Positions 1 through 63,492 of a stretch of 63,492 bases of DNA are shown here, piece by piece. The stretch is from an uncultured Clostridia bacterium (lineage in GTDB: Bacteria > Bacillota > Clostridia > Christensenellales > UBA1242), in the NCBI GenBank assembly GCA_937893125.1, contig CALBHW010000025.1:1-63492 (forward strand), read 5' to 3'. The notes below the pieces were generated by a model. The model saw only the letters and a program-made list of their open reading frames with translations. It was not told the DNA's origin and ran no database searches. Numbering within the stretch: position 1 is the stretch's first letter; each line of letters begins with the position of its first letter. The position numbers and the translations under genes were made by a program.

Positions 1-289
1 CGTCATCGCTTTCATTTTCTATCAATTCTTTTCCTTGTTCGGTTAAAGAATAATGGTGTCTTTTCCCGCCGATATCACTATCTTGCCAGTAGGATGAAAT
101 TAGGTTTTGTTCTTCCATTCTGCGCAAACTACTATATAAACTTGGCTGTTTTAAAATGAGAGAACCATTGGATAGTTCCTCTATTTTTTTGCAAATTTCG
201 TAACCATATTTATCGCCACCTTGCAAAGCGGTCAAAATTATTTTCGCGATACTTCCGCGAGTTGCTTTATTTTCGCTAATTTCTGACAT
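1..289 (-). CDS. PadR-family transcriptional regulator (N-terminal part; the C-terminus runs off the window start)
   Basis: Manual reverse-strand translation from the ATG at 289-287 gives MSEISENKATRGSIAKIILTALQGGDKYGYEICKKIEELSNGSLILKQPSLYSSLRRMEEQNLISSYWQDSDIGGKRHHYSLTEQGKELIENESDD, a winged-helix PadR pattern. It is absent from the ORF track because no stop lies inside the window. Confidence 0.75.
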   Translation of the reverse strand, partial: MSEISENKATRGSIAKIILTALQGGDKYGYEICKKIEELSNGSLILKQPSLYSSLRRMEEQNLISSYWQDSDIGGKRHHYSLTEQGKELIENESDD

Positions 290-606
290 CTTTCAACTCT
301 CTTTTAACTTTATCTACATTGTTTTTAATGAATTAACTAATTTTTTTATATAAAATAATTTATGAATAACAATTTTATTTATATTTACAACAAGATTTTG
401 AGTCTAACCAACATTTGTTTTTTGCTTTTTAATAATGTGAAAGTTCCACAAAAATACAACTTTTTTGCTTCAAAAAAACTATGTGTGAGACTAAACATAT
501 GTGGGTATACTTTATATAAACAATTTTAGCAAAAATAAGGTTTGATAGTCAACTTAATTGCATTTATTTGCTTTTTATAAACCAAAAAATATGATAAAAT
601 CAAAAG

Positions 607-1287
607 GTGGATATGTTAGAACAAGCAAGCATTATTCGTGAAAAAAGACGAACTATAAAAATAACAATAAATAGGGAAGGGAACTTAATTATTTACTGTC
701 CCTACGGTGTTTCTGCCCAAAAATTAGAGGAGATTTTATTATCAAAAAGGAATATTTTAGAGAAAAAAATAAGTAAAACAAAATCAATAACATCAAAATA
801 TTCCAAAATAATAAATATGGAAAATATTTTGTTGTTTGGAAAGGAATATATCGTTGTTCCAACAACCAAAGTGACAAAGCCGTGCTTTACTGACGAATAT
901 TTTTTGTTACCTAAAAAATACTACGATGCTGGAAAAACAGCCTACCATATAAAAAAAGTCACAAAAGATATCGCAGAACGAGTCATTGTAAAAAGATTTA
1001 AGGATATTGTGCAATGTTATAAGTGTATCGATGTAAGCAAAGTTATAATTGGTAACTACCGTGCAAAATGGGGAAGTTGTGACAAATTTGGTGTAATTAA
1101 ACTTAATTTTAGACTAGCAATGGTTGATGCAAAATTGATTGATTTTGTAATATATCACGAATTAACTCATCTAAAAGAATTGAATCACTCTCCACGATTT
1201 TATAGAGAGTTGGAGAAGCTATGCCCAGATTGGAAAGAAAGTAGGGAACGACTAAAAACATTTTCTTTTTTGTTAGAATTGTACTAA
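607..1287 (+). CDS. YgjP-like / DUF45 (M48-type) zinc metallohydrolase
   Basis: 226-aa ORF with HELTHLKELNHSPRFY (HExxH plus the downstream NHS..F typical of DUF45). GTG at 607; ATG at 613 is an alternative start. Confidence 0.7.
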   Translation: MDMLEQASIIREKRRTIKITINREGNLIIYCPYGVSAQKLEEILLSKRNILEKKISKTKSITSKYSKIINMENILLFGKEYIVVPTTKVTKPCFTDEYFLLPKKYYDAGKTAYHIKKVTKDIAERVIVKRFKDIVQCYKCIDVSKVIIGNYRAKWGSCDKFGVIKLNFRLAMVDAKLIDFVIYHELTHLKELNHSPRFYRELEKLCPDWKESRERLKTFSFLLELY

Positions 1288-2055
1288 AAACGCAGTTCAT
1301 AATTTTTAATATTCCCATACTCACACGCTAACAGTTACAACAGTATCTCTTTTTAAAATTTTAAAAAATTTTTAATTTAAAAATTGTATATATGCAACAT
1401 TCTTTATCTTAACATCTATTTTTATAAAAAATAGAATAATTTTTCACAATAGGGAAGTTTAAAAATAAAGACAATTGTACGCCCGTCTTGTCACAACAAA
1501 GTTAGTTTTTTAAAAATTTTTGTACAAATAGTCTTTCTTAAACTATTCGCAAAAGCCTTGTTTTACGAATAGTTAGTAATAAAACAAAACAAAAAAGCAA
1601 TTTTTTTTGAATTTTAATCTATTTTTTTATTAAACAAATGAATATAATTTGCTTAATTAAATAATTTTTCCTAAGACAATTCTTAATCATTTTTTCTTAT
1701 AATTTTTGATATTTTTTAGACAAAATTTTGTGTCTGGAATTTTTTTTACAGGCAAACTTTCAAAAAATTTAATGAATAATCTCTCATCTAATTTTAAAAA
1801 TTCTGTCTCACAGCATTTTAAAAACAATTTATTTGTTAACATTTATGAATTTATTTTTAATGTTTTGTACACGCATTTTTTGTAAATTTAATCAATATTT
1901 CTTCCTAAAATAAAAATCATTCTGTCCCACGACGTCATACATTTTATCACTAGAATTCTGCACAATATATTTTTTTTGTTAAAAAGCCAAGATTTGTGTA
2001 AAACAAAAATTATTTCTATATGTTTGTATAACACTGCTGTGTGCATGTACAACCG

Positions 2056-2091
2056 GTTTGCATAGTACTTCCACCAGTTTGCATAGTACTT
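2056..2091. repeat. Two direct copies of GTTTGCATAGTACTT with a 21-bp period (iteron/operator-like)
   Basis: Identical 15-mers at 2056-2070 and 2077-2091. Confidence 0.8.
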
Positions 2092-2197
2092 GCCTTTTAT
2101 TTGACTCAAAGTTATAATAAAATTTTTTTAAAATAAATTATTGCTAAAAAATACTGATGTTATATAAATTTTATCTCACCATACAGCAATTAAAAAA

Positions 2198-2211
2198 GTT
2201 TGCATAGTACT
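2198..2211. repeat. Third copy of GTTTGCATAGTACT
   Basis: Exact 14-nt match to the 2056/2077 repeats. It directly abuts the terminator hairpin at 2213-2242. Confidence 0.8.
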
Positions 2212-2212
2212 A

Positions 2213-2242
2213 AAAAATCTTCCCGCGTTGTGGAAGATTTTT
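2213..2242 (-). terminator. Rho-independent terminator after the 2247-3143 gene
   Basis: AAAAATCTTCC-cgcgttgt-GGAAGATTTTT hairpin. On the minus strand it is followed by a U-run, 5 nt after the stop codon. Confidence 0.7.
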
Positions 2243-2246
2243 AAAT

Positions 2247-3143
2247 TTATAACAATTTAGTCATATAATGAATGTAATTTATCACACGAGAATATGTGAG
2301 TTTTGCAAAACTAAAAGTATTTAAAGCGCCCCCATCAAAAGATACAAATGACAAGACATCGCAATTTTCTAGAAAATTTACTGATTTGCAAAAACATTCT
2401 ACAATATCATTTCCTGTCATTAGGGAGTCTGGGATATTATAAACTATCAATTCAATAAAATATTTGTTTAGGTCACTTCCCATTGCCCACTTATTTACAA
2501 GGATTGTCTTTCGAATATTTTTAAAAATTCTAACAAGTTTTTTATAATTTCCATTTGTACGAGCATCTTTTTGTTCCATATTCTCATTATAAGTAAACAA
2601 ATCTATTGGACGAATACATTTTTGCATTGGATCCCAGAAATTTAGCATTGCTTTATCATCCAAATCATTAAATGTCGCCAAACGGATAAGAATTTTAAAG
2701 CCATATTCTTGCAAACACAAGATTTTAATTCCGTCATTATTTAGCAAAATATAAGTTGTCGGATTAAAATGAGTCGCTAAGACATTAGAAAAATCAACTA
2801 TAAACTGGTCTAAAGTACCCGCATTAGACACTTTTTCGCGCTGTTTTTGCGTTTTTGCTTTTGAAAGGTTTTTTAAAAAAGAAGAATTGTTAAAGATTAG
2901 TTGCGAATTGTGCGATGCAATTACGATTTCTAGTTCCCCGTTTTCATCAATAAAAGTCTCGTTTGTATAGTCGCCCATCGGGAAAATTCTCGTTGTTTCA
3001 GGCGTAAAAAGGTCTTTATAGACCGCTTGCTCAACAATTTCGTCCAGCGCAGACGTAACAATAGAAAGTGCAGTCATATAAAATTCCTGCACTCTTGTTT
3101 TATCAACCTTATTTGCAAAATTTTCTATTAAACTTCTTTCCAT
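2247..3143 (-). CDS. Hypothetical protein with a Pol-beta-type nucleotidyltransferase-like pattern (SMODS/CD-NTase-like, degenerate)
   Basis: 298-aa ORF starting 12 nt after the serS stop. FPMGDY-x10-GELEIVI fits hG[GS]-x9-13-[DE]h[DE]h, but with G-D and E-x-E. The C-terminal NYKKLVRIFKNIRK...YFIELIVYNIP resembles the helical half of OAS/CD-NTase-like enzymes. Pattern-level only. Confidence 0.45.
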   Translation of the reverse strand: MERSLIENFANKVDKTRVQEFYMTALSIVTSALDEIVEQAVYKDLFTPETTRIFPMGDYTNETFIDENGELEIVIASHNSQLIFNNSSFLKNLSKAKTQKQREKVSNAGTLDQFIVDFSNVLATHFNPTTYILLNNDGIKILCLQEYGFKILIRLATFNDLDDKAMLNFWDPMQKCIRPIDLFTYNENMEQKDARTNGNYKKLVRIFKNIRKTILVNKWAMGSDLNKYFIELIVYNIPDSLMTGNDIVECFCKSVNFLENCDVLSFVSFDGGALNTFSFAKLTYSRVINYIHYMTKLL

Positions 3144-3154
3144 CGCAACTTTTC

Positions 3155-4441
3155 TTATTTTTGAATAGGTCTAATAACTTCAAGTCCGCCCATATATTTT
3201 CTCAATACTTCTGGCACGGTAACGCTCCCATCTGCATTTTGGAATTGCTCCACGATTGCAGGAAGAAGCCTTGATGTAGCAAGACCGCTAGCATTTAAAG
3301 TATGCACAAAATCGGTCTTTTTAGTCTCAGAATCCCTATAACGAGTGTTGTTTCTTCTTGCTTGATAATCGCCAGCATTTGAAGCCGACGAAACTTCCTT
3401 ATAAATTCCCATACTTGGAATCCAAACTTCAATATCATAGGTTCTTTTCATCGAAGCTGAGCAATCACCCGCAGCGAGTTTTGACACTTGATAATGAAGT
3501 CCAAGCTTACTAACAAGTCGTTCCGCCTTTTCAACCAACTCCTCAAACGCTTTCCCGCTATTTTCCGGAGTCGTATATTGAACCATCTCGATTTTATTAA
3601 ACTGATGTCCACGAATCATCCCGCGCTCTTCTTGCCTATAACTTCCCGCTTCCCTTCTATAGCAAGGCGTGTACGCAAAAAATTTCATTGGCAATTTCTC
3701 TTGCGGAATAATCTCATTTTTATACATATTTACAAGCACAGTTTCAGCGGTTGGCAACAAAAATTTAGATTTTTCGTCCTTTTTGTCAATCCAATAAACT
3801 TCGTCCACGAATTTTGGGAATTGCCCCGAACCGACACCGCATTCATAGCCTAGCATATGAGGTGGTAAAATAAACTCATAACCATCTTTAAGATGTTCTT
3901 CTACAAAGAAATTAAGAAGTGCCCATTCAAGTTGAGCTCCGACACCGCGATAAATCCACGCGCCGTTCCCAGCGAGTTTAACACCCCTATCGTAGTCGAT
4001 AAGTCCTAAATCCGTGCATAAATCAACATGATTTTTTATTTTAAAACTAAATTCAGGCTTTTTATTTCCCTGCCTAATAACTCTATTATTTTCCTTTCCA
4101 CCGCCGAGCAAATCCTCGTCTGGCACATTTGGCAAAACAATTAAAAAGTCGTAAATTTTCTTTTCCACATCGGCAAGTTTTTTATCCAAATTTTCGATTT
4201 GAGATCCAAGAGCCTTCATTTCTTCGAAAATCGCAGAAGTATCATGTCCTTCCTTTTTAAGTTTTGGAATTTCGGCGCTAACTTTATTCTTTTTAGCCTT
4301 CAACGCTTCAACTTCGCCAATAATTTTTCTTCTCTCTTCATCCCATGCAATTACAGGCGCAAAATCGACTTCACAGCCCTTTTTAAGCAATAATTCTTCT
4401 ATTTTTTTTGAGTTGTTTTTTATAAGTTCAATAGAAATCAT
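3155..4441 (-). CDS. serS: Seryl-tRNA synthetase
   Basis: 428 aa with an N-terminal coiled-coil arm and class II motifs (TPCYRREAGS, GLATSR). AAGGAG RBS upstream. Confidence 0.95.
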   Translation of the reverse strand: MISIELIKNNSKKIEELLLKKGCEVDFAPVIAWDEERRKIIGEVEALKAKKNKVSAEIPKLKKEGHDTSAIFEEMKALGSQIENLDKKLADVEKKIYDFLIVLPNVPDEDLLGGGKENNRVIRQGNKKPEFSFKIKNHVDLCTDLGLIDYDRGVKLAGNGAWIYRGVGAQLEWALLNFFVEEHLKDGYEFILPPHMLGYECGVGSGQFPKFVDEVYWIDKKDEKSKFLLPTAETVLVNMYKNEIIPQEKLPMKFFAYTPCYRREAGSYRQEERGMIRGHQFNKIEMVQYTTPENSGKAFEELVEKAERLVSKLGLHYQVSKLAAGDCSASMKRTYDIEVWIPSMGIYKEVSSASNAGDYQARRNNTRYRDSETKKTDFVHTLNASGLATSRLLPAIVEQFQNADGSVTVPEVLRKYMGGLEVIRPIQK

Positions 4442-4539
4442 TTTTTTCTCCTTAATTTCACCCTATTATACAATAGTCTTGCAAAACTAGTCAACTTTTG
4501 TTTGCAAATTTTGTCGTCAATTGCTAAAATATTTGTGAA

Positions 4540-5607
4540 ATGGAAAACACAAATAAAAAAAATGACTATTTTAAAGAACGAAACGCAAAAAATCAAAGGC
4601 AAATTATGCACAATTTGTCGAGTTTGCCATATTTTTGCTATGAGTTTGTCGCGGGAATTGAGAATCGAACAACCCCACTCACCCGCTTAGGCTACACGCA
4701 AGATTTGAAAATCTTTTTTGATTTTTTAACACACGAATGCGCAAATTTTATCGGAATCTCCGCTCACGACCTTACCCTGGACGACTTGGCAAAACTAAGC
4801 GTGAACGACCTAGAACTTTACCTAAATTATTTGTCAAGTTATGATAAAGATGACAAAAACTTACAAAATAGTGCAACAAGCAAGGCAAGAAAATTGTGCG
4901 CAGTTAGAAGTTTATTAAAATATTTTTATAAAAAAGACAAACTTCCACAAAATGTTTCGACAAAAATCGACACGCCAAAAATTAGAGATAAAGAAATAAT
5001 TAGGCTCGAAGTCAACGAAGTTGTTAAACTTCTTAACAACGCCGAAAGCCCAGAAGGTTTTTCAAAAAGGCAAAACTCCTATAATAAACTTACAAAAAAG
5101 CGCGATGTCGCGATTTTAACTCTTCTTCTTGGAACTGGCATCCGTGTAAGCGAATGCGTCGGAATTAACATTGACGACATTGATTTTGACACAAACGGCT
5201 TTAAAATCACTAGAAAAGGTGGCAATCAAGTTATTCTCTACTTTTCAGATGAAGTGGCGGATGCTTTAAAGGATTATTTAGAAGAAAGATTAAACAATGA
5301 AAACGTCGCGCCAAACGAAAATGCCCTATTTTTGTCCCTTCAAAACAAAAGAATCGGCGTGCGCGCAGTTGAGCAACTTGTCAAAAAGTACGCAAGTGGA
5401 AGCGTTCCTTTAAAACATATTACCCCACACAAACTAAGAAGTACATACGGCACAAATTTGTATAGACAAACGGGCGATATTTATATCGTCGCAGATGTCC
5501 TAGGACATAGAGACGTAAATACAACAAAAAAACACTACGCGGCGATAAGTGAAGACGCGCGCAAAAGCGTCGCAAACGTTGTCAAACTTCGCGACAAAAA
5601 TGAATGA
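4540..5607 (+). CDS. Tyrosine site-specific recombinase (XerC/XerD-like)
   Basis: 355 aa with the catalytic pattern GIRVSE ... HKLRST ... LGHRDVNTTKKHY (R, H-x-x-R, H, Y). Confidence 0.85.
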   Translation: MENTNKKNDYFKERNAKNQRQIMHNLSSLPYFCYEFVAGIENRTTPLTRLGYTQDLKIFFDFLTHECANFIGISAHDLTLDDLAKLSVNDLELYLNYLSSYDKDDKNLQNSATSKARKLCAVRSLLKYFYKKDKLPQNVSTKIDTPKIRDKEIIRLEVNEVVKLLNNAESPEGFSKRQNSYNKLTKKRDVAILTLLLGTGIRVSECVGINIDDIDFDTNGFKITRKGGNQVILYFSDEVADALKDYLEERLNNENVAPNENALFLSLQNKRIGVRAVEQLVKKYASGSVPLKHITPHKLRSTYGTNLYRQTGDIYIVADVLGHRDVNTTKKHYAAISEDARKSVANVVKLRDKNE

Positions 5608-5639
5608 TTATTTAAGGTCTTTACTTAAATAAAAATCAA

Positions 5640-6260
5640 TTAGTATTTTCTTATAAGCCCAACGACCTTGCCTAAAATGACAACTTCGTTTGATAAAATT
5701 GGTGCGTAATTGTCATTTTCGGGCATAAGCCTAATAATTGAGCCGTCATTAAAATATCTCTTGACAGTCGCACTGCCGTCAATCATTGCAACCACAATTT
5801 CGCCATTGTCAGCAAAACTTTGCCTTCTCACAATAACCTTGTCTTTATCGAAAATGCCCGCCTTAATCATACTATCGCCCTTAATTGTAAGCATAAAGCA
5901 ATCAACACTTGGAAGATTAAAAAGGTCAACGGGCAAATCATAAACTTCGTCATAGTTTGAAAAAGCGAAAATTGGTTGCCCCGCCGACACATCCCCTAAA
6001 AGTGCAACTTTTTTTGTTCGCCCGCTTTCTTGCCTATGCTCAAAGCCAATAAGTTCAATACTTCTATTCTTGCCTTCCCCGCGTCTTATTTGTCCCAAAT
6101 CTTCGAGTTTCTTCAAATAATAACTAATGGTTGATGTCGAATTGACATTAAGTCTCGCCATAAGTTCACGCACAGTTGGTGGATAGCCAAATTGTATGAC
6201 ATTTGTCTTTATACAATCATAAACTTTTTCTAATTTTGTATCAATTTTTTCTCGTGCCAT
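5640..6260 (-). CDS. lexA: LexA repressor
   Basis: 206 aa with an N-terminal wHTH, an Ala-Gly cleavage site (VSAGQP), the GDSM serine and the VKRY lysine. Confidence 0.93.
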   Translation of the reverse strand: MAREKIDTKLEKVYDCIKTNVIQFGYPPTVRELMARLNVNSTSTISYYLKKLEDLGQIRRGEGKNRSIELIGFEHRQESGRTKKVALLGDVSAGQPIFAFSNYDEVYDLPVDLFNLPSVDCFMLTIKGDSMIKAGIFDKDKVIVRRQSFADNGEIVVAMIDGSATVKRYFNDGSIIRLMPENDNYAPILSNEVVILGKVVGLIRKY

Positions 6261-6317
6261 ACAAAAACCGCCTTATTTTTTTACTAAAACATTTATAACA
6301 TAAGAGCATAAATTTGT

Positions 6318-6331
6318 CAAACATTTGTTCG
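6318..6331 (-). promoter_or_regulatory. LexA (Cheo/SOS) box upstream of lexA
   Basis: The minus strand reads CGAACAAATGTTTG against the Firmicute consensus CGAAC-N4-GTTCG (one mismatch). It lies 58-71 nt upstream of the lexA start. Confidence 0.6.
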
Positions 6332-6380
6332 ATAAAGTCAAAAAATTTTAAAGGTTGTGAGAAAAAAAACATATAAATGG

Positions 6381-6409
6381 TTGACATTGTGTCCAGTTTT
6401 AAATATAAT
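6381..6409 (+). promoter_or_regulatory. Sigma-A type promoter for tRNA-Trp
   Basis: TTGACA (6381-6386), a 17-nt spacer, then TATAAT (6404-6409), about 29 nt before the tRNA. Confidence 0.6.
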
Positions 6410-6437
6410 GTTTAGGTAAATTGAAATTGACGAATAT

Positions 6438-6511
6438 AGGGGAATAGTTCAAGGGTAGAGCTATGGTCTCCAAAACCATCGATGAGGGTTCGAATCCTTC
6501 TTCCCCTGCCA
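6438..6511 (+). tRNA. tRNA-Trp (anticodon CCA)
   Basis: Hand-folded cloverleaf: acceptor AGGGGAA/TTCCCCT, anticodon stem ATGGT/ACCAT, loop CTCCAAA, T-arm GAGGG-TTCGAAT-CCTTC, encoded CCA. 74 nt. Confidence 0.9.
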
Positions 6512-6545
6512 AACAAAAACAAAGACCGCAAGGTCTTTTTTTGTT
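6491..6545 (+). repeat. Direct repeat copy 1 (tRNA-Trp T-loop to 3' end, plus terminator)
   Basis: CGAATCCTTCTTCCCCTGCCAAACAAAAACAAAGACCGCAAGGTCTTTTTTTGTT. It recurs at 6701-6754 with one substitution and one 1-nt indel. Confidence 0.9.
6521..6543 (+). terminator. Terminator after tRNA-Trp
   Basis: AAAGACC-gcaa-GGTCTTT followed by a T-run. Confidence 0.7.
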
Positions 6546-6700
6546 AGCAAGGGGTTAGAAGGGCTCGAACGGAGCGTTAAGAAAATATGATTTTTATCAT
6601 ATTTTTAGCGAGTGGCGTGATAGCCTTGTAATAAAATTCTTTACTTTTGCATAATTTAATGACGAGAAAAAACTATTTGTTTTTTATGCTTATGGCGGAG

Positions 6701-6754
6701 CGAATCCTTCTTCCCCTGCCAAGCAAAACAAAGACCGCAAGGTCTTTTTTTGTT
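6701..6754 (+). repeat. Direct repeat copy 2 (orphan tRNA-Trp 3' fragment plus terminator copy; att-like scar)
   Basis: CGAATCCTTCTTCCCCTGCCAAGCAAAACAAAGACCGCAAGGTCTTTTTTTGTT. There is no 5' half of a tRNA upstream of it. Confidence 0.85.
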
Positions 6755-6767
6755 TGCATGAGAAAAA

Positions 6768-6816
6768 GGCGACCGCTTGTGTTGCCAGTCAATTCTGACG
6801 CCAACTCACGACCGCC
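6768..6816 (+). repeat. Left copy of an inverted 46-49-bp repeat (partner at 12327-12372)
   Basis: GGCGACCGC...ACGCCAACTCACGACCGCC. The reverse complement of 12327-12372 reads GGCGACCGC...ACGCCAACTCGCGACCGCC. Matches are 9/9 at one end and 18/19 at the other; the middle has diverged. Confidence 0.7.
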
Positions 6817-6870
6817 TTTTTAGTACAATAAGTTCTATTCACTACTTAATCAATTAAGTTACCTAATTGT

Positions 6871-7047
6871 ACTACCCCCTCGGTCTCTACGAGACCACTC
6901 CCCCTTACGCGTCGAGCCAAGCCCTTAAACTCAGATTGCTTCCGCAATCATTCGAACAGCGGGCTGTCTCTCCTTTTCCCCAAAAATTTCGTAAAGCACA
7001 CGCTTTACTGCTATTTTCGGGGACCCCACTTCCGACAAAGGGGTAGT
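6871..7047 (-). repeat. GC-rich structured repeat element, copy A (candidate ncRNA or MITE-like element)
   Basis: 177 nt, alignable with 8339-8516. Identical blocks include ACTCCCCCTTACGCGTCGAGCCA and CTCTCCTTTTCCCCAAAAATTTCGTAAAGC. Several hairpins carry compensatory changes. An A.C mismatch on the plus strand (6982/7018) becomes G.U on the minus strand. Confidence 0.65.
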
Positions 7048-7084
7048 GAAATCGGCTTACCTAGAATAAGCATAAATTGTAAAC

Positions 7085-8272
7085 TCACTTTGCTAAATCT
7101 TTTGGGAGACGCTGGAAGGCGCGCTGGGCGGATTCGAGTTTTGATTTCTCTTGTGTGTAATATTCCGCTATGGCGGTTGGGTCGTCGCCACGTTTAAAGC
7201 GCTCTTGACATTCCCTATTAACTTCAAGTAGTCGGCGGTTATTTCTTAGGAGCATTTCCTTTCTCAAACAATACTTTTGCACACTATTTGGTGCCGTGCC
7301 GTCCGCCCAAAGAAGTTTGATGTATTCTAGCCTATCGTCTGGGTCGGCTTGTGCCAAAATTTTGTATTTTGAACGCTTATCCATATAAAGTCCCACATTG
7401 TTTTTTACGCAAATTGGGTCGGTTATTTTGCGCTTTTCTTCAATGCAATCAAGTTGCAATTTCCTAATTTGAAGTTCCCTTGCAACATCATAAAAAATGG
7501 TTAGTCCAAGTAAAATCATCGGCACAAGAAGTCCAAGCGCCACCGCTGGTGACGAAACCGTCTCCGACAAACTAGCGATTGAATTTGCGAACCCCGAATC
7601 CGTATGAATGCCTAAAACAACATTTTCAGACACCATATAAGCGTCGTCTTGAAGATTGGACGACCCATAAGTTTTAAACCACCTTACCCCGTCGTCGTCT
7701 TGATACACATCGCGCACTTTATGGAATACAAGCATAGAATTTGCATTCGACGCTTGCTTAATTTCACTATTCTTAAACCCCAAAAAAGTCGAAATAGAGC
7801 GGTCATAAGAAGTTGCGCCTATGTCGTCGTCTTTTACGCGCACGCAACTATTAACATCAAACTTGGTATAACTCCCACCCCAAACATAAAAGGCAATTTT
7901 GTCGCCCCGTTTAATGGTCTTTGTGTTAACACTTCGAATAACAACACTGTCACCAACATTAAAACCGTCATTTGACATACTCGCTGATACAAGCGTAAAT
8001 TTGGAATATCCCATAAAAGACGCTGGCACATTTTGCACGCGACTGTTTAGCACCATTACACCTAAAAGTAGCGTAAGCGCAACCAAAATCCCGCTCAATG
8101 CACACACAACAACTTGTGCAACCTTACCCGCAACACTCTTTGGCTCTTTCAAAAAGTTTTCATTAACTTTTCTCTTCTTCTCATACTTTTTGAGCAAATC
8201 ACTCGCCTTGCGCTCCATTGCCTTTTGAACGGATTTGTCTTCAACTATGTTTACATTTACCATGTCGGACAT
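7085..8272 (-). CDS. SipW-like (archaeal/ER-type, S26B) signal peptidase I with long cytoplasmic N- and C-terminal extensions
   Basis: VSASMSN...GDSVVI...IKRGDKIAFY...VFHKV...WFKTYGSSNLQDD parallels B. subtilis SipW (SGSMEP...GDVITF...THRIV...KTKGDNN..D). A second TM (AVALGLLVPMILLGLTIFY) sits where SipW has one. The AAGGAG RBS favours the ATG at 8272 over the ORF-track start at 8278. Confidence 0.65.
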   Translation of the reverse strand: MSDMVNVNIVEDKSVQKAMERKASDLLKKYEKKRKVNENFLKEPKSVAGKVAQVVVCALSGILVALTLLLGVMVLNSRVQNVPASFMGYSKFTLVSASMSNDGFNVGDSVVIRSVNTKTIKRGDKIAFYVWGGSYTKFDVNSCVRVKDDDIGATSYDRSISTFLGFKNSEIKQASNANSMLVFHKVRDVYQDDDGVRWFKTYGSSNLQDDAYMVSENVVLGIHTDSGFANSIASLSETVSSPAVALGLLVPMILLGLTIFYDVARELQIRKLQLDCIEEKRKITDPICVKNNVGLYMDKRSKYKILAQADPDDRLEYIKLLWADGTAPNSVQKYCLRKEMLLRNNRRLLEVNRECQERFKRGDDPTAIAEYYTQEKSKLESAQRAFQRLPKDLAK

Positions 8273-8338
8273 AATCATACTCCTTTTAATAAGATTGGTT
8301 TGCTTATTTGATTATAGTCAAATAGTGATAATTGTTGG

Positions 8339-8516
8339 GCTACCCTCTCCCCCCTTCGGGGTACTCCCCCTTACGCGTCGAGCCACGCCCGCTTGTTCGG
8401 GTTGCTATCGCAACCACTCAACTTATGGGCGGGCTCTCCTTTTCCCCAAAAATTTCGTAAAGCGTATGCTTTACTGCTATTTTTGGGGACCCCTTTCTTG
8501 GTGCCAAGGGGGTAGT
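8339..8516 (-). repeat. GC-rich structured repeat element, copy B
   Basis: 178 nt with the same architecture as copy A. It lies 8 nt after the stop of the 222-aa gene and about 60 nt before the signal peptidase start. Confidence 0.65.
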
Positions 8517-8523
8517 AAATTTA

Positions 8524-9192
8524 TTACTCCACAACTGTCGCACCGCCGATGGTGTCGGAGTTGGCAAGTGACCAGTTAAGGCTCGCGTCACCTAAACTTT
8601 CGTAAACTGCCCCAGTGTACAATTTGTCAATTTCTACAAGAATATAAAAATATGCACTATTCCCAGCATATACAAGTTGCGATAGCGTAGACTCTGTCGT
8701 CGACCCTTGCGTTTTAATCGTGCTTGCTCCGTCAATCATTGTCGCAAACGACAACTCAGTCCCCGACGCATAATACCATACATTTACATTTGACTTGTTC
8801 GACGCGTCAGCAACCGTAACAAGCAAATCGTGTCCCCCGCTTGGATTATTATTAGTAAATTTGTATGTAAACAAAGCATAAGAATTACTTTTACTTAGCG
8901 CGACCGATTGTGGCGTTTGCAAAGTCGCAGTCGTACTCGATTGCTCCAATCCAAATTTTACACTCGTTGTCTTGCCGTCCGCGCCAACTAAATTTGTCTT
9001 TTCTATATTTGCTTCCGTTTGATATACGGCACTCGCTGTCGCATTAACATGTACCGCGTTGTACCTAATAACTAAGTTGCTCGACACACCTTGCGTCGAC
9101 GCAGATAAAACTATCACAACTGTCATCACTGACACCGCGACTACACATACTAGCGTAAATATTGATAATACAATTTTTCTTGTTGATGACAT
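8524..9192 (-). CDS. Small secreted or membrane-anchored protein of unknown function (leader related to that of the DGR target)
   Basis: 222 aa with an N-terminal hydrophobic segment followed by SASTQG...VIRYNA. The target protein has WGATQM...EITYSA at the same place. The remainder is Ser/Thr/Asn-rich and looks beta-rich. Confidence 0.7.
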   Translation of the reverse strand: MSSTRKIVLSIFTLVCVVAVSVMTVVIVLSASTQGVSSNLVIRYNAVHVNATASAVYQTEANIEKTNLVGADGKTTSVKFGLEQSSTTATLQTPQSVALSKSNSYALFTYKFTNNNPSGGHDLLVTVADASNKSNVNVWYYASGTELSFATMIDGASTIKTQGSTTESTLSQLVYAGNSAYFYILVEIDKLYTGAVYESLGDASLNWSLANSDTIGGATVVE

Positions 9193-9458
9193 AATTTACA
9201 TCCTTTTGTGTGGAATTTTTTTTATTTCAACTTTCTATCTTATTCTTACTCCCCCTTGTAAGGGGGAGTAAAAACTGAAATTAGTTTCTACTAGGGTTCC
9301 CTTCACCGTTTTTTGTATATCCCTTTATTTTTAAAAATTTTCGACCCCCTTAGGGGGGGTATATTTTTAAAGTGGTCGTCACTTATGTTTAAGTGGGGCT
9401 TGGGATTTTTTCGTTTATTGCAGGCGTGGTAGCCTGCACGAAAAAAAGCCTTCGCCCC

Positions 9459-9480
9459 CTGGGGGATCTTAATCCCCCAG
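9459..9480 (-). other. GC hairpin immediately 3' of the VR (DGR retrohoming-type hairpin/cruciform)
   Basis: The minus strand reads CTGGGGGAT-TAAG-ATCCCCCAG: a 9-bp stem and 4-nt loop, about 10 nt past the end of TR/VR homology and 5 nt past the stop codon. Confidence 0.65.
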
Positions 9481-9484
9481 CCCC

Positions 9485-11863
9485 CTAGCTAGAGATAAGG
9501 GAAGGACGAAAGCCGATACCAACAAGCGTATGCGCTAGAGCATTGTCAACACATATACAGAACAGCCCAGCATCGTAACCGCTATTAACAGTACCACCGC
9601 GCAGGACACCATAAATGTAATCGGTTGACGTATTAACCCAATAGTAATCGCATCGTCCAGTTGTAGCGCTTCCGTCAGAACCAGCACTTGTAGGCACGCC
9701 TACAAGTTGCTCCAAAGCGCCTTCAGAGACGATGTTAGAAGTCCCGTTGTAACGAGACTTATATCCCCCTTCCGTTGGAAGGGTGTAAGACAATTCGACA
9801 TAATTTCTATCTTTTAAATCCGCTTTTTTGTTTGCATATTCGCCCGAATAGGAGTTAAAAAGCCAATTTGAGCCGTTAAAATCGTCAAAATTGACGAACA
9901 TATGCATACTTGTTCCGCCATTTGAGACGACGGCTTGACCAAACGACCATTCCCACACATTGCCCCAAGGGTTGCAAATTCCTAGGCAAAACACGCTTGA
10001 ATATCTATCCGTCCCCACAAAGCCGTCAGAAAGAACGCGTCTAGTGACGCTTGAGCCACTGGAAGCGATATTTTTGACCATAAATTGTGAAGAATAGAGT
10101 CCCGTTGGGTCGGAGCCGTTGCTGAGAGAGTTTGTGTTCGTGTAATTATAGGAAAAGCCGTAAGACAAGGTAGAATTTGAATAAGTTGTGACTGTTCCGC
10201 CTGGTTTTTCGGATTCATAATATCTTGCGTAATCTGTTCTATCGGCGTATTGGCTATTTGCGTCATAGTTCCAAGTACAGCCATAGCCGACCATTTCTTG
10301 AGAGTTATTGTTTGCATATTTTACAAGGTACAAAAGGTCGTAAGCGTACATTTTCCAATTTTCGCCTTGGACGCCCTTAACCTTTTTATATGACGACGCA
10401 AGGCTACTAGAATTCCACCTATTAGTCAAAGTTGTCATATAAGATTGCATAGTTTGTTGGTTAGTTGAGTTGCCTTTTACGCCCGCGGTGTCGGAATATC
10501 CCGACCAATTGTTAAGCGCGTAATTTATGCTACCACTTGTCAAAGGTCCCGCTTCGAAAGTTGCGATATAAGAGCGTGGGACATCTGATGTAGTTTTGTC
10601 TGGGTTAAAGAGGGTTGCTTCAAAAGTTGCAAGGTAAAACTCGTCAATTTTTACGCTACCCGTGAAGAATTTGTCTGACAAACTTTGCCATTGTCTATCC
10701 CCGACCACCCAACGGCGAAGGTACATAGTAGGATAATATGTGTAGCAGTCGACAGCGGAAAAGGTCGTTTGTGCAGTCAATTTTCTACCGCTTGCGAGTG
10801 TTCTTCCCGCTGGCAAGGTTACGCTTCTTCCAAACCATTCAAAAGGATATGTCGGGTCGGACAACTTCCCTATTATTTCGCCCGTTGCTAAGTCGACATT
10901 AACAATGTCAATGTCTTTATAGACGACCGCGTCAAGGTAGTCGTCTTGTCCATAAGTGATATTTGGGTTGCCCAAACTATTTTTATTTTGCAAGAAGCCC
11001 GCGATGTTGCTTAGACTTGTTTCGTTAACCTTTGTTGCAGTTGCGTTTAGGGTTGCGTTGTAACCATATTTTGTCCAACTAGGGTCAGTTTGGTCAATGT
11101 CTTGATAAATACTTAAAATGTCGTTTGAAGTGTATTGAATATCTGCCATAAAGGAGACTGAGACGACGAAAGAAGTCGACTCTACTTGCCAAACGGACGA
11201 ATCATATGTTGAGTTTAATTTAATTGAGACTTTTATAACATAAGTGTCGTTTTGGTCGATGCTTGAATTGCTTTGGAAAGCAGTCAAGGTGCTATTTGAC
11301 ACATAGCCTTTAACTGCTGAGACATAGGAAGTTGCGCTGTAATTTGGTTTCATAGCAAGCAAGTCGCTCATACCTTCTGTGTAGTTATAATAATATTGGT
11401 CGGTTATGAAGTCTAGATACGATACATTTGGCGAGATTGTAACATTAGGCAAAATATATCTATCTCCGATATTTTTGATGAAGACCATAAGTTCAATTGA
11501 TTTACTTGTATCTTCGAGCGGGAAAGTCCCCAAATCGCAAGTAATGCCCGAGAGTTCGTTCTCTTTCCCCGACACGGTGTAGACATTGTCATTTGACGAC
11601 CCGCTCCCACCCGTCATTGTCATCCACGAAGCGTTACCCGCAGTCGAGCCAGAATTAAGGGAGTATGTTCCCCAAATTTTGGCACCGATTTCGGTCGCAG
11701 AATATGTAATTTCGCCTTGCATTCTAAGATACATTTGGGTTGCGCCCCAAATCTCAGCGGTTGCAATAAAACCGATGACAAATGCTAATATAAAAAATAA
11801 TACTGATTTTGCTCTTCTCACCCTTGTTTCCACAGACTTTTTCCCTAACCTTTTAAAGTACAA
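9485..11863 (-). CDS. DGR variable (target) protein: N-terminal leader/TM plus C-terminal FGE-sulfatase/C-type-lectin-fold domain carrying the VR
   Basis: 792 aa with a TTG start (GTG alternatives 27-39 nt downstream). The GNVWEW motif and the terminal ...GGTVNSGYDAGLFCICVDNALAHTLVGIGFRPSLISS match the CLec-fold VR pattern. The last 120 nt are the VR. Confidence 0.9.
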   Translation of the reverse strand: MYFKRLGKKSVETRVRRAKSVLFFILAFVIGFIATAEIWGATQMYLRMQGEITYSATEIGAKIWGTYSLNSGSTAGNASWMTMTGGSGSSNDNVYTVSGKENELSGITCDLGTFPLEDTSKSIELMVFIKNIGDRYILPNVTISPNVSYLDFITDQYYYNYTEGMSDLLAMKPNYSATSYVSAVKGYVSNSTLTAFQSNSSIDQNDTYVIKVSIKLNSTYDSSVWQVESTSFVVSVSFMADIQYTSNDILSIYQDIDQTDPSWTKYGYNATLNATATKVNETSLSNIAGFLQNKNSLGNPNITYGQDDYLDAVVYKDIDIVNVDLATGEIIGKLSDPTYPFEWFGRSVTLPAGRTLASGRKLTAQTTFSAVDCYTYYPTMYLRRWVVGDRQWQSLSDKFFTGSVKIDEFYLATFEATLFNPDKTTSDVPRSYIATFEAGPLTSGSINYALNNWSGYSDTAGVKGNSTNQQTMQSYMTTLTNRWNSSSLASSYKKVKGVQGENWKMYAYDLLYLVKYANNNSQEMVGYGCTWNYDANSQYADRTDYARYYESEKPGGTVTTYSNSTLSYGFSYNYTNTNSLSNGSDPTGLYSSQFMVKNIASSGSSVTRRVLSDGFVGTDRYSSVFCLGICNPWGNVWEWSFGQAVVSNGGTSMHMFVNFDDFNGSNWLFNSYSGEYANKKADLKDRNYVELSYTLPTEGGYKSRYNGTSNIVSEGALEQLVGVPTSAGSDGSATTGRCDYYWVNTSTDYIYGVLRGGTVNSGYDAGLFCICVDNALAHTLVGIGFRPSLISS
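9491..9610 (-). repeat. DGR variable repeat (VR)
   Basis: Aligns without gaps to 13588-13707. There are 23 mismatches, all at positions where TR has A on the coding (minus) strand: 20 in the core and 3 at the 3' edge. Confidence 0.92.
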
Positions 11864-12026
11864 TTATACTTACTACACTATATTTTACCTATTTGTCACC
11901 CCCGTGTCAATAAATTATATCCCAAATATACATAATACCCATTGTCAATTTAATCAAGTGAAATTGAGTAGGGGTAATGATTGGGGCTTGGTTGTATATA
12001 AATATCAAGTAATACTATCGGTTGGA

Positions 12027-12070
12027 CTACCCTATCCCCCCTTCGGGGTACTTCCCCTTACAAGGGGAAG
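12027..12070 (-). repeat. Truncated copy C of the structured repeat element
   Basis: ACTACCCTATCCCCCCTTCGGGGTACTTCCCCTTAC matches the first ~35 nt of copy B (33/35). It then joins directly to AAGGGGAAGCAAATTTATTA, which is related to the 3' end and flank of B, so the ~130-nt core is missing. Confidence 0.7.
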
Positions 12071-12326
12071 CAAATTTATTATATTGTTTAAGGCTCCCTT
12101 ATAAGGGGCAATAATCATACAACAAGTTACTTTCTTACTTCCCCTTACAAGGGGAAGCCTACTCCAATTGGCTTCTTACCCACTCTCCATTGTAAGGGGA
12201 AGCCTACTTAAACTTTTTTTTATTTACCCCCCTTATGACAAAGGGGGGTGGCGCGGTTAGCGTCGGAGGGATAGTAAAACTAAAGAACATTACTAATTGG
12301 GTGGTGAAATGAGATGGTTGAACTGG

Positions 12327-12372
12327 GGCGGTCGCGAGTTGGCGTTCGAAGAACAGTCTACTCGCGGTCGCC
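12327..12372 (-). repeat. Right copy of the inverted 46-49-bp repeat; itself a 12-bp hairpin
   Basis: GGCGGTCGCGAG-N22-CTCGCGGTCGCC, 11 nt after the RT stop codon. See 6768-6816. Confidence 0.7.
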
Positions 12373-12383
12373 TACAAGATACT

Positions 12384-13490
12384 CTATTCGACTTGCTGAA
12401 GAGCAATGCGCAAGGCTTCTTTCTCCGCTTTATTACGCAATTTATCGTGACGACTTATCGTAAAACGGCACTGCCCTACATTCACATATGGTTGCAAGTA
12501 TTTTAGATAAAATCTATTTCCGCTTGTTACTTTAATTCGCGCACTATAACTCATTATTGCGCTTGAATCGCGCGCGGTGAGATAATCCTTCTTATAAATC
12601 TTTCTAATGCGTCTAACGGCGCGCAAAAAGGTTTTTGACCGCATAGTAATATAGTTGCGATAAAATTTATATCCCAAAAAGTCGAGCGGGCGTCCACTTC
12701 CCTTTTTATCCGCGATTTTAAACACTTGCCAATTAGGTTTAATTGTCAAATGCTCATTATTTAGATATTTCTCAATTTCTTTTTGCCACTTACCTAATTT
12801 TCTCTTATTTGGTGAAAAGAAAACCATATCGTCCATATATCTAATATAGTGCGGAATTTTAAGTTGTTCTTTGACATAATGGTCGAAGTCTTGCAAGTAA
12901 AAATTGGCAAACCACTGACTAGTGTAGTTGCCGATTGGGACGCCCGACGGGACGGAACGGACGATAATTTTTATTAAATTTAATGTTTTTTGGTCTTTTA
13001 TAATGGTTTCAAACTTTTTAAGTAGCAAATCTTGGTCAATGCTTGGATAAAATTTGCGAACATCGCATATAAGGCAATATTTTGTGTTTCGCGGGTCGTT
13101 TTTTAACCATTTTTGAACCGTTTTAATACCATATGACGCGCCCCGATTGTCGACAGACGCGCAACAATAGTCATACATCCCGCGCATTAAAATAGGCTTA
13201 ATAACGAGCATTAGCGCCCATTGGACAATTTGGTCGGGGTAAAATTTGGGAATAAAAATTTCACGGATTTTGCCCGTGCATTTATCGTTTATAATTTTTG
13301 AAGAATATTTCATCGGCTTATACTTTTCGCGGAACAAAAGGTCGTGTAAAAGGGCGAGTTTTTGCTCTATATCACCCATAAAACGCTTTACATTCACTCT
13401 TTTACGCTTTCCCTTTGACGCGCAACGCGACGCCACTCTAAGGGTCGATAAGTCGATAATTTCATCATATAAATCTTTTACTCTTTTCAT
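12384..13490 (-). CDS. DGR reverse transcriptase
   Basis: 368 aa. Motif 4 PIGNYTSQWFANFYL (the [ILV]GxxxSQ of DGR RTs, in place of the QGxxxSP of group II/retron RTs). Motif 5 YIRYMDDMVFF. No maturase/endonuclease domains. AAGGGA RBS. The TR lies 98 nt upstream. Confidence 0.93.
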   Translation of the reverse strand: MKRVKDLYDEIIDLSTLRVASRCASKGKRKRVNVKRFMGDIEQKLALLHDLLFREKYKPMKYSSKIINDKCTGKIREIFIPKFYPDQIVQWALMLVIKPILMRGMYDYCCASVDNRGASYGIKTVQKWLKNDPRNTKYCLICDVRKFYPSIDQDLLLKKFETIIKDQKTLNLIKIIVRSVPSGVPIGNYTSQWFANFYLQDFDHYVKEQLKIPHYIRYMDDMVFFSPNKRKLGKWQKEIEKYLNNEHLTIKPNWQVFKIADKKGSGRPLDFLGYKFYRNYITMRSKTFLRAVRRIRKIYKKDYLTARDSSAIMSYSARIKVTSGNRFYLKYLQPYVNVGQCRFTISRHDKLRNKAEKEALRIALQQVE

Positions 13491-13587
13491 TGTGTCCCTT
13501 ATAATGTCTATCGGCGTTTCGGTCTCCTACTAAGCCAATTCTCTTGCGACAAATTTTTAGCGTATGCTACGGATAAAAGGTTGCTAA

Positions 13588-13707
13588 ATTTATAAGGGAA
13601 GGACGAAAGCCGATATTAACATTTGTATTCGTTAGATTATTGTTAACATTTATATAGAACAGCCCAGCATTGTTATTGTTATTTACATTACCACCGCGCA
13701 GGACACC
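13588..13707 (-). repeat. DGR template repeat (TR)
   Basis: The coding-sense translation GVLRGGNVNNNNNAGLFYINVNNNLTNTNVNIGFRPSLI is AAY-codon rich. It is not part of any ORF. It is the only other copy of the VR sequence that I could find by eye. Confidence 0.92.
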
Positions 13708-13853
13708 CCACATAAAACGAAGAAAATGGCTCGGAGAGCAACCAAATACCCATTTATATTATACCCCACACTTCCCTTTGTCCCCTAATAAATTTCTTGT
13801 CTACTTTTGTCTATTTTCGTCGAAGATTGACAAATTAAAAGGAAAAATAAAAA

Positions 13854-13902
13854 GGGCGGTCATATGCAAGCGTCCGAATGGACAGTTTGCGTATGGTCGC
13901 CC
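13854..13902 (-). terminator. Rho-independent terminator of rny
   Basis: Long hairpin GGGCGACCATACGCAA...TTGCATATGACCGCCC on the minus strand followed by a U-run, 19 nt after the rny stop. Confidence 0.75.
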
Positions 13903-13920
13903 GTAAAAATATTTGTTAAA

Positions 13921-15474
13921 TTATTTTGCTACATCAGTTGCGCGAGTTTCTCTAATGACATTAACTTTAATTTGACCAGGATATTGAAGTTCATTTTCAA
14001 TTTTTCTTGCAATATCTTTTGCAAGGAAAACGATGCTTTTATCGTCAACTTCTTCAGGCTTAACCATAATTCTGATTTCTCTACCCGCTTGAATAGCATA
14101 AGATTTTTCAACGCCCTTAAAACTATTTGCGATATTTTCAAGATTTTCAAGTCTCTTAATGTATGCGTCAAGGAGTTCTCTTCTAGCACCAGGTCTACTA
14201 CTTGAAATTGCGTCCGCCGTTTGAACGATAATTGCTTCAAGCGACCTAAACTCGACATCGCCGTGGTGCGCTTCAATACAGTGGATGACTTCTGGCGATT
14301 CCTTGTACTTTTTCGCCAAATCAACACCAATTGAAACGTGAGTACCTTCTTGTTCATGGTCAAGAGCCTTACCTATATCGTGCAAAAGCCCCGCGCGTTT
14401 TGCTACACGCACATTTGCGCCAAGTTCGCTAGCGAGAAGCCCCGCCAAATGGCACACTTCAAGGCTGTGTTTAAGCACATTTTGCCCATAACTTGTCCTA
14501 AATTTAAGTCTACCTAGAATCTTAACAAGTTCAGGGTGCATATTCATAATTCCCGACTCATAAACAGCGTTTTCACCCGCTTCTTTAATAACCGCATCGA
14601 CATCTCGTTGCGCTTTTTCGACAATTTCTTCAATGCGTGCTGGATGAATACGCCCATCCATAATAAGTTTTTCAAGCGCTACACGCGCGATTTCCCTTCT
14701 ATATGGGTCAAATCCCGACAAAACAACCGCTTCTGGCGTGTCGTCAATTATAAGGTCAACGCCCGTCGCATTTTCAATTGCACGAATATTTCGGCCTTCT
14801 CGACCAATAATTCTTCCCTTTAATTCGTCATTTGGGAGCGGAACAACAGTCACTGTAATTTCGCTTGTAATATTTGTTGCGCATTTTTGGACAGCCAAAG
14901 TCACAATCTCACGCGCTTTTTTCTCCGCCGTGTCAACTGCTTCTTCTTCCATTTGCCTTATCGTCTGCGCGCAGTCCATTTTTGCTTCGTCTACATAACG
15001 GTCGATAAGTTGTTTTTTTGCTTCCTCTTTTGTTATTCCAGACACTTTTTCAAGCGCTTGGGTTATTTTTTCGCTTTCTTTGTCTACTTCCTTTTTTGCT
15101 TCTTCAAGTTCCGTTTCTCTTTGCTTTAAATTATCAATCATAACGTCCAAGGATTCCGCTTTTTTATCCAAGGTTTCTTCCTTGCGTTGCAAAGATTCTT
15201 CTTTCATTGTAAGCCTGTTTTCTGATTTCGAAATCTCGTTGTAACGCTCGGCTATCTCTGCGTCACATTTTTCTTTGAGCGAATGGATTTCTTCTTTCGC
15301 TTCCAAAATTGCTTCTTTTTTTGCTGTTTTAGCCTCAGCATAGGCATTTTCTAAGATTTTAGTCGCATTGTTTCTTGATTGTGATGCTTTTTTTGATATT
15401 AAAAAATATGTTGCGCCTGTTCCAGCTCCAATACTTAAAACACAAGCGACTAAAAACCAAACTATTGGTATCAT
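13921..15474 (-). CDS. rny: Ribonuclease Y
   Basis: 517 aa with an N-terminal TM, a coiled coil, a KH domain ([13 protein letters not shown]) and an HD domain (LLHDIGKA). Confidence 0.93.
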
Positions 15475-15768
15475 TTAGTCACTGTTCCTTTTATAAAAAA
15501 TTTATCAAAAATTCAATAACGAAATATCAAATGATTTGACTGATTATAGTTTAGCAATATCTAAAAATTATGTCAAACAAATTTATTATAGCAAAAAAAG
15601 CGAATTGCTAAAATACAAATTAACAACTCGCTTTAAATTTATTTTTTTCTATAAAAAATTATCAATTTTTGTAAATTTTTGTTCAAAAATGGTAAAAAAC
15701 ACTTTAATTTGGCTCAAAAAACCTTTTTTACCCCAAATAAGATTTTTAAAAGGGCTTATATTCCTAAA

Positions 15769-16923
15769 CTAAATTTTTAGAATTTCTTGGTTTTGAATAG
15801 CCTCTTTAATCAAAGTTTCCCTATCAAGCAATGTCTCGTTTTTCTCTACCCTATCAAGTTTTGGATGCGTAACTGGCTTTTTAGGTAAAAACACACTACA
15901 ACAATCTTCATAAGGTAAAATCGATGTTTCATAAGTACCTATTTTCTCCGCAATTTGCGAAATTTCAACTTTATCAAAACTAATTAGTGGTCTAAAAACT
16001 GGCAAATCTTTCGCCATTTTGTTAGTGGATGTTATACCTTCAACTGTTTGACTGGCAACTTGTGCCAAATTTTCGCCAGTAATTATTGCCGAACAATCAT
16101 TCTCTTTTGCGACGCGTTCCGCTATATCCATCATAAATCGACGAACAAGCGTAACCATATATTCATCGTCACAATTCTTGTGGATTTCTTCTTGAATATG
16201 TGTAAATGGGATAATGTGTAAAGTGATGTTTCCTGTATATTTTTTCACAATTTTTGCTAAGTCAATGACCTTTTGCCTTGCTTGCTCGCTCGTATATGGA
16301 TAACTATGAAAATGTATTGCATCGATTTTAAGCCCGCGTTTTGCCATAAGAAAACCCGCAACAGGGCTATCAATTCCACCGCTTAAAAGTAACATTGCCT
16401 TCCCCGATGTCCCAACTGGCATACCGCCAAGGCAAGGGATTTTTTCGTAATACACATAACTTTTGCCGTTTTGTCTAATTTCAACATATACTTCTTGTTT
16501 CGGCGTATGAACATCAACCTTTGTGTCAGGGTTGTTTTCTAGAATAATCCCACCAAGCAATGCTTCCAATTTGTTTGATGGCATCTCAAATCTTTTATCT
16601 GCCCTTTTAACTTCAACCTTAAAGGTTTTCTCTACAAGTTTGATAGTTTTACAAATCTCAACGATATTGTCGAGTGTTGTGTCAATTTCGTACGCAACAG
16701 AAAGTGATACAACACCAAAAACGCACTTAATTGCGTCGATAATGTCGTCTAAATCATCATCTTCAAAATTTTCAACAATAAAACGCCCCGCCGTCCTTGT
16801 CAACTCGCAATCAAATTCTTTTAGTCTCCACTTAATATTTTTATAAAGGGTGTTTTCAAAAAAGAGATAGTTTTTCCCTTTTAAAAATATTTCCCCAAAC
16901 CTTATTAAAATCGATTTTTTCAT
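15769..16923 (-). CDS. thiI: tRNA 4-thiouridine synthase ThiI
   Basis: 384 aa with a THUMP-like N-terminus and a PP-loop (LLLSGGIDSPVA). Confidence 0.9.
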   Translation of the reverse strand: MKKSILIRFGEIFLKGKNYLFFENTLYKNIKWRLKEFDCELTRTAGRFIVENFEDDDLDDIIDAIKCVFGVVSLSVAYEIDTTLDNIVEICKTIKLVEKTFKVEVKRADKRFEMPSNKLEALLGGIILENNPDTKVDVHTPKQEVYVEIRQNGKSYVYYEKIPCLGGMPVGTSGKAMLLLSGGIDSPVAGFLMAKRGLKIDAIHFHSYPYTSEQARQKVIDLAKIVKKYTGNITLHIIPFTHIQEEIHKNCDDEYMVTLVRRFMMDIAERVAKENDCSAIITGENLAQVASQTVEGITSTNKMAKDLPVFRPLISFDKVEISQIAEKIGTYETSILPYEDCCSVFLPKKPVTHPKLDRVEKNETLLDRETLIKEAIQNQEILKI

Positions 16924-16936
16924 ACATTTATCCTTT

Positions 16937-18055
16937 CTATTTTATAAATTTTTTTAATGCGGTTATTAAAGCATCAATTTCTTCCGTCGTATTATTTGGG
17001 CTAAAACTCACGCGTATTGCGCCTATAATTTGCGATTTGTCATAACCTAAATTTTCTAAAACTCTATTTCCGACTTTACTTGACGAACACGCTGAGCCCG
17101 TCCCAACGCAAATTCCTTTTGAATCAAGTTGACGCATTATTGTTTCCCCACGATAGCCCTTAAAAAATAGGCTCACGACATAAGGCGAATTACTTTTAGC
17201 GCTAACAATAGTCGCTTGTGGGAGTTCTTTATATAACTCTTTTAAAAGATGTTCTTTAAGACTGACAACCTTTTCATAATTTTCCTTTTGATGAGTGAAC
17301 ATCTCTTTAACCGCTTCATAAAAAGATAAAATTCCGCCAGCATTCACAGTGCCCGACCTTAGTCCAAACTCTTGTCCGCCACCAAAATTGATGTTTTTAA
17401 TTTTCGTGTCTTTTGAAATATAGAGTGCCCCGACGCCTTTAATTCCACCTATTTTGTGCGCAGACATTGATAGAAGATTTATTTTACACTTTCTAACATT
17501 TATGTCAATTTTCCCAAATCCTTGCACGGCGTCAACATGTAAAAGTGCTTCCCTGCAGTGGCTATTCATAATTTCACAAACGCGTTTTAAATCGTTTATT
17601 GCACCTGTTTCATTATTGACAAACATCACAGAGACAAGCGCAACATCTGAACTTAACATTGTCTCAAATTTGTCATAATCAATTTGACCATCTGCTCTTA
17701 AAGGAATAAAGCCGACATCATAGTCCTTTGATTTTAGTTCCATCGCCGTATTATAGACTGCTGGATGCTCTCCCACTGAAAATAAATATTTTTTGTGCTT
17801 GTCCTTTGCCGAGCCAATAATAGCAAGGTTATTTGACTCGGTTGCTCCAGATGTAAATACAACTTGGTCACCTACATCGTCGCCGTGGAGATAATTTATA
17901 ATTCCGCGCCTTGCCGAATTTATCTCTTGAGATAATTTAAACGCGCATGAGTAAGGAGCCGAAGGATTAAAATATTCTTCGGCATTTATCTGGTCAAACT
18001 TATCCATTGCTTTCTTTATAGGCTTAGTAGTTGCGGCGTTATCAAAATAAATCAT
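16937..18055 (-). CDS. Cysteine desulfurase (NifS/IscS family; thiI partner)
   Basis: 372 aa. PLP-lysine motif SMSAHKIGG. C-terminal active-site region GTGSACSS. Lies directly upstream of thiI. Confidence 0.88.
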   Translation of the reverse strand: MIYFDNAATTKPIKKAMDKFDQINAEEYFNPSAPYSCAFKLSQEINSARRGIINYLHGDDVGDQVVFTSGATESNNLAIIGSAKDKHKKYLFSVGEHPAVYNTAMELKSKDYDVGFIPLRADGQIDYDKFETMLSSDVALVSVMFVNNETGAINDLKRVCEIMNSHCREALLHVDAVQGFGKIDINVRKCKINLLSMSAHKIGGIKGVGALYISKDTKIKNINFGGGQEFGLRSGTVNAGGILSFYEAVKEMFTHQKENYEKVVSLKEHLLKELYKELPQATIVSAKSNSPYVVSLFFKGYRGETIMRQLDSKGICVGTGSACSSSKVGNRVLENLGYDKSQIIGAIRVSFSPNNTTEEIDALITALKKFIK

Positions 18056-18249
18056 TTATTCTCCTTTTCTTTAAAGGTCTATAATAGCTCTTTCACTCAC
18101 TATCTTTTTACAACTAGGAAATTTGTCCCTGTAATTATGACAACTCTTGTCATATTTTATTTAATCTTAAACTCAAGTTCACTAAAATACGGAATGTGTA
18201 ACTTTATTCATAAGCTCTTCAACTCAGATTAAACAAACATCAGTGCTAT

Positions 18250-20622
18250 CTACAATTTCAACTTAATATTATTTTGCGCAAATTTTTCAATTACGGCAGA
18301 GTGGAATATGTCAATATCCTCAGTTTTTAGCGTTCTATCCAAACTATTTACTTCATAGTGAAGTGTATAGCTCTTTGTACCGTCTATGTTTTCATAAATA
18401 TCAAGAAGTGAAACGGAATAATTAAGCGTAGAATCAATTTTGTTTGCGATTTCAATAATATCCTTATATAACTTATCCCTTGGAATAATAAAGTTAAAAT
18501 CGAGTTTCGTTGTAGGATACTTGCTTATTTTTTCAAACTTCGTTTCGATTGGTGCAACCTTTACAAGTTGTGAAAAGTTAATTTCAAAGCCAACAACGCT
18601 ACAATTTTCTTCAATCTTTTCAGTAACATTTGGATGCACAGCAAACATATCTCCAACAAGCGCGTCACCAGCCGAAATTGTGTAGTAATTTTTTGGATGA
18701 TAATAATCGACGGATGGATTTGAAAGATTAAGTGTTAGTTTTATTTTAAAAACATAATCAAACAAGAAATCAATCATATCACGCATCTTGTAAAGCATTT
18801 CTTCGACCGACTTGTCCGCGCTATACAAAACAACTCCAAGGCTCTTTGTCTCGTCCGCCAAATTGTCCTTAGTCATATTTTTAACAACACGCCCAACTTC
18901 AAATGTGCCGAAATTGTCAAAATTAGCTTTATTATCCACGACTACTTTAAGCAAACTAGGAATCATTGTACTACGAATTTTATCGTTTTCTTTGTTTATA
19001 GAATTAACACATCTTATAACACTTGTTGGAGCAATATCAAGTTCTTTATTAGTCGCCATATCGTACCAAACATAGGAATGAGTCTCATTAAGATTAAACT
19101 TTTGCGCTAAGGCATATTTTGTGTCATATTCAAGCTTTATTGCAGGGTCTAAAAGTGCAGGTTTAAGCGGTTGCTTAAGTGATTTTGGAGTAATATTGTC
19201 ATAACCATAAATCCTTGTCACTTCTTCCACTAAATCCGCTTTTCCGTTAATATCTTTCGTAGCCCTAAATGTTGGAACGAGAAATTTATATGTGCCATTT
19301 TTATTTGACAACAATTTAAATTCAAGGCTTGTCAAAATAGACAAAATAGTCTCTTCTGGAATGTCAATCCCAACAAATCTATCAACATAGTCTTTTGTCA
19401 ATTCAACTTCAAGCTTATCATACTTTTTAAGATAACTATCAACTATACTTGATGAAATCTCAGCACCAGAATCCTGTTCTTTTATAAGATAAACCATTCT
19501 TAATAACGCAGTCATCGTAAGCTCGGGGTCAAGAGATTTTTCATATCTAGCACTTGCTTCCGTTCTCATTCCGAGGCTTGTCGCGGTCGTTCTAACCTTA
19601 TACGCGTCAAAATTAGCAGATTCAATAAGAACACTTGTTGTTTCATCCGTTATTTCGCTATTTTCGCCCCCCATAATACCTGCAAGTGCAACTGGCGTTT
19701 CATTTGTTGCGATAACCATATTCCCCGCCTTTAAAGCCCTATTTTCGCCATCAAGAGTCTTAAAAGCAAGGTCTTTATCAAGATTATATACTTCAATTTT
19801 CTTCACTATGTCGCCATCAAAAGCGTGCATAGGTTGTCCAAGTTCAAGCATAACATAATTTGTCATATCTGCAAGGAGATTTATCCCGCGCATTCCACAA
19901 TAAAATAGCCTTATTTGCATATTAAGCGACGACTTTTTACGCGTAACATTTTTCATACTCGCCGTTGTATATCTATAACAATCCTTGCTTGTTACAACAA
20001 GTTCTGTTTTTGGCTTTCCTTCAAAATCCTTTTTATCCGCCACCAAAAGAGGTTTAAGTTCTCGCCCACAAAGTGCTGAAATTTCTCTTGCTATGCCATA
20101 ATGTCCCCATAAATCTGGGCGGTTTGTAAGAGATTTATTGTCAACCTCAAAAATAGTGTCTTCTATGTCTAACACGTCTTTTATATCCGCACCAACTTTT
20201 GCGTCGCTATCAAGTTCAACGATCCCGCTATGGTCATCTGAAATACCAATTTCATCACCACCGCAACACATCCCAAAGCTCTCAATTCCAGCAAGAGTTG
20301 CCTTTGAAATAGTAATATTTCCGAGTTTTGCTCCAATTTTTGCAAGTGCGGTTTTTAGACCGACACGGACATTGGGAGCCCCGCACACAATTTGAAGAGG
20401 CTCTTTTTCTCCAGCATCCACTTTAAGAAGATGCAACTTTTTGCTGTTTGGCACATTTTCTACACTCAAAATCTCGCCGACAACAACTCCCGAGATATCT
20501 TTCCCTTTATATTCTACACCCTCGACTTCCGCGACGGACATCGTAAATTTATTTATAAGTTTTTCAATGTCCACTCCATTTAAGTCAACAAAGTCTTTTA
20601 TCCAATTTATTGATACTTTCAT
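18250..20622 (-). CDS. pheT: Phenylalanyl-tRNA synthetase beta subunit
   Basis: 790 aa with an N-terminal tRNA-binding domain and B3/4 and B5 regions. Follows pheS. Confidence 0.95.
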   Translation of the reverse strand: MKVSINWIKDFVDLNGVDIEKLINKFTMSVAEVEGVEYKGKDISGVVVGEILSVENVPNSKKLHLLKVDAGEKEPLQIVCGAPNVRVGLKTALAKIGAKLGNITISKATLAGIESFGMCCGGDEIGISDDHSGIVELDSDAKVGADIKDVLDIEDTIFEVDNKSLTNRPDLWGHYGIAREISALCGRELKPLLVADKKDFEGKPKTELVVTSKDCYRYTTASMKNVTRKKSSLNMQIRLFYCGMRGINLLADMTNYVMLELGQPMHAFDGDIVKKIEVYNLDKDLAFKTLDGENRALKAGNMVIATNETPVALAGIMGGENSEITDETTSVLIESANFDAYKVRTTATSLGMRTEASARYEKSLDPELTMTALLRMVYLIKEQDSGAEISSSIVDSYLKKYDKLEVELTKDYVDRFVGIDIPEETILSILTSLEFKLLSNKNGTYKFLVPTFRATKDINGKADLVEEVTRIYGYDNITPKSLKQPLKPALLDPAIKLEYDTKYALAQKFNLNETHSYVWYDMATNKELDIAPTSVIRCVNSINKENDKIRSTMIPSLLKVVVDNKANFDNFGTFEVGRVVKNMTKDNLADETKSLGVVLYSADKSVEEMLYKMRDMIDFLFDYVFKIKLTLNLSNPSVDYYHPKNYYTISAGDALVGDMFAVHPNVTEKIEENCSVVGFEINFSQLVKVAPIETKFEKISKYPTTKLDFNFIIPRDKLYKDIIEIANKIDSTLNYSVSLLDIYENIDGTKSYTLHYEVNSLDRTLKTEDIDIFHSAVIEKFAQNNIKLKL

Positions 20623-20631
20623 ATTTTTCTC

Positions 20632-21657
20632 CTATTTTATCCCCGCTTGAGATAATGCTTTAATATTTCCACTATTGAGCAAGCGGATTTCAGTTATATC
20701 ATAAGTCATCATAGCAAGTCTTGAAAAACCAAGCCCAAACGCAAAGCCTTGACATTTGTCAGGGTCAATCCCGCCCATTCTTAGAACATTAGGGTGAATC
20801 ATCCCGCAAGGACAAAGTTCAATCCAACCACCATGTTTACAAACTCTGCAACCTTTTCCATCACAATATGGGCAAGAAATATCGAGTTCAAAGCCAGGCT
20901 CAACAAATGGAAAAAATCCAGGGCGCAACCTAACATTGATTTCTTTTTTGAAAACGTGCGTCAGCATTTCTTTCATAAAGTAAATCAAATTTGCGACTGA
21001 AACATCTTTATCAATCATCATCCCTTCTATTTGGAAGAAAGTGTTTTCGTGGCTAGCGTCAAGTTCTTCGTTTCTAAAACATCTTCCAGGGAAAATCGCT
21101 TTAAGTGGCGCGCCATATTTACGCATAATTCTATTTTGTGCTGCCGAAGTATGTGTTTTTAAAACTTGTCCATTGTCAAGATAGAATGTATCTTGCATAT
21201 CTCTCGCTGGGTGGTTTTTAGGAACATTGACCGCTTCAAAGTTGTTATACTCCGTCTCAATTTCATTGCCGTCTTCAACAGTAAATCCCATACTTAGAAA
21301 AATATCAATAACTTCATTTTGAATGATTGAAATTGGATGCAAACTTCCATGTGGACAACTACTAGGAACGGTCAAATCTAGGTCTTTTGTTTTGTTTATC
21401 TTATTCAAAATTTTTTGTTTTGCAAATTCCTTTTCTCTTTCTTCCATAAGCGATTGAAGGTCTTGTTTTATCTTATTTACAGTTTGCCCAAAAGTCCTTT
21501 TTTCTTCGTTTGGCAAGTCTTTGACCTTTTTCATAAGTTCTGTAACCTTACCCGTTTTGCCGAGATAATTTACATAAAAAGTAGACAAATCTTGAAAAAT
21601 CTTTGTCTCTTCAAGGTCTTTTTTGGCTTTTAAAAAAATCTCTTCTAACTCTTTCAT
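20632..21657 (-). CDS. pheS: Phenylalanyl-tRNA synthetase alpha subunit
   Basis: 341 aa with class II motifs (FRNEELDASH, FPFVEPG, GFAFGLGFSRL). Confidence 0.95.
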   Translation of the reverse strand: MKELEEIFLKAKKDLEETKIFQDLSTFYVNYLGKTGKVTELMKKVKDLPNEEKRTFGQTVNKIKQDLQSLMEEREKEFAKQKILNKINKTKDLDLTVPSSCPHGSLHPISIIQNEVIDIFLSMGFTVEDGNEIETEYNNFEAVNVPKNHPARDMQDTFYLDNGQVLKTHTSAAQNRIMRKYGAPLKAIFPGRCFRNEELDASHENTFFQIEGMMIDKDVSVANLIYFMKEMLTHVFKKEINVRLRPGFFPFVEPGFELDISCPYCDGKGCRVCKHGGWIELCPCGMIHPNVLRMGGIDPDKCQGFAFGLGFSRLAMMTYDITEIRLLNSGNIKALSQAGIK

Positions 21658-21764
21658 ATCTTTTTCCTTTCTTTATTTTAACCTTTTGTTTGAGCGACAT
21701 TTATACTCTTTAACCTTTTTTTTCACGAGTAATACAATAGTAGATTCGTGAGTTGTCCTTTAAA

Positions 21765-22063
21765 ACAAAAAAACTCCGCCACCTTTTAATAGGGCGAAGC
21801 ATTCTTCACGGTACCACCTATTTTCGATTTAGGCACAAAAATAGCTCATTTTTGGGCCAAAATCCTTACTTATGCTATCACGGGCATTCCCGTCTCTAAC
21901 TACTGTTATTTCCCCAGAGAAGCTAAAAAGTGAATTCATTTTTGCACTTTGATAAATCTTTTTCAGCACGCCTAAAAAGGCGAAGATTCTCTCTAAATCA
22001 AAGTTTGAGTTCTACTCGCAAAAACTACTAGTCTTTCATTATCGCTTTTACAAAAGTTTCAAA
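21765..22063 (-). promoter_or_regulatory. T-box leader (Phe specifier UUC) controlling pheST
   Basis: On the minus strand: AGAGAGA in stem I; specifier loop GAA-UUC-A (21931-21937); T-box sequence AAATAGGTGGTACCGTGAAG (21807-21822 region); terminator CTTCGCC...GGCGGAG plus a U-run (21765-21800). Confidence 0.8.
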
Positions 22064-22070
22064 CAATGAC

Positions 22071-22098
22071 ATTTTATCAAATATATTTATTTTGTCAA
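22071..22098 (-). promoter_or_regulatory. Likely sigma-A promoter of the pheST T-box leader
   Basis: The minus strand reads TTGACA, a 16-nt spacer, then TAAAAT. Confidence 0.5.
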
Positions 22099-22326
22099 CT
22101 TTATTTTATGTTTTTGTAAACCTTTTTTAATATAATTTCTTTTGGCATTTAATAATAAATCAAAAATACAAATACTTGCGGGACTTTATTTAAAAACCTT
22201 TTTAATAATACTACCAGCACGAGAGGTTTGTACAAAATCAATAAGGCGGTTAAAATTAAGGCCAATTTAAACTAAAAAAGCGTTATTTTCCACACAGGAT
22301 TGAAGTCAATAAAACATTATTTTGTA

Positions 22327-22965
22327 CTATTTCAAGTCATCTAGCGATGTTATATTTAGATATGTGCTAGGTACTTTTCCAACAATTACAAACTCGCTAA
22401 CAATATAACTGTTTTCGCTCTTTATGACCTTCATTCCAAAAGGCAAAATAAGCGAAGCCTCGCTTTCAATCGTCACATATATTTTATGTACGGTTTGATT
22501 TATCCCGCAAGACGAAAAAGATGTATAAAAACTACATTTTGCATTGCCAATAGGGTTAACTTTAAAAGTTGCGTCGGTCCCCACGCCAGATAAAAACGCT
22601 ATTCCAGACAATGTTCCGATCGGAATGTTCACGCCCATTGTTGCAACTTCGTCAAGTTTTTGTTGTGTGTGTATTGCAAGTGTGTTTCCAATTTTGTTAA
22701 TTTCGTTGGTATTTGCTTTTATAGATAAGACGTCTCCCGACGCAGAATAAGATACATTTATTAAGTCGTTGTAATTCACAGCAGTTATTTCATTTACAGC
22801 ACTGTTTGATGACACGGCAAGCATTTTATTTACTTGCGCTTCACCATAAGACATCACAATTGGATTAACTACGCGCGAGAGAAAAACCAGCACACTCACA
22901 ACGACAAAAAAAACAGCGAAAATCAAGACAAATAAAACTTTTTTTGTCCTTTTTCGTTTCGCCAT
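22327..22965 (-). CDS. yunB: Sporulation protein YunB
   Basis: MAKRKRTKK followed by a TM, then ...GINQTVHKIYV...VGKVPSTYLNI, which is YunB-like. The start is placed at the internal ATG (22965) because the upstream 25 codons of the ORF-track call (TTG at 23040) have no homologous counterpart. Confidence 0.7.
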   Translation of the reverse strand: MAKRKRTKKVLFVLIFAVFFVVVSVLVFLSRVVNPIVMSYGEAQVNKMLAVSSNSAVNEITAVNYNDLINVSYSASGDVLSIKANTNEINKIGNTLAIHTQQKLDEVATMGVNIPIGTLSGIAFLSGVGTDATFKVNPIGNAKCSFYTSFSSCGINQTVHKIYVTIESEASLILPFGMKVIKSENSYIVSEFVIVGKVPSTYLNITSLDDLK

Positions 22966-23248
22966 TTTGATTTTGTTTGTCACATATTCTGATTCATACT
23001 CCTGACAACTCACACTTATTTTTATGCCAAAATATGACAATGTATGACATATTTTACTTGCTTTTATCCTCTTGTTTACTAAAAAAATCTAAGATTCTAT
23101 AATGTTTAAAGTATAAAAAAATTATTACAACCTTTTAGAAATTACATAAAAAGGCTAACATTTTGAAATAAACATAATAAAAAAGGAGACTATGCAACTT
23201 AAATGCAAAGCTCCCTTTGTGTATCAGTTTTAAAAAATAAGCTAAAAA

Positions 23249-23620
23249 TTACGATTTTTTACTGTGTGACCTAAATATAAGAGCAAAAATATATCCAAAC
23301 CCAACTGCGGCTGCAATTCCCGCTGCGGTGGCGGTTAATCCACCATTAAATATGCCCAAAATTCCGTATTTTTTAACACCCTCCATTGCTCCGCGAGCCA
23401 AAGACGCCCCGAAGCCAATAATTGGGACCGTTATTCCTGATTTAGCGAATTCTTTTATAGGGTCAAAAAGCATAACCGCTTGAAGAAGCACACCAATTAG
23501 TTCGAATAAAACAAGTATTCTCGCCGATGTCATTCTAGTTCTAATAATCAAAATTTGTGCAATAAGGCAAACAAATCCGCCTACGCCAAAAACAATTAAA
23601 TATTGTAAAAATATATCCAT
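23249..23620 (-). CDS. spoVAE: Stage V sporulation protein AE (SpoVAEB-type)
   Basis: 123-aa polytopic membrane protein, last gene of the spoVAC-AD-AE arrangement. Confidence 0.8.
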   Translation of the reverse strand: MDIFLQYLIVFGVGGFVCLIAQILIIRTRMTSARILVLFELIGVLLQAVMLFDPIKEFAKSGITVPIIGFGASLARGAMEGVKKYGILGIFNGGLTATAAGIAAAVGFGYIFALIFRSHSKKS

Positions 23621-23622
23621 TT

Positions 23623-24633
23623 TTATTTCCCCTTTTCAATCACAAGTGCGTGCGCAATTCCAGGGATTGTCTCCCCTTGCTGTGTCGATGTCGTACTGAC
23701 AAGAGCCCCAGTTGACATAATAATTATTTTTTTGTAGTCACCAGAATCAAGCTTGCTTAGAACATAAGAATTTATCACACTCGCACTGCACCCGCAACCA
23801 CTTCCGCCCATAAATGTCCGCTGACTGCTACTATATATCATTTGCCCACAATCGCAATAATTTTCGCCCATTTTATAGCCATAGTTTTCAAGTAAGTCAA
23901 CCAAAAGTTCGCTCCCCAATTTTCCCAAGTCCCCCGTTACTATAAGGTCGTAATCGCTGGGAGTTGTGTTCGTGTCCTTAAACAAATTTTTTAAAGTGTC
24001 CGCGGCTGCAGGTGCCATTGCTGCCCCCATATTGTTCATATCGTTTATGCCATAGTCTATAACACGGCCGAATGTCGCGTGAGTTATATTGTGCCCCTCG
24101 CCGTCACGAGACAAAATTGTACACCCAGCCCCTGTCACTGTCCATTGAGATGTTGGTGGGCGCTGACAACCTAGTTCCAAAGGATAACGAAATTGTCTTT
24201 CCGCCGTAGAAAAGTGGCTACTCGTTGCACACGCCACCTTATCTGCACACCCTCCATCAATAATGCAAGCCCCGACAGCCAGCGCTTCAGTCATCGTCGA
24301 ACACGCCCCAAACAAACCAATAAATGAAGTTTGTAGTTGTCTAGCCGAAAATGACGCCGAAATAATTTGATTTAAAAGGTCACCGCTCAAAAGAATATCA
24401 ATGTCAGTTGACAAAAGGTTCGCTTTATCAATTGCGCCACTGATTGCCTGTTCAAGCATCTTTCGCTCCGCCTTTTCATATGTTTTTTCGTTAAAAGCGT
24501 CATTTTTTAAAATGTAGTCAAAATAACTTGACAGCGGACTCAATCCTTCTTTCGGTCCCACAATCGCATATCCGCTCGCTATTTTTGGCGGAAGAGTAAA
24601 TTTTATTGTATTTTCACCAACTTTTTTTATCAT
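23623..24633 (-). CDS. spoVAD: Stage V sporulation protein AD
   Basis: 336 aa, thiolase/KAS-like fold protein, lying between spoVAC and spoVAE. Confidence 0.9.
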   Translation of the reverse strand: MIKKVGENTIKFTLPPKIASGYAIVGPKEGLSPLSSYFDYILKNDAFNEKTYEKAERKMLEQAISGAIDKANLLSTDIDILLSGDLLNQIISASFSARQLQTSFIGLFGACSTMTEALAVGACIIDGGCADKVACATSSHFSTAERQFRYPLELGCQRPPTSQWTVTGAGCTILSRDGEGHNITHATFGRVIDYGINDMNNMGAAMAPAAADTLKNLFKDTNTTPSDYDLIVTGDLGKLGSELLVDLLENYGYKMGENYCDCGQMIYSSSQRTFMGGSGCGCSASVINSYVLSKLDSGDYKKIIIMSTGALVSTTSTQQGETIPGIAHALVIEKGK

Positions 24634-25085
24634 AACAACCCCACTATATAATAGATTAGCCCAACAAGCATACTCGACACTATACCTGTTACAATAACAG
24701 GTCCCGCAATTGTAAACATTTTGACACAGAGACCAAAAATAAGCCCTTCGTTCTTAAATTCAATTGCAGGACTCGCAATTGAGTTGGAAAATCCCGTTAT
24801 AGGAACAATCGATCCTGCACCCGCAAATACACCAATTCTGTCATAAATTCCAAGTCCCGTCAAAAAGGACGCCAAAAATATAAGAATGACCAATGTGTAC
24901 GCTTGAACATCATCCTTAGATAAGCTTGGGAAAATTGCTGTTAAGCCATCAAAAATACCTTGTCCAATACAACAAATTATCCCGCCCACAAGAAAAGCCC
25001 AAAGTAGCGACGGAAAAAACTTTGTTTTAGGCAACCTATTTTCTACAAAATTACAATATTGCATATTTGTTTTGTTTTTATCCAT
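24630..25085 (-). CDS. spoVAC: Stage V sporulation protein AC
   Basis: 151-aa four-TM protein. It overlaps spoVAD by 4 nt. Confidence 0.88.
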   Translation of the reverse strand: MDKNKTNMQYCNFVENRLPKTKFFPSLLWAFLVGGIICCIGQGIFDGLTAIFPSLSKDDVQAYTLVILIFLASFLTGLGIYDRIGVFAGAGSIVPITGFSNSIASPAIEFKNEGLIFGLCVKMFTIAGPVIVTGIVSSMLVGLIYYIVGLL

Positions 25086-25264
25086 TTTTCACTTCCTTTG
25101 AAGAAATATTTGACTAAAGAAAGTTTTTTAAACAAAAAATTCTTAAAATTACCTTCTCTATCCCTAAATTTTCAAAAAATCGGCTCAAAATCCAAAATTT
25201 TATAAATAATTCTAAATTTTTTAAACAAACTAGGTGTAGCAAAAAATATTTTAGGGAGATAAAT

Positions 25265-27814
25265 ATGAAAAAAATTTTAGCAATCTTTTCTTTTGTTTTA
25301 GTTTTTATACTAGTCACTACGGGATGTTCTAACGACAATAGTGCTCAAGTTAGAATGTCAAGTCAAAAATTATCAAGTGGACTTGACCAAATTATTAGTT
25401 TAACTAACAAACTAGACAACATAGATACAAATAAAATGGATTTAAATTCAATTTTGTCCAATGAAGGCTCGATTGTAAGTTCAACCACGCAAACATCCGC
25501 CTTCAATTTTGACCAAAGCACTCCAAAAAATGCACTGGATGAGCGCCCATTCCTTTTTGCACCACTTTATGATGAAAATAGTCAAGACAGAACACCAATA
25601 GATTTTTCATATATGCAAAAATTTAATGAATGTGCTAATATTGCACCAAATTCACCTTCAATGCAATTCAATGTACCTTCTCCACAAAAATTTAGACAAC
25701 AATGTATAAATTTTAACGCAAAACGTGCCATGAAAATGAATAATGACATAAAGCCATGCTCAGTGTCGACATATAGTCAAAATGAATATTCTTCACTTGC
25801 GACCTTGTCTAATGATTGTAAAAATTTAAATCAAGAATTTGTAACTGCAAAAGCAAATGTTTTGAAAAGTTGTAGCGAGGCGAAAGCAAATTTAAAAAAA
25901 TTAAAAGAAAGTAAAAAAAGCATTCCAGAAAATGACCTTCGCACGCTCACAAGTTACTATGAAGTCGTAAAGGATTGTATTAACAATGTGAAATCATGCA
26001 AAAGTTGTTCAAGCAACCTTAAAAATATAAATCGCAAAAAGAACAATCTTTCAACCAACTCTGGCACTATCAATTCCGAATTGCTACAAGTATATAATAA
26101 ACTTGACGCAAATTGTTGCACACTAAACAACACAATATATTGTGTAAATGAAATCAATTGTTTCGCTAAAAAGTTAAACGGAGAAAAATGCTCAACAAAC
26201 ATGTCTGTTAACCCTTACATTAGAAACAATAGGTATCTTTCAAGTCTAAATAGTGCAAAAAATAAAGAATTTTATAATTCACAGTCAAAAAATCAAACAA
26301 ATCAACCTTACAATAATCAATTAAAAGCAACAGATCAAAACAAATCAAATATAACAAATTCACCGATAAATAATCAAACAAACACACAAAATCAATCTCA
26401 AAATGATATAAAAAGGTCACTAGAACCTAATTTTGATACAAAATCAGTTACAAATAACATAACGCCTACCAATAATTACACAAAAAGCAATGAAACTACA
26501 AAATACAAAGAACAAAATGGACAAAATTATGTAAATTCTCCAAAAAATAATACTATTTACAATCAAACAGACACTTTAAATCGACCTAATACAAATAATA
26601 ACAGCGCAAAAAACGAATTGATCTTTACTCAAAAAGACTACTCTAATAATGTAACAACAAATAAATTACAAAAAAATGATGAAAACGAGAAAAAAGTGAC
26701 TGAAAATAAGCAAAATGAGTTAGCTACTAACTCAGACAGAAATAATTTCATTAAAAATGCCCAAAAAACAGATGTTAATGAGCAAAATAAAGCCATTTTT
26801 AATACAAATCGATATAAAAATGACGAAAAAACAACAAAAAATGACAATATTTCATCAAAAAGCACTGGTAGTTATAACAATATAACTAATAATATTCAAA
26901 AACAAAAAAATGAAAAAATAGCCAATAATTTTTACTATTCTTCAAATAACAATTCTTTAAACAATGCAAATTCGAATACAAATCCATACACAAAGGATAT
27001 AAAGGATAAAGACAAGTATTTATCCAACCTAAGAAACTACAACTCCAATAATGAAAATGAAAAAACAAATTATAAAAGAAATAACAACACTAATGCTTAC
27101 GACTCTACCCTACACAATCAAACAAACGACCTAAGTAGAAATCAAAAAATCAACTCAACCAATTTCAATAATAATGTCGCAAAAGGCTCGACATTTAATC
27201 AATCTAGCAGTAAATATGTAGAAACAAATAAAAATCAAAATACGACAAATAATTCTTCAAATTTAAACCAAATTTCAAGCACAACTTTCAACACAACTTA
27301 CACTCCTAACATGACTCCTACCCCTACTTACAATAATGGAGTTAACAACAATTCAAATTATGGTTATACAACTTACCCTAATTTGGATCGAACACATCCC
27401 GTCGAAATAGAACGACAAAACGAAGATAAATATGCAACAAATCAAGACGACACAAACAATGATCCAAATACACTAGAAAAGAACAAGGACTATACATCAA
27501 AAATAGAGCCAAACAAAACACAACAAAATGATGTAAAACCAAGTTCATTAAGCCAGTATTCAAACGACAATAAAGCCTTCACTTATTATAAAAACAACAG
27601 TGAGAACAATATTAACAATAATCATTATCAAACGCCACAATATCAATATGAAAACGCTAAAAATGATAATGTAACAAGACAAAATCAAAATAATTCAGGC
27701 ACGCAGTATCACAATGCCCGAAATTTTGCAAGGAATTATGACCCAACAAAAAATTACAGGTCAAGTACAAATCTTTTAGTCAAGCCACAATCTGTCCGTG
27801 CTAATGTCTCATAA
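25265..27814 (+). CDS. Lipoprotein with a Cys-rich N-terminal region and a very long Asn/Thr/Gln/Lys-rich low-complexity region
   Basis: 849 aa. Signal peptide plus lipobox (LVTTG|C). GGGAG RBS. Composition is seen directly in the translation. Confidence 0.7.
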   Translation: MKKILAIFSFVLVFILVTTGCSNDNSAQVRMSSQKLSSGLDQIISLTNKLDNIDTNKMDLNSILSNEGSIVSSTTQTSAFNFDQSTPKNALDERPFLFAPLYDENSQDRTPIDFSYMQKFNECANIAPNSPSMQFNVPSPQKFRQQCINFNAKRAMKMNNDIKPCSVSTYSQNEYSSLATLSNDCKNLNQEFVTAKANVLKSCSEAKANLKKLKESKKSIPENDLRTLTSYYEVVKDCINNVKSCKSCSSNLKNINRKKNNLSTNSGTINSELLQVYNKLDANCCTLNNTIYCVNEINCFAKKLNGEKCSTNMSVNPYIRNNRYLSSLNSAKNKEFYNSQSKNQTNQPYNNQLKATDQNKSNITNSPINNQTNTQNQSQNDIKRSLEPNFDTKSVTNNITPTNNYTKSNETTKYKEQNGQNYVNSPKNNTIYNQTDTLNRPNTNNNSAKNELIFTQKDYSNNVTTNKLQKNDENEKKVTENKQNELATNSDRNNFIKNAQKTDVNEQNKAIFNTNRYKNDEKTTKNDNISSKSTGSYNNITNNIQKQKNEKIANNFYYSSNNNSLNNANSNTNPYTKDIKDKDKYLSNLRNYNSNNENEKTNYKRNNNTNAYDSTLHNQTNDLSRNQKINSTNFNNNVAKGSTFNQSSSKYVETNKNQNTTNNSSNLNQISSTTFNTTYTPNMTPTPTYNNGVNNNSNYGYTTYPNLDRTHPVEIERQNEDKYATNQDDTNNDPNTLEKNKDYTSKIEPNKTQQNDVKPSSLSQYSNDNKAFTYYKNNSENNINNNHYQTPQYQYENAKNDNVTRQNQNNSGTQYHNARNFARNYDPTKNYRSSTNLLVKPQSVRANVS

Positions 27815-27858
27815 ATAAAAGTTATAAAATGCAATAATTTTTTGTGTATTTTAATAAA

Positions 27859-27889
27859 AAATCCCACCTTTTTAGGTGGGATTACTTTT
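27859..27889. terminator. Bidirectional terminator hairpin between the lipoprotein gene and tRNA-Leu
   Basis: AAAAAATCCCACC-ttttta-GGTGGGATT followed by a T-run. Confidence 0.6.
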
Positions 27890-27975
27890 TGGTACCGAAG
27901 GAGGGACTCGAACCCTCATGTAGTTGCCTACGCAAGATTTTGAGTCTTGTGCGTCTACCATTCCGCCACTTCGGC
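27890..27975 (-). tRNA. tRNA-Leu (anticodon CAA)
   Basis: Hand-folded: acceptor GCCGAAG/CTTCGGT (G1.U72), anticodon loop CUCAAAA, long variable arm, T-arm GAGGG-TTCGAGT-CCCTC, encoded CCA. 86 nt. Confidence 0.85.
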
Positions 27976-28321
27976 TTACGCTGTCTAAAAGCATTTTCAT
28001 AACGCGTTGAAAAATTGCTAATGCTGTAAAAAATACTTTAAGCTTCAAACTTGAGTAGCCAGTTATCTTTGCTTATAAATTTTTCCCTATTTGACTTCTA
28101 ACAACCCAAATTACAAGAAGTAGTTTAGCATATATTTTTTATTTTTGCAATAAATTTATCAAACTTTTTTTATTTTTTTCTATTTTTTCCGAATATTCTC
28201 GCATTTTCTTTTTTTAAGTATAAATATTTGCTTGATTATTTATTTTAAGAGATAAGACATAATAAACAGTCAATTTTTTTAAATAAAACGTTTTTTTATT
28301 AAAAAGTTTATCAATAGTCGA

Positions 28322-29068
28322 TTAAAACATTCCGCCGTCAACAGCAATAATTTGCCCTGTTATATAATCTGATTCTTTTGAAATCAAAAATAAAACTAAA
28401 TTTGCAACATCTTCGGGCGTCCCTATACGATTTTTTAAAATTCTTTTTGCTTCAAGTTCAGCAACGTCAGGCGTCAAAACATCCTTATTCATATCTGTGT
28501 CAATCCAGCCTGGAGCGACCGCATTTACGTTAACATATGGTGCAAGTTCAATCGCAAAATTTTTAGTTAAAGAATTTAGCGCAGATTTTGATGCATCATA
28601 ATCAATTGTAGTTGGGTAAAATCCATTTATTGAGTTGTTAGATGAAACATTCACAATTTTCCCAAATTGATTTTCTTTCATTTTTGCACCCAAAATTTTG
28701 GTTAATTGGTAGACGCCAAATAGATTTGTTTGAAAAGTTTTTTCAAAACATCCGACCGTTCGGTCGCACAATTCCATATCACAACAAATCCCTGCGTTAT
28801 TCACAAGTATATCAATTTTATTAAAATTCGAACAAGCAGTCGAAACCAAACGGTCAACATCATTTTTATTGCCAATGTCAGCTTGAATTGCAAGCGCTTT
28901 AATGTTGTATTTTTGTTGCAAATCAAAACACAATTGCTCCGCAATTTTCTTCGATTTGTTGTAATTTACTATAACATTTGCCCCACTCCTAGCAAGTTGG
29001 ATTGCAATTTGCCTTCCAATCCCACGGCTAGCCCCAGTCACAAGTGCATTAAGACCTTTCAAATTCAT
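28322..29068 (-). CDS. SDR-family oxidoreductase (FabG-like 3-oxoacyl reductase)
   Basis: TGASRGIG Rossmann motif, NNAG, and YDASK (Y-x-x-x-K). GTG at 29074 is an alternative start. Confidence 0.85.
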   Translation of the reverse strand: MNLKGLNALVTGASRGIGRQIAIQLARSGANVIVNYNKSKKIAEQLCFDLQQKYNIKALAIQADIGNKNDVDRLVSTACSNFNKIDILVNNAGICCDMELCDRTVGCFEKTFQTNLFGVYQLTKILGAKMKENQFGKIVNVSSNNSINGFYPTTIDYDASKSALNSLTKNFAIELAPYVNVNAVAPGWIDTDMNKDVLTPDVAELEAKRILKNRIGTPEDVANLVLFLISKESDYITGQIIAVDGGMF

Positions 29069-29747
29069 TTCCACGCAACTTCTCCATCACACAATTATAA
29101 ACATCTTCACTAATTTCCGCTTTTGTTCTTATTTTTTCATTCCTAACACAATCAATTGTTTTATAACCAAATCTTTTTGCTAAATAAAGGTATGTTTCTT
29201 CCGAGCGTTCCAAATATTCAAAATCGTTTTCGTGTTGGTCTCCTGTTTCATTTCTTGACATTTTTAACTCTCGAGAATATTTGGCTGGCATATGAAGAAA
29301 AACTATTTGGTTAGGTCTTGGAAGTTTTAGAAATTTGTACTCCAAGTTTTCAATCCAATCAACCATTTTGTTGCGTTCAAATTTATTTTTAAACTTGCCT
29401 GCTTGATGCGCCATATTACTTTCGACATACCTATCAAGAACCACAGTGTAACCTTCATCAAGTTTTTCGTAAACTTTATGAATATTATATAGTCTATCGG
29501 CAGTAAAGTAAAGTGATGCAACTTTTGGGTCAACATGGCTTGCCCCTTCTTGAAAGTAACCTTCACCAAACTTCTCTTTTCCAAGATAAGGTCCTGCGAC
29601 AATACGCCCCGTTGGGCTGTCATACATCGGAAAGCTCAGTCTAACTGCCTTTATTCCGTCACTATTCAACCTGTCAACAAGCATTTCCGTCTGTGTTTGT
29701 TTGCCCGAACAATCTGTACCTTCAACTAAAATGATTTGATTTTGCAT
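29049..29747 (-). CDS. Thymidylate kinase-family (dTMP kinase-like) protein
   Basis: P-loop EGTDCSGKQTQ. The start is placed at the ATG at 29747, which has a GGAGGG RBS; the ORF-track N-terminal extension lacks one. Confidence 0.7.
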   Translation of the reverse strand: MQNQIILVEGTDCSGKQTQTEMLVDRLNSDGIKAVRLSFPMYDSPTGRIVAGPYLGKEKFGEGYFQEGASHVDPKVASLYFTADRLYNIHKVYEKLDEGYTVVLDRYVESNMAHQAGKFKNKFERNKMVDWIENLEYKFLKLPRPNQIVFLHMPAKYSRELKMSRNETGDQHENDFEYLERSEETYLYLAKRFGYKTIDCVRNEKIRTKAEISEDVYNCVMEKLRGNEFERS

Positions 29748-29812
29748 AGAACCCTCCAAAATTAAACTCAAAAAAAGGACCACCAAAGCAGTCCTTTTTA
29801 ACAAACATTTAA

Positions 29813-30010
29813 TTAGCCCCTTTTCACTTCGCTACTTTTCAAGCACTTTGTGCAAACATATTTTTTTGTTGGGGTTGTTCCTTCAAGCACAGTAACCTTT
29901 TGAACATTTGCTTTTTTATGTGTCAAAGTTCTTCTTGTCATTTTAGAACTTCTATAACTCAAATTGCTGGCTCTCATTTGGTCCTTGCCACAAATCTCAC
30001 ATTTTGCCAT
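29813..30010 (-). CDS. rpmB: 50S ribosomal protein L28
   Basis: 65 aa: MAKCEICGK...VCTKCLKS. Confidence 0.9.
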   Translation of the reverse strand: MAKCEICGKDQMRASNLSYRSSKMTRRTLTHKKANVQKVTVLEGTTPTKKYVCTKCLKSSEVKRG

Positions 30011-30493
30011 TTCTCATTTCTCCTTAAATATTCTACTTTGCTATTATACACAACTAAAAAAAAATGTCAACAAAAAGATAAATAATTTCAAAAAATTGTC
30101 ATTTTTCATTTGCAACGCACTTTATATTTAAGTTTTCTTTTATATTATAGAACCCGTCATAATTTTTTATTTATATTCATAAAAATTGCTAGTTTACTTT
30201 ATTAAAAAATATTATTAACTGCAAAATAGGACTTTTTCAATGATTTTTCCCTTTATTATCACAAATGCCCCTGTTCAAATTTTAAACATTTCAATAATTA
30301 TCGAAAAATATGTTTACAAAAAAATAAAAAACTGATACAATATTTTTTGGTTGAATGGTTCACAAATTTTGCGAGTTTAAAAATCAACTTGCTAATCAAA
30401 ATAACCTTTGCTCGTTTATGTTAACAAGAAAAAGTTATTATTTTAAACAAAATAGCCATCCAACAACACCAATGTCAAAAAAATGAATCATAT

Positions 30494-30569
30494 GCTACTG
30501 TGGCTCAGTTGGTAGAGCAATTGATTCGTAATCAATAGGTCGGCGGTTCGAGTCCGCCCAGTAGCTCCA
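30494..30569 (+). tRNA. tRNA-Thr (anticodon CGU)
   Basis: Hand-folded: acceptor GCTACTG/CAGTAGC, D-arm GCTC-AGTTGGTA-GAGC, anticodon loop TTCGTAA, T-arm GGCGG-TTCGAGT-CCGCC, encoded CCA. 76 nt. Confidence 0.9.
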
Positions 30570-30782
30570 ATATAAAAAACCTTCTTATGTGGTTATCACA
30601 TTTGAAGGCTTTTTTATTTACAACAAATTGTATTTTAATAATAGTATTTTACTTTTTTAATCACACAACACTCAAACAATATGTTTATACAGTTAAGCTA
30701 AATGTTAAACACTACTAAGTTAAACATCTTTTGAGTAAGTATTCACATTTTTATAGACAAAAAGTTAAAACACAATTTTAAT

Positions 30783-31955
30783 CTATTCTTCTTGCAAATT
30801 TTCCTTTATTTCAACCTTACCGTCTTTTTGACCTTTCACATAATCAGCACTTGCAACTGTCTCTGCATAAGCATCATCTCTTGATTTTAATTTCATTATT
30901 TCAGGTTCTTCTTGCAATGCTTTAAGTGACAACGAAACTTTGTTGCTTTCTGGATCAATTTCAATAATTTTAAAATTCATTTTTTGACCGACTTTTGCAA
31001 CTTCGTAGACATTTCTAATGTAGAAATGAGACGCTTCTTTAACATGCAACAATCCTTCAAGCCCGTCGCCAAAAGCAACAATCGCGCCAAAGGGCAAAAT
31101 CTTTTTAACTTCCCCGTTTACAACGTCGCCGACTTTATAGGCTTTAAGTTTTTCAACAATTGGATTTACCTGAAGTGCTTTATAACTAAGTGAAACTTTC
31201 TTGTTTTCCTTGTCAAGTTTTATAACTTTAAAATCATATGACTTGTCAAGTTCCAAAACATCGCTCGCCTTCTTATTTTTCTCGTAACTAACTTCGCTAT
31301 TATGACACAAGCAGTCCACTCCGCCAACATTTACAAATGCGCCAAAATCAGTAAATCTAATGACCTTTCCCGTGACAACCTTATTCTCGTAAATTGAAGA
31401 GAAAAACGCTTCTTCGGCAGACAGTTTTTCATGCTCTTCATACGCTCTAATTGAAGCAACAATTTTATGTCTAATAAGGTCAATTTCAAGAACGATTGCC
31501 TTAAATTGTTTGTTTACATAATTTTGCAAATTATTGTCAATTCTTCCATATGAAATTTGGCTATACGGAATAAAAACTTCAAAAGTACCAAGTTTCGACA
31601 CAAGCCCCGCTTTTGTTGCGGAAGTAATTATAAGTTCTGTTTCATTGCCAACCGCTAATGTGTTTGCAATTTCATTGCCTATCCTTAAATCATCCGCTTT
31701 TTGTTTTGACAAAACGACTGCCCCACTTTCATCTTTTGTGTTGACAATTATCGCTTCAAAACTATCACCTATATTTACATCTTGAATTGCTTTATTTTCT
31801 TCGTCACAAAAAGGAATCAACCCGTCTTTTTTCCCGCCAATATTAACAAGCAAGCCACTTTTAAGTTTAGCAACAACGGTCGCATTCACTTTTGCGCCGA
31901 CTTTAAACCTTGTAAACGTTTTATCTATACTATCTAAATCAAATTTCTCGTCCAT
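30783..31955 (-). CDS. S1 RNA-binding domain protein (ribosomal protein S1-like, four S1 repeats)
   Basis: 390 aa with repeated S1 OB-fold modules (G..V.G.V...GA.V). Confidence 0.85.
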   Translation of the reverse strand: MDEKFDLDSIDKTFTRFKVGAKVNATVVAKLKSGLLVNIGGKKDGLIPFCDEENKAIQDVNIGDSFEAIIVNTKDESGAVVLSKQKADDLRIGNEIANTLAVGNETELIITSATKAGLVSKLGTFEVFIPYSQISYGRIDNNLQNYVNKQFKAIVLEIDLIRHKIVASIRAYEEHEKLSAEEAFFSSIYENKVVTGKVIRFTDFGAFVNVGGVDCLCHNSEVSYEKNKKASDVLELDKSYDFKVIKLDKENKKVSLSYKALQVNPIVEKLKAYKVGDVVNGEVKKILPFGAIVAFGDGLEGLLHVKEASHFYIRNVYEVAKVGQKMNFKIIEIDPESNKVSLSLKALQEEPEIMKLKSRDDAYAETVASADYVKGQKDGKVEIKENLQEE

Positions 31956-32071
31956 TAAAAATTTCTCCTAACTTTGGTTATTATATCAAAAATATAAAAA
32001 AATAAAAACAATTTTACACTGTTTTTACTTTTTTTGTAAATTTATAGGCTAAAACAATTAAAACTATGTTA

Positions 32072-32746
32072 TTAACTTCTAATATCTTTAACTTTTTTTG
32101 TACGTTTTTCGCGTTTTAGTTTTTTTATAAGTGCTTTTTCTGCCAAATAATTTTGATAATTTGTATTAAGTTCAACAATTTTGTCACGCAATTCAGTCTC
32201 CGCTTGCAAAAGAGTTTCCTTATCAAGCCTTTTATCATAGTAATCAGTGAACTCAAAAGGTTTACCAACTAAAACTACGTTTTTTCTAAAAAAACGATGC
32301 TTTTTAACAACAAAACAAGGAATGACAGGTGTTCTCGTTTTAATAGCAAAAAAACACGCTCCACCCTTTACTTCATCGTCTTTTTTAAGTCCATCTCGGC
32401 GAGTTCCTTCGGGAAAAATTCCCAAATTTTGATTGCTTTTTATCACTTGACAAATTTCTTTAACTTGCGCAATTGAGAGCCCTTTTTCTCTGTCAATTGC
32501 AATTCCACCAAAAACATTCTTCATAAAAAAGCGTCTAAATCCTGTCGTAAATAATTCTTTCTTTGCCAAATATCTGTTTCTACTTCTAAAAACATAATCA
32601 TATAAAATAGGGTCAAAGTTGCTCTTGTGGTTGCTAACTATAATATATTTTTTACCCCGTTCAATGTTGTTTTTCCCATAAAGTTTGTATGGTGCAAAAA
32701 TATGGAAAGGTAGCCAAAAAAGCACATAACAAATCCAAAATATCAT
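32072..32746 (-). CDS. plsC: 1-acyl-sn-glycerol-3-phosphate acyltransferase
   Basis: NHKSNFDP (HxxxxD) and FPEGTR motifs. The ATG at 32746 has a GAGGGGGAAG RBS. Confidence 0.85.
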   Translation of the reverse strand: MIFWICYVLFWLPFHIFAPYKLYGKNNIERGKKYIIVSNHKSNFDPILYDYVFRSRNRYLAKKELFTTGFRRFFMKNVFGGIAIDREKGLSIAQVKEICQVIKSNQNLGIFPEGTRRDGLKKDDEVKGGACFFAIKTRTPVIPCFVVKKHRFFRKNVVLVGKPFEFTDYYDKRLDKETLLQAETELRDKIVELNTNYQNYLAEKALIKKLKREKRTKKVKDIRS

Positions 32747-32747
32747 A

Positions 32748-33980
32748 CTAATCTTCCCCCTCAATTCCCGCCAAATGTTGCCCGCACGCGTGCCCCGTTG
32801 CGAGTGCGATTTGAATATTAAAACCGCCCGTTAATGCGTCCACATCTAAAACTTCTCCAACAAAAAATAAATTTTTGTTTAATTTACTTTCCATAGTCTT
32901 AGGGTCAACATCTTTAACCGAGACGCCACCGCTTGTAACGATTGCATAATCAATTTTATCAAGCGAATTAACTGTAAAATTTATTGCTTTTAAGGTTTTT
33001 ATAATTGTGTTTCTTTGAGCCTTTGTTATATCGCAAAGCGGTTCATCTAAAGGCAAATTTGCTTTTTCTAAAAATGTTTTAATAAGAGACGATGGCATAA
33101 GCTCTTTCAAATAATTCTTCAAAGTCTTACTTTTGCTAGTCTCAAAATCACGCAACAACCTATTTTCAAGTTGTTTTTCGTCAAGAGCAGGTTTTAAATC
33201 AATAGAAATAGTCACGCCGTGCAAATCGAATTTGTTTACAAGACTACTCAATGTCAAAATAATAGGGCCACTGAGTCCATTATGTGTAAAAAGCATTTCT
33301 CCAAATTGCGAGTATTTTTTACCCGCCAGTTTTATTGAAACTGAAACATTTTTGAGTGAAAAACCCGCCAGTTCCCCATTGTAATCTTGAAGCAAAATGG
33401 GACAAAGCGCGGGTTTTGGTTCAACAACCAAATGTGAAAAACTGTTTGCTATTTTATAACCGTCACCAGTTGAACCTGTCATCGGATAAGATTTTCCGCC
33501 AGTTGCAATGACAAGCGCGTCACATAACATCTTTTCCTTATCCAAACAAACCACATATTTTTTGCCATCAAAATAGGCATTTTTTACATTACTATTTAAA
33601 ATTATTTCAACATTTTGTTTTTTTAACAACTTTTGAAAGGTTTTAATAACATCACTAGATTTTTCACTCGCTGGGAATACTCTATTTCCACGCTCTATCA
33701 TGGTTTTTAAACCATTATTGTTAAAAAAATCTATTGTGTCTTGTGGCGTAAAACTTGACAATGAAGAATAAAGAAATTTAGAATTATTTACAACATTTTT
33801 TAAAAAGTCTTCTCTGCTACAAAGATTAGTTATATTACAACGCCCCTTGCCCGTAATAAATAATTTTTTACCAATTTTTTCATTTTTATCAAGCAAAACA
33901 ATATGATTATTTTTGTTTTGGCTCGCCATATATGCGCACATTAGTCCTGCTGGACCCGCTCCAATTATCACTATCTTCAT
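32748..33980 (-). CDS. FAD-dependent flavoprotein, BaiN/HI0933 (YhiN) family
   Basis: 410 aa. N-terminal IIGAGPAGLMCA dinucleotide-binding motif and family-typical length. Confidence 0.8.
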   Translation of the reverse strand: MKIVIIGAGPAGLMCAYMASQNKNNHIVLLDKNEKIGKKLFITGKGRCNITNLCSREDFLKNVVNNSKFLYSSLSSFTPQDTIDFFNNNGLKTMIERGNRVFPASEKSSDVIKTFQKLLKKQNVEIILNSNVKNAYFDGKKYVVCLDKEKMLCDALVIATGGKSYPMTGSTGDGYKIANSFSHLVVEPKPALCPILLQDYNGELAGFSLKNVSVSIKLAGKKYSQFGEMLFTHNGLSGPIILTLSSLVNKFDLHGVTISIDLKPALDEKQLENRLLRDFETSKSKTLKNYLKELMPSSLIKTFLEKANLPLDEPLCDITKAQRNTIIKTLKAINFTVNSLDKIDYAIVTSGGVSVKDVDPKTMESKLNKNLFFVGEVLDVDALTGGFNIQIALATGHACGQHLAGIEGED

Positions 33981-34110
33981 ACAAATTATTTTATATCATA
34001 TATTAAAAAATGTAAAGAAATACAACTAATTTCGTTAAAAAGCGTAAGTGTTAACCTTAACGCGTGACATTTCTTGCAAAATTTTGCTTTATACAAAATT
34101 TTGCACAGCG

Positions 34111-34166
34111 CCCCCTTTTTAAGGGGGCGCAAAAAGTGCGTGAGAAAATCTCGCGCACTTTTAAAT
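34111..34166 (-). terminator. Tandem terminator hairpins after the pseudouridine synthase gene
   Basis: On the minus strand: AAAAGTGCGCGAG-attttc-TCACGCACTTTTT, then GCGCCCCCTT-aaaa-AGGGGGCGC. Confidence 0.6.
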
Positions 34167-34203
34167 GTCACGCCCACCTTTAAAACGCAACAACCATATT
34201 TTT

Positions 34204-34920
34204 TTATTCCACTTCAAATTGTTTAAGCATTTCAACTTCAAAAGGTTTTAAAGGTCTTATTTCTCCCCTTTTTAATCCCCCAAGTTTAACGCCAGCCATT
34301 TCAACTCTTTTAAGAAAAATGACATCACGCCCAATCGCTTGAAACATTCTCCTAATTTCTCTATTTTTCCCCTCGTCAAGTACAATCTCCATTTTTGAAA
34401 TGTTATTTTCAAATTTAACCAATTTGACTTTACATTTGTTGTATCTAACCCCGTCCACAACAACTCCCGCACGAAGAACGGCGAGTTCACTTTCTTTCAT
34501 TTCCCCTTCAACTTTAACAACATATTTTTTAGGCACAGCATATCTTGGGTGCGTCAAATGATTTGTCAATTCGCCGTCGTTAGTCAAAAGGAGCAACCCT
34601 TCACTATCATAGTCAAGTCGCCCCACAGGAAAAACTCTTTTGTCTAAATCGCCTAAAAGGTCAACAATAGATTTTCTATTCCTATCATCGCTCATAGTAG
34701 TTACATAACCCTTAGGTTTATTTAGCATGTAATATACTTTTTCTTCTTGCAAAGATATTTCTTGGTCGTTTAAAAAAACCTTGTCTTTTTTCTCGTCAAT
34801 ATCGGTTGCGAGCGAAGTGCATACTTCGCCATTTACCTTAATAAATCCATTTTTTATAAATTCTTCCGCTTTTCTTCTTGAGCAAACACCACAAGAAGCA
34901 ATGTATTTGTTAATTCTCAT
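34204..34920 (-). CDS. Pseudouridine synthase, RsuA/RluB family (S4 domain plus catalytic domain)
   Basis: 238 aa with an N-terminal S4 domain (MRINKYIASCGVCSRRKAE) and the catalytic GRLDYDSEGLLLLTNDG motif. Confidence 0.88.
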   Translation of the reverse strand: MRINKYIASCGVCSRRKAEEFIKNGFIKVNGEVCTSLATDIDEKKDKVFLNDQEISLQEEKVYYMLNKPKGYVTTMSDDRNRKSIVDLLGDLDKRVFPVGRLDYDSEGLLLLTNDGELTNHLTHPRYAVPKKYVVKVEGEMKESELAVLRAGVVVDGVRYNKCKVKLVKFENNISKMEIVLDEGKNREIRRMFQAIGRDVIFLKRVEMAGVKLGGLKRGEIRPLKPFEVEMLKQFEVE

Positions 34921-34921
34921 T

Positions 34922-36058
34922 TCACCATTTATCCAGTATTTCTTTAATCACATCAACGGGCTCAACCCCATCGACACTTTCAATACTACACAAATTTTCG
35001 CTAAAAATCAAGGTTTTATCATAATATATTTTAACTTCGCCCAATTTTTTGTCCTTTTCAATAGGCGCCTTAACTTGTTTTTCATAATCATATTCAACAA
35101 CATATTTGTCAATTTCGCTCTCTTTTGCAACAACACTATATCCTTCTTTATTGTAAAGTCTTAAACTGGACGCCTTGCCATTTTCAACCGCAATGTCGCT
35201 TACAAACTTATAACTTGGCAAAATTTCATACAATTTGTACTCCTTAAACGCTTGTTCCAAAAGTTTTTCGCTATCTTCAAACATAGGTCGGTCATTTAAA
35301 ACAACACAAACAACTTGCATTCCGTCCCGCTCGCACGCAGAAACAAGACATCTTCCCGACTTGCGTGTATAACCCGTTTTAACACCAATACAACCTTCAA
35401 GAGAAGTCAAAAGTTTATTTTTATTTACGAGTGTTCGCGCCGAATTGTGCTCCGTTTGTTTTATCACAAACGACTTTGCGGACACTATTTGTTTGAAAAC
35501 AGGGTTTTTCAAAGCGTAACTTGTGATTAGTGCCAAATCGTGCGCAGTTGTGTAATGCTCCTTATCATCAAGTCCGTGCGGTGTCACAAAATGACTGCTT
35601 GTTGCTCCACATTTTAAAGCGGTTTCATTCATAAGCTCAGCAAAATGTTCAATTGTTCCGCCAATTTCAAGAGCCAAAGTTTCCGCAGAATCGTTGCCCG
35701 ATTGAAGCATTAGTCCGTATAATAGTTGTTTTATAGTTAATTGCTCGCCCGCCTTTAAATAAATAGAACTCCCTTCGACTAAAGTCGCTGATTTTGGAAC
35801 AGTGACAAGTTTATCAAGGTCGTCACAATTTTCAATTACAGTAAGAGCGCTCACAATTTTGGTCGTCGACGCCATAGGCAACTTTTCATTTTCGTTTTTG
35901 CTATAAAGAACACGATTATGCATTGTTTCCATTACAATCATTGATTTAGCAGAGCAAAAATCAACGGACCGTGCAACAGCAGTTTGTCCATGCGCTTTTA
36001 AGCAAAAAATAGTTACAAAAGCCAAAAATATAGCAATAATTTTAGTAAATTTTTTCAT
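34922..36058 (-). CDS. D-alanyl-D-alanine carboxypeptidase (PBP5 family)
   Basis: ASTTK (SxxK), SGND (SxN) and KTGYT (KTG) motifs, with a signal peptide. The ATG at 36058 has an AAGGAG RBS. Confidence 0.88.
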   Translation of the reverse strand: MKKFTKIIAIFLAFVTIFCLKAHGQTAVARSVDFCSAKSMIVMETMHNRVLYSKNENEKLPMASTTKIVSALTVIENCDDLDKLVTVPKSATLVEGSSIYLKAGEQLTIKQLLYGLMLQSGNDSAETLALEIGGTIEHFAELMNETALKCGATSSHFVTPHGLDDKEHYTTAHDLALITSYALKNPVFKQIVSAKSFVIKQTEHNSARTLVNKNKLLTSLEGCIGVKTGYTRKSGRCLVSACERDGMQVVCVVLNDRPMFEDSEKLLEQAFKEYKLYEILPSYKFVSDIAVENGKASSLRLYNKEGYSVVAKESEIDKYVVEYDYEKQVKAPIEKDKKLGEVKIYYDKTLIFSENLCSIESVDGVEPVDVIKEILDKW

Positions 36059-36275
36059 TTTTCTCCTTATTTTGATTATAAATGGGTTCAATTTTTAATA
36101 TTAAGTCTTTTAACAAGTCACAAAATCAAAATTTTAAAAGAATTAACCCCAAAAAATTAAAGTTTAAAGTAATTTTTTTGCATTTTCTACAAAAGCCCAC
36201 TTTTTTTTAAAATCATCTTTAAAACAATAGATTTTACATAAAAAAGTTAAAAGAACTTATCATTAACAAGAAATT

Positions 36276-36632
36276 TTATTTTTTGTTGTTTTGGAAAAAG
36301 TCCGCACACAGGTCAACAACTTTTTCAAAATTGCTTTCTACATTTATTTTTATAAACTGGACATTTTTATCTTTTACAACCAAAAAACCAATTGGTGAAA
36401 TATTACATCCACCCCCGCTACCGCCCGCAAAGGGATAATTTATTTCGTGGCGCTTCTTTTTGTTGTATTCTCCGCCCCCGCTCACAAACCCAAACGAGAC
36501 GCGCGAAATAGGAATAATTAAACATTCCCCTTTCTCGATTGGACTTCCAATAATAGAATTTGCGTCAACTATTCCACGCATATTTTCCAAGGTTTCTTTC
36601 AAAACATTTTCGATTGGTTTTTTAATTTCCAT
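36276..36632 (-). CDS. ytfJ: Sporulation protein YtfJ (GerW family)
   Basis: 118 aa: ...IIPISRVSFGFVSGGGEY...FAGGSGGGCNISPIGFLVV. Confidence 0.85.
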   Translation of the reverse strand: MEIKKPIENVLKETLENMRGIVDANSIIGSPIEKGECLIIPISRVSFGFVSGGGEYNKKKRHEINYPFAGGSGGGCNISPIGFLVVKDKNVQFIKINVESNFEKVVDLCADFFQNNKK

Positions 36633-37182
36633 TTTTTTGACTCCTTTTTGAATATTGACAAATGGTTGTGATAAAACTTCTAATAATGGCGAGTAAATTT
36701 ATTGTAATGCTACTTGTAAAGCAAATTAAAATCGTGTTGTGTCTGTAGTCAGGAAACAATCTTATATCCGAAGGAATTTGACCACGGCTGGAATTTAACA
36801 CCGCATAAAGCGCCCCCATAATAGCCATAGTACTTCCGCAACAAAGGCTGGTTAGTAAGCAGTTTTTAAAAAGTCCAAAACGGCCAATAAAACGCAAGTC
36901 GTTTAATCGTATGTGTTTTATCAAATCTCCAAAAAATATTTCGCTGAAATCTTCCTTTGATTTGTTTTCAAAAAAATATAGATAGGACAATTTTTTCTTC
37001 GTTTGAAGTATCAATTTTGTTGGCGCCAAGCTTATTTTCCCTAAAAAGACTTTAAATCTAAAGAAAAAAGCACTTATATAGCCACTGTTTGACAAAAGAT
37101 TGAAAACAACTTTTGCTTTTAGTTTTATCGGGAACAAAAGTAAAAGCATTAGCGCTAAAAGAACGATAAGAAAAACTATCAT
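36622..37182 (-). CDS. Membrane protein, probably the YtfI/DUF2953 partner of ytfJ
   Basis: 186 aa with an N-terminal TM. It overlaps the ytfJ start by 11 nt, mirroring the Bacillus ytfI-ytfJ order. The assignment rests on context. Confidence 0.5.
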   Translation of the reverse strand: MIVFLIVLLALMLLLLFPIKLKAKVVFNLLSNSGYISAFFFRFKVFLGKISLAPTKLILQTKKKLSYLYFFENKSKEDFSEIFFGDLIKHIRLNDLRFIGRFGLFKNCLLTSLCCGSTMAIMGALYAVLNSSRGQIPSDIRLFPDYRHNTILICFTSSITINLLAIIRSFITTICQYSKRSQKNGN

Positions 37183-37352
37183 ACCTATATTGTTTGTTAA
37201 AAGTTAAAAATTATTTACATTTATAGTAAATTACTTGAAAAATCAAAAAACTTTGGTGCTTTAAAAAATTCATATATTTATTCATTTTGCTTGTCCCTTT
37301 TAAGTTGCCTATTTTCAAATGCAGTCATATAGACATACTTTATAAAGGCGTG

Positions 37353-37925
37353 CTAAATTCTATTTGAATAGTGCTTCATCCCATTAAGAATTTTTGTTGT
37401 ATAACTATTAGTCACATTGTATGGAATTTTCACGAGTGTCACTCCGTCGGCGCTATATTGTTTGTCTTTTAGCCACATTCTAACCGTTGTTTCGCCAGCG
37501 TTATAGGCAGTCAAAACGACTTTTGTGTCAACAAAACGGTCTCGAAGATATTTTAAATAATAGCAACCATATCTAATATTTGTATCAGGCTCAAACAGTT
37601 TTGATGAGTCATAATTTGTTTCGCCCAACTTGTTTGCAATAAAAGCTCCTGTCGACGGCGTAATTTGCATAAGCCCAATTGCACCGACTTTTGAAACGGC
37701 GTTTGGATTAAAACTACTTTCTTCGTTTATTAAACTTGCGACCATTGTCCTATCAAGTGAATAACTATCTGAATACTTCGCAATTTCATCTTGATATTTG
37801 ACAGGGTATCGCACCTTGTAAAAAGCGATAAGTCCGCCAATAATAAAGACAATTGAAAGGAAAAATGCAAAAACATATTTTCCCTTGCCCGTTTGTTTCT
37901 TTTTCTTTTTGATATTCTTTTTCAT
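37353..37925 (-). CDS. Lytic transglycosylase (SLT domain), membrane anchored
   Basis: ESSFNPNAVSKVGAIGLMQITPSTG motif and an N-terminal TM. Confidence 0.85.
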   Translation of the reverse strand: MKKNIKKKKKQTGKGKYVFAFFLSIVFIIGGLIAFYKVRYPVKYQDEIAKYSDSYSLDRTMVASLINEESSFNPNAVSKVGAIGLMQITPSTGAFIANKLGETNYDSSKLFEPDTNIRYGCYYLKYLRDRFVDTKVVLTAYNAGETTVRMWLKDKQYSADGVTLVKIPYNVTNSYTTKILNGMKHYSNRI

Positions 37926-38084
37926 ATTCGTAGTCTATGCAAAATTAAAAAAAATATCATAAAAAACTCATATAAAAAACCTTCTATGAGATACTTCTCA
38001 TAAAAGGTCTTATATTTTTATTTTAAATCTTGAAAATTTCTTAAAACTTAATATTTTAATTTTTGCTCTTTAACTAAAAATAAA

Positions 38085-40658
38085 CTAACATTCAAACCAC
38101 GAAGTCCCCGACTCGACATCAGCGACAAGTGGAACGCTAAGTTTAACAACGTTCTCCATATTTTGTTTTAAAAGCTTCGCGACAGTAGCGACTTCATCTC
38201 TTGTTGCGTCAATAATAAGTTCGTCGTGAACTTGCATAATAAGTTTACTCTTGTAGTTGCCTTCCTTGAGTGCCTTTGCGACATTTATCATAGCAAGTTT
38301 AATAATGTCACTCGCACTGCCTTGAAGGGGAGCATTCATAGCCACCCTTTCGCCGAATTGGCGGGACATATAAGTTGGAGATTTAAGTTCATTTATCTTT
38401 CTGCGCCTTTTAAAAAGCGTTGTCGCATAACCCGTTTCCTTCGCACTTTCAACACTCATATCTAGATAATTTCTTATACTCGAATATTTTGCAAAATATC
38501 TGTCAATATATTCTTTTGCTTGCTTTTTAGTGCAACCAATGCTTTGCCCGAGCCCAAAATCACTGATTCCATAGACTATTCCAAAATTAACAGCTTTCGC
38601 CGTGCGACGCATATTTGAATCCACATCCGCTATTGGAACACCAAAAATCTCACTTGCAGTTAGCGAGTGAATATCAACATTTTCATTAAATGCCCTTATC
38701 AAATTTTCATCTTGACTAAAATGCGCGAGTAAACGGAGTTCAATTTGTGAGTAGTCGGCACTTACGAGCGCCCCGTCGTCAAAGCGAGAGACGAACATTT
38801 TTCTTAAGTTTCGCCCTTCGCCTTCTCTAACTGGAATGTTTTGCAAATTAGGTTCGCTCGACGACAATCTTCCCGTTGTTGTCAGAGTTTGGTTAAAAAC
38901 CGTGTGAATAATGTCGCCGTTTTTTAGCATTTCTTTGTATGGTTCAAGATAGGTCGTCACAATTTTCTTTATTTTGCGATAACGAATAATTAGCGGAACA
39001 ATAGGATGCATGTTTGCCATTTCTTCCAAAATTTCCGCACTTGTAGACCTTTTTTTGTTGTTGTAAGTAACAAGCTGCAAATCGTCAAACAAAAGTTCTG
39101 CGAGTTGTTTTGGCGAGTTCAAATTCACATCTTTTCCCGCAATTTGCTTGATTGATTGTTCCAAATCAACAACTTCTTTTGAATACCTTTCTTCGAGTTC
39201 AAAAAGAACATCTTTATTGATTTTAAAGCCATTTTGCTCCATTTCAAACAAAACATCGGTCAACGGGACTTCAATTTTGTTGTATAAATCCATTAAATCC
39301 GCGCCTTTAAGCTCTTCAATAAGTAAATCCTTATAATAGAACAAATTAACCGCATCATACTCTTCTTCCAACCCATATTTTGAAAGTAAATTTATTTTGT
39401 TTGCTTCTCTTTCACCCGCACAAAGAAGATAATATGCCAAAATGCAGTCAAATTCAACGCCTTTTATTGTCAAACTGAAATCACTCAAAGTGTGATATAA
39501 CCGTTTTTTATCATAGACCAATTTCTTTATATCTTCGTCCACCAAAACATCTTTTAATTTATCCAAAACAACAGCCAAATCAACACTTTCAGCGAGCAAA
39601 TTTGGTTGCGCTTTTACAAAAAACTCACAATTTTTATCATAGGCGAATGAAAATTTTTCATTGGTCAAATCGCACGCGAACATTTTAGCGCGCTTTATAT
39701 GCTCGATTTGTTTGTCTAAGTCTTCAAGAGACTTAATTTCAATGACATTTGCTGTGTACTTTTTAGGCCCTGTTGATACATCAAATTCTTTAAAGATGTC
39801 AGGTCTTTTAAGAAGGCTATTAAATTGGTATTCAACAAAAAAATCATAAACCCCTTTGTCAAAAGGATAATCATAAGTCAAATCTTTCAATTTCACGCTC
39901 ATTTCCACATCGCATTTTATCGTTGAAAGAGTTTTGCTTAGATAGGCGAGTTCGCGCCCGCTTTCCATTTTTTCTTTTAACTTACCTTTAAGCTCATCAA
40001 TATGCTCGTAAATATTGTCCAAACTTCCGTAAGTTTTCATAAGCTCAATTGCCGTTTTTTCGCCCACGCCAGGCACTCCTGGGATATTATCAGACGAGTC
40101 GCCCATTAGTGCTTTTAAATCAATAAATTGCTCGACTTCAATTGAATATTCTTCTCTGAAGGTTTCTCTATTCATAACCTTTACTTCGGATATTCCCTTT
40201 TTGGTTAACCAAACTTGCGTATGGTCGTCAATAAGTTGAAGTGAATCTCTATCTCCCGTTATAATAATGTTTTCGGTCAAAAATTTCTTCGAAAGCGTGC
40301 CAATTAAGTCGTCTGCTTCAAAATCTTTTTTCTCGACGACTTTAATATTCATTTCTTTTAGCATTCTTTTTAAAACGGGAAATTGGCTCAAAAGTTCAGG
40401 CGGAGTTGGACGACGTTTGCCTTTGTATCCGCTAAAAAGCTCATTTCTAAATGTTTTTTTGCCGTAGTCCATTGCAACGACAATATACTCTGGTTTCAAG
40501 TCATAAATCGCTTTCATAAGCGTGTTTGCAAACCCAAAAACCGCGTTTGAATACTCACCATTTGCGTTCGTTAAAAGGGGCAACGCGTAAAATGCCCTAT
40601 TAAGCAAACTATTTCCGTCAATGATAACCAATTTTTCTGCACTCTTAACTTTTGCCAT
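38085..40658 (-). CDS. polA: DNA polymerase I
   Basis: 857 aa with a 5'-nuclease domain and polymerase motifs DYSQIELR and QVHDELI. Confidence 0.95.
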   Translation of the reverse strand: MAKVKSAEKLVIIDGNSLLNRAFYALPLLTNANGEYSNAVFGFANTLMKAIYDLKPEYIVVAMDYGKKTFRNELFSGYKGKRRPTPPELLSQFPVLKRMLKEMNIKVVEKKDFEADDLIGTLSKKFLTENIIITGDRDSLQLIDDHTQVWLTKKGISEVKVMNRETFREEYSIEVEQFIDLKALMGDSSDNIPGVPGVGEKTAIELMKTYGSLDNIYEHIDELKGKLKEKMESGRELAYLSKTLSTIKCDVEMSVKLKDLTYDYPFDKGVYDFFVEYQFNSLLKRPDIFKEFDVSTGPKKYTANVIEIKSLEDLDKQIEHIKRAKMFACDLTNEKFSFAYDKNCEFFVKAQPNLLAESVDLAVVLDKLKDVLVDEDIKKLVYDKKRLYHTLSDFSLTIKGVEFDCILAYYLLCAGEREANKINLLSKYGLEEEYDAVNLFYYKDLLIEELKGADLMDLYNKIEVPLTDVLFEMEQNGFKINKDVLFELEERYSKEVVDLEQSIKQIAGKDVNLNSPKQLAELLFDDLQLVTYNNKKRSTSAEILEEMANMHPIVPLIIRYRKIKKIVTTYLEPYKEMLKNGDIIHTVFNQTLTTTGRLSSSEPNLQNIPVREGEGRNLRKMFVSRFDDGALVSADYSQIELRLLAHFSQDENLIRAFNENVDIHSLTASEIFGVPIADVDSNMRRTAKAVNFGIVYGISDFGLGQSIGCTKKQAKEYIDRYFAKYSSIRNYLDMSVESAKETGYATTLFKRRRKINELKSPTYMSRQFGERVAMNAPLQGSASDIIKLAMINVAKALKEGNYKSKLIMQVHDELIIDATRDEVATVAKLLKQNMENVVKLSVPLVADVESGTSWFEC

Positions 40659-40737
40659 AAATAATCCCTTATTAAAATAATTTGTGTTCTTTCATAAAAG
40701 TATGAAATTTTTTATCTAAATTTAAACAAAAACTTGC

Positions 40738-41352
40738 CTAATTTTTTGGCGCTGTCTCGTCAAGATAAGTTGCTTCCATATCACATGAATGCAAAATACA
40801 AGCGGTTGGGTAAAGATAAAAAGCACTCGACAAATCATAACTTCCGCCTAAAACTCTTTTATCAAAACCGCCCATATGCCAATTTATTGCAATTGCTTCT
40901 TCTCTTGACAACTTCATAAACCCAGAAATCATATAGACAGACTTCTCGCCGTGGCCGTATGGAAGGTGATCGTCTGCATAAGCAAAATATGGGACTTTCG
41001 TCCATTCGCCGTCAACCTTAACATTACGAAAATCAAGTTTGTAGCAATTGACTTTACAAACATCGTGAAGAAGAGCAATAAGCGTAATGCTTTCTTCGCT
41101 TAAAGGTGACGAACCTTCATATTCATCGTTTAATTTTTTTCTAAATCTTTCATAAACATTAAGCGAGTGAAAGCACAACCCGCCAGGAACAGCGGAATGG
41201 AACCTAGAACTTGCTGGCGCTTCAAAAAAATCAGAAGCCATTAAAAAGTCCAAAAACTCCTTTGCCCCGTCCCTTTTAATGTTGTTTTTGTAAATTTCAA
41301 TAAATTTATTCTTATTTTCTTCCATATTGATTACAATTTCTTTATCTTTCAT
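40738..41352 (-). CDS. HD-domain phosphohydrolase
   Basis: 204 aa with H...HD (FHSLNVY...LLHDVCK) and downstream H/D residues. Confidence 0.65.
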   Translation of the reverse strand: MKDKEIVINMEENKNKFIEIYKNNIKRDGAKEFLDFLMASDFFEAPASSRFHSAVPGGLCFHSLNVYERFRKKLNDEYEGSSPLSEESITLIALLHDVCKVNCYKLDFRNVKVDGEWTKVPYFAYADDHLPYGHGEKSVYMISGFMKLSREEAIAINWHMGGFDKRVLGGSYDLSSAFYLYPTACILHSCDMEATYLDETAPKN

Positions 41353-41555
41353 CTTTTCTCCTAATACAAAAATTTTGCAATGTTTTTAGTGACTGACAGT
41401 GGAAACTCCACTTTTTTATTACAACAAAATCCTATAGCTAAATTTTAACATAAAGTCGCGATTATGTCTAAACATTTTTAGTGTTTACTTCGCAATTTTG
41501 AATAGAAAAGCTATTTAGGCAATAAAAAAAGAGTTGCCTAACAACCCTTTTTAAA

Positions 41556-41951
41556 TTATTCCGCTTTCTTAGTAGCAGTTTTTCTTGCTCTTGGCTTTTT
41601 AACAGATTCTTCCGTCTTTTCGACCTTAACTTCGGCAACTTCTTCCACCTTTTCAGCAACTTCTTTCTTTTCTTCTGTTGCAGGTGCAGATGCCTTAGCC
41701 TTGTTGAGCATAACTGTCAAACGAGATATCTTTCTGCTAGCAGTGTTTGGATGAATAACTCCCTTGCTCTTTGCACTATCAATGTAAGAGATAAGATCTT
41801 TCAACATAGATTCTGCTTCGTTGACATCGTTCAAGCAAGCAAGTCTATATTTTTTAACCATAGTAGCCATGGTTGATTTTACAAATCTATTTTCTTCTCT
41901 TCTTCTTGCAATAACAGATACTCTTTTCTTTGCTGATTTGATATTTGGCAT
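41556..41951 (-). CDS. rpsT: 30S ribosomal protein S20 with a Lys/Glu-rich C-terminal extension
   Basis: MPNIKSAKKRVSVIARRREENR... The ATG at 41951 has an AAGGAG RBS. About 45 extra C-terminal residues (EEKKEVAEKVEEVAEVKVEK...). Confidence 0.88.
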   Translation of the reverse strand: MPNIKSAKKRVSVIARRREENRFVKSTMATMVKKYRLACLNDVNEAESMLKDLISYIDSAKSKGVIHPNTASRKISRLTVMLNKAKASAPATEEKKEVAEKVEEVAEVKVEKTEESVKKPRARKTATKKAE

Positions 41952-42109
41952 TGCTAACTCCTTTTTATACCTAACAAGTCTAACATAAGTAATTTTTTTT
42001 TGCAACACTTTTTTCAAACTTTTTGTACAATTGTTGCTAAAAATTTAAAATCAATATTTAAAAATCCTTACGCTCCAACTTCCGCCACCTTTTAAAAAAG
42101 GTTATTGTT

Positions 42110-43081
42110 CTACTTTAAAATAGAAAAAAGCAAGTACATAACCGCCGTTTTCCCTTCCATTTTCCCCGACTTTATGTTTAAATCACATTCCACACACAAG
42201 TCATAAATGCGCTTTAATTCTTTTTGCGTAAAATATTTTAGCTGTGCGCGATATTTAGAAATCGCATATTCTTTTACATTTAAAAGTTTCGCTAACTCTT
42301 GCGAGCTTGATGAACTCCTTGCAATAAAGAATAGCCTCCTAAAATGGTTTGTTATAATTGAAACAATCGTAACAGGTTGCTCCTTATTTTTTATCATATC
42401 ATCCACAAGAAGAATCGCGCGTTCCCTGTCTTTATTGCAAATCGCATTTGTTAAATCAAAAATAACATACTCCAAATCTTTTGCAATGTAGTTTTCAATA
42501 TCTTCGCGCGTTAACTCTTTGCCGTCACCTTTGATGAAATAAAGTTTATCTACTTGCGTGTCTAGTTTTGTAATCGAGTTGTTGCAATAATCACAAATCA
42601 TTTGTTTTACATCATTTGTGGCAGATAAGTTATAATTTTTAAGTTTCTCTGATAAAAAATTTAAAAGATAGCCCGCACTAACGGATTTACAGTCTATATT
42701 TTCAACCTTGTCTTGAAAAGACGAAAAAAAGTCACTTTGTGCAGTCGAGAAAAAAACAATACAAGTAGTCATACAAGGGCGCTCTAAATATTTTAAAATT
42801 ATCTTTTTCTCTGCTTCATTTTTTTTGCCAACAAAATCACTCACCACAATAAGACGCTTTGAATCCATAAGTGGCAAAGCTTCGCAACTTTCGACAATAT
42901 TCGACATTCCGCGAGTGTAGTCGTCACCTATTTTCATAACATTAAAGTCTTTAAGCGAAATATTAAGTGCATCTTCAATCATTTTAAGCGCCGAAACAGT
43001 CAAATAACTTTCCCCGCCATTTATCATATATGCTGGGAGTATGCTCGCTCTCAAACTATTTTGCAATTCTTCGTATCTCAT
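42110..43081 (-). CDS. holA: DNA polymerase III delta subunit
   Basis: About 323 aa. It lies in the conserved comEC-holA / rpsT neighbourhood. The ATG at 43081 has an AAGGAGAAGG RBS. Confidence 0.8.
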   Translation of the reverse strand: MRYEELQNSLRASILPAYMINGGESYLTVSALKMIEDALNISLKDFNVMKIGDDYTRGMSNIVESCEALPLMDSKRLIVVSDFVGKKNEAEKKIILKYLERPCMTTCIVFFSTAQSDFFSSFQDKVENIDCKSVSAGYLLNFLSEKLKNYNLSATNDVKQMICDYCNNSITKLDTQVDKLYFIKGDGKELTREDIENYIAKDLEYVIFDLTNAICNKDRERAILLVDDMIKNKEQPVTIVSIITNHFRRLFFIARSSSSSQELAKLLNVKEYAISKYRAQLKYFTQKELKRIYDLCVECDLNIKSGKMEGKTAVMYLLFSILK

Positions 43082-43259
43082 ACCTTCTCCTTGTTTTGTC
43101 TCCATTATGTTTATTTATATAATTTCAATTTTTAGCGTAACTCTCTATGTCAATAGACATTTAACCACGATTCGACATCTCACTTAACTAAAAATTAACA
43201 TTTCTCTTAGTTGTACCAAATTTCCCCAAAAAATAAAATAATTCTACTTAACAAAAATA

Positions 43260-45413
43260 TCAATTCATCGCTAGGCTAATTTTTCCCACACTATCGTCAA
43301 ATACTAAACCATTTAGACTATTTATACGCTCACTCCAGTAACTTTCTTTTTCGAGTTTTTGATTATATATCCTTGCAATTTCAAATTGACCACTTAATTT
43401 TTCATTTAAGAAGGTATCAAAAGCGCGTCCACCCACGACGGAGCCATCAATGAACCCATATTTTTGTTTTGATTCTTGTAAAATCATTACTTTTGGCTCA
43501 TTTTCATAATAATAGTATTTTATGGTCAAATTATTGTCAATACACAACCTTTCATTGTCTTTTGCAAAAATGTAGTTAATTCCCGACCCTTCAAAAGAAA
43601 TTTCACCCTGATAGTAACTCGGCAAAACAAAGGTCGGCGAAAAAGGCGCGAAATAATCCACGAGTTGTTCAGTTCCTAACTCTCCTGAAGGTTCGAGTAC
43701 AATAATATATTTTATCTTATCAATTCTATATGAAATTAGGCTTTCATAGAGAGCGCTTGGTCTACTTAGGTCGGGATTTATAAGATAAAATTGGGACTTG
43801 TTGACCATTGCTAGCGCACCAATGCTTGTTTCAGGCAAAAACTCAATTTTATTTTCATCTACCCTTCTTGGATAGTAAAGAACAAGCAATCCCAAAATCA
43901 CAAAAGACGCCAAAAGATAAGATGTAATTTGTTTTGCTGGTGCTTTTAAAACAACATACTTACTCACAACAAACATATTCAAATAATAAACATATGTTAA
44001 TATGTCCCCAAGAACTGGCAAAGGTATAAACCTAAAAGGCAGTTCGTTTGATGCTTTATTTAAAAAGACAATTACATACAAAATAGCCTTTGGAATATAA
44101 TACAAAAAACTTAAAACTGGCAAAAGAAGCGTGAAAATATTTGTAATAAAAAGGATGATGTAAAACACTGTAAAAAGTGGAATTATGACCATATTTACAA
44201 AAATTGTCCAAGGTGAAATAGAGCCAAAATAATTCATAAAAATTGGAAAAAGCCCTAATTGCGCTGAAATAGATGTCACAAATGAAGATTTAATTTTCGT
44301 CCCAATTTGAGTCTTTGGTTTTATAAAATTAAACATATTTGAAAACATCAAAATGCCAAAAACAGCGAAGAATGTCATTTGGAAGCCAACATCAAGAGCA
44401 TAAATTGGGCTTATAAGCAAAATTATACACCCAGACAAGCTTATCGCGTTTAAGACGTCATATTTTTTTAGATAAAGTTTGCATAAAAGTGAAACAGTTG
44501 TCATTATGCTTGCTCTGACAACTGGCGAATTAAAGCTACACAGCGCGCAATAGAAAAACAAAAACGAAACGGTTATAATTAAACCAACCTTTTTGTTTAC
44601 TCTTAATTTTTCAAGCACAAAATTGATAACTAGCGCCAAAATGCTAATGTGTAAGCCCGACACGGCAAAAATGTGTGCAACGCCCGATTCTCTAAACTGC
44701 TGGATAATTTCTTGCTCAATGTGATTTTGGTCAGCATAAAGAGTGGTCAATGCAAGATTTCCCATTCTTTCGCCAAAACGCGATATGAGAAGTTGTCTAT
44801 TGTATTCCCTAAACCGCTCCACTAAATTGGGCGAAGCGCCAAGACTTACGATGTCTGATGGTGCTACGGTCACTCTATATTTAATATTTCTTGCAACGGA
44901 ATAACTATTTAAACTTCCGTCTTCTTTTAATGCGCTGATTCCCGAAATTCTACTCGCAGTAAAGGTTATAATGTCATATAGTCCAAAGTCTAAATTCTCG
45001 TTTTCACCTTTAAGCGTTATTGAAATTTTGCCCCTTAGTTCGGTTACTTTTCCACTTTCTTCGGTAATTTTTGCGTCAGTTAAAGTAATATAGGCGCTTT
45101 CTGTTGTTATCTTCTTTAACGCCTCAATCTTCCCAACTACGACCATATTATCTAGCGTGCTAAAAGTGTCGTCTTGATAGTTTTTGATAAAGACAAATGA
45201 ATAGGTCGAGAGAAATATAAAAAAACAAGTTGCAATAGCAAAAAATTTGTATTTTTCCCTAAAAAACAAAAGATATAAAAAGGCAATTGGTACAAGAAGC
45301 ATAAAAGAGTAATATAGGCTTCTATTCATCAAATATCCCATATGGACACAGAATAAGCCTAAGATAAATATGTAAAAAACCGTACGCAAATTTACAATCT
45401 TTTTAATTTTCAT
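43260..45413 (-). CDS. comEC: ComEC/Rec2-family DNA internalization channel protein
   Basis: 717-aa polytopic membrane protein with a competence-domain pattern (HIFAVSGLHISIL), upstream of holA. Confidence 0.85.
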   Translation of the reverse strand: MKIKKIVNLRTVFYIFILGLFCVHMGYLMNRSLYYSFMLLVPIAFLYLLFFREKYKFFAIATCFFIFLSTYSFVFIKNYQDDTFSTLDNMVVVGKIEALKKITTESAYITLTDAKITEESGKVTELRGKISITLKGENENLDFGLYDIITFTASRISGISALKEDGSLNSYSVARNIKYRVTVAPSDIVSLGASPNLVERFREYNRQLLISRFGERMGNLALTTLYADQNHIEQEIIQQFRESGVAHIFAVSGLHISILALVINFVLEKLRVNKKVGLIITVSFLFFYCALCSFNSPVVRASIMTTVSLLCKLYLKKYDVLNAISLSGCIILLISPIYALDVGFQMTFFAVFGILMFSNMFNFIKPKTQIGTKIKSSFVTSISAQLGLFPIFMNYFGSISPWTIFVNMVIIPLFTVFYIILFITNIFTLLLPVLSFLYYIPKAILYVIVFLNKASNELPFRFIPLPVLGDILTYVYYLNMFVVSKYVVLKAPAKQITSYLLASFVILGLLVLYYPRRVDENKIEFLPETSIGALAMVNKSQFYLINPDLSRPSALYESLISYRIDKIKYIIVLEPSGELGTEQLVDYFAPFSPTFVLPSYYQGEISFEGSGINYIFAKDNERLCIDNNLTIKYYYYENEPKVMILQESKQKYGFIDGSVVGGRAFDTFLNEKLSGQFEIARIYNQKLEKESYWSERINSLNGLVFDDSVGKISLAMN

Positions 45414-45756
45414 CTTTTACTCTTTAAACTAACTTCAATCGCGTTTAAGGAATCCTAAACCAAAATAATTTTACATCATTTTACAAAAAGTGTCAAAATA
45501 TTATTTTTAAACTCCATTTAAAAAATTTTGATTTATACCTTTAATTTAAATATAATGTTGGAGTTTCGCATATAATATTGCCCCTTACTCAATGATATTA
45601 TTCATTTCAAATGAAATGATATTTTCACCAATAATTTTGCGATAGCAAAATATCATTGTGCTATCAAAATAAAAGACAAAATAAATTTCATTCCAGTTAG
45701 AAAATGTCATTAAAAAATAAAAAGCCAAATTGGCTTTTTGTTTACTTGGTACCACC

Positions 45757-45831
45757 AATGGGATTCGAACCCATATTACCGGCGTGAGAGGCCAGCGTAC
45801 TAACCCTTATACTATGATGGCTCATTTTTTA
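45757..45831 (-). tRNA. tRNA-Glu (anticodon CUC), tentative
   Basis: Hand-folded, 75 nt: acceptor GCCATCA/TGGTGGT (includes G.U pairs), anticodon stem CTGGC/GCCGG, loop CUCUCAC, T-arm ATGGG-TTCGAAT-CCCAT, encoded CCA. Followed by the terminator AAAAAGCCAATTTGGCTTTTT. Confidence 0.7.
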
Positions 45832-46264
45832 ACATTTTTATTCTATCAAATAATTTTCAAAAAATCAATAGATTTAAGAAAGTTTTTTTCGCCAATTTAT
45901 TTAGAAAGAATGCATTTGTTTTGCTGGCAATTTAAGACGACTTATAGGAGATTTAAATTTAAAATTAAATTTTAACCCTTTTTAGACATAAATTTTTAAA
46001 TAATTGAAAAGAAAATAAAACTGGACGTGCATATTTATTATTTTTAAAAAATACATTTTAGTAAATTGATTTTTGATTATAAAATTTGTTACTTTTTTTA
46101 TAAAAATTAAAATTGGCACAAAAATTCGACTATTTTTACCCTAAAATTGCGCCAATTCAAAAAAAAATATACAAAATTTTAAAAATTTTCATAAAAAATG
46201 TTTGGCTAATTTAAAATTTTAGTTTATAATCAAGGTGAATATTTATAAAAGAAAAGGTATAAAA

Positions 46265-46639
46265 ATGAATAAATTTGTTTTTGCACCAAGAAGATGCGTA
46301 ATTTCAAATAACGAAATACAAAGCGTTGTCGCATACATTCCTTACCCTGCCGAAGTGCAAGGAAAACACGAGGTCGAAGGAAATTTCGTGTATGAGGTGA
46401 AATTTGCAAAAACGAGTTCCAAACCTAACAAAAATATTAAAGCACTAAACTATGACATCGTTGACCATATTTTTGACAATGTTGACGATTGTATTGTTTG
46501 TTGCCAAAATGTAAATAAAGTCATTTGGGACGCTTTCGTTTTTAATTGCAACTATGACGATTACAAACGCGATATTGAACAAATTAACGACTATCTTATT
46601 GGTAAAAAAACCCCAAAAGAAGTTGAAAGATGTATGTAG
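46265..46639 (+). CDS. Hypothetical Cys-containing small protein
   Basis: 124-aa ORF from the ATG at 46265 (AAAGG RBS). No recognisable motif. Confidence 0.5.
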   Translation: MNKFVFAPRRCVISNNEIQSVVAYIPYPAEVQGKHEVEGNFVYEVKFAKTSSKPNKNIKALNYDIVDHIFDNVDDCIVCCQNVNKVIWDAFVFNCNYDDYKRDIEQINDYLIGKKTPKEVERCM

Positions 46640-46756
46640 TTCCATAATCTTTAATACCAAAAAAAATAGCTTTCCTATTCCCTTTTCAATTTTCAAAGCC
46701 CAATCAAAATTGATAAGTTATTTATCGCAAATAATAATGAACTAAATAGAATACAT

Positions 46757-46788
46757 AAAAACAAGTCGCATTGGCGCGACTTGTTTTT
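46757..46788. terminator. Bidirectional terminator between the hypothetical gene and aspS
   Basis: AAAAACAAGTCGC-attggc-GCGACTTGTTTTT. Confidence 0.65.
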
Positions 46789-46857
46789 TGTAATTAACAT
46801 TTTAATTCTTTACTTTATCATTTTTTTGTATTAAAAGTTGGCACTGCTCATTTTTAA

Positions 46858-48609
46858 TTATAAATCAATTTTAATATGAACATCTTTTAATTGTTTATCA
46901 GTAACATTGCTTGGCGCGCCCATAAGCGGATCTTGTGCCGACTTATTCATTGGGAATGCCATAACTTCTTTTATGCTACTTTCATCGCACAAGAACATAA
47001 GTAGTCTATCAAAACCAATCGCTGCCCCCGCGTGTGGTGGCGCCCCAAACTTGAACGCGTTAAACAATGCTGGGAATTTTTCTTCGACGGTTTCTCTTGG
47101 ATAACCCGCGAGCCTAAATGCTTCAACCATAACATCTCTACTGTGATTTCTCACTGCTCCGCTTGCAAGTTCGACACCATTTAGAACAAGGTCATATTGA
47201 TATGCCAAGATATCAAATGGATTCATTTCTTTAAGAGCCGACATTCCGCCTTGTGGGAAAGTAAATGGATTATGAGCAAACGCAACATTGCCGTCATCAT
47301 CCTTTTCGTAAAAAGGAAAATCGACAATAAAGCAAGGTTTAAAGCACGACTTATCAATCAAATTTAACTTTTCACCGAGTTCGTTTCTAAGAAGCCCAGT
47401 CAACTTCATGGCCTTTTCTTTATCCGCATCGCACACGACAAACAATGTGTCACCTGCTTCAAGTCCAGCGATTTTTTTCAAATTATTCAAATCATTTTCA
47501 TCAAAATATTTTGACGCTGGCCCCGACAAACTTTCACCGTCAAATTTCAAATAAACTAGTCCACCCGCACCTTGAAGTTTGATAAAATCGGTCAAACCGT
47601 CAAAAAACCTTCTGCCCATTTCATTCGCTTTTGCCTTCAAAGCATAAATGTGCTTACCATTTAAAACTGTAAATGTATGGTGCGTAAATGGTTCGGTCAA
47701 ACAAATAAGCTTCAATGGATTTCTAAGGTCTGGCTTATCTGAACCATACATTTCCATCGAATCATTATATTTTATCCTAACAAACGGTGGTTTATCTACT
47801 TGAAGAGTTGTAAAGTGAGTTAGTGTATTATATAATATTGTTTGCAATACTTCCAAAATATCTTCTTGCGACAAGAAACTTCCTTCAAAGTCAATTTGAT
47901 AAAATTCTGTTGGACTTCTATCCGCACGCGCATCTTCGTCCCTAAAACAAGGCGCAATTTGGAAATATCTTGTAAACCCACTTATCATAAGAAGCTGTTT
48001 AAAAATTTGTGGGCTTTGTGGAAGAGCATAAAATTGTCCCGCGTTAATTCTACTTGGAACAAGATAGTCTCTTGCTCCTTCTGGGCTAGATGATGTCAAA
48101 ATTGGAGTTTGAACTTCAACAAATTCAAGGTCATTCATTTGTTCCCTTATAAACTTCAATAAATCAGCTCTAAGCAAAATATTTTTGTAATTTTGTTCAT
48201 TTCTAAGGTCGATATATCTATATTTTAATCTTGTATTTTCGTTTTGTTCCCTTGCTCTCACAATTTCAAAAGGCAAAGTCTCTTCGCACGCGCCAAGAAC
48301 TTCGAGAGTTTTTGCCACAACTTCAATTTCGCCAGTTGCCATATCGTGGTTAATATTTTTTTCTCCCCTAGACCTGACTGTGCCAGAAATCGTAACAGTA
48401 CTTTCTCTCGTCAAATTTTGCGTCAAACTATCGTCTTCGATAAAAACTTGCACAATTCCCGTTTGGTCACGCAATGTTAAAAAGGTCAAACTTCCCATTT
48501 TTCTAATATTATTGACCCAACCTGCGATTTTAACTTCTGCCCCGATATGTTTGCTCGACAACTTTCCGCACATATGAGAACGATACAAATTATTCTTTAA
48601 ACTAATCAT
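46858..48609 (-). CDS. aspS: Aspartyl-tRNA synthetase
   Basis: 583 aa with an OB anticodon-binding N-terminus and class II motifs (FRDEDARADR, GAAIGFDRL). Confidence 0.95.
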   Translation of the reverse strand: MISLKNNLYRSHMCGKLSSKHIGAEVKIAGWVNNIRKMGSLTFLTLRDQTGIVQVFIEDDSLTQNLTRESTVTISGTVRSRGEKNINHDMATGEIEVVAKTLEVLGACEETLPFEIVRAREQNENTRLKYRYIDLRNEQNYKNILLRADLLKFIREQMNDLEFVEVQTPILTSSSPEGARDYLVPSRINAGQFYALPQSPQIFKQLLMISGFTRYFQIAPCFRDEDARADRSPTEFYQIDFEGSFLSQEDILEVLQTILYNTLTHFTTLQVDKPPFVRIKYNDSMEMYGSDKPDLRNPLKLICLTEPFTHHTFTVLNGKHIYALKAKANEMGRRFFDGLTDFIKLQGAGGLVYLKFDGESLSGPASKYFDENDLNNLKKIAGLEAGDTLFVVCDADKEKAMKLTGLLRNELGEKLNLIDKSCFKPCFIVDFPFYEKDDDGNVAFAHNPFTFPQGGMSALKEMNPFDILAYQYDLVLNGVELASGAVRNHSRDVMVEAFRLAGYPRETVEEKFPALFNAFKFGAPPHAGAAIGFDRLLMFLCDESSIKEVMAFPMNKSAQDPLMGAPSNVTDKQLKDVHIKIDL

Positions 48610-48997
48610 TTTTGTCCCTTTTTCACTTTTTTTACGTAAAATGTCAATTTTGTAAAATTTGTAAGAATCTTTTTATAAAATATGATGCCAATAAAAATTG
48701 CAAATAAATATAACTTTTACCTATTTACACATAACTCGCATAGTAGGACTTTTTCCTTACGAATTATACAAAATTTACGCTATTATTATAACTTTTTGAT
48801 TTGTTTTTGTAAACAGAAAAAATCTTATTTTTATCAATTTTTCTTTAAAAATCTTTCTTTTTATGTTATTTTTGTCGTTTAAAACCATAAAAAAGAGAAC
48901 TTTTTGCATTTTTTAGTGCAAAATGACAAATATTTTATTTGATATTGAAATTTTTAATATTTTATAGTAAAATATAATCAACAAAAGGGGAAAAATT

Positions 48998-49396
48998 ATG
49001 TCTGAGAAAAAACCTATGGGGAAAATTAAACGCGGATTACTTGTCAGCGCACCACTTGTTGTTGGAATGGCTATTGCCGTTTATGTTTGGGGCGGAAGCG
49101 TATTAAAATGTAAAAATCCAAACAAATCAACGTTAAAGGCTACTACACTTGAAAGAAAAATAGATAATAAGCAATCCAAGGCAACAAACCCAATAGTTTT
49201 GAGTCACGGCGAAAAAATTATCCTAGAAAATTACGGAAAAGATGTTATTTTTGAGAAAAAGGAAAAACAAGAATCTTCAAGTAAACAAATTGTTCAAAAG
49301 GATGATTGGACTCTTGATGTAAAAGTCTCAACAAAGAATAAAGACGGCAATCCAAACAATAAGCAAGTAAATATTGGTCTCGACTTTAATTTTTAA
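48998..49396 (+). CDS. Hypothetical membrane-anchored protein
   Basis: 132 aa with an AAGGGG RBS and one N-terminal TM. Confidence 0.55.
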   Translation: MSEKKPMGKIKRGLLVSAPLVVGMAIAVYVWGGSVLKCKNPNKSTLKATTLERKIDNKQSKATNPIVLSHGEKIILENYGKDVIFEKKEKQESSSKQIVQKDDWTLDVKVSTKNKDGNPNNKQVNIGLDFNF

Positions 49397-49529
49397 GCTT
49401 TAATGACAAACGATATTTTTTTGTTAGTGCAAAGTGACAAAGAAAATAATTCAATATTGACAAGTTAACTTGTTTGATATATAATTTATCCATAAAATAA
49501 AAGATTGAGTTTTAAAAGGGGTATTTAAA

Positions 49530-51128
49530 ATGAATGAAAAAAAGATGCAATCATATGACAAATATACATACGACAAAAAAGTAAAGATTAAAGGTATTAT
49601 AAAAACCGCAATGATTGTTGTGGCAGCGGCAAGTTTGACGCTTACATCATACACACTTTTTACATCTAAAAAGAGTGCCGAAAAAGCAAACGAAAAAAAG
49701 CCAGCTGTTGAGCTTGTTCAAAACGAACAAGTAAACTTTGTTGCGCCTACAAAGCTCGTTATGGAACAAAAGAGCACCGAGATGGAAACAATCGGACATA
49801 TGCAAGCAATGACAGACAGCCTTAAAGAAGAAATCAAAGATCAAAGTGCTAAAACTTCAAACGAAATCTCAAGTCTCAAAGAAGATGTTTCTTCTTATGC
49901 TTCGCAAGTCCAAGAAAACAATTCAAAGTTAGACCAACTTGGCAAAAATGTAGACGCTCTTCACGGCGATGTTTCTTCCCTTGGCAACAATGTAAACGCT
50001 CTTCATAGCGACGTCTCTTCACTTGGTTCAAATGTAGATGCACTTCACGGCGACGTCTCTTCTCTTGGCGACAATGTCAGCAACATTGAAAACAAAGTAG
50101 AAGAATATCAATCGACGCTTGACAATAAAGTTGAAGAAGCAGTTAGAAAAATTGAAGAAAACAGACGAATTGAACTTGAAGCAAAACAAGCACAAGAAGT
50201 TCAAGACGCAACTACCCCAGTTGCCGAAGCTGAAGAAAATATTGTAGTAGAACCTATTGTTCAAGAAGAAACGCAAAATGTTGATTTTGAAGTTGCTCCA
50301 ACAGATATTGAAGCGCCAGTCGAAGCGGAAGAAAATCTTGAACAACCTGTTGAAGAAGCGGAACAAATTGTTGAAACAGAACAACCTGCAGTTGAACCAA
50401 CAGAAGAAGTTGCCGAAGAAAAATCAAAGCTCGCTTCGTCCACAATTGACCATTTTAAGAGAGAGTCAAGTTCAACTCACGCGGTTGATACAGGCGTTTC
50501 TTATAAGGATAGCACTTTAGCGGCGGCTGCCCTTTACAACAACATCATTACAACAAAAGAAAATGGTCAAGATGTCAGTTCTCTTGGAATTTATGGCGGT
50601 GTCGCATATGCAAACGGCAATTTAAAAACAAATTCTGTTGACTTAACTGCTGGCGCGATGTATAAAACAAAAACTGACAAAGGGCTCGTTACTTCGGTTG
50701 GCGGACAATTTACATCTTCTATCAACCCTAAGGCAGAAATTTCTCCAACAATTGAAATCAATGCTGGGCTTGGAAACATCAAAGTCGGCAAAAATGCGAC
50801 TCTTGATATTAACGCAGGATTTATGGCTGGTGGTTCAAATAGCGATAATTCCCCTTCTGGAAAAGTTACGGGAAGAATCTCTTGGGGCTCAAACTCATCT
50901 CAACTTAGTGACGATGTCAGGCTTTATGAGTTAAAGGATAAAATCAACAATGTTATTGAAAATGCAACTGCAAATAACAAAAAGTTTGCTAATATAAAAA
51001 ATGCAATCCAAACCCCTGATAATCCAACCCCTAATCCAACCCCTAACCCTAACCCTAACCCTACCCCAGAAACGGGTGCGCTCACACCAAATACTGACCA
51101 TCCAGAAACACCAGAATTTAATTTCTAA
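49530..51128 (+). CDS. Membrane-anchored repeat protein (coiled-coil 14-aa repeats, acidic linker, C-terminal Pro-Asn-Pro-Thr tail)
   Basis: 532 aa with an AAGGGG RBS and an N-terminal TM. Contains (LGxNVxALHxDVSS)x3.5, a Glu-rich segment and PNPTPNPTPNPNPNPTP. Confidence 0.7.
   Translation: MNEKKMQSYDKYTYDKKVKIKGIIKTAMIVVAAASLTLTSYTLFTSKKSAEKANEKKPAVELVQNEQVNFVAPTKLVMEQKSTEMETIGHMQAMTDSLKEEIKDQSAKTSNEISSLKEDVSSYASQVQENNSKLDQLGKNVDALHGDVSSLGNNVNALHSDVSSLGSNVDALHGDVSSLGDNVSNIENKVEEYQSTLDNKVEEAVRKIEENRRIELEAKQAQEVQDATTPVAEAEENIVVEPIVQEETQNVDFEVAPTDIEAPVEAEENLEQPVEEAEQIVETEQPAVEPTEEVAEEKSKLASSTIDHFKRESSSTHAVDTGVSYKDSTLAAAALYNNIITTKENGQDVSSLGIYGGVAYANGNLKTNSVDLTAGAMYKTKTDKGLVTSVGGQFTSSINPKAEISPTIEINAGLGNIKVGKNATLDINAGFMAGGSNSDNSPSGKVTGRISWGSNSSQLSDDVRLYELKDKINNVIENATANNKKFANIKNAIQTPDNPTPNPTPNPNPNPTPETGALTPNTDHPETPEFNF
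49938..50080 (+). repeat. 42-bp in-frame tandem repeat, about 3.4 units
   Basis: Units at 49938-49979, 49980-50021 and 50022-50063, plus a partial fourth. Confidence 0.85.
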
Positions 51129-51228
51129 TACTTGAATTTTCTTATATATGCTAGATAACAATAAGCATCATTATGATGGCATTAAAAATTTCGATTGTTT
51201 CAAAAAATTATTGAATTTATAAAAGACA

Positions 51229-51257
51229 AAAAATCTCGGTTTAATCCCGAGATTTTT
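51229..51257 (+). terminator. Terminator after the repeat protein gene
   Basis: AAAAATCTCGG-tttaatc-CCGAGATTTTT. Confidence 0.7.
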
Positions 51258-51373
51258 TATGTAATAATGTACTGTAAATACTTTTTTTTAGATTTCACAA
51301 AAATTCTTTTATAATCAAATTCATTTTAGCTAAAATCAGTTCAGAAATTTATACAACTCTTTAAAATATATTT

Positions 51374-52600
51374 CTAACCTTTTCTATTTTGCAAGTAGTC
51401 ATTAACTGCTAGTTTTACATGCTCATAAGTAAGTCCACCTTGAATGTAAAGAACATAAGGAACCGTAAGTGGGCTGTCGCAACTAAGCTCTATTGTACTT
51501 CCTTGAACGAAACAGCCCGCCGCCATAACAACATCGTGCGTATATCCCGCCATTGGTGCTGGAATAGGAGTCACATAACTATCAACTGGTGAATAATGTT
51601 GCACAGACCCACAGAATGAAACAAGATCGTCTTTGTCCTCAAAATATACACTGCGTACAATGTCAGCCATAGTATCGCTTTCGTCGACAAGTTTATATCC
51701 TAAATTTTTCATAACACGCCCAATAAGCATTGAGCCTTTTTTTGCTTGTAAAACAGTGTGTGGTGACATAAAAAGTCCTTGATAAATAAGCCTATATCCA
51801 CCTTCAAAAGAGCCAACTTCTGTTTTGATTGAAGGCGAAGTAAATCTTCCAGCAATAAGGTCAATATATTTCTTCTTCCCCGCAATGTATCCGCCGTTTG
51901 AAACAAGTCCACCGCCTGGGTTTTTAATAAGCGACCCCGCCGTTACATCCGCGCCGACTTCGGTTGGCTCTTTTTCTTCGACAAATTCGCAGTAGCAATT
52001 GTCAACCATAATTATGCTTGTAGTGTTAACCTTTCTAATCTTTGCAATAATGTCCTCAAGGTCTTTTATTCTAATTGCCTTTCTAAGCAAATAACCACAC
52101 GAACGTTGGATGTAAATCATTTTTGGATTTTCTTTGACTTTTTCCAAAATTGTCTTTTCGTCAAACTTTCCGTCTATGAGTTCAATTGCCTCATATTGAA
52201 CACCAAAATCCTTTAAGCTTCCATTATCAGTTCCATCTTTTAATCCAAAAATTGTTTCATCTAATGTGTCATATGGCTTACCCGTCAATGTAAGCATTTT
52301 ATCTCCTGGACGCAAAAGCCCATACAAAACAGTAGTCAACGCTTCAGTTCCGCACGAAATTGATTGGGACACAATTGCCTCTTCCGCGCCAAAGCTGTCA
52401 GCAAAAACACGCATAAGTTTTTCCCTTCCAAGGTCATCAAACCCATACCCTGTCGACCCATAAAAGTGGTTGGCTGAAATGCGATTTTTCCTAAACGCAT
52501 TCAAAATTTTATTTGTGTTGTTTAACGCTACTTCTTCCGCTTTTTTAAAAATTGGCTCTAGTTCTTTTTCTGCTTGTATAATTCTTTCATCAATAATCAT
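51374..52600 (-). CDS. PLP-dependent enzyme of the YnbB / aluminium-resistance (Met gamma-lyase-like) family
   Basis: 408 aa. Its position after mutS-mutL-miaA matches the family's usual neighbourhood in Firmicutes. Family-like length and N-terminal region. Confidence 0.7.
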   Translation of the reverse strand: MIIDERIIQAEKELEPIFKKAEEVALNNTNKILNAFRKNRISANHFYGSTGYGFDDLGREKLMRVFADSFGAEEAIVSQSISCGTEALTTVLYGLLRPGDKMLTLTGKPYDTLDETIFGLKDGTDNGSLKDFGVQYEAIELIDGKFDEKTILEKVKENPKMIYIQRSCGYLLRKAIRIKDLEDIIAKIRKVNTTSIIMVDNCYCEFVEEKEPTEVGADVTAGSLIKNPGGGLVSNGGYIAGKKKYIDLIAGRFTSPSIKTEVGSFEGGYRLIYQGLFMSPHTVLQAKKGSMLIGRVMKNLGYKLVDESDTMADIVRSVYFEDKDDLVSFCGSVQHYSPVDSYVTPIPAPMAGYTHDVVMAAGCFVQGSTIELSCDSPLTVPYVLYIQGGLTYEHVKLAVNDYLQNRKG

Positions 52601-52725
52601 TTTTCTTCCTTCTTCTATCCTACTATAACTTTTTTATTAAAAATGGACAAATATTCTAAAACATTTTTTAAAAATACTTTCCTATTTTTGTTTTTTCATA
52701 TTTTTTACTCTTTTTGTAAAATTTA

Positions 52726-53631
52726 CTAAGTAAATTGCTTTAAAGCAAACAAAAGTGCTTCTTTTTTGTCATCAAACCACTTTGCATCGCTAAATCCGCG
52801 AATAAATGTTTCTTGACGCTTTGCGTAATTTCTTGAATTCTTTTTTATGAGTTCTTTTGTCTCAGTAAGAGTCCTTTTACCTTCAAAATAATCAAAAAAT
52901 TCTTTATATCCAATTGCGCTCATCGATTGCGAATTTTGATTGACTTTTCCCTTTTTTACAAGGCTTTCAACTTCATTTTCAAGCCCCATTTCAAACATCA
53001 AATCTACTCGTTTGTTTATCCTTTCATACAATTTTTCGCGTGGCATAGTAAGTGCAATAAGCACATAATCATAACGCGGTTTGATTTCTTCTATTGTTTG
53101 TTCGCTCTTTGGTTTTCCTGTCGTTTTAAAAATTTCAAGCGCGCGAATAACTCTTTTTGTGTCATTTTTGTGTATTTTTTGGACGGACTCCTTGTCGACT
53201 TTTTCAAGTAGTGAATACAAATAGTCACTGCCTTTTTCGTCTAAAATCTTATTTAACTCGTCACGCACCTTTTCGTCTTTTTTTGACGAACAAAATGAAT
53301 ATGGATATATAAGTGACCTTATATAAAGCCCCGTCCCGCCGACAATTATTGGGAGTTTTCCGCGTGATTCAATTTCCTTTATTTTTTCACCCGCAAGCGA
53401 CACGAACTGCTGTACACTAAATTCTTCCCCAGCGTCCACAATATCAATTAAGTGGTGCGGGACAGCATTTTGTTCTTCCAAAGTGGGTTTTGCAGTCCCG
53501 ATGTCGAGTGAGCGGTATATTTGCATTGAATCGCACGAAATGATTTCACCATTTAACCTTTTTGCGCACTCAATCGCGAATGCCGTTTTGCCCGTTGCAG
53601 TTGCACCCGTTATAATTAAAATTTTTCCCAC
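52726..53631 (-). CDS. miaA: tRNA dimethylallyltransferase
   Basis: 301 aa with the P-loop GATATGKT and SCDSMQIY. Confidence 0.93.
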   Translation of the reverse strand: MGKILIITGATATGKTAFAIECAKRLNGEIISCDSMQIYRSLDIGTAKPTLEEQNAVPHHLIDIVDAGEEFSVQQFVSLAGEKIKEIESRGKLPIIVGGTGLYIRSLIYPYSFCSSKKDEKVRDELNKILDEKGSDYLYSLLEKVDKESVQKIHKNDTKRVIRALEIFKTTGKPKSEQTIEEIKPRYDYVLIALTMPREKLYERINKRVDLMFEMGLENEVESLVKKGKVNQNSQSMSAIGYKEFFDYFEGKRTLTETKELIKKNSRNYAKRQETFIRGFSDAKWFDDKKEALLFALKQFT

Positions 53632-53632
53632 A

Positions 53633-55741
53633 CTAAACTATCCTTTTAAACATTTTTTCAATCTCTGATTTGGATAGTTTAACACAAACAGGTCTCCCGT
53701 GTGGACAAAGTAAAATTCTATCCTTTCTCATAAGTTGAGCAATTAAAATCTTAATTTCTTCGTCACTCAAACGATTACCTGCTTTAACCGCCGACCTACA
53801 TGCGTGACGCGCGAGTTTATCTTTAATGGCATCATTATTTTTTGAAATTTTTGAAGTATCTTTTAAACAACTTGTGATAAAAGAGTCAAAATTTATACCT
53901 GACAATAGGTGTGGAAAACTACTAATTTTGTACGAATTTGTCCCGAAAGGTTCAACTTCAAATCCAAGTTCACGATAGACATCAAGGTTATCTTCAATCA
54001 AGTTTTTTTCAATTGGGTTAACTTCAAAAACATATGGAATAAGCAAATCTTGCGTAATAATCTTATGTTCTTCAAATTGCTTAACAAACTTGTCAAAAAG
54101 TACCCTTTCATGTCCCGCATGTTCGTCAATTATATAACACATTTCACCCATTTCTATAATAAGATATGTACTAAAAAGTGTCCCAACAATGTTATATAAA
54201 ATTTCGTCGTCAAGCACTTGTTGCTCTTTTCTCTCGATGAAAAAGTCAAGAGGATTTTCATTAGTTGGAGTCTCATCTTCCTTGCAAAAACTTGCCCCAA
54301 ACGCGTTGTTTTTACTAAATCCATTTTGGCTTTCCGCATTTTGTTGCGTGAAACTTTCAAGTGAAAAATCCTTCAATTTTGCCATATCCGAAATGAGAGT
54401 TTTATTTGTATCGCCCCGTTGTGCGTCAAGCGGTTCTTCATTTGGTTTTTCAAAATTGTCGCTCGTGTAAGGCGTTTTGGAAGATGAGTTATTGTCTCCT
54501 TCACTTCCTTCTTCTTCGCGCGGAATTATCTCATAATTTTTATCAGCACGAATGTATGTTGAATGTAACTCCGTAGTTGTAGGATTGACAGTATCAAGTG
54601 ACATATTTTTAAGTGAATCTTTCAAGTCCTGCATAGCCCCAAAACTGAACCCGCCAGAAACAAGTTCTAGTGGTTTTTCAACTTTTGGTTGTTCTTTTTT
54701 TTCAAAAGTGAACAAATCTTCACACTTTCCGTCCATAAAGGCTTTGGCGCAATTATTTTCATTTAAAGTTGTTAATATCGTAGAGTATATAAAGTTGTAA
54801 ATATTTTTTGAATCTTTGAACTTAATTTCCATTTTGCTTGGGTGGACATTTACATCAACATCATCAAGATTGACCTTTAAATTAAGGACAAAAAACGGAA
54901 ATTTTCCTTTCATAAGGAAATTTTCATAAGCATTTGCGCAAGCAACCGAAACAATGCTACTTGCAACATATCGCCCGTTTACGACCAATGTTTGATATGT
55001 TCTATTTGGCTTACAAAAAGTTGGGATTGATATGTAACCGCTCAAAACAAAATCGTCATTTGTTGCATTTATTTCTATAAGGTTTTCCGATGTTTGCTTG
55101 CCATAAACCATATAAATTCTCTCTTTCAACCCAATCCCAAGGCAATTATAAACCATTCTGCCGTCAACAATGTACTTAAATTTGACTTCTGGATTAGCGA
55201 GCATAAGGCGCGAAATAATGTTTGTAACTGAATTTTCTTCTTGGCGCGTTGGCTTTAAAAATTTAAGCCTAGCAGGAGTGTTAAAAAATAGATTTTTAAC
55301 AGATATTGATGTTCCATTATTTGCAGACCACTCAGTTATCTCTTGATTTTCACCACCTGAAATTGTAATTTTCCCAGCGACATCACTAGACTCAACTTTT
55401 GAAATAAGTTCAACTTGAGCAACACTTGCAATTGACGCGAGCGCCTCTCCGCGGAACCCCAGTGTTGCTATTGAATCAAGGTCATTTTTACTAGAAATTT
55501 TACTTGTTGCGTGTGGCAAAAAGACTTTATATAGTTCGCTATAATCAATTCCGCTTCCGTTGTCCGACACACGAATAAGTTTTGTCCCGCCGTTTTCTAT
55601 TTCAATTGTAATTTCGCTACTCCCAGCGTCTAGCGCATTTTCGACAAGTTCCTTTACAACACTTGAAGGATTTTCGACCACTTCACCAGCCGAAATTCTA
55701 TTGTAAATATCACTCGTCAAAAGGTTAATTTTTTTAGGCAT
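53633..55741 (-). CDS. mutL: DNA mismatch repair protein MutL
   Basis: GHKL ATPase motifs (VKELVENALDAG, GFRGEAL). The ATG at 55741 has an AAGGAG RBS. Confidence 0.93.
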   Translation of the reverse strand: MPKKINLLTSDIYNRISAGEVVENPSSVVKELVENALDAGSSEITIEIENGGTKLIRVSDNGSGIDYSELYKVFLPHATSKISSKNDLDSIATLGFRGEALASIASVAQVELISKVESSDVAGKITISGGENQEITEWSANNGTSISVKNLFFNTPARLKFLKPTRQEENSVTNIISRLMLANPEVKFKYIVDGRMVYNCLGIGLKERIYMVYGKQTSENLIEINATNDDFVLSGYISIPTFCKPNRTYQTLVVNGRYVASSIVSVACANAYENFLMKGKFPFFVLNLKVNLDDVDVNVHPSKMEIKFKDSKNIYNFIYSTILTTLNENNCAKAFMDGKCEDLFTFEKKEQPKVEKPLELVSGGFSFGAMQDLKDSLKNMSLDTVNPTTTELHSTYIRADKNYEIIPREEEGSEGDNNSSSKTPYTSDNFEKPNEEPLDAQRGDTNKTLISDMAKLKDFSLESFTQQNAESQNGFSKNNAFGASFCKEDETPTNENPLDFFIERKEQQVLDDEILYNIVGTLFSTYLIIEMGEMCYIIDEHAGHERVLFDKFVKQFEEHKIITQDLLIPYVFEVNPIEKNLIEDNLDVYRELGFEVEPFGTNSYKISSFPHLLSGINFDSFITSCLKDTSKISKNNDAIKDKLARHACRSAVKAGNRLSDEEIKILIAQLMRKDRILLCPHGRPVCVKLSKSEIEKMFKRIV

Positions 55742-55852
55742 AATTCTCCTTTTTTTATTTTTAGACAAGCAAAAACAAAGATGTTTAGGTAATTTATTTA
55801 ATTAAAGTTAAAATTTTAAAACAAATATAAACATCTTAAAAAGGCTTGTACT

Positions 55853-58450
55853 CTATTTTTCAAGGTTAACTTGTTTATTTAAGTCAACTAAAATCTCAAA
55901 CGCGTCCATTGGACTAAGTTTATTTATCTCAATGTTTTTAATTTGATTGATTATATTATTCTTGCTTTCTTGCGAAAGTTGTTTTGGCGCTTCTTCGCTA
56001 GATTTAATTTCAAATTTGACCGAATTTTTTTCTAGTTGCGATAAAATATTTTTTGCACGCTTAATAATTTCGTCATAAATTCCCGACAAACTTGCGACTT
56101 CAATACCAAAACTCCTATCCGCGCTTCCGCGAACGATTTTTCTTAAGAAAATAACCGAATCATTAAACTCTTTTACGCTTACACGATAGTTTTTGACGCC
56201 ATCAAGTTTGCCTTCAAGAGTTGTAATTTCGTGATAATGAGTAGAAAAAAGTGTTTTACATTTTATCTTTTGAGAAATATATTCCAAAACTGCCCACGCA
56301 ATACTCATTCCATCGTAAGTTGCTGTACCACGTCCCACTTCGTCCAAAATAACAAGAGATTTATTTGTCGCGTTGTTTAAAATATTTGCGACTTCAACCA
56401 TTTCAACCATAAATGTGCTTTGACCGTTATTTAGGTCGTCACTTGCGCCGATACGCGTGAAAACCCTGTCAACAATCGAGATTTCCGCACTGGTTGCTGG
56501 GACAAAACTTCCCATATGAGCCATAATTGTAATAAGTGCAATTTGACGCATATAAGTGCTTTTACCAGCCATATTTGGACCAGTAATAATGAGAGTCCTA
56601 TTCTCATTTTCGTCAAGTAATGTATCATTTGGAACAAACATATCGCGTTTTAAATTGGCTTCAATAATAGGATGTCTGCCGTTTTCGATCTTAATTGACT
56701 TATAGTTTCTACTAATTTTTGGGCGAACATAAGAACAATCTTGTGCCACTTTTGCAAGCGAACTTACAACATCAATATATGCGACTTCATTTGCGGTCTC
56801 TTGTATCATTTCAACAACCGATTTTAGTCTGTTTTTGATTTCGTCAAAAATCTTTTGTTCAAGTTTATTCGCAAGTTCTTCACTATTCAAAATCCTGTTT
56901 TCAATTTCGCGCAACTCGTCCGTTATAAAACGCTCGTGTCCCGAAATGGTTTGTTTTCTTTCATATCTATAAGGAACAAGATTTTCTTGCGACTTGCTGA
57001 CTTCAATAAAATATCCAAAAACGCGCGAGTAGCCAATTTTCAAGTTTTTAATGCCCGTTTGCTCTTTTTCTCTTGCCTCAAGTTCACTAAGCAAATTATG
57101 CGCCGTTTGCGATGTATGTTTTAAATCGTACAATTCTTTGTTAAAGTCTTCCCTAATAAACCCACCATTTGACACAAGGGCTGGGCAGTCTTGCACAAAG
57201 ACATTGTCAAGAAGGTTTGCAAGATTTTTGATATCGTCAGCGTGCGAAAACATTGTTGCAAACTTTTCCGTGTGCAAATCTTTAACGAGCACGCTTAAAT
57301 CAACAACTGCAAAAAGTGCACTTTTGAGCCCCACGCAGTCTCTTGGCAAAATTGAGCCATAGGATATTTTTGAGCAAATTCTCGCGATGTCGTTTATTTT
57401 TGCTAGGCTTGCTATAATGTCGCTATTTAGCATAGGCGCACTGTACAATTCTTCAACGCAGTCAAGCCTTTCGTTTATCTTTTTAGGGTCTTGAAGCGGT
57501 TGCAAAATCCATTTCTCAAGCAGTCTTGCGCCCATAGGAGTTTTTGTTTTATTAAGTTGCCCAAAAAGCGTTCCCTTTTTCTTTCTATCACGCGCATTTT
57601 CCACAAGTTCCAAATTTTTGCACGCATTGTAATCAAGGTGCATAAACTCATTTGGTTTTTCTGTAACTATTTTATTTATGTGGTTTAAACTTCTTTTTTG
57701 TGTCTCAAAAAGGTAGTTTAAAAGAGCCCCACTTGCCCTAATTGCTTGCCTTAAATCAGCAAAATCGTGTCCTTTTGTATTTGAGATATTAAATTGTTTT
57801 TTTATGCTTTCAAGTGCATTTGCATAATCATATTCATAGTCAATTTGTCTTGTAAACGAAGGCAAAAAGTCGAGCGCGTGAATATCTTTATCCATCGACA
57901 AATTAAAAATGTCTTCGTTGCACAAAATTTCCACAGGCTTTATACGCGATAAAAGGTCGATAAAATTTTTCTTTTCATTATATTCCGCCACCTTAAACTC
58001 GCCCGTTGAAACATCCGCGAAAGCAACGCCAAAATTTTCACCTTCCTTGCACGCACTCAAAATATAATTTGATGTCGACGAGCCTAAAATGTCACTTTCA
58101 ATAACCGTCCCTGGCGTAATAACCCTTGTTACATCGCGGTCGACAATTCCACCGTTTTTCTTTGGCTCAGACAACTGGTCACAAATCGCAACCTTATAGC
58201 CCTTTTCAAGAAGTTTTGCAACATATGTGTCCACAGCGTGATATGGAACGCCACACATAGGCGCTTTTTCATTCCCGCCACAACTTCTCCCAGATAGCGC
58301 AATATCTAAAAGTTGCGACCCCAAAATTGCGTCCTCAAAAAACATTTCATAAAAGTCGCCTAAACGATAAAAAAGCAAACAATCTTTATATTGCTCTTTT
58401 GTCATAACATATTTTTGCATCATTGGAGAATATTCTTTTTCTTTTGCCAT
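55853..58450 (-). CDS. mutS: DNA mismatch repair protein MutS
   Basis: 865 aa with the Walker A motif GPNMAGKST and the conserved N-terminal TPMMQQY-like motif (SPMMQKY). Confidence 0.95.
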   Translation of the reverse strand: MAKEKEYSPMMQKYVMTKEQYKDCLLFYRLGDFYEMFFEDAILGSQLLDIALSGRSCGGNEKAPMCGVPYHAVDTYVAKLLEKGYKVAICDQLSEPKKNGGIVDRDVTRVITPGTVIESDILGSSTSNYILSACKEGENFGVAFADVSTGEFKVAEYNEKKNFIDLLSRIKPVEILCNEDIFNLSMDKDIHALDFLPSFTRQIDYEYDYANALESIKKQFNISNTKGHDFADLRQAIRASGALLNYLFETQKRSLNHINKIVTEKPNEFMHLDYNACKNLELVENARDRKKKGTLFGQLNKTKTPMGARLLEKWILQPLQDPKKINERLDCVEELYSAPMLNSDIIASLAKINDIARICSKISYGSILPRDCVGLKSALFAVVDLSVLVKDLHTEKFATMFSHADDIKNLANLLDNVFVQDCPALVSNGGFIREDFNKELYDLKHTSQTAHNLLSELEAREKEQTGIKNLKIGYSRVFGYFIEVSKSQENLVPYRYERKQTISGHERFITDELREIENRILNSEELANKLEQKIFDEIKNRLKSVVEMIQETANEVAYIDVVSSLAKVAQDCSYVRPKISRNYKSIKIENGRHPIIEANLKRDMFVPNDTLLDENENRTLIITGPNMAGKSTYMRQIALITIMAHMGSFVPATSAEISIVDRVFTRIGASDDLNNGQSTFMVEMVEVANILNNATNKSLVILDEVGRGTATYDGMSIAWAVLEYISQKIKCKTLFSTHYHEITTLEGKLDGVKNYRVSVKEFNDSVIFLRKIVRGSADRSFGIEVASLSGIYDEIIKRAKNILSQLEKNSVKFEIKSSEEAPKQLSQESKNNIINQIKNIEINKLSPMDAFEILVDLNKQVNLEK

Positions 58451-58505
58451 AATTTTCCCTTTTAAAAATTTAAATATATTTTTCTTTTGTTATGCAAATG
58501 TATCC

Positions 58506-59819
58506 TTAGCCAACCACTTTTCCATAAAGCAAATCGTTGTCTAATTTTTCAACAAGAACCGAGACTTCACGCCCAATTTCATAATTTCCAGCGTCAATGC
58601 GGATAAGCTTATTAAAATGTGTTTTGGCGAGTTCGTCTCCCTTATCGCCTTTAACGATAGTAGCGTCGTAAGTTTTTCCAACATAATTTTTTAGGGTTTC
58701 TTTTTGCAAGGAATGTTCAAGTTCAAAAAGCCTTGTTATGCGTTCTTTCTTAACTTTTGCTGACACTTGATTCTCAAAAGTAGACGCTGGCGTCCCTTGC
58801 CTTTTTGAGTACACAAACCCAAATATACTTGCAAATTTACAGTATTTTACAAGGTCCAATGTATCTTCAAAATCCTTTTCTGTTTCCCCTGGAAAGCCTA
58901 CGATAATATCAGTTGAAAGTGTCGCATTAGGAATTTTTTTATAAATGTAGTCAACAAGTTCTTTGTAGTGGGCGCTTGTGTAACGCCTATTCATTCTTTT
59001 TAAAATCTCATCACTTCCGCTTTGTACAGGAAGGTGCAAATTTATACTCATTTTGTCTTGGTGGCTTGCGATAAAATCGATAAGTTCAAAAGAAAAATCT
59101 TTTGGATGTGACGACATAAAAGAAATCTTAAAATTTCCTTTTATCTCACACAACCTTTTTAGAAGTGTTACAAAGTTCGTGCCGTCTTTAAAGTCGTTGC
59201 CATAAGAATTGACATTTTGACCTAAAAGAGTCACCATTTTGTACTTATTTTCTTTTGCCAAATTTTCCACTTCTTGTGCGATGTCTTCAATCTTTCTACT
59301 GCGCTCTCTTCCGCGAACATAAGGCACAATGCAATATGTACAAAAGTTGTTGCAACCGTACATAATATTAACCCACGCATTGTCGTCGCTCGTGCGATAC
59401 ATCTTAATATCTTCCCTAATCGCTTTTTCGTTATCCCAAACAACCGCGCGGAATTTTTTGTTATGCTCCTTTATGTACTCTTCCATTTCTTCAAGGTTAT
59501 GCGTGCCGATAACTAAGCTCAAAAAAGGAAAACGCTTTTTAAGCAGTTCCGCCATTCCTTTTTGTTGAGTCATACACCCACATACCACAACTAAAAGATT
59601 TGGGTTCGCACGCTTTAACGCTTTTGTGTCTCCGATTTTAGCCATAATCTTTGTTTCGGCAGTTTCCCTTATGCAACAAGTGTTAAATACAATTATGTCC
59701 GCTTCACTCTTTGTTTTCCCTTCAACATATCCTAAATCACGAAGCATCCCCGCAATTTTTTCGGAGTCGTGAACATTCATTTGACAGCCAAATGTCTCTA
59801 TAAAATACTTCTTTTCCAT
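58506..59819 (-). CDS. miaB: tRNA-i6A37 methylthiotransferase MiaB
   Basis: N-terminal FGCQMN, the radical-SAM motif CNNFCTYCIVP, and a TRAM C-terminus. The start is placed at MEKKYFIETFGCQMN. Confidence 0.9.
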   Translation of the reverse strand: MEKKYFIETFGCQMNVHDSEKIAGMLRDLGYVEGKTKSEADIIVFNTCCIRETAETKIMAKIGDTKALKRANPNLLVVVCGCMTQQKGMAELLKKRFPFLSLVIGTHNLEEMEEYIKEHNKKFRAVVWDNEKAIREDIKMYRTSDDNAWVNIMYGCNNFCTYCIVPYVRGRERSRKIEDIAQEVENLAKENKYKMVTLLGQNVNSYGNDFKDGTNFVTLLKRLCEIKGNFKISFMSSHPKDFSFELIDFIASHQDKMSINLHLPVQSGSDEILKRMNRRYTSAHYKELVDYIYKKIPNATLSTDIIVGFPGETEKDFEDTLDLVKYCKFASIFGFVYSKRQGTPASTFENQVSAKVKKERITRLFELEHSLQKETLKNYVGKTYDATIVKGDKGDELAKTHFNKLIRIDAGNYEIGREVSVLVEKLDNDLLYGKVVG

Positions 59820-59973
59820 AGACACTATTATATATTTTTTGTCAGCATTTTTCAACAAATTTTTGCAAATATATATATAAATATTTATAAAAATAGTTGC
59901 TATTAACTAATTAGTTCACAATAATTTGTTGTCTTGCTACATAATTTTAGTCCAAAAACACAATACTATCTAT

Positions 59974-62205
59974 ATGAAACTCGTCGTAAAACGCACTGCA
60001 AAAGTTCTCTTTTACATACTGCTAGCCCTTGTCTTTTTGGGGCTAGCGTTTGTTGTTGCTCTAGAAAGTGGATTTTTGACTGCCTTTTCAAGCGAAAAAT
60101 TTGACAAAAATAGACTTGTGATTGAAAGCGCAACTGTTGAAATGTATGACAAAGACGAAAAACCTGTAAATGTGGATTTAAAAGAACAAAAGAAAGCGGA
60201 TTTTAACGAAATAAACAAAGAAACAATAGACGCGTTTATTAGCATAGAAGATAAAAATTTTTACAAACATCACGGCGTAAATTATAAACGAATTGTTAAG
60301 AGTGCTTTTAAAAATTTGTCAAAAGGAAAATTTGTCGAAGGGGCGTCGACTATCTCTCAACAACTTATAAAAAATACGCACTTAACAAGCGAAAAAACTA
60401 TAAAACGCAAATTAAACGAACTCATTTTAACAAAAAAACTAGAAAAAACTCTCACAAAAGACGAAATTATGAGCGCTTATCTTAACGCAATATATTTTGG
60501 AAATGGCACTTTTGGAATAAATCAAGCATCCCAACGCTACTTTTCAAAAAGCGCAAAAGAACTTTCCCTTTCAGAGTCTGCAATGCTTGCTGGAATGATA
60601 AAATCACCAAAACTTTACTCGCCGATTACAAACCCCGAAAATTGTTTAAAAAGACGAAATGTTGTTTTGAAACAAATGTTATTGCAAGGCAAAATTGACG
60701 AAAAAAGTTTTAACGAAGCGTCGTCTCAAGGACTTAATCTACACCAAAATAAAAGTTTCTTGGGATATAACACTTATTATAATCATGCCGTCGACGAAGC
60801 GTGCAAACTTTTACATATGTCCGAAAAAGACTTGCTAATTAAGGGATATAAAATTTACACTTTTCTTGATAACGATATTCAAAAAGCGGTCATAAATCAA
60901 GTAGACAATATTAAACAAGAAAACGCCGATTGCTTGGTCGTGGCTCTTGACAACAAAAGTGGCGGTGTAACGGCTGTTTATGGAAAAAGTGACTATAATC
61001 TTCAAAATGTTTACCGCCAACCAGGGTCAATTTTTAAGCCAATTATTTCCTATGCACCCGCGCTTGAATATGGTGTAATTTCCCCACTTACACCGATTTT
61101 GGATGAAAAAATATGTTACGACGGCTATTCTCCACATAACTACAATAGAAAATTTAGCGGTTGGGTGAGCGCAAAAAATGCACTCGCAAGGTCGCTTAAC
61201 ATTCCGAGTGTCAAACTTTTAAATTATGTCGGAATTAACAATGCAAAAAGTTTTGCGTCACAAATGATTTCTCTTAACTTACAAGACAATGGCTATTCCT
61301 TGGCACTTGGTGGACTTACAAAAGGAGTCAAAATTGTTGATATTGCAAACTGCTATCAAGCAATCGCAAATTCGGGTAAAATGATAACTGCTAGACTTGT
61401 AAAGTCCATTAAAGACAAAAACGGACGCGAAATTTTTAGTAATTTTGAAAACGAAAGGCGTGTTATGAAAGAATCAACTGCCTACCTTTTGACCGATATG
61501 TTGAAAGAAAGTGTCAAAAGTGGCACTTGTAAAAAATTAAGTGGAGTCGGACAAAACATCGCGGGAAAAACTGGAACGGTCGGTAGTACAAAAAATGACG
61601 GCAACACCGACGCATGGAATATTTCTTTTACGCCAAACCGCACTATTTGTGTTTGGGTTGGTTCGACAAAAGATAAACCACTTCCTAAATCTATTACAGG
61701 GTCAAATTTGCCCACCACGATAGCGCAAGGCGTTTACTCAAATATTGAAAAAGACAACGAAAAATTTATCGTTCCGCCAAGCGTTCAAGAACTTGACATA
61801 AGCGCGCTTGACTTGTCGCAAAACAATCTTGTTCTCCTTGCCCCGCCTTATATGCCTGATAGATATAAGGTTAAAGGTTTTTTCGCCGTTGACAACATTC
61901 CGCAAGAATTTTCTAAAAGATTTGATAATATTGATGATTTTAGCTTGACTGGTACAATAAAAGAAGGCTCAATAGAATTAACTTTTAGCGCCCAAAAATA
62001 TTTAGCATATGACATCTTCCGTCAAAATGAAGATGAACTAATTAAAATTGCAACCATTTCAAACAAGCAAGGAGACACAACAGTAATTGATAACGCCATA
62101 AAAAATGGTAATTTTTACACCTACTTCGCCCAAGCGTCTTACCTAACCGACGCCACCGCCCCACCAAAAACAAGTCCCCACATCAAGTTCTATGTGGGGG
62201 AGTAA
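59974..62205 (+). CDS. Class A penicillin-binding protein (glycosyltransferase plus transpeptidase)
   Basis: EDKNFYKHHG and GASTISQQ (GT51); SIFKP, and KTGT (transpeptidase); N-terminal TM. TTG at 59926 is an alternative start. Confidence 0.9.
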   Translation: MKLVVKRTAKVLFYILLALVFLGLAFVVALESGFLTAFSSEKFDKNRLVIESATVEMYDKDEKPVNVDLKEQKKADFNEINKETIDAFISIEDKNFYKHHGVNYKRIVKSAFKNLSKGKFVEGASTISQQLIKNTHLTSEKTIKRKLNELILTKKLEKTLTKDEIMSAYLNAIYFGNGTFGINQASQRYFSKSAKELSLSESAMLAGMIKSPKLYSPITNPENCLKRRNVVLKQMLLQGKIDEKSFNEASSQGLNLHQNKSFLGYNTYYNHAVDEACKLLHMSEKDLLIKGYKIYTFLDNDIQKAVINQVDNIKQENADCLVVALDNKSGGVTAVYGKSDYNLQNVYRQPGSIFKPIISYAPALEYGVISPLTPILDEKICYDGYSPHNYNRKFSGWVSAKNALARSLNIPSVKLLNYVGINNAKSFASQMISLNLQDNGYSLALGGLTKGVKIVDIANCYQAIANSGKMITARLVKSIKDKNGREIFSNFENERRVMKESTAYLLTDMLKESVKSGTCKKLSGVGQNIAGKTGTVGSTKNDGNTDAWNISFTPNRTICVWVGSTKDKPLPKSITGSNLPTTIAQGVYSNIEKDNEKFIVPPSVQELDISALDLSQNNLVLLAPPYMPDRYKVKGFFAVDNIPQEFSKRFDNIDDFSLTGTIKEGSIELTFSAQKYLAYDIFRQNEDELIKIATISNKQGDTTVIDNAIKNGNFYTYFAQASYLTDATAPPKTSPHIKFYVGE

Positions 62206-62371
62206 TGGGTTTTATATTCTTTTAGTGAAAAGATTTTTCATATAAATAGATAAGTGTCATTTTAGTATAAGTTAGTAAAGATTACCAATTACGGAAAAAG
62301 CCCTAAAGTCACGCAACTTTAAAGGACTCTTTCTACTAGTATTAATTTAAAAAACAATTTACCTAAACATC

Positions 62372-63492
62372 TTAACTATTTTTGGTCCAAGTATATGCAA
62401 CCGCCGTTGTCACTAGGTTTGTTGCATTTTGTGCAGGGTCATCCAATTTTAATATTTCAATTGTTTGACTAGATCCTGATTTTGATAAAGTCCAGTGTGT
62501 ACTAGTATCTTCAAATATAACCGATGTAAGTTTTGAACATAGATAAAAAGCATTAGCTTCTATACTCGTCACACTGCTAGGAATTGTAATTTGTGATAAA
62601 GCATGACAGTAACTAAATGACCACGAATCTAAGTTTTTAATACTATTAGGTATATGAATATTTTTTAAATACTGACTGCCAGAAAATACACTCCCGTACA
62701 CAGTAGCGCCAGGGCTTCCAGCTGCGAAAAAGAGTTCATCATTTTTACTTTTGAACATAAAAGAAGTACTAGTTGTTGAAATTATACTTGAAATAGTATT
62801 TGGCAAAACGATTGACGATATACTACTAGCATTCCAAAGAACGGTGGGTGAGGCCTCACGCTCCTCAACATAAAGACATTGAGGCAAACTAGTAATTGAA
62901 TGCCCAAAAACGACTTCACCTCCAAGTCTTATATTGGAAGGCACGCTTGTATGTGTTGGTGTCATAAATGTTGCATAAAGAGTTGTGTTGTTTGTTGGGG
63001 TATCGTACCAAGATTCACACGCGGGATTTGCGCTTGTTCCAAGTCCTGATATGTAATAGGTTGTCCCTGGGGCGACATATCCTGTTGTTCCGACAACGGC
63101 GGAGTTGGTTGCAAAATAGTAAAATTCGGAACCGTTAGCGTTTGTTAAGTCCGCAAGGTTTGTAACTGAACCATTTGAAATGGTAGGGGTTACACCTGTT
63201 ATCTTAAATTTTGATTTGTCAGAATTGTAGACGATTGCACAATTTGTTGAGTCAATTTTGCAATTGCCCGAACTATTTGCAAAACTAATTGCAACTTTTT
63301 CATCACTTCCGCTTGGAGTTTTGCCACCGTCTTTCGTTAGAGCCCAGTTTAAAGAGCCACTTAGGTTGGCGTTGCGGGCGGTGTTGGCAATGTGGAGTTT
63401 GATTGAATAGGTTGTTGATTTATCGGGAGTTACTTCTATTGGCATTGACATTTCGGGTTTAAAAGTTTCGTCGTTTAGAGCGTATAAAAACT
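62372..63492 (-). CDS. Surface protein with a C-terminal BspA-type leucine-rich repeat domain (N-terminus outside the window)
   Basis: LRR units (IPNSIKNLDSWSFSYCHALSQITIPSSVTSIEANAFYLCSKLTSVIF). The reading frame stays open upstream of the ATG at 63451 to the window edge. Confidence 0.7.
   Translation of the reverse strand, partial: FLYALNDETFKPEMSMPIEVTPDKSTTYSIKLHIANTARNANLSGSLNWALTKDGGKTPSGSDEKVAISFANSSGNCKIDSTNCAIVYNSDKSKFKITGVTPTISNGSVTNLADLTNANGSEFYYFATNSAVVGTTGYVAPGTTYYISGLGTSANPACESWYDTPTNNTTLYATFMTPTHTSVPSNIRLGGEVVFGHSITSLPQCLYVEEREASPTVLWNASSISSIVLPNTISSIISTTSTSFMFKSKNDELFFAAGSPGATVYGSVFSGSQYLKNIHIPNSIKNLDSWSFSYCHALSQITIPSSVTSIEANAFYLCSKLTSVIFEDTSTHWTLSKSGSSQTIEILKLDDPAQNATNLVTTAVAYTWTKNS

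Follow-up and report, generated by a model that had tools for sequence, protein, structure and literature searches.

A phylum-spanning family of folded elements, possibly mobile, with two copies in a DGR-bearing operon of an uncultured Clostridia bacterium

Two homologous structured elements, A and B, lie on the minus strand of a 63,492-nt stretch of DNA from an uncultured Clostridia bacterium, the whole of which was analysed (hereafter, the window). They are best explained as two diverged members of a family of non-autonomous, site-selective mobile structured elements, carried here as co-transcribed passengers, a reading to which we give a probability of roughly 0.5. Coordinates of all features in the window are listed in Table 1.

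Elements A, B and C and their DGR context

A and B were paired by the repeat finder over a gapless 131-nt stretch (6897-7027 and 8363-8493) with 81% identity, and the 18-mer CCCCTTACGCGTCGAGCC occurred exactly twice in the window (expected number, 0.00). On the minus strand, the 120-nt core of both copies consists of 5' GGGGUCCCC, hairpin P1, UUUUGGGGAAAAGGAG, a long hairpin P2, and CGACG. The initial annotation had described two homologous elements with pair-preserving changes, which was borne out, every block and hairpin that it quoted being found in place. The apical hairpin of P2 reads GAUUGC-GGAA-GCAAUC in A and GGUUGC-GAUA-GCAACC in B, so that the pairing is kept, and the base helix of P2 shows an A-U to C-G swap, the bulged nucleotide (minus-strand U) being shared. 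The hairpins at the corresponding 3' position are unlike: GGUCUC-GUA-GAGACC in A and CCCC-GAA-GGGG in B. In the window copies, one position of P1 is G.U when read on the minus strand but A.C when read on the plus. Both elements folded far better than shuffled sequences on either strand (z, -5.1 to -7.5; 0/200 shuffles). Further copies were gathered by pattern scans and with a covariance model, R1; beyond A and B, the model gave no significant match elsewhere in the window.

Table 1. Features of the window discussed in the text
Feature	Position	Strand	Remarks
Terminator-like hairpin downstream of A	6763..6821	-	8-bp base, two G.U pairs, flanks A5/U5; read from the sequence
Element A, whole	6871..7047	-	Closing arms, leader, core, 3' hairpin; in 3' UTR of 397-aa gene, upstream of operon terminator
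A distal arm GAGGGGGUAGU	6871-6881	-	Possible partner of 5' arm ACUACCCCUUUG
A hairpin P3	6882-6896	-	Between proximal and distal arms
A proximal arm UAAGGGGGAGU	6897-6907	-	Possible partner of 5' arm ACUACCCCUUUG
A core module	6908..7027	-	Model R1, 80 bits, E 3e-17
A core tail CGACGCG	6908-6914	-	
A core, 3' part	AAAAGGAG 6970-6977; P2 6914-6970	-	Apical hairpin 6934-6949
A core, 5' part	GGGGUCCCC, then P1 6977-7023	-	Inner hairpin 6991-7008
A 5' arm ACUACCCCUUUG	7036..7047	-	
397-aa membrane protein gene	7085..8278	-	Last gene of conserved three-gene operon
Element B, whole	8339..8516	-	Intercistronic: 222-aa gene (stop 8524) / 397-aa gene (start 8278)
B core module	8374..8493	-	Model R1, 81 bits, E 1.5e-17
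B core parts	P1 8443-8489; AAAAGGAG 8436-8443; P2 8380-8436; tail 8374-8380	-	Apical hairpin 8400-8415
Extra segment of B relative to C	8375..8505	-	131 nt, 12-nt leader plus core; alignment A5
Stand-alone hairpin ACUCCCCCUU-AC-AAGGGGGAGU	9248..9269	.	Hairpin type split by core in A and B
792-aa DGR target gene	9485..11863	-	
VR	9495-9610		
Element C	12020..12280	-	Between RT and target gene; third, partial relative
RT	12384-13490		
RT-18 RNA	13496-13569		49 bits
TR	13592-13707		

Element C shares only the flanking 5'/3' scaffold with B (41 nt at 93% identity and 57 nt at 82%), and no core was detected in it with model R1. In C, the hairpin CUUCCCCUUGUAAGGGGAAGU at 12050-12070, the 'empty site', is intact, and two more copies of the CUUCCCCUUGUAAGGGGAAGU hairpin are present. 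The extra nucleotides of B split the arms ...CCCCUU and GUAAGGGG... of an otherwise homologous hairpin that is unbroken in C; by this alignment, B looks like a 131-nt insertion into a hairpin loop, with C as its empty counterpart. C/G-tract hairpins of the ACUCCCCCUU/AAGGGGGAGU kind were almost confined to 7.0-12.3 kb of the window. Hairpins related to the terminator-like one downstream of A adjoin C (12327-12372) and a family copy at another locus (L004).

The surrounding cassette is a genuine diversity-generating retroelement (DGR), with 20 of 20 TR-to-VR changes at adenines. A GC hairpin is present after VR. The first reading of the sequence had missed this context, as well as the family-wide core and the tRNA/tmRNA association described below. 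Its 'peptidase' gene has to be renamed, as the 792-aa product is the DGR target protein and gave no peptidase signal; for the 397-aa gene, which it labelled 'signal peptidase', the SipW-type signal peptidase I match is weak and below threshold.

Although A, B and the scaffold C all lie inside the DGR cassette, C directly after the RT gene, an accessory RNA of the DGR, which might for example recruit or prime the RT or mark target genes, is extremely improbable: TR, the RT-18 spacer RNA and the hairpin after VR are already present, the module is missing from RT-linked orthologous operons and beside the most similar RTs (67-68% identity), and almost all other copies have no RT nearby. Downstream of the closest related RT there is a plain terminator only. 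At the place of B, the orthologous operons (L028-L034) contain 9-31 nt; neither these operons nor the related DGR loci gave an R1 match, and no module was found by R1 or blastn in L010-L025 and L032-L034. Across the loci compared, copies are absent from orthologous positions, and the module is evidently not a specific part of the window's DGR. Assignment to a DGR component (TR, spacer RNA, or IMH/hairpin) was rejected, as the module is absent from related cassettes and TR/VR and RT-18 are separate features. A retron msr/msd was also rejected, the sole RT here being that of the DGR and the elements being located downstream of it and multi-copy elsewhere without RT.

A conserved core shared by Clostridia, CPR and OP3-type genomes

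Scans for the 3' module yielded 11, then 8, then 69 loci, and model R1 detected at least 100 copies in 77 loci. As judged from these searches, the family is large and phylum-spanning: its hosts are gut and rumen Clostridia and CPR bacteria, and the core is also present in OP3-type genomes. Several of its subfamilies have many copies per genome, as in the Clostridia, where some copies form tandem arrays. An exact 5'-module scan of genomes with CCCCTTACGCGTCGAGCC gave one true match (L004) and eight chance matches in high-GC genomes. A two-block 5' pattern gave none in metagenome or viral contigs, further viral-contig scans had zero matches, and element A had no blastn match to phage and plasmid records.

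The family unit of about 115-120 nt comprises 5' GGG(G/C)UCCC, P1, UUUUGGG(G/A)AAAAGGAG, P2, and CGACG. In alignment A3, made from sequence only, 96.1% of cells paired compared with about 50% when the partners were slid, and the covariation score was 0.487 compared with 0.157 in shuffles (0/500). In the model-fitted alignment A4, 97.1% of cells paired, with double changes at 13 of the 19 pairs. The fold is thus conserved and covarying among the aligned copies. The initial annotation had taken many dispersed copies without covariation as the mark of a plain MITE, a case that does not apply because the covariation is strong.

Its choice of the minus (gene) strand as the functional one was supported, since the minus-equivalent strand was more stable in 69 of 70 copies (mean, -7.2 kcal/mol). 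Family-wide, 56 copies have G.U and 38 have A-U at the P1 position mentioned above. After an AAAA(A) linker from P1, the invariant GGAG pairs with the likewise invariant CGAC through G-C, G.A, A.G and G-C, the two G-C pairs being formed in 93/95 and 86/92 cases. Tandem G.A motifs, typical of RNA tertiary modules, occur both in GGAG/CGAC and in P1. By these comparisons, the module is constrained as a single strand that corresponds to the window's minus strand. Family copies contain no conserved ORF, and a small ORF after AAAAGGAG has no conserved start codon or frame in them. The predicted fold may form a very stable three-way junction, in which GGAG/CGAC closes P2 and the Shine-Dalgarno-like AAAAGGAG is exposed; such a junction could act as a barrier to exonucleases or as a binding site for 30S subunits or a K-turn protein.

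The family is uncatalogued as far as Rfam 15 is concerned, in agreement with the earlier failure to match it to a known class. The Rfam 15 families tested included riboswitches, ribozymes, leaders, sRNAs, IS605-orfB, HEARO, ROOL/GOLLD, raiA, 6S, SRP and RNase P. With cmscan at the gathering threshold, the only matches in the window were four tRNAs and RT-18. At E<=5, the region 6300-14200 gave noise only (maximum 23 bits, against thresholds of 39-100), as did one CPR copy at E<=10, and no match fell at the element positions of 11 related loci. Literature searches by keyword and sequence string returned nothing relevant, nor did the first 200 supplementary files of a human-microbiome structured-RNA survey.

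The initial annotation had noted a 3' strand able to pair with either of two arms, and the computed energies indicate that both pairings are feasible. For the 5' arm, pairing with the distal arm was favoured in A (-75.8, compared with -67.9 kcal/mol for the proximal arm) and pairing with the proximal arm in B (-88.5, compared with -78.8 kcal/mol for the distal arm). A cis-regulatory switch (riboswitch or attenuator), in which the 5' C-rich arm would alternate between the two G-rich arms and control the 397-aa gene, would suit the location of B, 60 nt upstream of that gene's ribosome-binding site, but is highly improbable. A and B favour opposite pairings, the arms are not part of the conserved core and occur in just three sequences, A is followed by a terminator with no downstream gene, and no U-tract follows P1 or P2 on the minus-equivalent strand. 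Assignment to a riboswitch or leader class was likewise rejected, since a co-oriented downstream feature was found in only 19 of 69 cases and the neighbouring genes were unrelated. An intrinsic terminator was rejected as well, since the hairpins of the better-folding strand run into GGGAAAAAGGAG (P1) and CGACG (P2). Canonical terminators distinct from the element lie downstream of it in A and in Borkfalkia.

Junctions with tRNA, tmRNA and 5S genes

Among the collected loci, the CGACG end often lies exactly against the ends of tRNA, tmRNA or 5S genes or against tRNA 3' halves. It was 0-4 nt from the antisense CCA end of a tRNA or tmRNA in at least 11 cases by ARAGORN and in more by eye, these counts resting on both, and 0-4 nt from a sense 5' end in five cases, plus 5S. 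At six loci (L087, L070, L065, L035, L060 and L085), a complete tRNA, a terminator, the element and an exact duplicate of the tRNA 3' part (30-40 nt) come one after another in this order. An element segment of 9-16 nt in L087, L060, L085, L065 and L035 was complementary to the adjacent tRNA part. A 7-nt direct repeat, TGGTGGA, flanks units beside ssrA/tRNA-Ala. CCA at the junctions was discarded as evidence of an RNA intermediate because it is encoded by 50 of 50 tRNA genes in these loci.

Cores adjacent to ssrA were 93-97% identical between MAGs, compared with 59-76% for the neighbouring tmRNA genes; cores can therefore be far more alike, at the sequence level, than the essential genes they adjoin. 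The strains represented by L026 and L027 have identical elements. In one subfamily, the closing stems differ in sequence and remain perfectly paired. A flanking inverted repeat, P0, was significant in some subfamilies only and was rejected as a general feature, its median run of 8 nt being equal to that of the shuffled control.

The feature downstream of the tail was on the opposite strand in 50 cases and on the same strand in 19 (n=69), indicating that the module is usually located at gene 3' ends and not in leaders. The genes downstream of copies were mutually unrelated. In CPR, the module has a promoter-like box on one side and, on the other, the exact 5' end of tRNA-Lys, -Ser, -Arg, -Ala, tmRNA or 5S, and must therefore be transcribed as a leader of these stable RNAs. 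In Borkfalkia, a canonical terminator comes after the module. The minus-equivalent strand in Clostridia runs antisense to the tRNA or tmRNA that it abuts, usually without a co-oriented upstream gene or a convincing promoter.

Read on the plus strand as tRNA-CCA, CGUCG, hairpin and CUCCUUUUU, the module might be a 3' trailer, terminator or processing signal of tRNA/tmRNA. In Clostridia, transcription of the plus-equivalent strand necessarily runs beyond the CCA end in at least 20 cases. Family-wide, 72% of elements come after a gene on the plus-equivalent strand, where the U-rich CUCCUUUUU tract follows P2. We nevertheless consider this quite improbable: the plus-equivalent strand folds worse in nearly every copy because A.C and pyrimidine mismatches take the place of G.U and tandem G.A, CUCC precedes the U-tract, the hairpin is atypically long, and the element of the window and of CPR genomes is oriented the other way relative to transcription.

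A non-mobile, host-functional RNA family, acting as an sRNA or as a processing or stability module that accompanies stable RNAs and mRNAs, is possible, if somewhat doubtful. It might take the form of an RNase P-released leader in CPR, a 3'-UTR-derived sRNA in Borkfalkia or a K-turn-type RNP, with copies arising by ordinary duplication. The invariant single-stranded motifs, the helices covarying across phyla, the tandem G.A motifs, the CPR placement, the Borkfalkia terminator and the perfectly paired closing stems of one subfamily all favour it. However, no single transcription logic fits, given the antisense orientation in Clostridia; the downstream genes are unrelated, the module is missing from orthologous operons, copies are flanked by tRNA 3'-half duplications, and the core is much more conserved than the adjoining tmRNA. 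The high core identity beside ssrA could also reflect very strong selection instead of recent spread, and the junction invariance across distant phyla, the occurrence in small streamlined CPR genomes and the covarying closing stems are explained by a host-functional RNA no less well than by a selfish element.

Proposed mobility and relation to known systems

If A and B are copies of a mobile element, its single-stranded form (RNA or ssDNA) would be the substrate recognised by a trans-acting enzyme, which would explain the conservation of structure whatever the host transcription context. A preference for hairpin loops and for the ends of tRNA-like folds may be supposed, and the window copies would have landed in loops of the local C/G-tract hairpins of the DGR-bearing island. 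They are predicted to be co-transcribed with the operon of target, 222-aa and SipW-like genes, with B in an intercistronic position and A ahead of the terminator in the 3' UTR, and any effect on the operon would be secondary. Against mobility, there are no family-wide terminal inverted repeats and no target-site duplication at A or B. Within about 4-8 kb of copies, no RT, integrase (with one exception), IS200-type Y1 transposase or TnpB-like ORF was found, and the window contains no mobilising gene of these kinds apart from the DGR RT.

A mobile family would be a small gene-less element, common to gut Clostridia and ultra-small CPR, that targets tRNA/tmRNA gene ends with nucleotide precision; it would point to an unrecognised mobilisation route and provide a marker of Clostridia-CPR gene flow. 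A host RNA would be a widespread, uncatalogued structured RNA beside stable-RNA genes in organisms with almost no known non-coding RNA biology. Either way, a covariance model is ready for annotation, and GC-rich 'mystery' intergenic blocks in low-GC gut MAGs are accounted for, including those within the window's DGR operon.

The term 'MITE-like' of the initial annotation holds in part. The family is multi-copy and non-coding, varies in presence between related loci, being absent at orthologous sites, and includes a filled/empty pair in the window, but terminal inverted repeats are not shared across the family and the window copies show no target-site duplication. A classical MITE defined by terminal inverted repeats was rejected, since the family ends GGGSUCCC and CGACG are not inverted repeats and the closing stems are copy- or subfamily-specific.

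REP/BIME of enterobacteria, BOX/RUP of Streptococcus pneumoniae and Correia/NEMIS of Neisseria are each confined to a species or genus. Like them, the present family is short, non-coding, multi-copy, strongly folded, modular and sometimes tandem, is located mostly at gene 3' ends or between cistrons, and is predicted to be co-transcribed with host genes. Unlike them, its core spans Clostridia, CPR and OP3-type genomes, it is precisely associated with tRNA/tmRNA ends, and it has no GTAG-plus-palindrome unit, conserved terminal inverted repeat or TA duplication; a RAYT/Y1 gene was not found. A phmmer search of the window and of about 600 kb of loci with IS200 TnpA gave no match. REP/BIME with RAYT was rejected on the lack of a Y1 gene and on the unit, which is 115-120 nt with two different hairpins and not a 20-40-nt palindrome.

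With IS200/IS605 elements and PATEs the family shares strand-specific hairpins in place of terminal inverted repeats, the lack of target duplication (at A and B), a 3' boundary that is fixed while the flank beyond it varies, and a putative G.T-tolerant single-stranded intermediate. It differs from IS200/IS605 in having no TnpA/TnpB beside any copy and no constant 5'-side target tetranucleotide, and from IS200/IS605 and TnpB omega-RNA in giving no match to Rfam IS605-orfB or HEARO. An omega-RNA/TnpB or PATE assignment was rejected, as the upstream same-strand ORFs are unrelated housekeeping genes and no transposase was found.

The STAB-SD of cryIIIA and other Firmicute 5' stabilisers likewise have a stable hairpin followed by an orphan SD-like AAAGGAG without a start codon. 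This is a functional analogy only, as our element is mostly at 3' ends or antisense and has the additional P2 and CGACG tail.

Resemblance to tRNA/tmRNA integrative (CIME-like) elements lies in junctions at the anticodon loop, the variable/T region and the CCA end, in the exact tRNA 3'-part duplicate on the far side and in the TGGTGGA repeat beside ssrA. In contrast to those elements, the whole insert measures only about 165-250 nt and is without an integrase. It exists in very many copies, is found at tRNA 5' ends and in hairpin loops outside tRNAs as well, and is under constraint as a folded single strand.

Retroelement chimeras at RNA termini, such as the plasmid-tRNA junctions of Mauriceville and eukaryotic SINEs, provide a further comparison. 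Most copies of the present family have no linked RT, and two RNA polarities would be needed for both junction types, but its junctions, too, lie exactly at mature RNA ends (tRNA CCA; tRNA, tmRNA and 5S 5' ends), with 0-4 extra nucleotides and with head-to-tail arrays. An unlikely, more specific proposal is a protein-less mobile element of ~120-250 nt whose own folded single strand (RNA or cDNA/ssDNA) would direct site-specific insertion at the ends or loops of tRNA-like genes, through element-borne 'anti-target' base-pairing or RT template switching at mature RNA termini; it would then be a bacterial SINE-like or RNA-guided retroposon common to Clostridia and CPR.

Elements A and B and their shared module

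The elements A and B, two GC-rich stretches of about 177 nt, were genuinely related: the repeat finder returned a gapless 131-nt pair with 81% identity, and an 18-mer common to both occurred exactly twice, with none expected by chance. All blocks and hairpins quoted in the initial annotation were found in place. On the minus (gene) strand, the unit shared by A, B, and their relatives reads, 5' to 3', GGG(G/C)UCCC, P1, UUUUGGG(G/A)AAAAGGAG, P2, CGACG, in which P1 is an A/U-rich stem whose top varies and P2 is a long, variable hairpin whose purine-rich internal loops are conserved. The proposed compensatory changes between A and B were confirmed in the apical hairpin of P2 (A-U to G-C, pairing kept) and at the P2 base, where A-U was swapped for C-G and the bulged nucleotide was identical. 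At the same 3' position, each element carried a different hairpin. On both strands, the two copies were far more stable than their shuffled counterparts (z -5.1 to -7.5). No Rfam 15 family matched A or B at gathering or permissive thresholds, in agreement with the initial annotation, which could assign them to no familiar riboswitch, ribozyme, or leader class.

The conserved blocks were recognized from one true relative (L004). A scan with the 3' blocks (CTCCTTTTCCCCAAAA ... GGGGACCCC) detected loci from Clostridia, Peribacteria, Gracilibacteria, Doudnabacteria, Saccharibacteria, and an OP3-type MAG, the matches outside Clostridia being unexpected. A slightly loosened pattern yielded 69 loci. 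Thirty-seven diverse copies were aligned by sequence alone, and the covariance model derived from this alignment retrieved 100 copies in 77 loci, with A and B as its sole matches in the window. Copies were numerous per genome and fell into several subfamilies, with tandem arrays in some; no empty site was seen between close strains, two near-identical strains carrying the same elements. The viral contigs and the phage and plasmid records searched gave no match to the module, and no description of it was found in Rfam 15 or the searchable literature, sequence-string searches included.

In the 37-copy alignment, 96.1% of cells paired in the consensus structure, compared with about 50% when partners were slid, and the covariation score was 0.487 (0.157 in shuffles). 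In the model-fitted alignment, 97.1% of cells paired and double changes were present at 13 of 19 pairs. Of 70 unique copies, 69 were more stable on the named strand than on the complementary one. A single P1 pair occurred as G.U in 56 copies and as A-U in 38. P2 was closed by invariant GGAG and CGAC (G-C, G.A, A.G, G-C), which would resemble a K-turn-like three-way junction. The alternative pairing suggested earlier can be drawn on paper, but its arms fall outside the conserved core and the preferred partner differs between A and B, making a riboswitch-like switch unlikely.

Insertion-like behavior at tRNA and tmRNA ends

Element C, a partial relative, was homologous to B on both sides. Its hairpin CUUCCCCUU-GUAAGGGGAAG was intact, and in B the two arms forming this hairpin were separated by 131 nt (leader plus core). 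The small hairpin of C also occurred free-standing at 9248-9269. In CPR and OP3-type genomes, the CGACG end lay 0-4 nt from the mature 5' end, in sense orientation, of tRNA-Lys, -Ser, -Arg, -Ala, tmRNA, and 5S rRNA. It also lay 0-4 nt from the CCA end of tRNA/tmRNA genes in antisense orientation, in at least 11 cases by ARAGORN and about as many again among tmRNA-like ends recognized by eye; an opposite-strand role as tRNA trailer or terminator is nevertheless unlikely. The feature downstream of the tail was on the opposite strand in 50 cases and on the same strand in 19; therefore, the module is not a general 5' leader. Beside ssrA, cores were 93-97% identical between MAGs, whereas the tmRNA genes were merely 59-76% identical.

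In six loci, a complete tRNA was followed by a terminator, the element, and an exact copy of the 3' part of the tRNA; a short upstream segment complementary to the duplicated part was often present in the element. Duplicated tRNA 3' halves beside the module were also broken at the T-stem/T-loop by unrelated inserts of about 60-190 nt (L070, about 4240-4500; L060/L085, downstream tRNA-Pro duplicates), which indicates that these tRNA-derived sites received insertions more than once. In its behavior, the module resembles an insertion that favors particular sites. No transposase, RT, or TnpB-like gene was found linked to copies, nor, with one exception, an integrase; no inverted termini were shared by the family as a whole, and target duplication was absent at A and B.

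The DGR island of the window

The window consists of bacterial chromosomal DNA of low GC content (about 33%) and encodes RNase Y, ThiI, LexA, and a Xer-type recombinase. An island of 42% GC, flanked by a tRNA (6438-6508) on one side and the RNase Y gene on the other, is arranged on the minus strand as template repeat (TR), RT-18 RNA, reverse transcriptase (RT), C, a 792-aa gene ending in the variable repeat (VR), a 222-aa gene, B, a 397-aa gene (weak SipW-like match), A, and a terminator. All 20 TR-to-VR differences were at TR adenines, and the diversity-generating retroelement (DGR) is therefore genuine; it is also complete, and the RT-18 motif is presumably its spacer/priming RNA.

Features of the island
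Feature	Position	Strand	Basis or remark
Element A	6871-7047	minus	repeat finder and direct sequence check
Element B	8339-8516	minus	repeat finder and direct sequence check
GC hairpin	about 9440-9480	–	follows VR
VR	9495-9610	minus	3' end of 792-aa gene
Element C	12020-12280	minus	partial relative; shares the flanking scaffold alone
RT	12384-13490	minus	DGR reverse transcriptase
RT-18 RNA	13496-13569	minus	Rfam, 49 bits; between TR and RT
TR	13592-13707	minus	DGR template repeat

The module is not part of the DGR. Neither the model nor blastn detected it in RT-linked orthologous operons or in the closest DGR relatives (RT 67-68% identical); the nearest of these RTs was followed by a plain terminator alone. 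In orthologous operons, the spacer corresponding to the position of B was just 9-31 nt. For almost all copies outside the window, no RT was found within several kilobases. An accessory role in the DGR, despite the location of the elements in its island, is accordingly unlikely.

The three-gene operon (7085-11863; ~790 aa, one or two genes of ~185-220 aa, and ~395 aa, weakly SipW-like) was kept in many Clostridia MAGs (L028-L034), with or without a linked RT, sometimes with RT and integrase, and near the conjugative-element genes PcfJ, PcfK, and ArdA; the trio may form a module for secreted-protein assembly that is diversified by DGRs. At the island edge, the tRNA 3' end and terminator were duplicated ~210 nt downstream (6482-6549 and 6692-6758, 86-97% identity), an att-like tandem duplication, and the sister strain L026 had one further 208-nt unit. 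The island (about 6.5-15.6 kb) was 98.5% identical to that of L026, whereas the flanks were merely 85-91% identical, which suggests recent transfer or a sweep. In L026 (4788-5895), an apparent frameshift divided the RT into ORFs of 160 and 226 aa; the window and strain L027 had an intact RT. Microviridae-type genes (major capsid Phage_F, scaffold, replication initiator) lay at a distance of a few kilobases in L026 (17409-21194), and in relatives they lay near the RT (L032/L033, 949-1977).

C-tract/G-tract hairpins (CCCCUU..AAGGGG) crowded the intergenic regions of the island (12020-12280, 9340-9480), and three of those in C were copies of CUUCCCCUU(A/G)(C/U)AAGGGGAAG; elsewhere in the 63 kb, one occurred, at 34111. 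Elsewhere in the window, three tandem 42-nt repeats (49938-50063, 81-83% identity) probably lie inside coding sequence, and a gene with a CD-NTase C-terminal domain (CBASS-like nucleotidyltransferase; about 2200-3100, minus), placed by correspondence with L026 15344-16240, adjoins seryl-tRNA synthetase.

Interpretation and comparison with known systems

On the most economical reading, with a probability of about 0.5, the module would be a mobile but non-autonomous element that selects its sites and is under constraint to fold as a single strand. A trans-acting enzyme would recognize this fold, and A and B would have entered hairpin loops as passengers and be co-transcribed with the operon. The stable junction and an orphan Shine-Dalgarno-like tract could provide a possible route to a putative effect on mRNA processing or stability. 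The main rival, a non-mobile functional RNA family, appears distinctly less probable. It accounts about equally well as mobility for the junctions invariant across phyla, for retention in streamlined CPR genomes as a leader of stable RNAs, for canonical terminators after the element in Borkfalkia, and for closing stems still paired though their sequences differ.

In kind, the module is nearest to structured intergenic repeats and miniature integrative elements. Unlike both, its core crosses phyla, shows covariation, and is associated with tRNA and tmRNA ends with nucleotide precision.

Follow-up and report, generated by a model that had tools for sequence, protein, structure and literature searches.

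Organisation of the locus

The window, the whole stretch of 63,492 nucleotides that was analysed, stems from a gut Clostridia bacterium and carries a diversity-generating retroelement (DGR) whose TR, RT-18 RNA motif and reverse transcriptase (RT) are encoded on the minus strand together with the target gene and two further genes (Table 1). Read along this strand, the RT gene is followed by the genes for the target, a 222-aa protein (p222) and a 397-aa peptidase homologue, the order of three co-oriented genes that had been described earlier in a reading of the sequence alone (the sequence-only reading). An RNase Y gene abuts the TR, and a LexA gene bounds the region on the other side. A tRNA-Trp gene with a duplicated 3' end was found near the locus, whose GC content is higher than that of its flanks. 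A third small TM protein (F2/F3), present in many related operons, is absent from the window.

Table 1. Features of the locus (positions in the window)
Feature	Position	Strand	Remarks
131-nt repeat, second copy	6897-7027		downstream of peptidase gene
S26B (SipW/Sec11-type) signal peptidase homologue	7085..8278	-	397 aa; 395 aa from the third codon, as in database protein P0001; N-terminal cytoplasmic region (residues 1-48), TM1, catalytic domain, TM2, C-terminal domain
Peptidase, cytoplasmic helical domain	7088-7474	-	residues 269-397
Peptidase, extracytoplasmic catalytic domain	7595-8032	-	residues 83-228
131-nt repeat, first copy	8363..8493	-	downstream of 222-aa gene
Terminator-like hairpin	8474..8457	-	in the 131-nt repeat copy behind the 222-aa gene
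222-aa protein (p222), F0 family	8524..9192	-	K-rich N-terminus, hydrophobic segment of ~25 aa, VLSAS-TQ motif, then all-beta domain
GC hairpin	9459..9480	-	9-bp stem, 4-nt loop (CTGGGGGAT-TAAG-ATCCCCCAG), read from sequence; just 3' of VR and stop codon, followed by a T-run
DGR target	9485..11863	-	792 aa; F0-type leader and post-leader module (residues 1-147), middle region, C-terminal ligand-binding-type domain (~366-790)
VR	9495..9610	-	extreme C-terminus of target; encodes GVLRGG-x-AGLF-x-IGFRPSL
Spacer between RT and target genes	11864..12383	-	non-coding; GC-rich palindromes
Sigma-70-like promoter	11910..11882	-	upstream of target gene
57-nt repeat, one copy	12005-12061		in RT-target spacer
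DGR reverse transcriptase	12384..13490	-	368 aa; Pfam RVT_1 (1.7e-14), phrog_1423 reverse transcriptase (7e-106)
Rfam RT-18 RNA motif	13496..13569	-	between TR and RT; cmscan 49.2 bits (gathering score 41.3)
TR	13592..13707	-	83% identical to VR; identical in strain L031

A working DGR rewrites the C-terminus of an exported protein

Comparison of TR and VR in the window yielded 20 mismatches, all of which fall on TR adenines; in strain L031 this applies to 18 of 20 mismatches. The target proteins of L031 and the window are 97% identical and the residues encoded by the VR differ at adenine-templated codons. The combination of the same TR and a nearly identical target with a different VR is what characterizes ongoing diversification by a DGR, which is thus indicated here. 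The designation of this protein as a DGR target was therefore confirmed, and the results demonstrate that TR, RT-18 RNA and RT make up a working DGR, by which the final ~39 codons of the gene for the exported 792-aa protein are rewritten. The RT-18 motif probably represents the structured spacer of the DGR RNA, and the GC hairpin behind the VR may, judged from its sequence, act as the DGR target-recognition hairpin or as a terminator. No Avd-like or other accessory (Avd or HRDC) open reading frame of at least 25 aa occurs between RT and target.

As in the classical DGR targets, such as Mtd of a Bordetella phage, TvpA of Treponema and phage tail-fibre proteins, the VR is located at the extreme C-terminus within a ...RGG...AG.F...GFR... 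scaffold, mutagenesis is adenine-specific and a GC hairpin follows the VR. The system differs from these in that the TR lies upstream of the RT (by 100 nt) and the target downstream of it, and in that the N-terminal two-fifths of the target form a cellular export/assembly module common to its operon neighbours. The C-terminal half of the target matches phrog_5302, annotated as 'tail protein' (8e-16), which, together with the RGG...AGLF...GFRP scaffold of the VR region, fits a C-type-lectin/FGE-like fold; no Pfam or PDB sequence match was obtained for it.

This match, the similarity of the RT to a phage RT phrog and the occurrence of RT relatives on viral contigs (the closest of these 44-47% identical), as well as the duplicated 3' end of the tRNA-Trp and the raised GC content, would be in line with a prophage remnant, in which the target would be a phage receptor-binding or tail protein and its neighbours unrelated cargo. 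However, phage structural, lysis or integrase genes are lacking between RNase Y and LexA, and a tblastn search of 50,697 phage genomes with the target gave no match. In addition, the N-terminus of the target belongs to the cellular F0 family, full-length homologues (41-52% identical) are encoded in related operons, and orthologues hold the same operon position in relatives without RT. A prophage origin is therefore very improbable. Among the related loci, an RT was found in this species only. The coupling of a DGR RT to a SipW-like gene put forward in the sequence-only reading thus stood for this species (window and L031) and did not extend to the other related loci: the module is conserved without the DGR, whose linkage to it is limited to this species.

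The signal peptidase homologue and the F0 proteins

All peptidase motifs quoted in the sequence-only reading (VSASMSN, GDSVVI, KRGDKIAFY, VFHKV and KTYGSSNLQDD) were recovered in the 397-aa protein, as were the extensions of ~50 aa ahead of TM1 and ~120 aa behind TM2. A search with S26B models, which had been suggested as a check, returned matches at E values of about 1e-10 but below the curated cutoffs, both for the NCBIfam model TIGR02228 (sigpep_I_arch; E 3.3e-10, 40 bits against a cutoff of 51.85) and for the equivalog model of Bacillus SipW (E 8.3e-10, 38.5 bits against 190). Pfam gave no match. The low scores indicate that the protein belongs to a divergent subfamily and is not an equivalog. 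Its AF2 model is of high confidence (pLDDT 90.6), and the top Foldseek match in the PDB was human SEC11A (7p2p_A; probability 0.99, TM 0.54 on the target structure, weak E value of 0.04), followed by LexA/UmuD.

Absence of the catalytic Ser and His had been named beforehand as an outcome that would speak against a peptidase. Both are present: S100, M101, D126, H186, G205 and D212 show no variation among the 86 homologues compared, and the SxSM, FHH and GSSNxxD boxes of the catalytic-domain profile align to SGSMEP, VHR and GDNNAVDD of SEC11. More precisely, S100-M101 form the S-x-S-M box with the Ser nucleophile and align with SGSMEP of SEC11A/C, and H186 provides a His general base (not Lys) in a vFHHi box that aligns with IVHRV. 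Of the Asp residues in the GDNNxxDD box, the last aligns with the invariant D212, and the position of the first is taken by Ser206 in 76 of the 86 homologues. The 397-aa protein is hence a homologue of the ER/archaeal-type (S26B, SipW/Sec11-like) signal peptidases that has retained the catalytic Ser and His and the last Asp. With SEC11A/C and archaeal signal peptidase I (MEROPS S26B) it also shares, besides the best fold match and the three aligned boxes, a catalytic domain that follows an N-terminal TM helix and lies outside the membrane; it is set apart from these by a score under the NCBIfam cutoff, an additional insert, a second TM helix and ~120 aa that form a helical domain in the cytoplasm. 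The protein is twice as large as SipW, from which it also differs by an insert of 50 aa, by conserved cytoplasmic domains at both termini and by GSSN instead of GDNN. The C-terminal cytoplasmic domain, in which Cys290 and Cys357 are invariant, is the most conserved part of the peptidase (column identity 0.71 vs 0.62).

The second protein, p222, belongs to F0, a large unannotated family of 1066 clusters, and represents a candidate small structural subunit. Neither Pfam nor NCBIfam yielded a match for p222 or any meaningful match for other F0 members, and no match to TasA/camelysin (Peptidase_M73) or the SipW-cognate signal models was listed for 35 F0 members, p222 and the target. The AF2 model of p222 is all-beta and of low confidence (pLDDT 56.5); with this poor model, Foldseek returned generic beta-sandwiches, CBMs and adhesins at TM values below 0.3, and TasA was not among the matches. 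The similarity of p222 and the target directly behind the leader, as proposed earlier, was not significant for the single pair (BLASTP E = 2) but held at the level of the family, where hhalign of 35 small F0 members against seven target-like proteins gave 92.5% probability and an E value of 5e-7 over ~131 columns. A leader consensus of 157 sequences, V[LFW]AA..Q.V.S.[IV].[VI].Y.A...V.A.VSA.Y, places both proteins in register. At the sequence level, p222 and the target thus begin with the same leader and the same predicted first beta-strands, and both are F0 proteins. The leader ends in a conserved small-residue motif, a candidate cleavage site, and the strand behind it is retained across paralogues and unrelated passengers (Y 96%, A 72%). 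With ~25 hydrophobic residues, F0 leaders are longer than usual and might remain uncleaved as anchors. Among the top 155 F0 representatives, 37 are long proteins in which the F0 N-terminal part is followed by BspA-type LRR, DUF6273 or Hint domains.

The proposed linkage of the three genes, which form an unannotated operon, was conserved. Among 28 related loci with enough upstream sequence, the peptidase gene was in 27 cases immediately preceded, on the same strand, by between one and five F0 genes, demonstrating that in Christensenellales-like Clostridia this gene almost always lies directly behind F0 genes. The full trio of a large target-like protein, F0 and peptidase recurred in six loci (L004, L006, L007 and L032-L034); large proteins in which F0 leads a lectin-like or LRR passenger occur repeatedly in related operons, with DUF285/LRR versions in L023 and L028. 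The peptidase family is widespread in the clade, and a bacterial-type LepB motif was not found in the 63-kb window, which is a small part of the genome. Both would agree with the 397-aa protein being the general signal peptidase of the lineage, its position beside abundant secreted proteins having no specific meaning. We regard this as unlikely, as the F0 genes are kept upstream in 27 of 28 loci while the remaining genomic context of the peptidase differs between lineages, and additional conserved domains in the cytoplasm are not typical of housekeeping signal peptidases. Furthermore, one MAG encodes two divergent paralogues (L001 and L009, 44% identity), indicating dedicated rather than housekeeping enzymes.

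A proposed model for export and surface display

The operon with a SipW-type peptidase and paralogous F0 genes matches the layout of TasA/BsaA-type operons. As in tapA-sipW-tasA of Bacillus subtilis, a dedicated ER/archaeal-type peptidase is encoded with exported proteins, here its putative substrates, which share sequence just after the leader and comprise a small protein, here the candidate major subunit, and an accessory protein; in TasA/TapA, the N-terminal segment after the leader acts as donor strand (PMC9674648). The two systems differ in that F0 is without sequence similarity to TasA/camelysin and that DGR diversification occurs in the F0 module here and not in the TasA system. The sipW-bsaA-bsaB-bsaC operon of Clostridium perfringens encodes SipW, paralogous small matrix/filament subunits and a larger binding-domain protein (VWA in BsaC), and the several BsaA-type paralogues suggest heteropolymers (PMC11580942). 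The combination of peptidase, paralogous small subunits and larger binding protein is common to such BsaA/TasA-family clostridial operons and the locus described here, in which, however, the peptidase gene is last, the candidate subunits belong to another family and the large protein itself has a subunit-type N-terminus.

Based on these results, we propose that both F0-led proteins would enter the membrane by the Sec pathway via their long hydrophobic leader and would be cut by the private peptidase at the conserved V-[L/F/W]-[A/S/G]-A motif, a site predicted from the alignment. Cleavage would free the conserved N-terminal strand [IV]x[VI]xYxA, through which, by analogy to TasA/TapA or BsaA, the small protein may form a stalk or scaffold to which the large protein would be tied, so that its lectin-like C-terminal domain would be presented as a binding tip of hypervariable sequence. 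The module of relatives carries passengers that are not diversified (lectin-like, LRR or DUF285), in some cases as paralogues in tandem, and in this species the variation is supplied by the DGR instead.

The evidence on peptidase and shared leader applies equally if no polymer is formed. The F0 leader would then be an export or anchor tag, and the peptidase would mature or shed binding proteins that are monomeric and either secreted or located at the surface. The target would be a variable lectin, free or tethered to the membrane, and p222 would share its export class as an otherwise unrelated small protein, secreted or on the cell surface. The long hydrophobic leaders resemble signal anchors, a TasA-like signal was missing from the Pfam/NCBIfam searches and the Foldseek search with the poor p222 model, and the high conservation of the C-terminal cytoplasmic domain would suit regulated shedding. 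However, a role in export alone would hardly account for the post-leader strand, conserved even among proteins with unrelated passengers, or for the frequent arrangement of one to five small F0 paralogues in tandem, and both parallel the heteropolymer operons of the TasA/BsaA type (PMC11580942). We therefore consider such a purely monomeric function a serious but less probable possibility, and slightly favour the locus being an export and surface-display module, a surface adhesin or filament with dedicated peptidase, that has acquired a DGR and displays a hypervariable tip. The earlier interpretation of a DGR target within a module of SipW-type peptidase and small secreted protein is supported in that catalytic residues, gene linkage and leader similarity at profile level all held.

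A hypervariable tip on a processed appendage, as implied by the sequence-only reading, already has a precedent in the type V pili of Bacteroides, where a DGR rewrites the C-type-lectin-fold head of a modular protein and the N-terminal part of this protein matches adjacent stalk subunits (PMC11601372). In both cases, the variable gene is located in an operon with structural subunits, which are candidate ones here. The locus described here differs by its Gram-positive lineage, an unrelated subunit family and the lack of an Avd gene, and its assembly is hypothetical; in addition, type V pili depend on lipoprotein export and an arginine protease, whereas here processing by an S26B signal peptidase is proposed. 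The combination of a DGR-varied adhesin with F0 proteins and a SipW/Sec11-type peptidase probably constitutes a Gram-positive system of a new kind, either a surface adhesin or a filament. More tentatively, F0 proteins might be the subunits of an undescribed Gram-positive filament of Christensenellales-like gut and rumen Clostridia, assembled by the private S26B peptidase, whose highly conserved cytoplasmic domain would couple processing or assembly to an intracellular partner, and bearing interchangeable tip adhesins (lectin-like, BspA-LRR or DUF285) that a DGR would continuously re-specify in at least one species. If so, this filament would be the first DGR-diversified appendage outside the type V pili of Bacteroidota.

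The putative signal peptidase

The gene following p222, the 222-aa protein encoded next to the DGR target, codes for a 397-aa membrane protein that the sequence-only reading had taken for a SipW-like signal peptidase. Pfam returned no match for this protein. The NCBIfam model sigpep_I_arch (TIGR02228; E 3.3e-10, 40 bits) matched below its cutoff of 51.85, and the NCBIfam Bacillus SipW model matched at 8.3e-10. An AF2 model based on 86 homologues (pLDDT 90.6) places a beta-rich extracytoplasmic domain between TM1 and TM2, with a helix ahead of TM1 at the N-terminus and a helical domain behind TM2 at the C-terminus. The top PDB fold match was SEC11A of the human signal peptidase complex (probability 0.99), and LexA and UmuD, which belong to the same clan, ranked behind it. 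SEC11C and SEC11A were also the top sequence matches of a profile restricted to the catalytic domain (E 0.03-0.08), and this alignment places SxSM on SGSMEP, vFHHi on IVHRV and ktyGSSNxxdD on TKGDNNAVDD. The residues S100, M101, D126, H186, G205 and D212 are invariant in 86/86 sequences, and the first Asp of the GDNN box is mostly replaced by Ser. The 397-aa protein is, by sequence and model, a predicted S26B-type signal peptidase with an intact predicted catalytic set, in agreement with the earlier identification. As catalytic residues and fold are those of S26B but the curated HMM cutoff is missed, it represents a divergent subfamily. This family is well conserved and comprises at least 156 database proteins, all unnamed, from MAGs of uncultured Clostridia, Christensenellales and Ca. 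Onthoplasma.

Conservation within the peptidase is highest in the cytoplasmic C-terminal domain (residues 269-397, window 7088-7474; LELDCVEEKRKITDPICVKN...), with a column identity of 0.71 compared to 0.62 for the catalytic domain. This domain is helical, contains the invariant cysteines C290 and C357 and an EEKRKITD motif, and did not match any family; unlike the peptidase, SipW and Sec11 possess no counterpart to it. Many homologues additionally carry long Lys-rich tails and reach up to 500-740 aa.

F0 proteins and their linkage to the peptidase gene

For p222, no sequence match was obtained in Pfam, NCBIfam, PHROG or PDB. A word-indexed homologue search yielded only two proteins for p222 and eight for the profile of F0, the family that comprises p222 and the target N-terminus. 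The resulting alignment of nine sequences was therefore shallow and the AF2 model poor (pLDDT 56.5), so that the Foldseek matches were generic and uninformative. By exhaustive HMMER search, F0 comprises 1066 clusters at an E threshold of 1e-3, and 695 when the threshold is tightened to 1e-10; Pfam, NCBIfam and PHROGs assign no family to F0. PDB sequence searches with the peptidase, F0 and target profiles gave nothing significant, with the exception of the trimmed catalytic-domain profile.

The conserved F0 N-terminus consists of M.SKKK, about 25 hydrophobic residues, V[LFW]AA and the post-leader pattern ..Q.V.S.[IV].[VI].Y.A...V.A.VSA.Y, and the target N-terminus (EIWGATQMYLRMQGEITYSATEIGAKIWGTY) is in register with it. 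The leader similarity between p222 and the target that had been proposed earlier was not supported pairwise (BLASTP E = 2) but held at the profile level, where F0 and the target family matched with 92.5% probability (E 5e-7, target residues 3-147). In tblastn, the target also matched a small F0 protein in the related locus L003 (1.5e-5). The F0 consensus lacks both the G/A-F...E5 site of a type IV-pilin-type leader and the conserved Cys of a lipobox, and these two leader types were rejected; nor does F0 belong by sequence to the TasA/camelysin family. Residues 366-790, the C-terminal half of the target, match a phage tail protein PHROG (8e-16) and show the ...RGG...AG.F...GFR... scaffold typical of DGR variable regions. 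The target had no match in phage genomes, and a derivation of the whole locus from a prophage was rejected partly for this reason.

Peptidase genes were surveyed in one genome per species, which gave 30 loci, and contig look-ups added more. HMMs were run on all ORFs of the loci that extend 900 nt or more upstream; in 27/28 of these, the peptidase gene is directly preceded by one to five F0 genes on the same strand, so that the proposed linkage is indeed kept in relatives. Six loci (L004, L006, L007, L032-34) encode full-length target-like proteins (785-807 aa, 41-52% identity) at the equivalent position, and two others (L023, L028) have large F0-led proteins with DUF285/LRR repeats instead. 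Of the top 155 F0 representatives, 37 are long and carry F0 N-terminally, ahead of BspA-type LRR, DUF6273 or Hint domains. In addition, L001 and L009 are divergent peptidase paralogues within one MAG. Linkage, modular F0-led proteins and paralogues together support a modular family of small subunits and large binding-domain proteins that is served by a dedicated peptidase. In relatives, the peptidase gene often adjoins the gene of another TM protein (F2/F3; about 180 aa), which the F0 HMM recognises in part and which is absent in the window; otherwise the surroundings of the module vary from lineage to lineage. Directly downstream of the peptidase gene in L023 (11739-13214) lies a gene whose product, from its N-terminal sequence only, we take to resemble the sporulation ATPase SpoIVA; other lineages do not share this linkage.

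The DGR and diversity without a reverse transcriptase

The genes concerned are all encoded on the minus strand, with the RNase Y gene (13921-15474) at one boundary and tRNA-Trp/LexA at the other, and the GC content is 0.40-0.43 across the module compared to about 0.35 in the flanks.

Features of the DGR and peptidase locus, with tandem arrays on related contigs
Feature	Position	Strand	Remarks
TR	13707..13592	-	
Rfam RT-18 RNA motif	13569..13496	-	49 bits, gathering score 41; exactly between TR and RT start
Reverse transcriptase, 368 aa	13490..12384	-	RVT_1; phrog_1423 at 7e-106
Spacer RT to target, 520 nt		-	rich in GC palindromes; near-consensus promoter 11910..11882
Target, 792 aa	11863..9485	-	
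VR	9610..9495	-	followed by GC hairpin, 9-bp stem, 4-nt loop
p222, 222-aa ORF	9192..8524	-	
Spacer p222 to peptidase, 245 nt		-	contains repeat with terminator-like hairpin
Peptidase, 397-aa ORF	8278..7085	-	
131-nt repeat with terminator-like hairpin	6897-7027, 8363-8493		81% identity; downstream of peptidase gene and 222-aa gene
57-nt repeat	8318-8374, 12005-12061		82% identity; ahead of peptidase and target genes
Palindrome CTTCCCCTTGTAAGGGGAAG	12049, 12136, 9247		three copies
Tandem target-like array	L035 7115-14814		
Tandem target-like array	L036 9602-14767		

TR and VR differ at 20/116 positions, and 20/20 of these mismatches fall on TR adenines. In L031, a contig of a same-species strain from another sample, gene order and TR are identical to the window and the target is 97% identical, whereas the VR reads GVLRGGFVYYYYSAGLFYIYVSTYLTYTYVIIGFRP compared to GVLRGGTVNSGYDAGLFCICVDNALAHTLVGIGFRP in the window, indicating that the target has been diversified by the DGR since the strains diverged. 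Judged by these repeats, the DGR is real and active. It has the defining repeat pair, RT and adenine-directed diversification but not the accessory gene, as the RT-target spacer contains no Avd-like ORF and no Avd gene accompanies this DGR. The position of the RT-18 motif fits a role as structured spacer of the DGR RNA. Relatives of the RT (44-47% identity) are located on viral contigs. In L031, the RT was called as two ORFs (160 and 226 aa), due to either a frameshift or an assembly error. The same contig is 97.7% identical to window 6920-15646, from RNase Y through the peptidase gene, and only 82-86% in the neighbouring ThiI/NifS/PheT, which suggests recent recombination or transfer of the DGR-module segment.

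The two repeats and the palindrome, which have no copies in the rest of the 63-kb window, may be attenuators or REP-like elements. At the tRNA-Trp boundary, the 3' end and terminator (6482-6549) of tRNA-Trp (CCA; 6438-6508, +) have a second copy at 6692-6758, resembling an att-site scar, and the conspecific strain L001 has 72 nt in place of the window's 570 nt (6513-7081). Elsewhere in the window (25265-27814), an 849-aa predicted lipoprotein (leader end ...VTTGC) contains a very long low-complexity Asn/Thr/Gln-rich stretch, and its gene causes a strong local AT-skew (0.32) and GC dip (0.29).

Among the related loci, some of which have 4-10 kb of flank, RT and TR were found only in the window and L031, and neither was found beside the target-like genes of 13 other loci (L004, L006, L007, L032-L034, L035-L041). 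To judge from these gene neighbourhoods, the DGR is an add-on to the module. On rumen-type metagenome contigs, three to four target-like paralogues (about 800 aa) follow one another in tandem, with no RT nearby. These paralogues are 58-67% identical overall, and the VR-equivalent DNA, at 43-50% identity, is their most divergent part. Such low identity led us to reject the possibility that the L035 and L036 paralogues are multiple VRs of one TR. The predicted ligand-binding stretch thus evolves fastest, whether or not a DGR is present.

Proposed export and relation to known systems

Adenine-directed rewriting of the target C-terminus is evident at the sequence level, as are the leader and post-leader module common to p222 and the target and their operon linkage with the peptidase. 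We propose that both proteins would be inserted by Sec and cut by their private peptidase at the small-residue motif ending the leader. By analogy to the model for TasA/TapA (PMC9674648) and BsaA (PMC11580942), the conserved N-terminal strand may then be used for assembly, potentially resulting in a p222 scaffold that displays a variable lectin-like head. More speculatively, a terminator-like hairpin behind p222, together with the promoter ahead of the target, would fit a higher expression of substrates than of the enzyme.

The arrangement had not been recognised as a described one, and no paper that connects DGRs with SipW-type peptidases emerged from full-text searches of the literature; a DGR-diversified appendage tip with stalk genes alongside is already known from the type V pili of Bacteroides (PMC11601372). 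The present finding rests on two sizeable unannotated protein families that are thereby exposed, the F0 leader/beta-domain family with more than 1,000 clusters and the SipW/Sec11-like peptidase subfamily with its novel cytoplasmic domains. Both are present in Christensenellales, to our knowledge a gut lineage of host-health interest whose cell surface has hardly been studied. For most cellular DGR targets we know of no cellular context; the present target belongs to a conserved export module of three parts, in which the enzyme-substrate relationship is testable. If the proposed scaffold is a filament, appendage tips diversified by a DGR would have independent origins in gut bacteria of the Gram-positive and Bacteroidota lineages, and one protein family would have reached tip diversity in two alternative ways, by tandem paralogues and by a DGR.

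Follow-up and report, generated by a model that had tools for sequence, protein, structure and literature searches.

The 63,492-nt stretch of DNA from an uncultured Clostridia bacterium analyzed here (hereafter the window) carries a reverse transcriptase (RT) gene lying between two near-copies of a 116-nt sequence. This arrangement raises the question of whether the locus is a genuine diversity-generating retroelement (DGR), as claimed in the first-pass annotation and, if so, which protein it diversifies and whether it has been at work recently. The adenine-only mismatches of the repeats, the type of RT and the polymorphism of the variable copy (VR) among related genomes bear this claim out, and we are highly confident that the locus is a compact chromosomal DGR of the TR-RT type, lacking Avd, in a gut or rumen representative of the Clostridia. 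It is a clean case of a well-known kind of DGR, the kind itself not being new. On the minus strand, to which all feature coordinates below refer, the order is TR, RT-18 spacer, RT, target gene, the gene of a small paralogous protein (p222) and a SipW/SEC11-like peptidase gene; in the comparison of strains, a block of ~9 kb proved much more conserved than its flanks.

The TR (13592..13707) is 116 nt long, contains 36 adenines and, read in the frame of the VR, has 13 AAY codons, while the VR (9495..9610) forms the final 116 nt of the target coding region ahead of the closing Ser-Ser-stop. The two align without gaps and all 20 mismatches fall on TR adenines (P ~7e-11 with A at 36 of 116 positions), where they occupy the first and second positions of AAY codons. 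The 23 adenine mismatches originally reported refer to a 120-nt alignment (13707-13588 versus 9610-9491), which is indeed gapless, with 39 adenines in the TR and A at every mismatch (A>G 12, A>C 6, A>T 5 from TR to VR). Twenty of these belong to the repeat, but the three at its edge (positions 9494-9492, AAA in TR and CTC in VR) are unrelated flank, because CTC is invariant in all five public VR alleles while true TR-adenine positions vary between them. The accompanying statements that non-adenine TR positions never differ (zero such mismatches in the window) and that 13 codons are changed hold, and our re-translation reproduced both peptides, which differ at 13 amino-acid positions. A degenerate pattern with N at each TR adenine matched just the TR and VR sites in the 63-kb window and none of 100 shuffled sequences. 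The description of the TR as non-coding is correct insofar as no minus-strand ORF of at least 50 aa covers it, but a 48-codon ATG-initiated ORF (13713-13568), with no obvious Shine-Dalgarno sequence, traverses it in frame.

The RT (368 aa; 12384..13490) has both motifs originally noted, IGNYTSQ and YMDD, and matches Pfam RVT_1. Its best PDB match is 8ub7_A, the bRT of Bordetella phage BPP-1 (E 2e-26), as compared with 3e-12 for a group II intron RT, 2e-11 for retron-type RTs and 3e-12 or weaker for Drt RTs, which favors a DGR-type enzyme over kinship to group II intron, retron or Abi RTs; phrog_1423 matches it at 7e-106. Its identity to the closest viral RTs does not exceed 47% (44.6% for the RT of Lactobacillus phage LBR48), and adenine-biased TR/VR pairs adjoin 13 of the 17 closest viral relatives. 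In principle, an ordinary duplication or gene-conversion tract could have come to lie beside an unrelated RT (retron, group II intron, Abi or DRT), with the adenine bias reflecting composition or chance, as the AT-richness of the genome and the top NCBIfam matches of the RT (group II intron RT, Drt3a and retron models) might suggest. These matches, however, all fall far under their cut-offs (97 bits vs 300, etc.), TR adenines are replaced in the VR by any base with no drift towards AT, and the codon positions affected are those of AAY codons. The adenine bias of the window, its recurrence in four further alleles (see below) and the bRT match effectively refute such an origin, to which we assign a negligible probability.

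The RT and the repeats are accompanied by a structured RNA. The TR-to-RT spacer (13591-13491) contains an RT-18 RNA (Rfam RF03021; 13496..13569) whose score, 49.2 bits, exceeds the gathering score of 41.3. The same motif occurs between TR and RT in 10 fetched loci, and an alignment of the window with nine of these revealed compensatory changes in 10 of 12 predicted pairs. Its position corresponds to the "Sp" region of BPP-1, where the structured RNA between TR and the RT gene is RT-10 (PMC5737381) rather than RT-18; by analogy, RT-18 may have a role in cDNA priming. A perfect -10-like TATAAT hexamer (13758..13763), ~50 nt upstream of the TR, is a candidate promoter of the TR-spacer-RT transcript, a tentative call since a simple promoter scan gave no full -35/-10 pair there. 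The RT-to-target intergenic region (11864..12383) is dense in GC-rich palindromic hairpins, copies of which are also found in other intergenic regions of the block. A promoter-like TTGACA-17-TAAAAT site directly upstream of the target gene (11882..11910) agrees with the consensus at 11 of 12 positions and is the best in the interval 6800-14000.

No Avd, HRDC or other accessory gene was found at the locus; the "complete" DGR of the first-pass annotation is complete only by the standard of a known TR-RT architecture that lacks Avd. The absence of Avd matches "architecture A" of this type. In the survey of Wu et al. 2018 (PMC5758913), a TR-then-RT core with no accessory gene was present in 75 of 372 curated DGRs (architecture A1 being given as 29%), and an Avd-independent variant of homing was suggested. 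The window element is likened to A1 by architecture, although its target lies downstream of the RT rather than upstream; phage relatives of its RT (L041, L042, L046 and others) have the order VR-TR-RT with no room for avd. Like the prototype BPP-1 element (mtd-avd-TR-brt), it has adenine-specific TR-to-VR mismatches, a target of C-type-lectin-like fold that carries the VR at its 3' end, an RT with [ILV]GxxxSQ and YMDD motifs and, immediately 3' of the VR, a GC hairpin whose loop measures 4 nt. On the other hand, it is chromosomal rather than phage-borne, its order is TR-RT-target, with the target gene following the RT after 0.5 kb behind its own promoter-like site, and it acts on a protein of ~790 aa with an N-terminal membrane anchor rather than on a tail-fibre tip. 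Without Avd, HRDC or another accessory gene, the BPP-1 mechanism is not transferable unchanged, and set against that paradigm the element would function independently of Avd.

A further difference from BPP-1 concerns the recognition of the target site. The 3' block of 24 nt, earlier described as invariant and IMH-like, is the same in TR and VR, and no IMH/IMH* difference is present within the repeat; being identical in both copies, the block alone cannot serve as an IMH/IMH* discriminator. The GC hairpin CTGGGGGAT-TAAG-ATCCCCCAG (9459..9480), with a 9-bp stem and a 4-nt loop 14 nt 3' of the VR, is a candidate target-recognition hairpin or cruciform, and an equivalent hairpin follows each of the VRs of loci L007, L014 and L012, its stem sequence being altered with compensatory changes.

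The target gene (9485..11863) has a longest ORF of 792 aa; the true start is likely GTG 11833, which is the start assigned in three cluster members derived from Logan and gives a protein of 782 aa. A membrane helix at the N-terminus of the protein is followed by beta-rich domains in the middle and a variable-protein fold at the C-terminus. The GNVWEW sequence pointed out earlier is present in its C-terminus (as NPWGNVWEW), and the proposed FGE/C-type-lectin assignment stands at the level of fold, while no Pfam model, including FGE-sulfatase, matched the target at E up to 10 or any of the 50 members of its family. Among PDB entries, only Thermus aquaticus TaqVP (5vf4; the best structural match, with probabilities of 0.9 to 1.0) and Mtd matched the predicted C-terminal domain meaningfully; the domain also resembles crAss-like phage tail fibres and a TvpA-like viral protein. 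Overall similarity to solved variable proteins is low (global TM-score 0.33 to TaqVP); TaqVP, Treponema denticola TvpA and the tail-fibre variable proteins are 10 to 20% identical to the target at global TM-scores of 0.3 to 0.5, and its N-terminal 430 residues have no counterpart in them. BFVD returned 31 matches at E <=1e-3, mainly phage tail-fibre proteins along with TvpA-like and sulfatase-modifying-factor-like ones, and phrog_5302 (tail protein) matched residues 366-790 at 8e-16.

This resemblance of the C-terminal half to phage tail proteins, together with an RT family that is common in phages, would be expected if the cassette belonged to a prophage or phage remnant and diversified a tail fibre or receptor-binding protein rather than a bacterial surface protein; a tyrosine recombinase gene in the vicinity and a nearby tRNA-Trp whose 3' end is duplicated would also fit. 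Such an origin is nevertheless very improbable. Capsid, terminase, portal and other tail genes are absent from the block and its flanks, the neighboring genes are rny, thiI, iscS, pheST, lexA and serS, the TR/VR pattern is absent from IMG/VR, and even the closest viral RTs share no more than 47% identity with that of the window. The target itself has a membrane helix and heads an operon with p222 and the peptidase that is kept in several Clostridia MAGs, some of them with no RT nearby. The membrane-anchored p222 (222 aa; 8524..9192) has an N-terminal module homologous to the target N-terminus (hhalign probability 92%, E 5.5e-7), and its homologues lie between target and peptidase genes in six related loci. 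The candidate S26B-type signal peptidase (397 aa; 7085..8278), which has a C-terminal extension, matches NCBIfam TIGR02228 (3e-10) and SipW (8e-10), both under curated cut-offs, and its PDB profile matches are weak, with SEC11A and SEC11C at the top. Its Ser100, His186 and Asp212 are invariant across 32 homologues, and its gene is syntenic with full-length target homologues. A bacterial surface protein as the target is thus the preferred reading. A functional analogy, and no more than that, is offered by gut chromosomal DGRs of Bacteroides, which reportedly diversify Type V pilus adhesins encoded with surface-assembly genes (bioRxiv 10.1101/2024.11.15.621889); they belong to another phylum and use other machinery, whereas the genes linked to the target in the window encode a SipW/SEC11-like peptidase candidate and a small paralogous subunit.

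To assess the turnover of the VR, five alleles from six public assemblies were each compared with their own TR (L004 with a proxy TR); W denotes the window, and L followed by a number a related assembly. Substitutions fell on TR adenines in 85 of 88 cases (20/20 in W, 14/14 in L002, 18/20 in L003, 18/18 in L004 and 15/16 in L005/L006), the exceptions being T>C and G>A in L003 and T>G in L005, and 33 of the 36 TR adenines were altered at least once. In each of the three pairs compared, no bin diverged more than that of the VR, which exceeded background 10- to 17-fold, so that the suspicion of a monomorphic VR can be dismissed. Over 4,938 nt of target body, intergenic regions, p222 and peptidase gene, W and L002 are identical, yet their VRs differ at 21 of 116 positions; the last homing event is therefore more recent than any point mutation in those 4,938 nt. 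TR and spacer are 100% identical among W, L002 and L003, while the TR of the L005 lineage differs from that of W at five positions (35, 36, 78, 93 and 105); all five changes recur in the VR of L004 and four in that of L005/L006, which demonstrates that information passes from TR to VR.

The same comparison brings up the alternative that the DGR, although genuine, has gone dormant or is decaying in this strain, its VR differences testifying to past activity. In L002 and L003 the RT is frameshifted by one additional A (A5 to A6, ~13020; present in at least two independent assemblies), which splits it into ORFs of 160 and 226 aa, and the L005/L006 lineage has a 2-nt VR deletion truncating the target. 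Furthermore, L001 carries the same VR allele as the window, and two different samples yielded one and the same L005 allele, so turnover is episodic rather than continuous. In the window, however, TR, RT-18, GC hairpin, RT ORF with all motifs and target ORF are all intact, and both the conservation of TR and spacer and the contrast between W and L002 speak against decay; we regard dormancy as rather unlikely, albeit the most plausible of the three alternatives, and favor a recently active element.

In such an element, the adjoining RT would copy a transcript containing the TR (13707-13592) and the structured RT-18 spacer into cDNA, inserting nucleotides at random wherever the template has an adenine. 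This cDNA, probably primed from the spacer RNA and integrated as in the BPP-1 paradigm, would take the place of the VR (9610-9495), which ends the target gene at its 3' side 4.1 kb downstream; the target site is probably marked by the 3' block common to TR and VR and by the GC hairpin that follows shortly after. Up to 18 codons, including 13 AAY codons, would thereby become hypervariable (a theoretical repertoire of ~2.5e18 peptides), and they map to the lectin-like face at the C-terminus of a membrane-anchored protein which, by the same analogy, may bind ligands. Judging by the sequences of near-identical strains, DGR activity at this locus is dated as evolutionarily recent, and recent rewriting is confined to the tip of one membrane-anchored, putatively ligand-binding protein.

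Aligned without gaps on the minus strand, positions 13707-13588 (template repeat, TR) and 9610-9491 (variable repeat, VR, at the 3' end of the 792-aa target ORF) show 23 mismatches, with A in the upstream copy at all 23 of them (12 A>G, 6 A>C and 5 A>T over the 120 nt), and the tabulation by TR base contained no non-A mismatch in the window. The first-pass annotation had taken TR and VR to differ solely at template adenines. This view holds for the 116-nt core, where all 20 mismatches fall on the 36 A of TR (P ~7e-11), but not for the three mismatches at the edge (TR AAA versus VR CTC), which lie outside the repeat and were rejected as products of mutagenesis. In fact, the CTC triplet is invariant in all five VR alleles, while genuine TR-adenine positions vary among them, so that the secure repeat is confined to 13707-13592 (TR) and 9610-9495 (VR). 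The translations, the 13 changed residues and the 24-nt 3' block shared unchanged by TR and VR all agreed with the earlier description. TR adenines are distributed over codon positions 1, 2 and 3 as 18, 14 and 4, with 13 AAY codons, and the stop codon of the 792-aa ORF is located 7 nt beyond the VR end. A degenerate pattern, with N for each TR adenine, matched two sites in the window, TR and VR themselves, and none on 100 shuffles; pattern scans for further TR/VR copies gave no matches in JGI metagenome contigs or in IMG/VR. A 48-codon ATG-initiated ORF (13713-13568, minus strand), with no obvious ribosome-binding site, runs in frame through TR and ends within the first stem of the downstream RNA motif; it is probably a remnant of the origin of TR from VR.

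The 90%-identity cluster of the target contains seven members, and DNA from six assemblies carrying them (L001-L006) provided five VR alleles. Relative to the TR of the respective assembly (for L004, to the L005 TR as a proxy), substitutions were found at TR adenines in 20 of 20 cases for the allele of the window and L001, 14 of 14 for L002, 18 of 20 for L003, 18 of 18 for L004 (against the proxy TR), and 15 of 16, plus a 2-nt deletion, for the allele of L005 and L006. Pooled over the five alleles, TR adenines account for 85 of 88 substitutions, and at least one hit is seen at 33 of the 36. This allele comparison took the place of the read mapping proposed in the first-pass annotation. A monomorphic VR, or one randomly diverged across related genomes, which the first-pass annotation had named as evidence against its reading, was thus not seen.

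The comparison between the window and L002 is particularly clean. No differences were observed in the target outside VR (2253 nt), the RT-target spacer (520 nt), the spacer following the target (302 nt), or the genes of the 222-aa membrane-anchored protein (p222; 669 nt) and the 397-aa signal-peptidase candidate (1194 nt), whereas VR differs at 21 of 116 positions; over the entire interval 12383-7085 the two sequences are 100% identical except for VR and one intergenic base. In each of three pairwise comparisons divergence peaked in the VR bin (10-17 times the background), and the window, L002 and L003 share a 100% identical TR and adjoining spacer, with VRs differing at 20-28 of 116 positions. 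This turnover of VR beside an unchanged TR shows a one-way transfer from TR to VR, and by strain comparison the activity was evolutionarily very recent. The TR of the L005 lineage differs from that of the window at five positions (35, 36, 78, 93 and 105), of which the L004 VR carries all five and the L005 VR four; such a concerted change of TR and VR 4 kb apart is as TR-to-VR homing predicts. On the other hand, the process, as judged from these alleles, is episodic, since L001 has the window allele again and two samples share the L005 allele. Contigs with the RT variant P0010 provided no extra VR alleles because they end in the hairpin-rich intergenic region.

Two kinds of frameshift were found among these strains. 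An A5 run of the RT gene (at ~13020) is A6 in L002 (8373-9480) and L003 (8341-9448), changing CTTAAAAAG to CTTAAAAAAG and splitting RT into 160-aa and 226-aa ORFs, with the 160-aa product on record from three contigs; between these two RT-frameshifted strains, 20 of the 116 VR positions nevertheless differ. The 2-nt deletion in VR (L005 5803-5916 and L006 4858-4971; window equivalent 9558-9557) truncates the target to 771 aa with RT intact, and this allele is identical in two ENA samples. The RT and VR frameshifts represent either decay or off states. As a side hypothesis, both the A-run frameshifts in RT and those in VR may be off states resettable by renewed homing, and the 2-nt-deletion VR could be an "off" allele overwritable by a new homing round.

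The gene of the 368-aa reverse TRANSCRIPTASE (RT; 13490-12384, minus strand) encodes a protein with RVT_1 as its only Pfam match, and its NCBIfam matches (group II, Drt3a, retron) are all far under the cut-offs. A closer relationship to group II intron or retron RTs, considered earlier as an argument against a diversity-generating retroelement (DGR), was not observed: among solved structures, 8ub7_A is far ahead as the top match (E 2e-26, 96 bits), versus 3e-12 for a group II RT and 2e-11 for retron-type RTs. The matched 8ub7_A sequence is 100% identical to brt, the RT (bRT) of the prototype DGR of Bordetella phage BPP-1 (tblastn versus phage genomes); a search for literature on the PDB code 8UB7 found none. 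The IGNYTSQ and YMDD motifs reported for this RT are indeed present, and IGNYTSQ aligns onto IGSLTSQ of bRT. The RT matches phrog_1423 (reverse transcriptase) at 7e-106, and its nearest relative among annotated phage RTs, from Lactobacillus phage LBR48, is 44.6% identical. An adenine-biased TR/VR pair lies directly upstream of RT in 13 of the 17 closest IMG/VR relatives (all at most 47% identical), and the cellular relatives L007 and L014 also have such a pair. Overall, the RT adjacent to TR is, by its sequence, of the DGR-clade type.

The element is preceded by rny (RNase Y), which ends at 13921 on the minus strand, and by a perfect TATAAT (13763-13758, minus). The 100-nt spacer between TR and RT contains the Rfam motif RT-18 (RF03021; 13569-13496, minus; 49.2 bits versus a gathering score of 41.3), 6 nt ahead of the RT gene. 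RT-18 was found in the same spacer of the window, L002, L005, L007, L013, L040-L044 and L046, and an alignment of the window with nine of these loci revealed compensatory changes in 10 of the 12 predicted pairs. In the paper defining RT-1 to RT-19 (PMC5737381), RT-10 was located in BPP-1, between TR and brt, with the speculation that further motifs of this kind act in other DGRs; the window locus bears out this speculation for RT-18. In viral contigs, RT-4 (L047-L049) and RT-17 (L052) are likewise exactly between an adenine-biased TR and the RT gene, so several orphan "RT" motifs are DGR spacer RNAs. By analogy, we infer that RT-18 would have a role in cDNA priming.

The RT gene is followed by a 520-nt intergenic region dense in GC-rich palindromes, a strong promoter-like site (11910-11882, minus) and the target gene (11863-9485, minus). 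The promoter-like site, together with calls of 782 aa in Logan-derived cluster members, makes GTG 11833 the more likely start of the target. A GC hairpin with a 9-bp stem and a 4-nt loop (9480-9459, minus) is located 14 nt past VR, and it is conserved with compensatory changes, the stem sequences being altered after the VRs of L007, L014 and L012. In known DGRs the 3' sequences of VR (IMH) and TR (IMH*) differ. No such difference was visible within the repeat, where the 24-nt 3' blocks were compared, and the determinant of direction probably lies in the flank and the hairpin.

No ORF resembling the accessory protein Avd was detected from rny through the target operon, and four small intergenic ORFs gave no meaningful match in Pfam or NCBIfam. 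TR, the 100-nt structured spacer and the 368-aa RT, with no Avd, add up to ~1.3 kb. This arrangement corresponds to the accessory-free TR-RT "Architecture A1", which accounts for 75 of 372 curated DGRs in a survey that also noted an Avd-less RT lineage (PMC5758913). With 26% of the surveyed DGRs lacking avd and 29% having the accessory-free Architecture A (PMC5758913), an accessory protein (Avd, HRDC, MSL or CH1) is not a defining feature of DGRs. In those defining features that are testable on the contig and its relatives, the element is a DGR, which would work like the BPP-1 paradigm, via an RT-made cDNA with misincorporation opposite adenine.

The target, together with 50 members of its family, has no Pfam, NCBIfam or PDB-sequence match (for the members, Pfam at E up to 0.01). 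The family comprises ~100 homologues, and relatives of the target come from MAGs of goat colon, buffalo rumen and human gut (uncultured Clostridia, Christensenella-like, Oscillospiraceae). The first-pass annotation had assigned a C-type-lectin/FGE-like fold to the C-terminus of the target. This assignment was retained at the fold level and failed at the level of curated sequence families: the C-terminal 179 aa had no Pfam match at E up to 10, FGE-sulfatase (PF03781) included, and no PDB sequence was found with the target by either sequence or profile search, fold comparison alone being successful. The AlphaFold2 model of the target, built from a 50-sequence alignment, is confident (pLDDT 87.8; 84.6 for a further model) and shows a helix at the N-terminus (residues 8-43), a disordered linker and beta-sandwich domains besides the C-terminal domain. 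The only meaningful PDB fold matches in Foldseek were DGR variable proteins: first TaqVP (5vf4; full-length model at a probability of 1.0, C-terminal model at 0.9, with a low TM of 0.33), then Mtd. Against predicted viral structures the C-terminal model had 31 matches at E <=1e-3, among them tail-fibre proteins of crAss-like and other phages, a TvpA-like and a sulfatase-modifying-factor-like protein; residues 366-790 also matched phrog_5302 (tail protein) at 8e-16. The likeness of the C-terminus to FGE-type families consists of this fold and a GNVWEW-like motif, the NPWGNVWEW noted in the first reading being present. Overall, display of the variable residues on a C-type-lectin-like fold is supported at the fold level by these models. 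A membrane-anchored target with an N-terminal helix agrees with the commonest class of cellular DGR targets (PMC8144416).

A shorter form of the target (~660 aa) occurs as at least eight paralogues in a Hadza gut MAG (CAKVOE01; L017, L018, L021 and L034). At these loci and L019, several of the C-terminal 120-nt stretches can be aligned with one another, with differences mainly at AAT/AAC-type positions. This suggests that a single TR serves many targets in trans; an RT was not found within 8 kb of any of the paralogues.

Downstream of the target are the genes of p222 (9192-8524, minus) and of the 397-aa protein (8278-7085, minus). The same arrangement, with genes for a p222-like protein and a 397-aa-protein homologue behind a full-length target homologue, is found in L007, L008, L009, L010, L016 and L038, and for none of the shorter paralogues lacking the N-terminal 240 residues. 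The N-terminal 115 residues of the p222 family align with the target N-terminus (hhalign probability 92%, E 5.5e-7), a relationship for which BLASTP of p222 against the target gave nothing; p222 has no meaningful match in Pfam or NCBIfam. The 397-aa protein has two sub-threshold NCBIfam matches, the archaeal-type TIGR02228 (40 bits versus a cut-off of 51.85) and SipW (38.5 versus 190). The top matches of its PDB profile search, SEC11A and SEC11C, are weak (E 0.24), and phmmer against PDB found nothing. On the other hand, Ser100/Met101 (of an SxSM box), His186 and Asp212 are invariant in 32 homologues; the 156 database homologues are all unannotated. From this we infer a candidate dedicated signal peptidase, of type I and the SipW/SEC11 (S26B) type, that may process both the target and p222. 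A TIGR04088 (SipW-cognate) or TasA-type assignment of the target and p222 N-termini was unsupported by model searches, with no match to TIGR04088 or any other NCBIfam at E up to 10, nor to Pfam Peptidase_M73 (TasA/camelysin). As the TasA and SipW-signal models fail to match, a fibre or pilus-like assembly, and any link to the TasA type, is a conjecture. At several loci the target-p222-peptidase operon is found with no RT in range, so the DGR looks like an add-on to an older target operon.

The window comes from the chromosome of a spore-forming Firmicute (with SpoVA, YunB, ComEC, PBP, AspRS, PheST, ThiI, IscS, LexA and SerS). A prophage-borne DGR, considered as another source of the element, does not agree with this setting: the neighbours of the block are housekeeping genes, and no phage structural or replication genes were found near it. 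From rny to the tRNA-Trp gene (6438-6511, plus strand), over 6491-15646, the window and L002 are 98.5% identical (95.4% in rny), versus 84-85.5% for pheST, iscS and thiI and 90.8% for lexA, a recombinase gene and serS in the flanks. With the block at 98.5% and the flanks at 84-91%, a recent recombination or horizontal exchange of the whole block is indicated, and the ~9-kb DGR-plus-operon block was evidently exchanged between diverged lineages.

The tRNA-Trp 3' end (with two mismatches in 23 nt) and its terminator are contained in a 209-nt direct duplication (6482-6549 and 6692-6758), present in a single copy in L002 and adjoined by a tyrosine recombinase gene (4540-5607) and lexA (5640-6260). 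It looks like an integration or excision scar; as an att site bounding an island it was dismissed, the copies being just 209 nt apart with no third copy. GC-rich palindromic repeats (e.g. CTTCCCCTTGTAAGGGGAAG and CCCCCCTTCGGGG) are found only between the genes of the DGR and the target operon (6897-7027, 8318-8493, 9247-9269, 9344-9360 and 12005-12270), and two 2-kb bins, beginning at 8001 and 12001, contain 22 of the 39 G5/C5 runs of the 63-kb window. The genes of p222 and of the peptidase candidate are each followed by a 131-nt element that includes a terminator-like hairpin, and those of the target and of the peptidase candidate are each preceded by a 57-nt element. The palindrome-rich region is a breakpoint of several public contigs. 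In a related species (L011, 4450-10460; RNase Y 85% identical), the rny-to-lexA interval has a shorter target homologue, and RT, TR, p222 and the peptidase gene were not detected in it, so locus content varies between relatives. Elsewhere in the window, a 298-aa ORF adjoining serS (2247-3143, minus) has a precomputed record of a CD-NTase C-terminal domain (PF26305) and no match in our Pfam scan at E up to 1e-5; it might be a CBASS-type defence gene. Two further ORFs have no Pfam match, one of 849 aa (25265-27814, plus) in a region of strong AT skew (+0.32) and one of 532 aa (49530-51128, plus) with three 42-nt tandem repeats (49938-50063).

To our knowledge, DGRs are the only prokaryotic systems that deliberately hypermutate the binding site of a protein. 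Tens of thousands of them have been catalogued, mostly from gut microbes, and another DGR is therefore no surprise. The value of this locus is in its clear natural evidence, its compactness, the RT-18 assignment and an unexplored target operon. The pair of the window and L002 (~4.9 kb identical, 21 VR differences), unusually clean and from an uncultured lineage of gut Clostridia, is near a natural before-and-after experiment for mutagenic homing. The compact form with no Avd makes the element a candidate for studies of Avd-independent homing and for a minimal diversification cassette, and the orphan Rfam motifs RT-18, RT-4 and RT-17 are now assigned to TR-RT spacers of real DGRs. A target family with no Pfam match, tied to a dedicated signal-peptidase-like gene, is a hint of a new surface-display pathway. 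It is a rather doubtful idea that the DGR diversifies the adhesive tip of an undescribed surface assembly of Clostridia, that a dedicated SipW/SEC11-like peptidase acts on both the target and p222, which have an N-terminal module in common, and that the ~9-kb block (rny-TR-RT-target-p222-peptidase-tRNA-Trp) is exchanged between species ~85% identical elsewhere. If this were true, a ready-made hypervariable adhesin system would be spreading by recombination.
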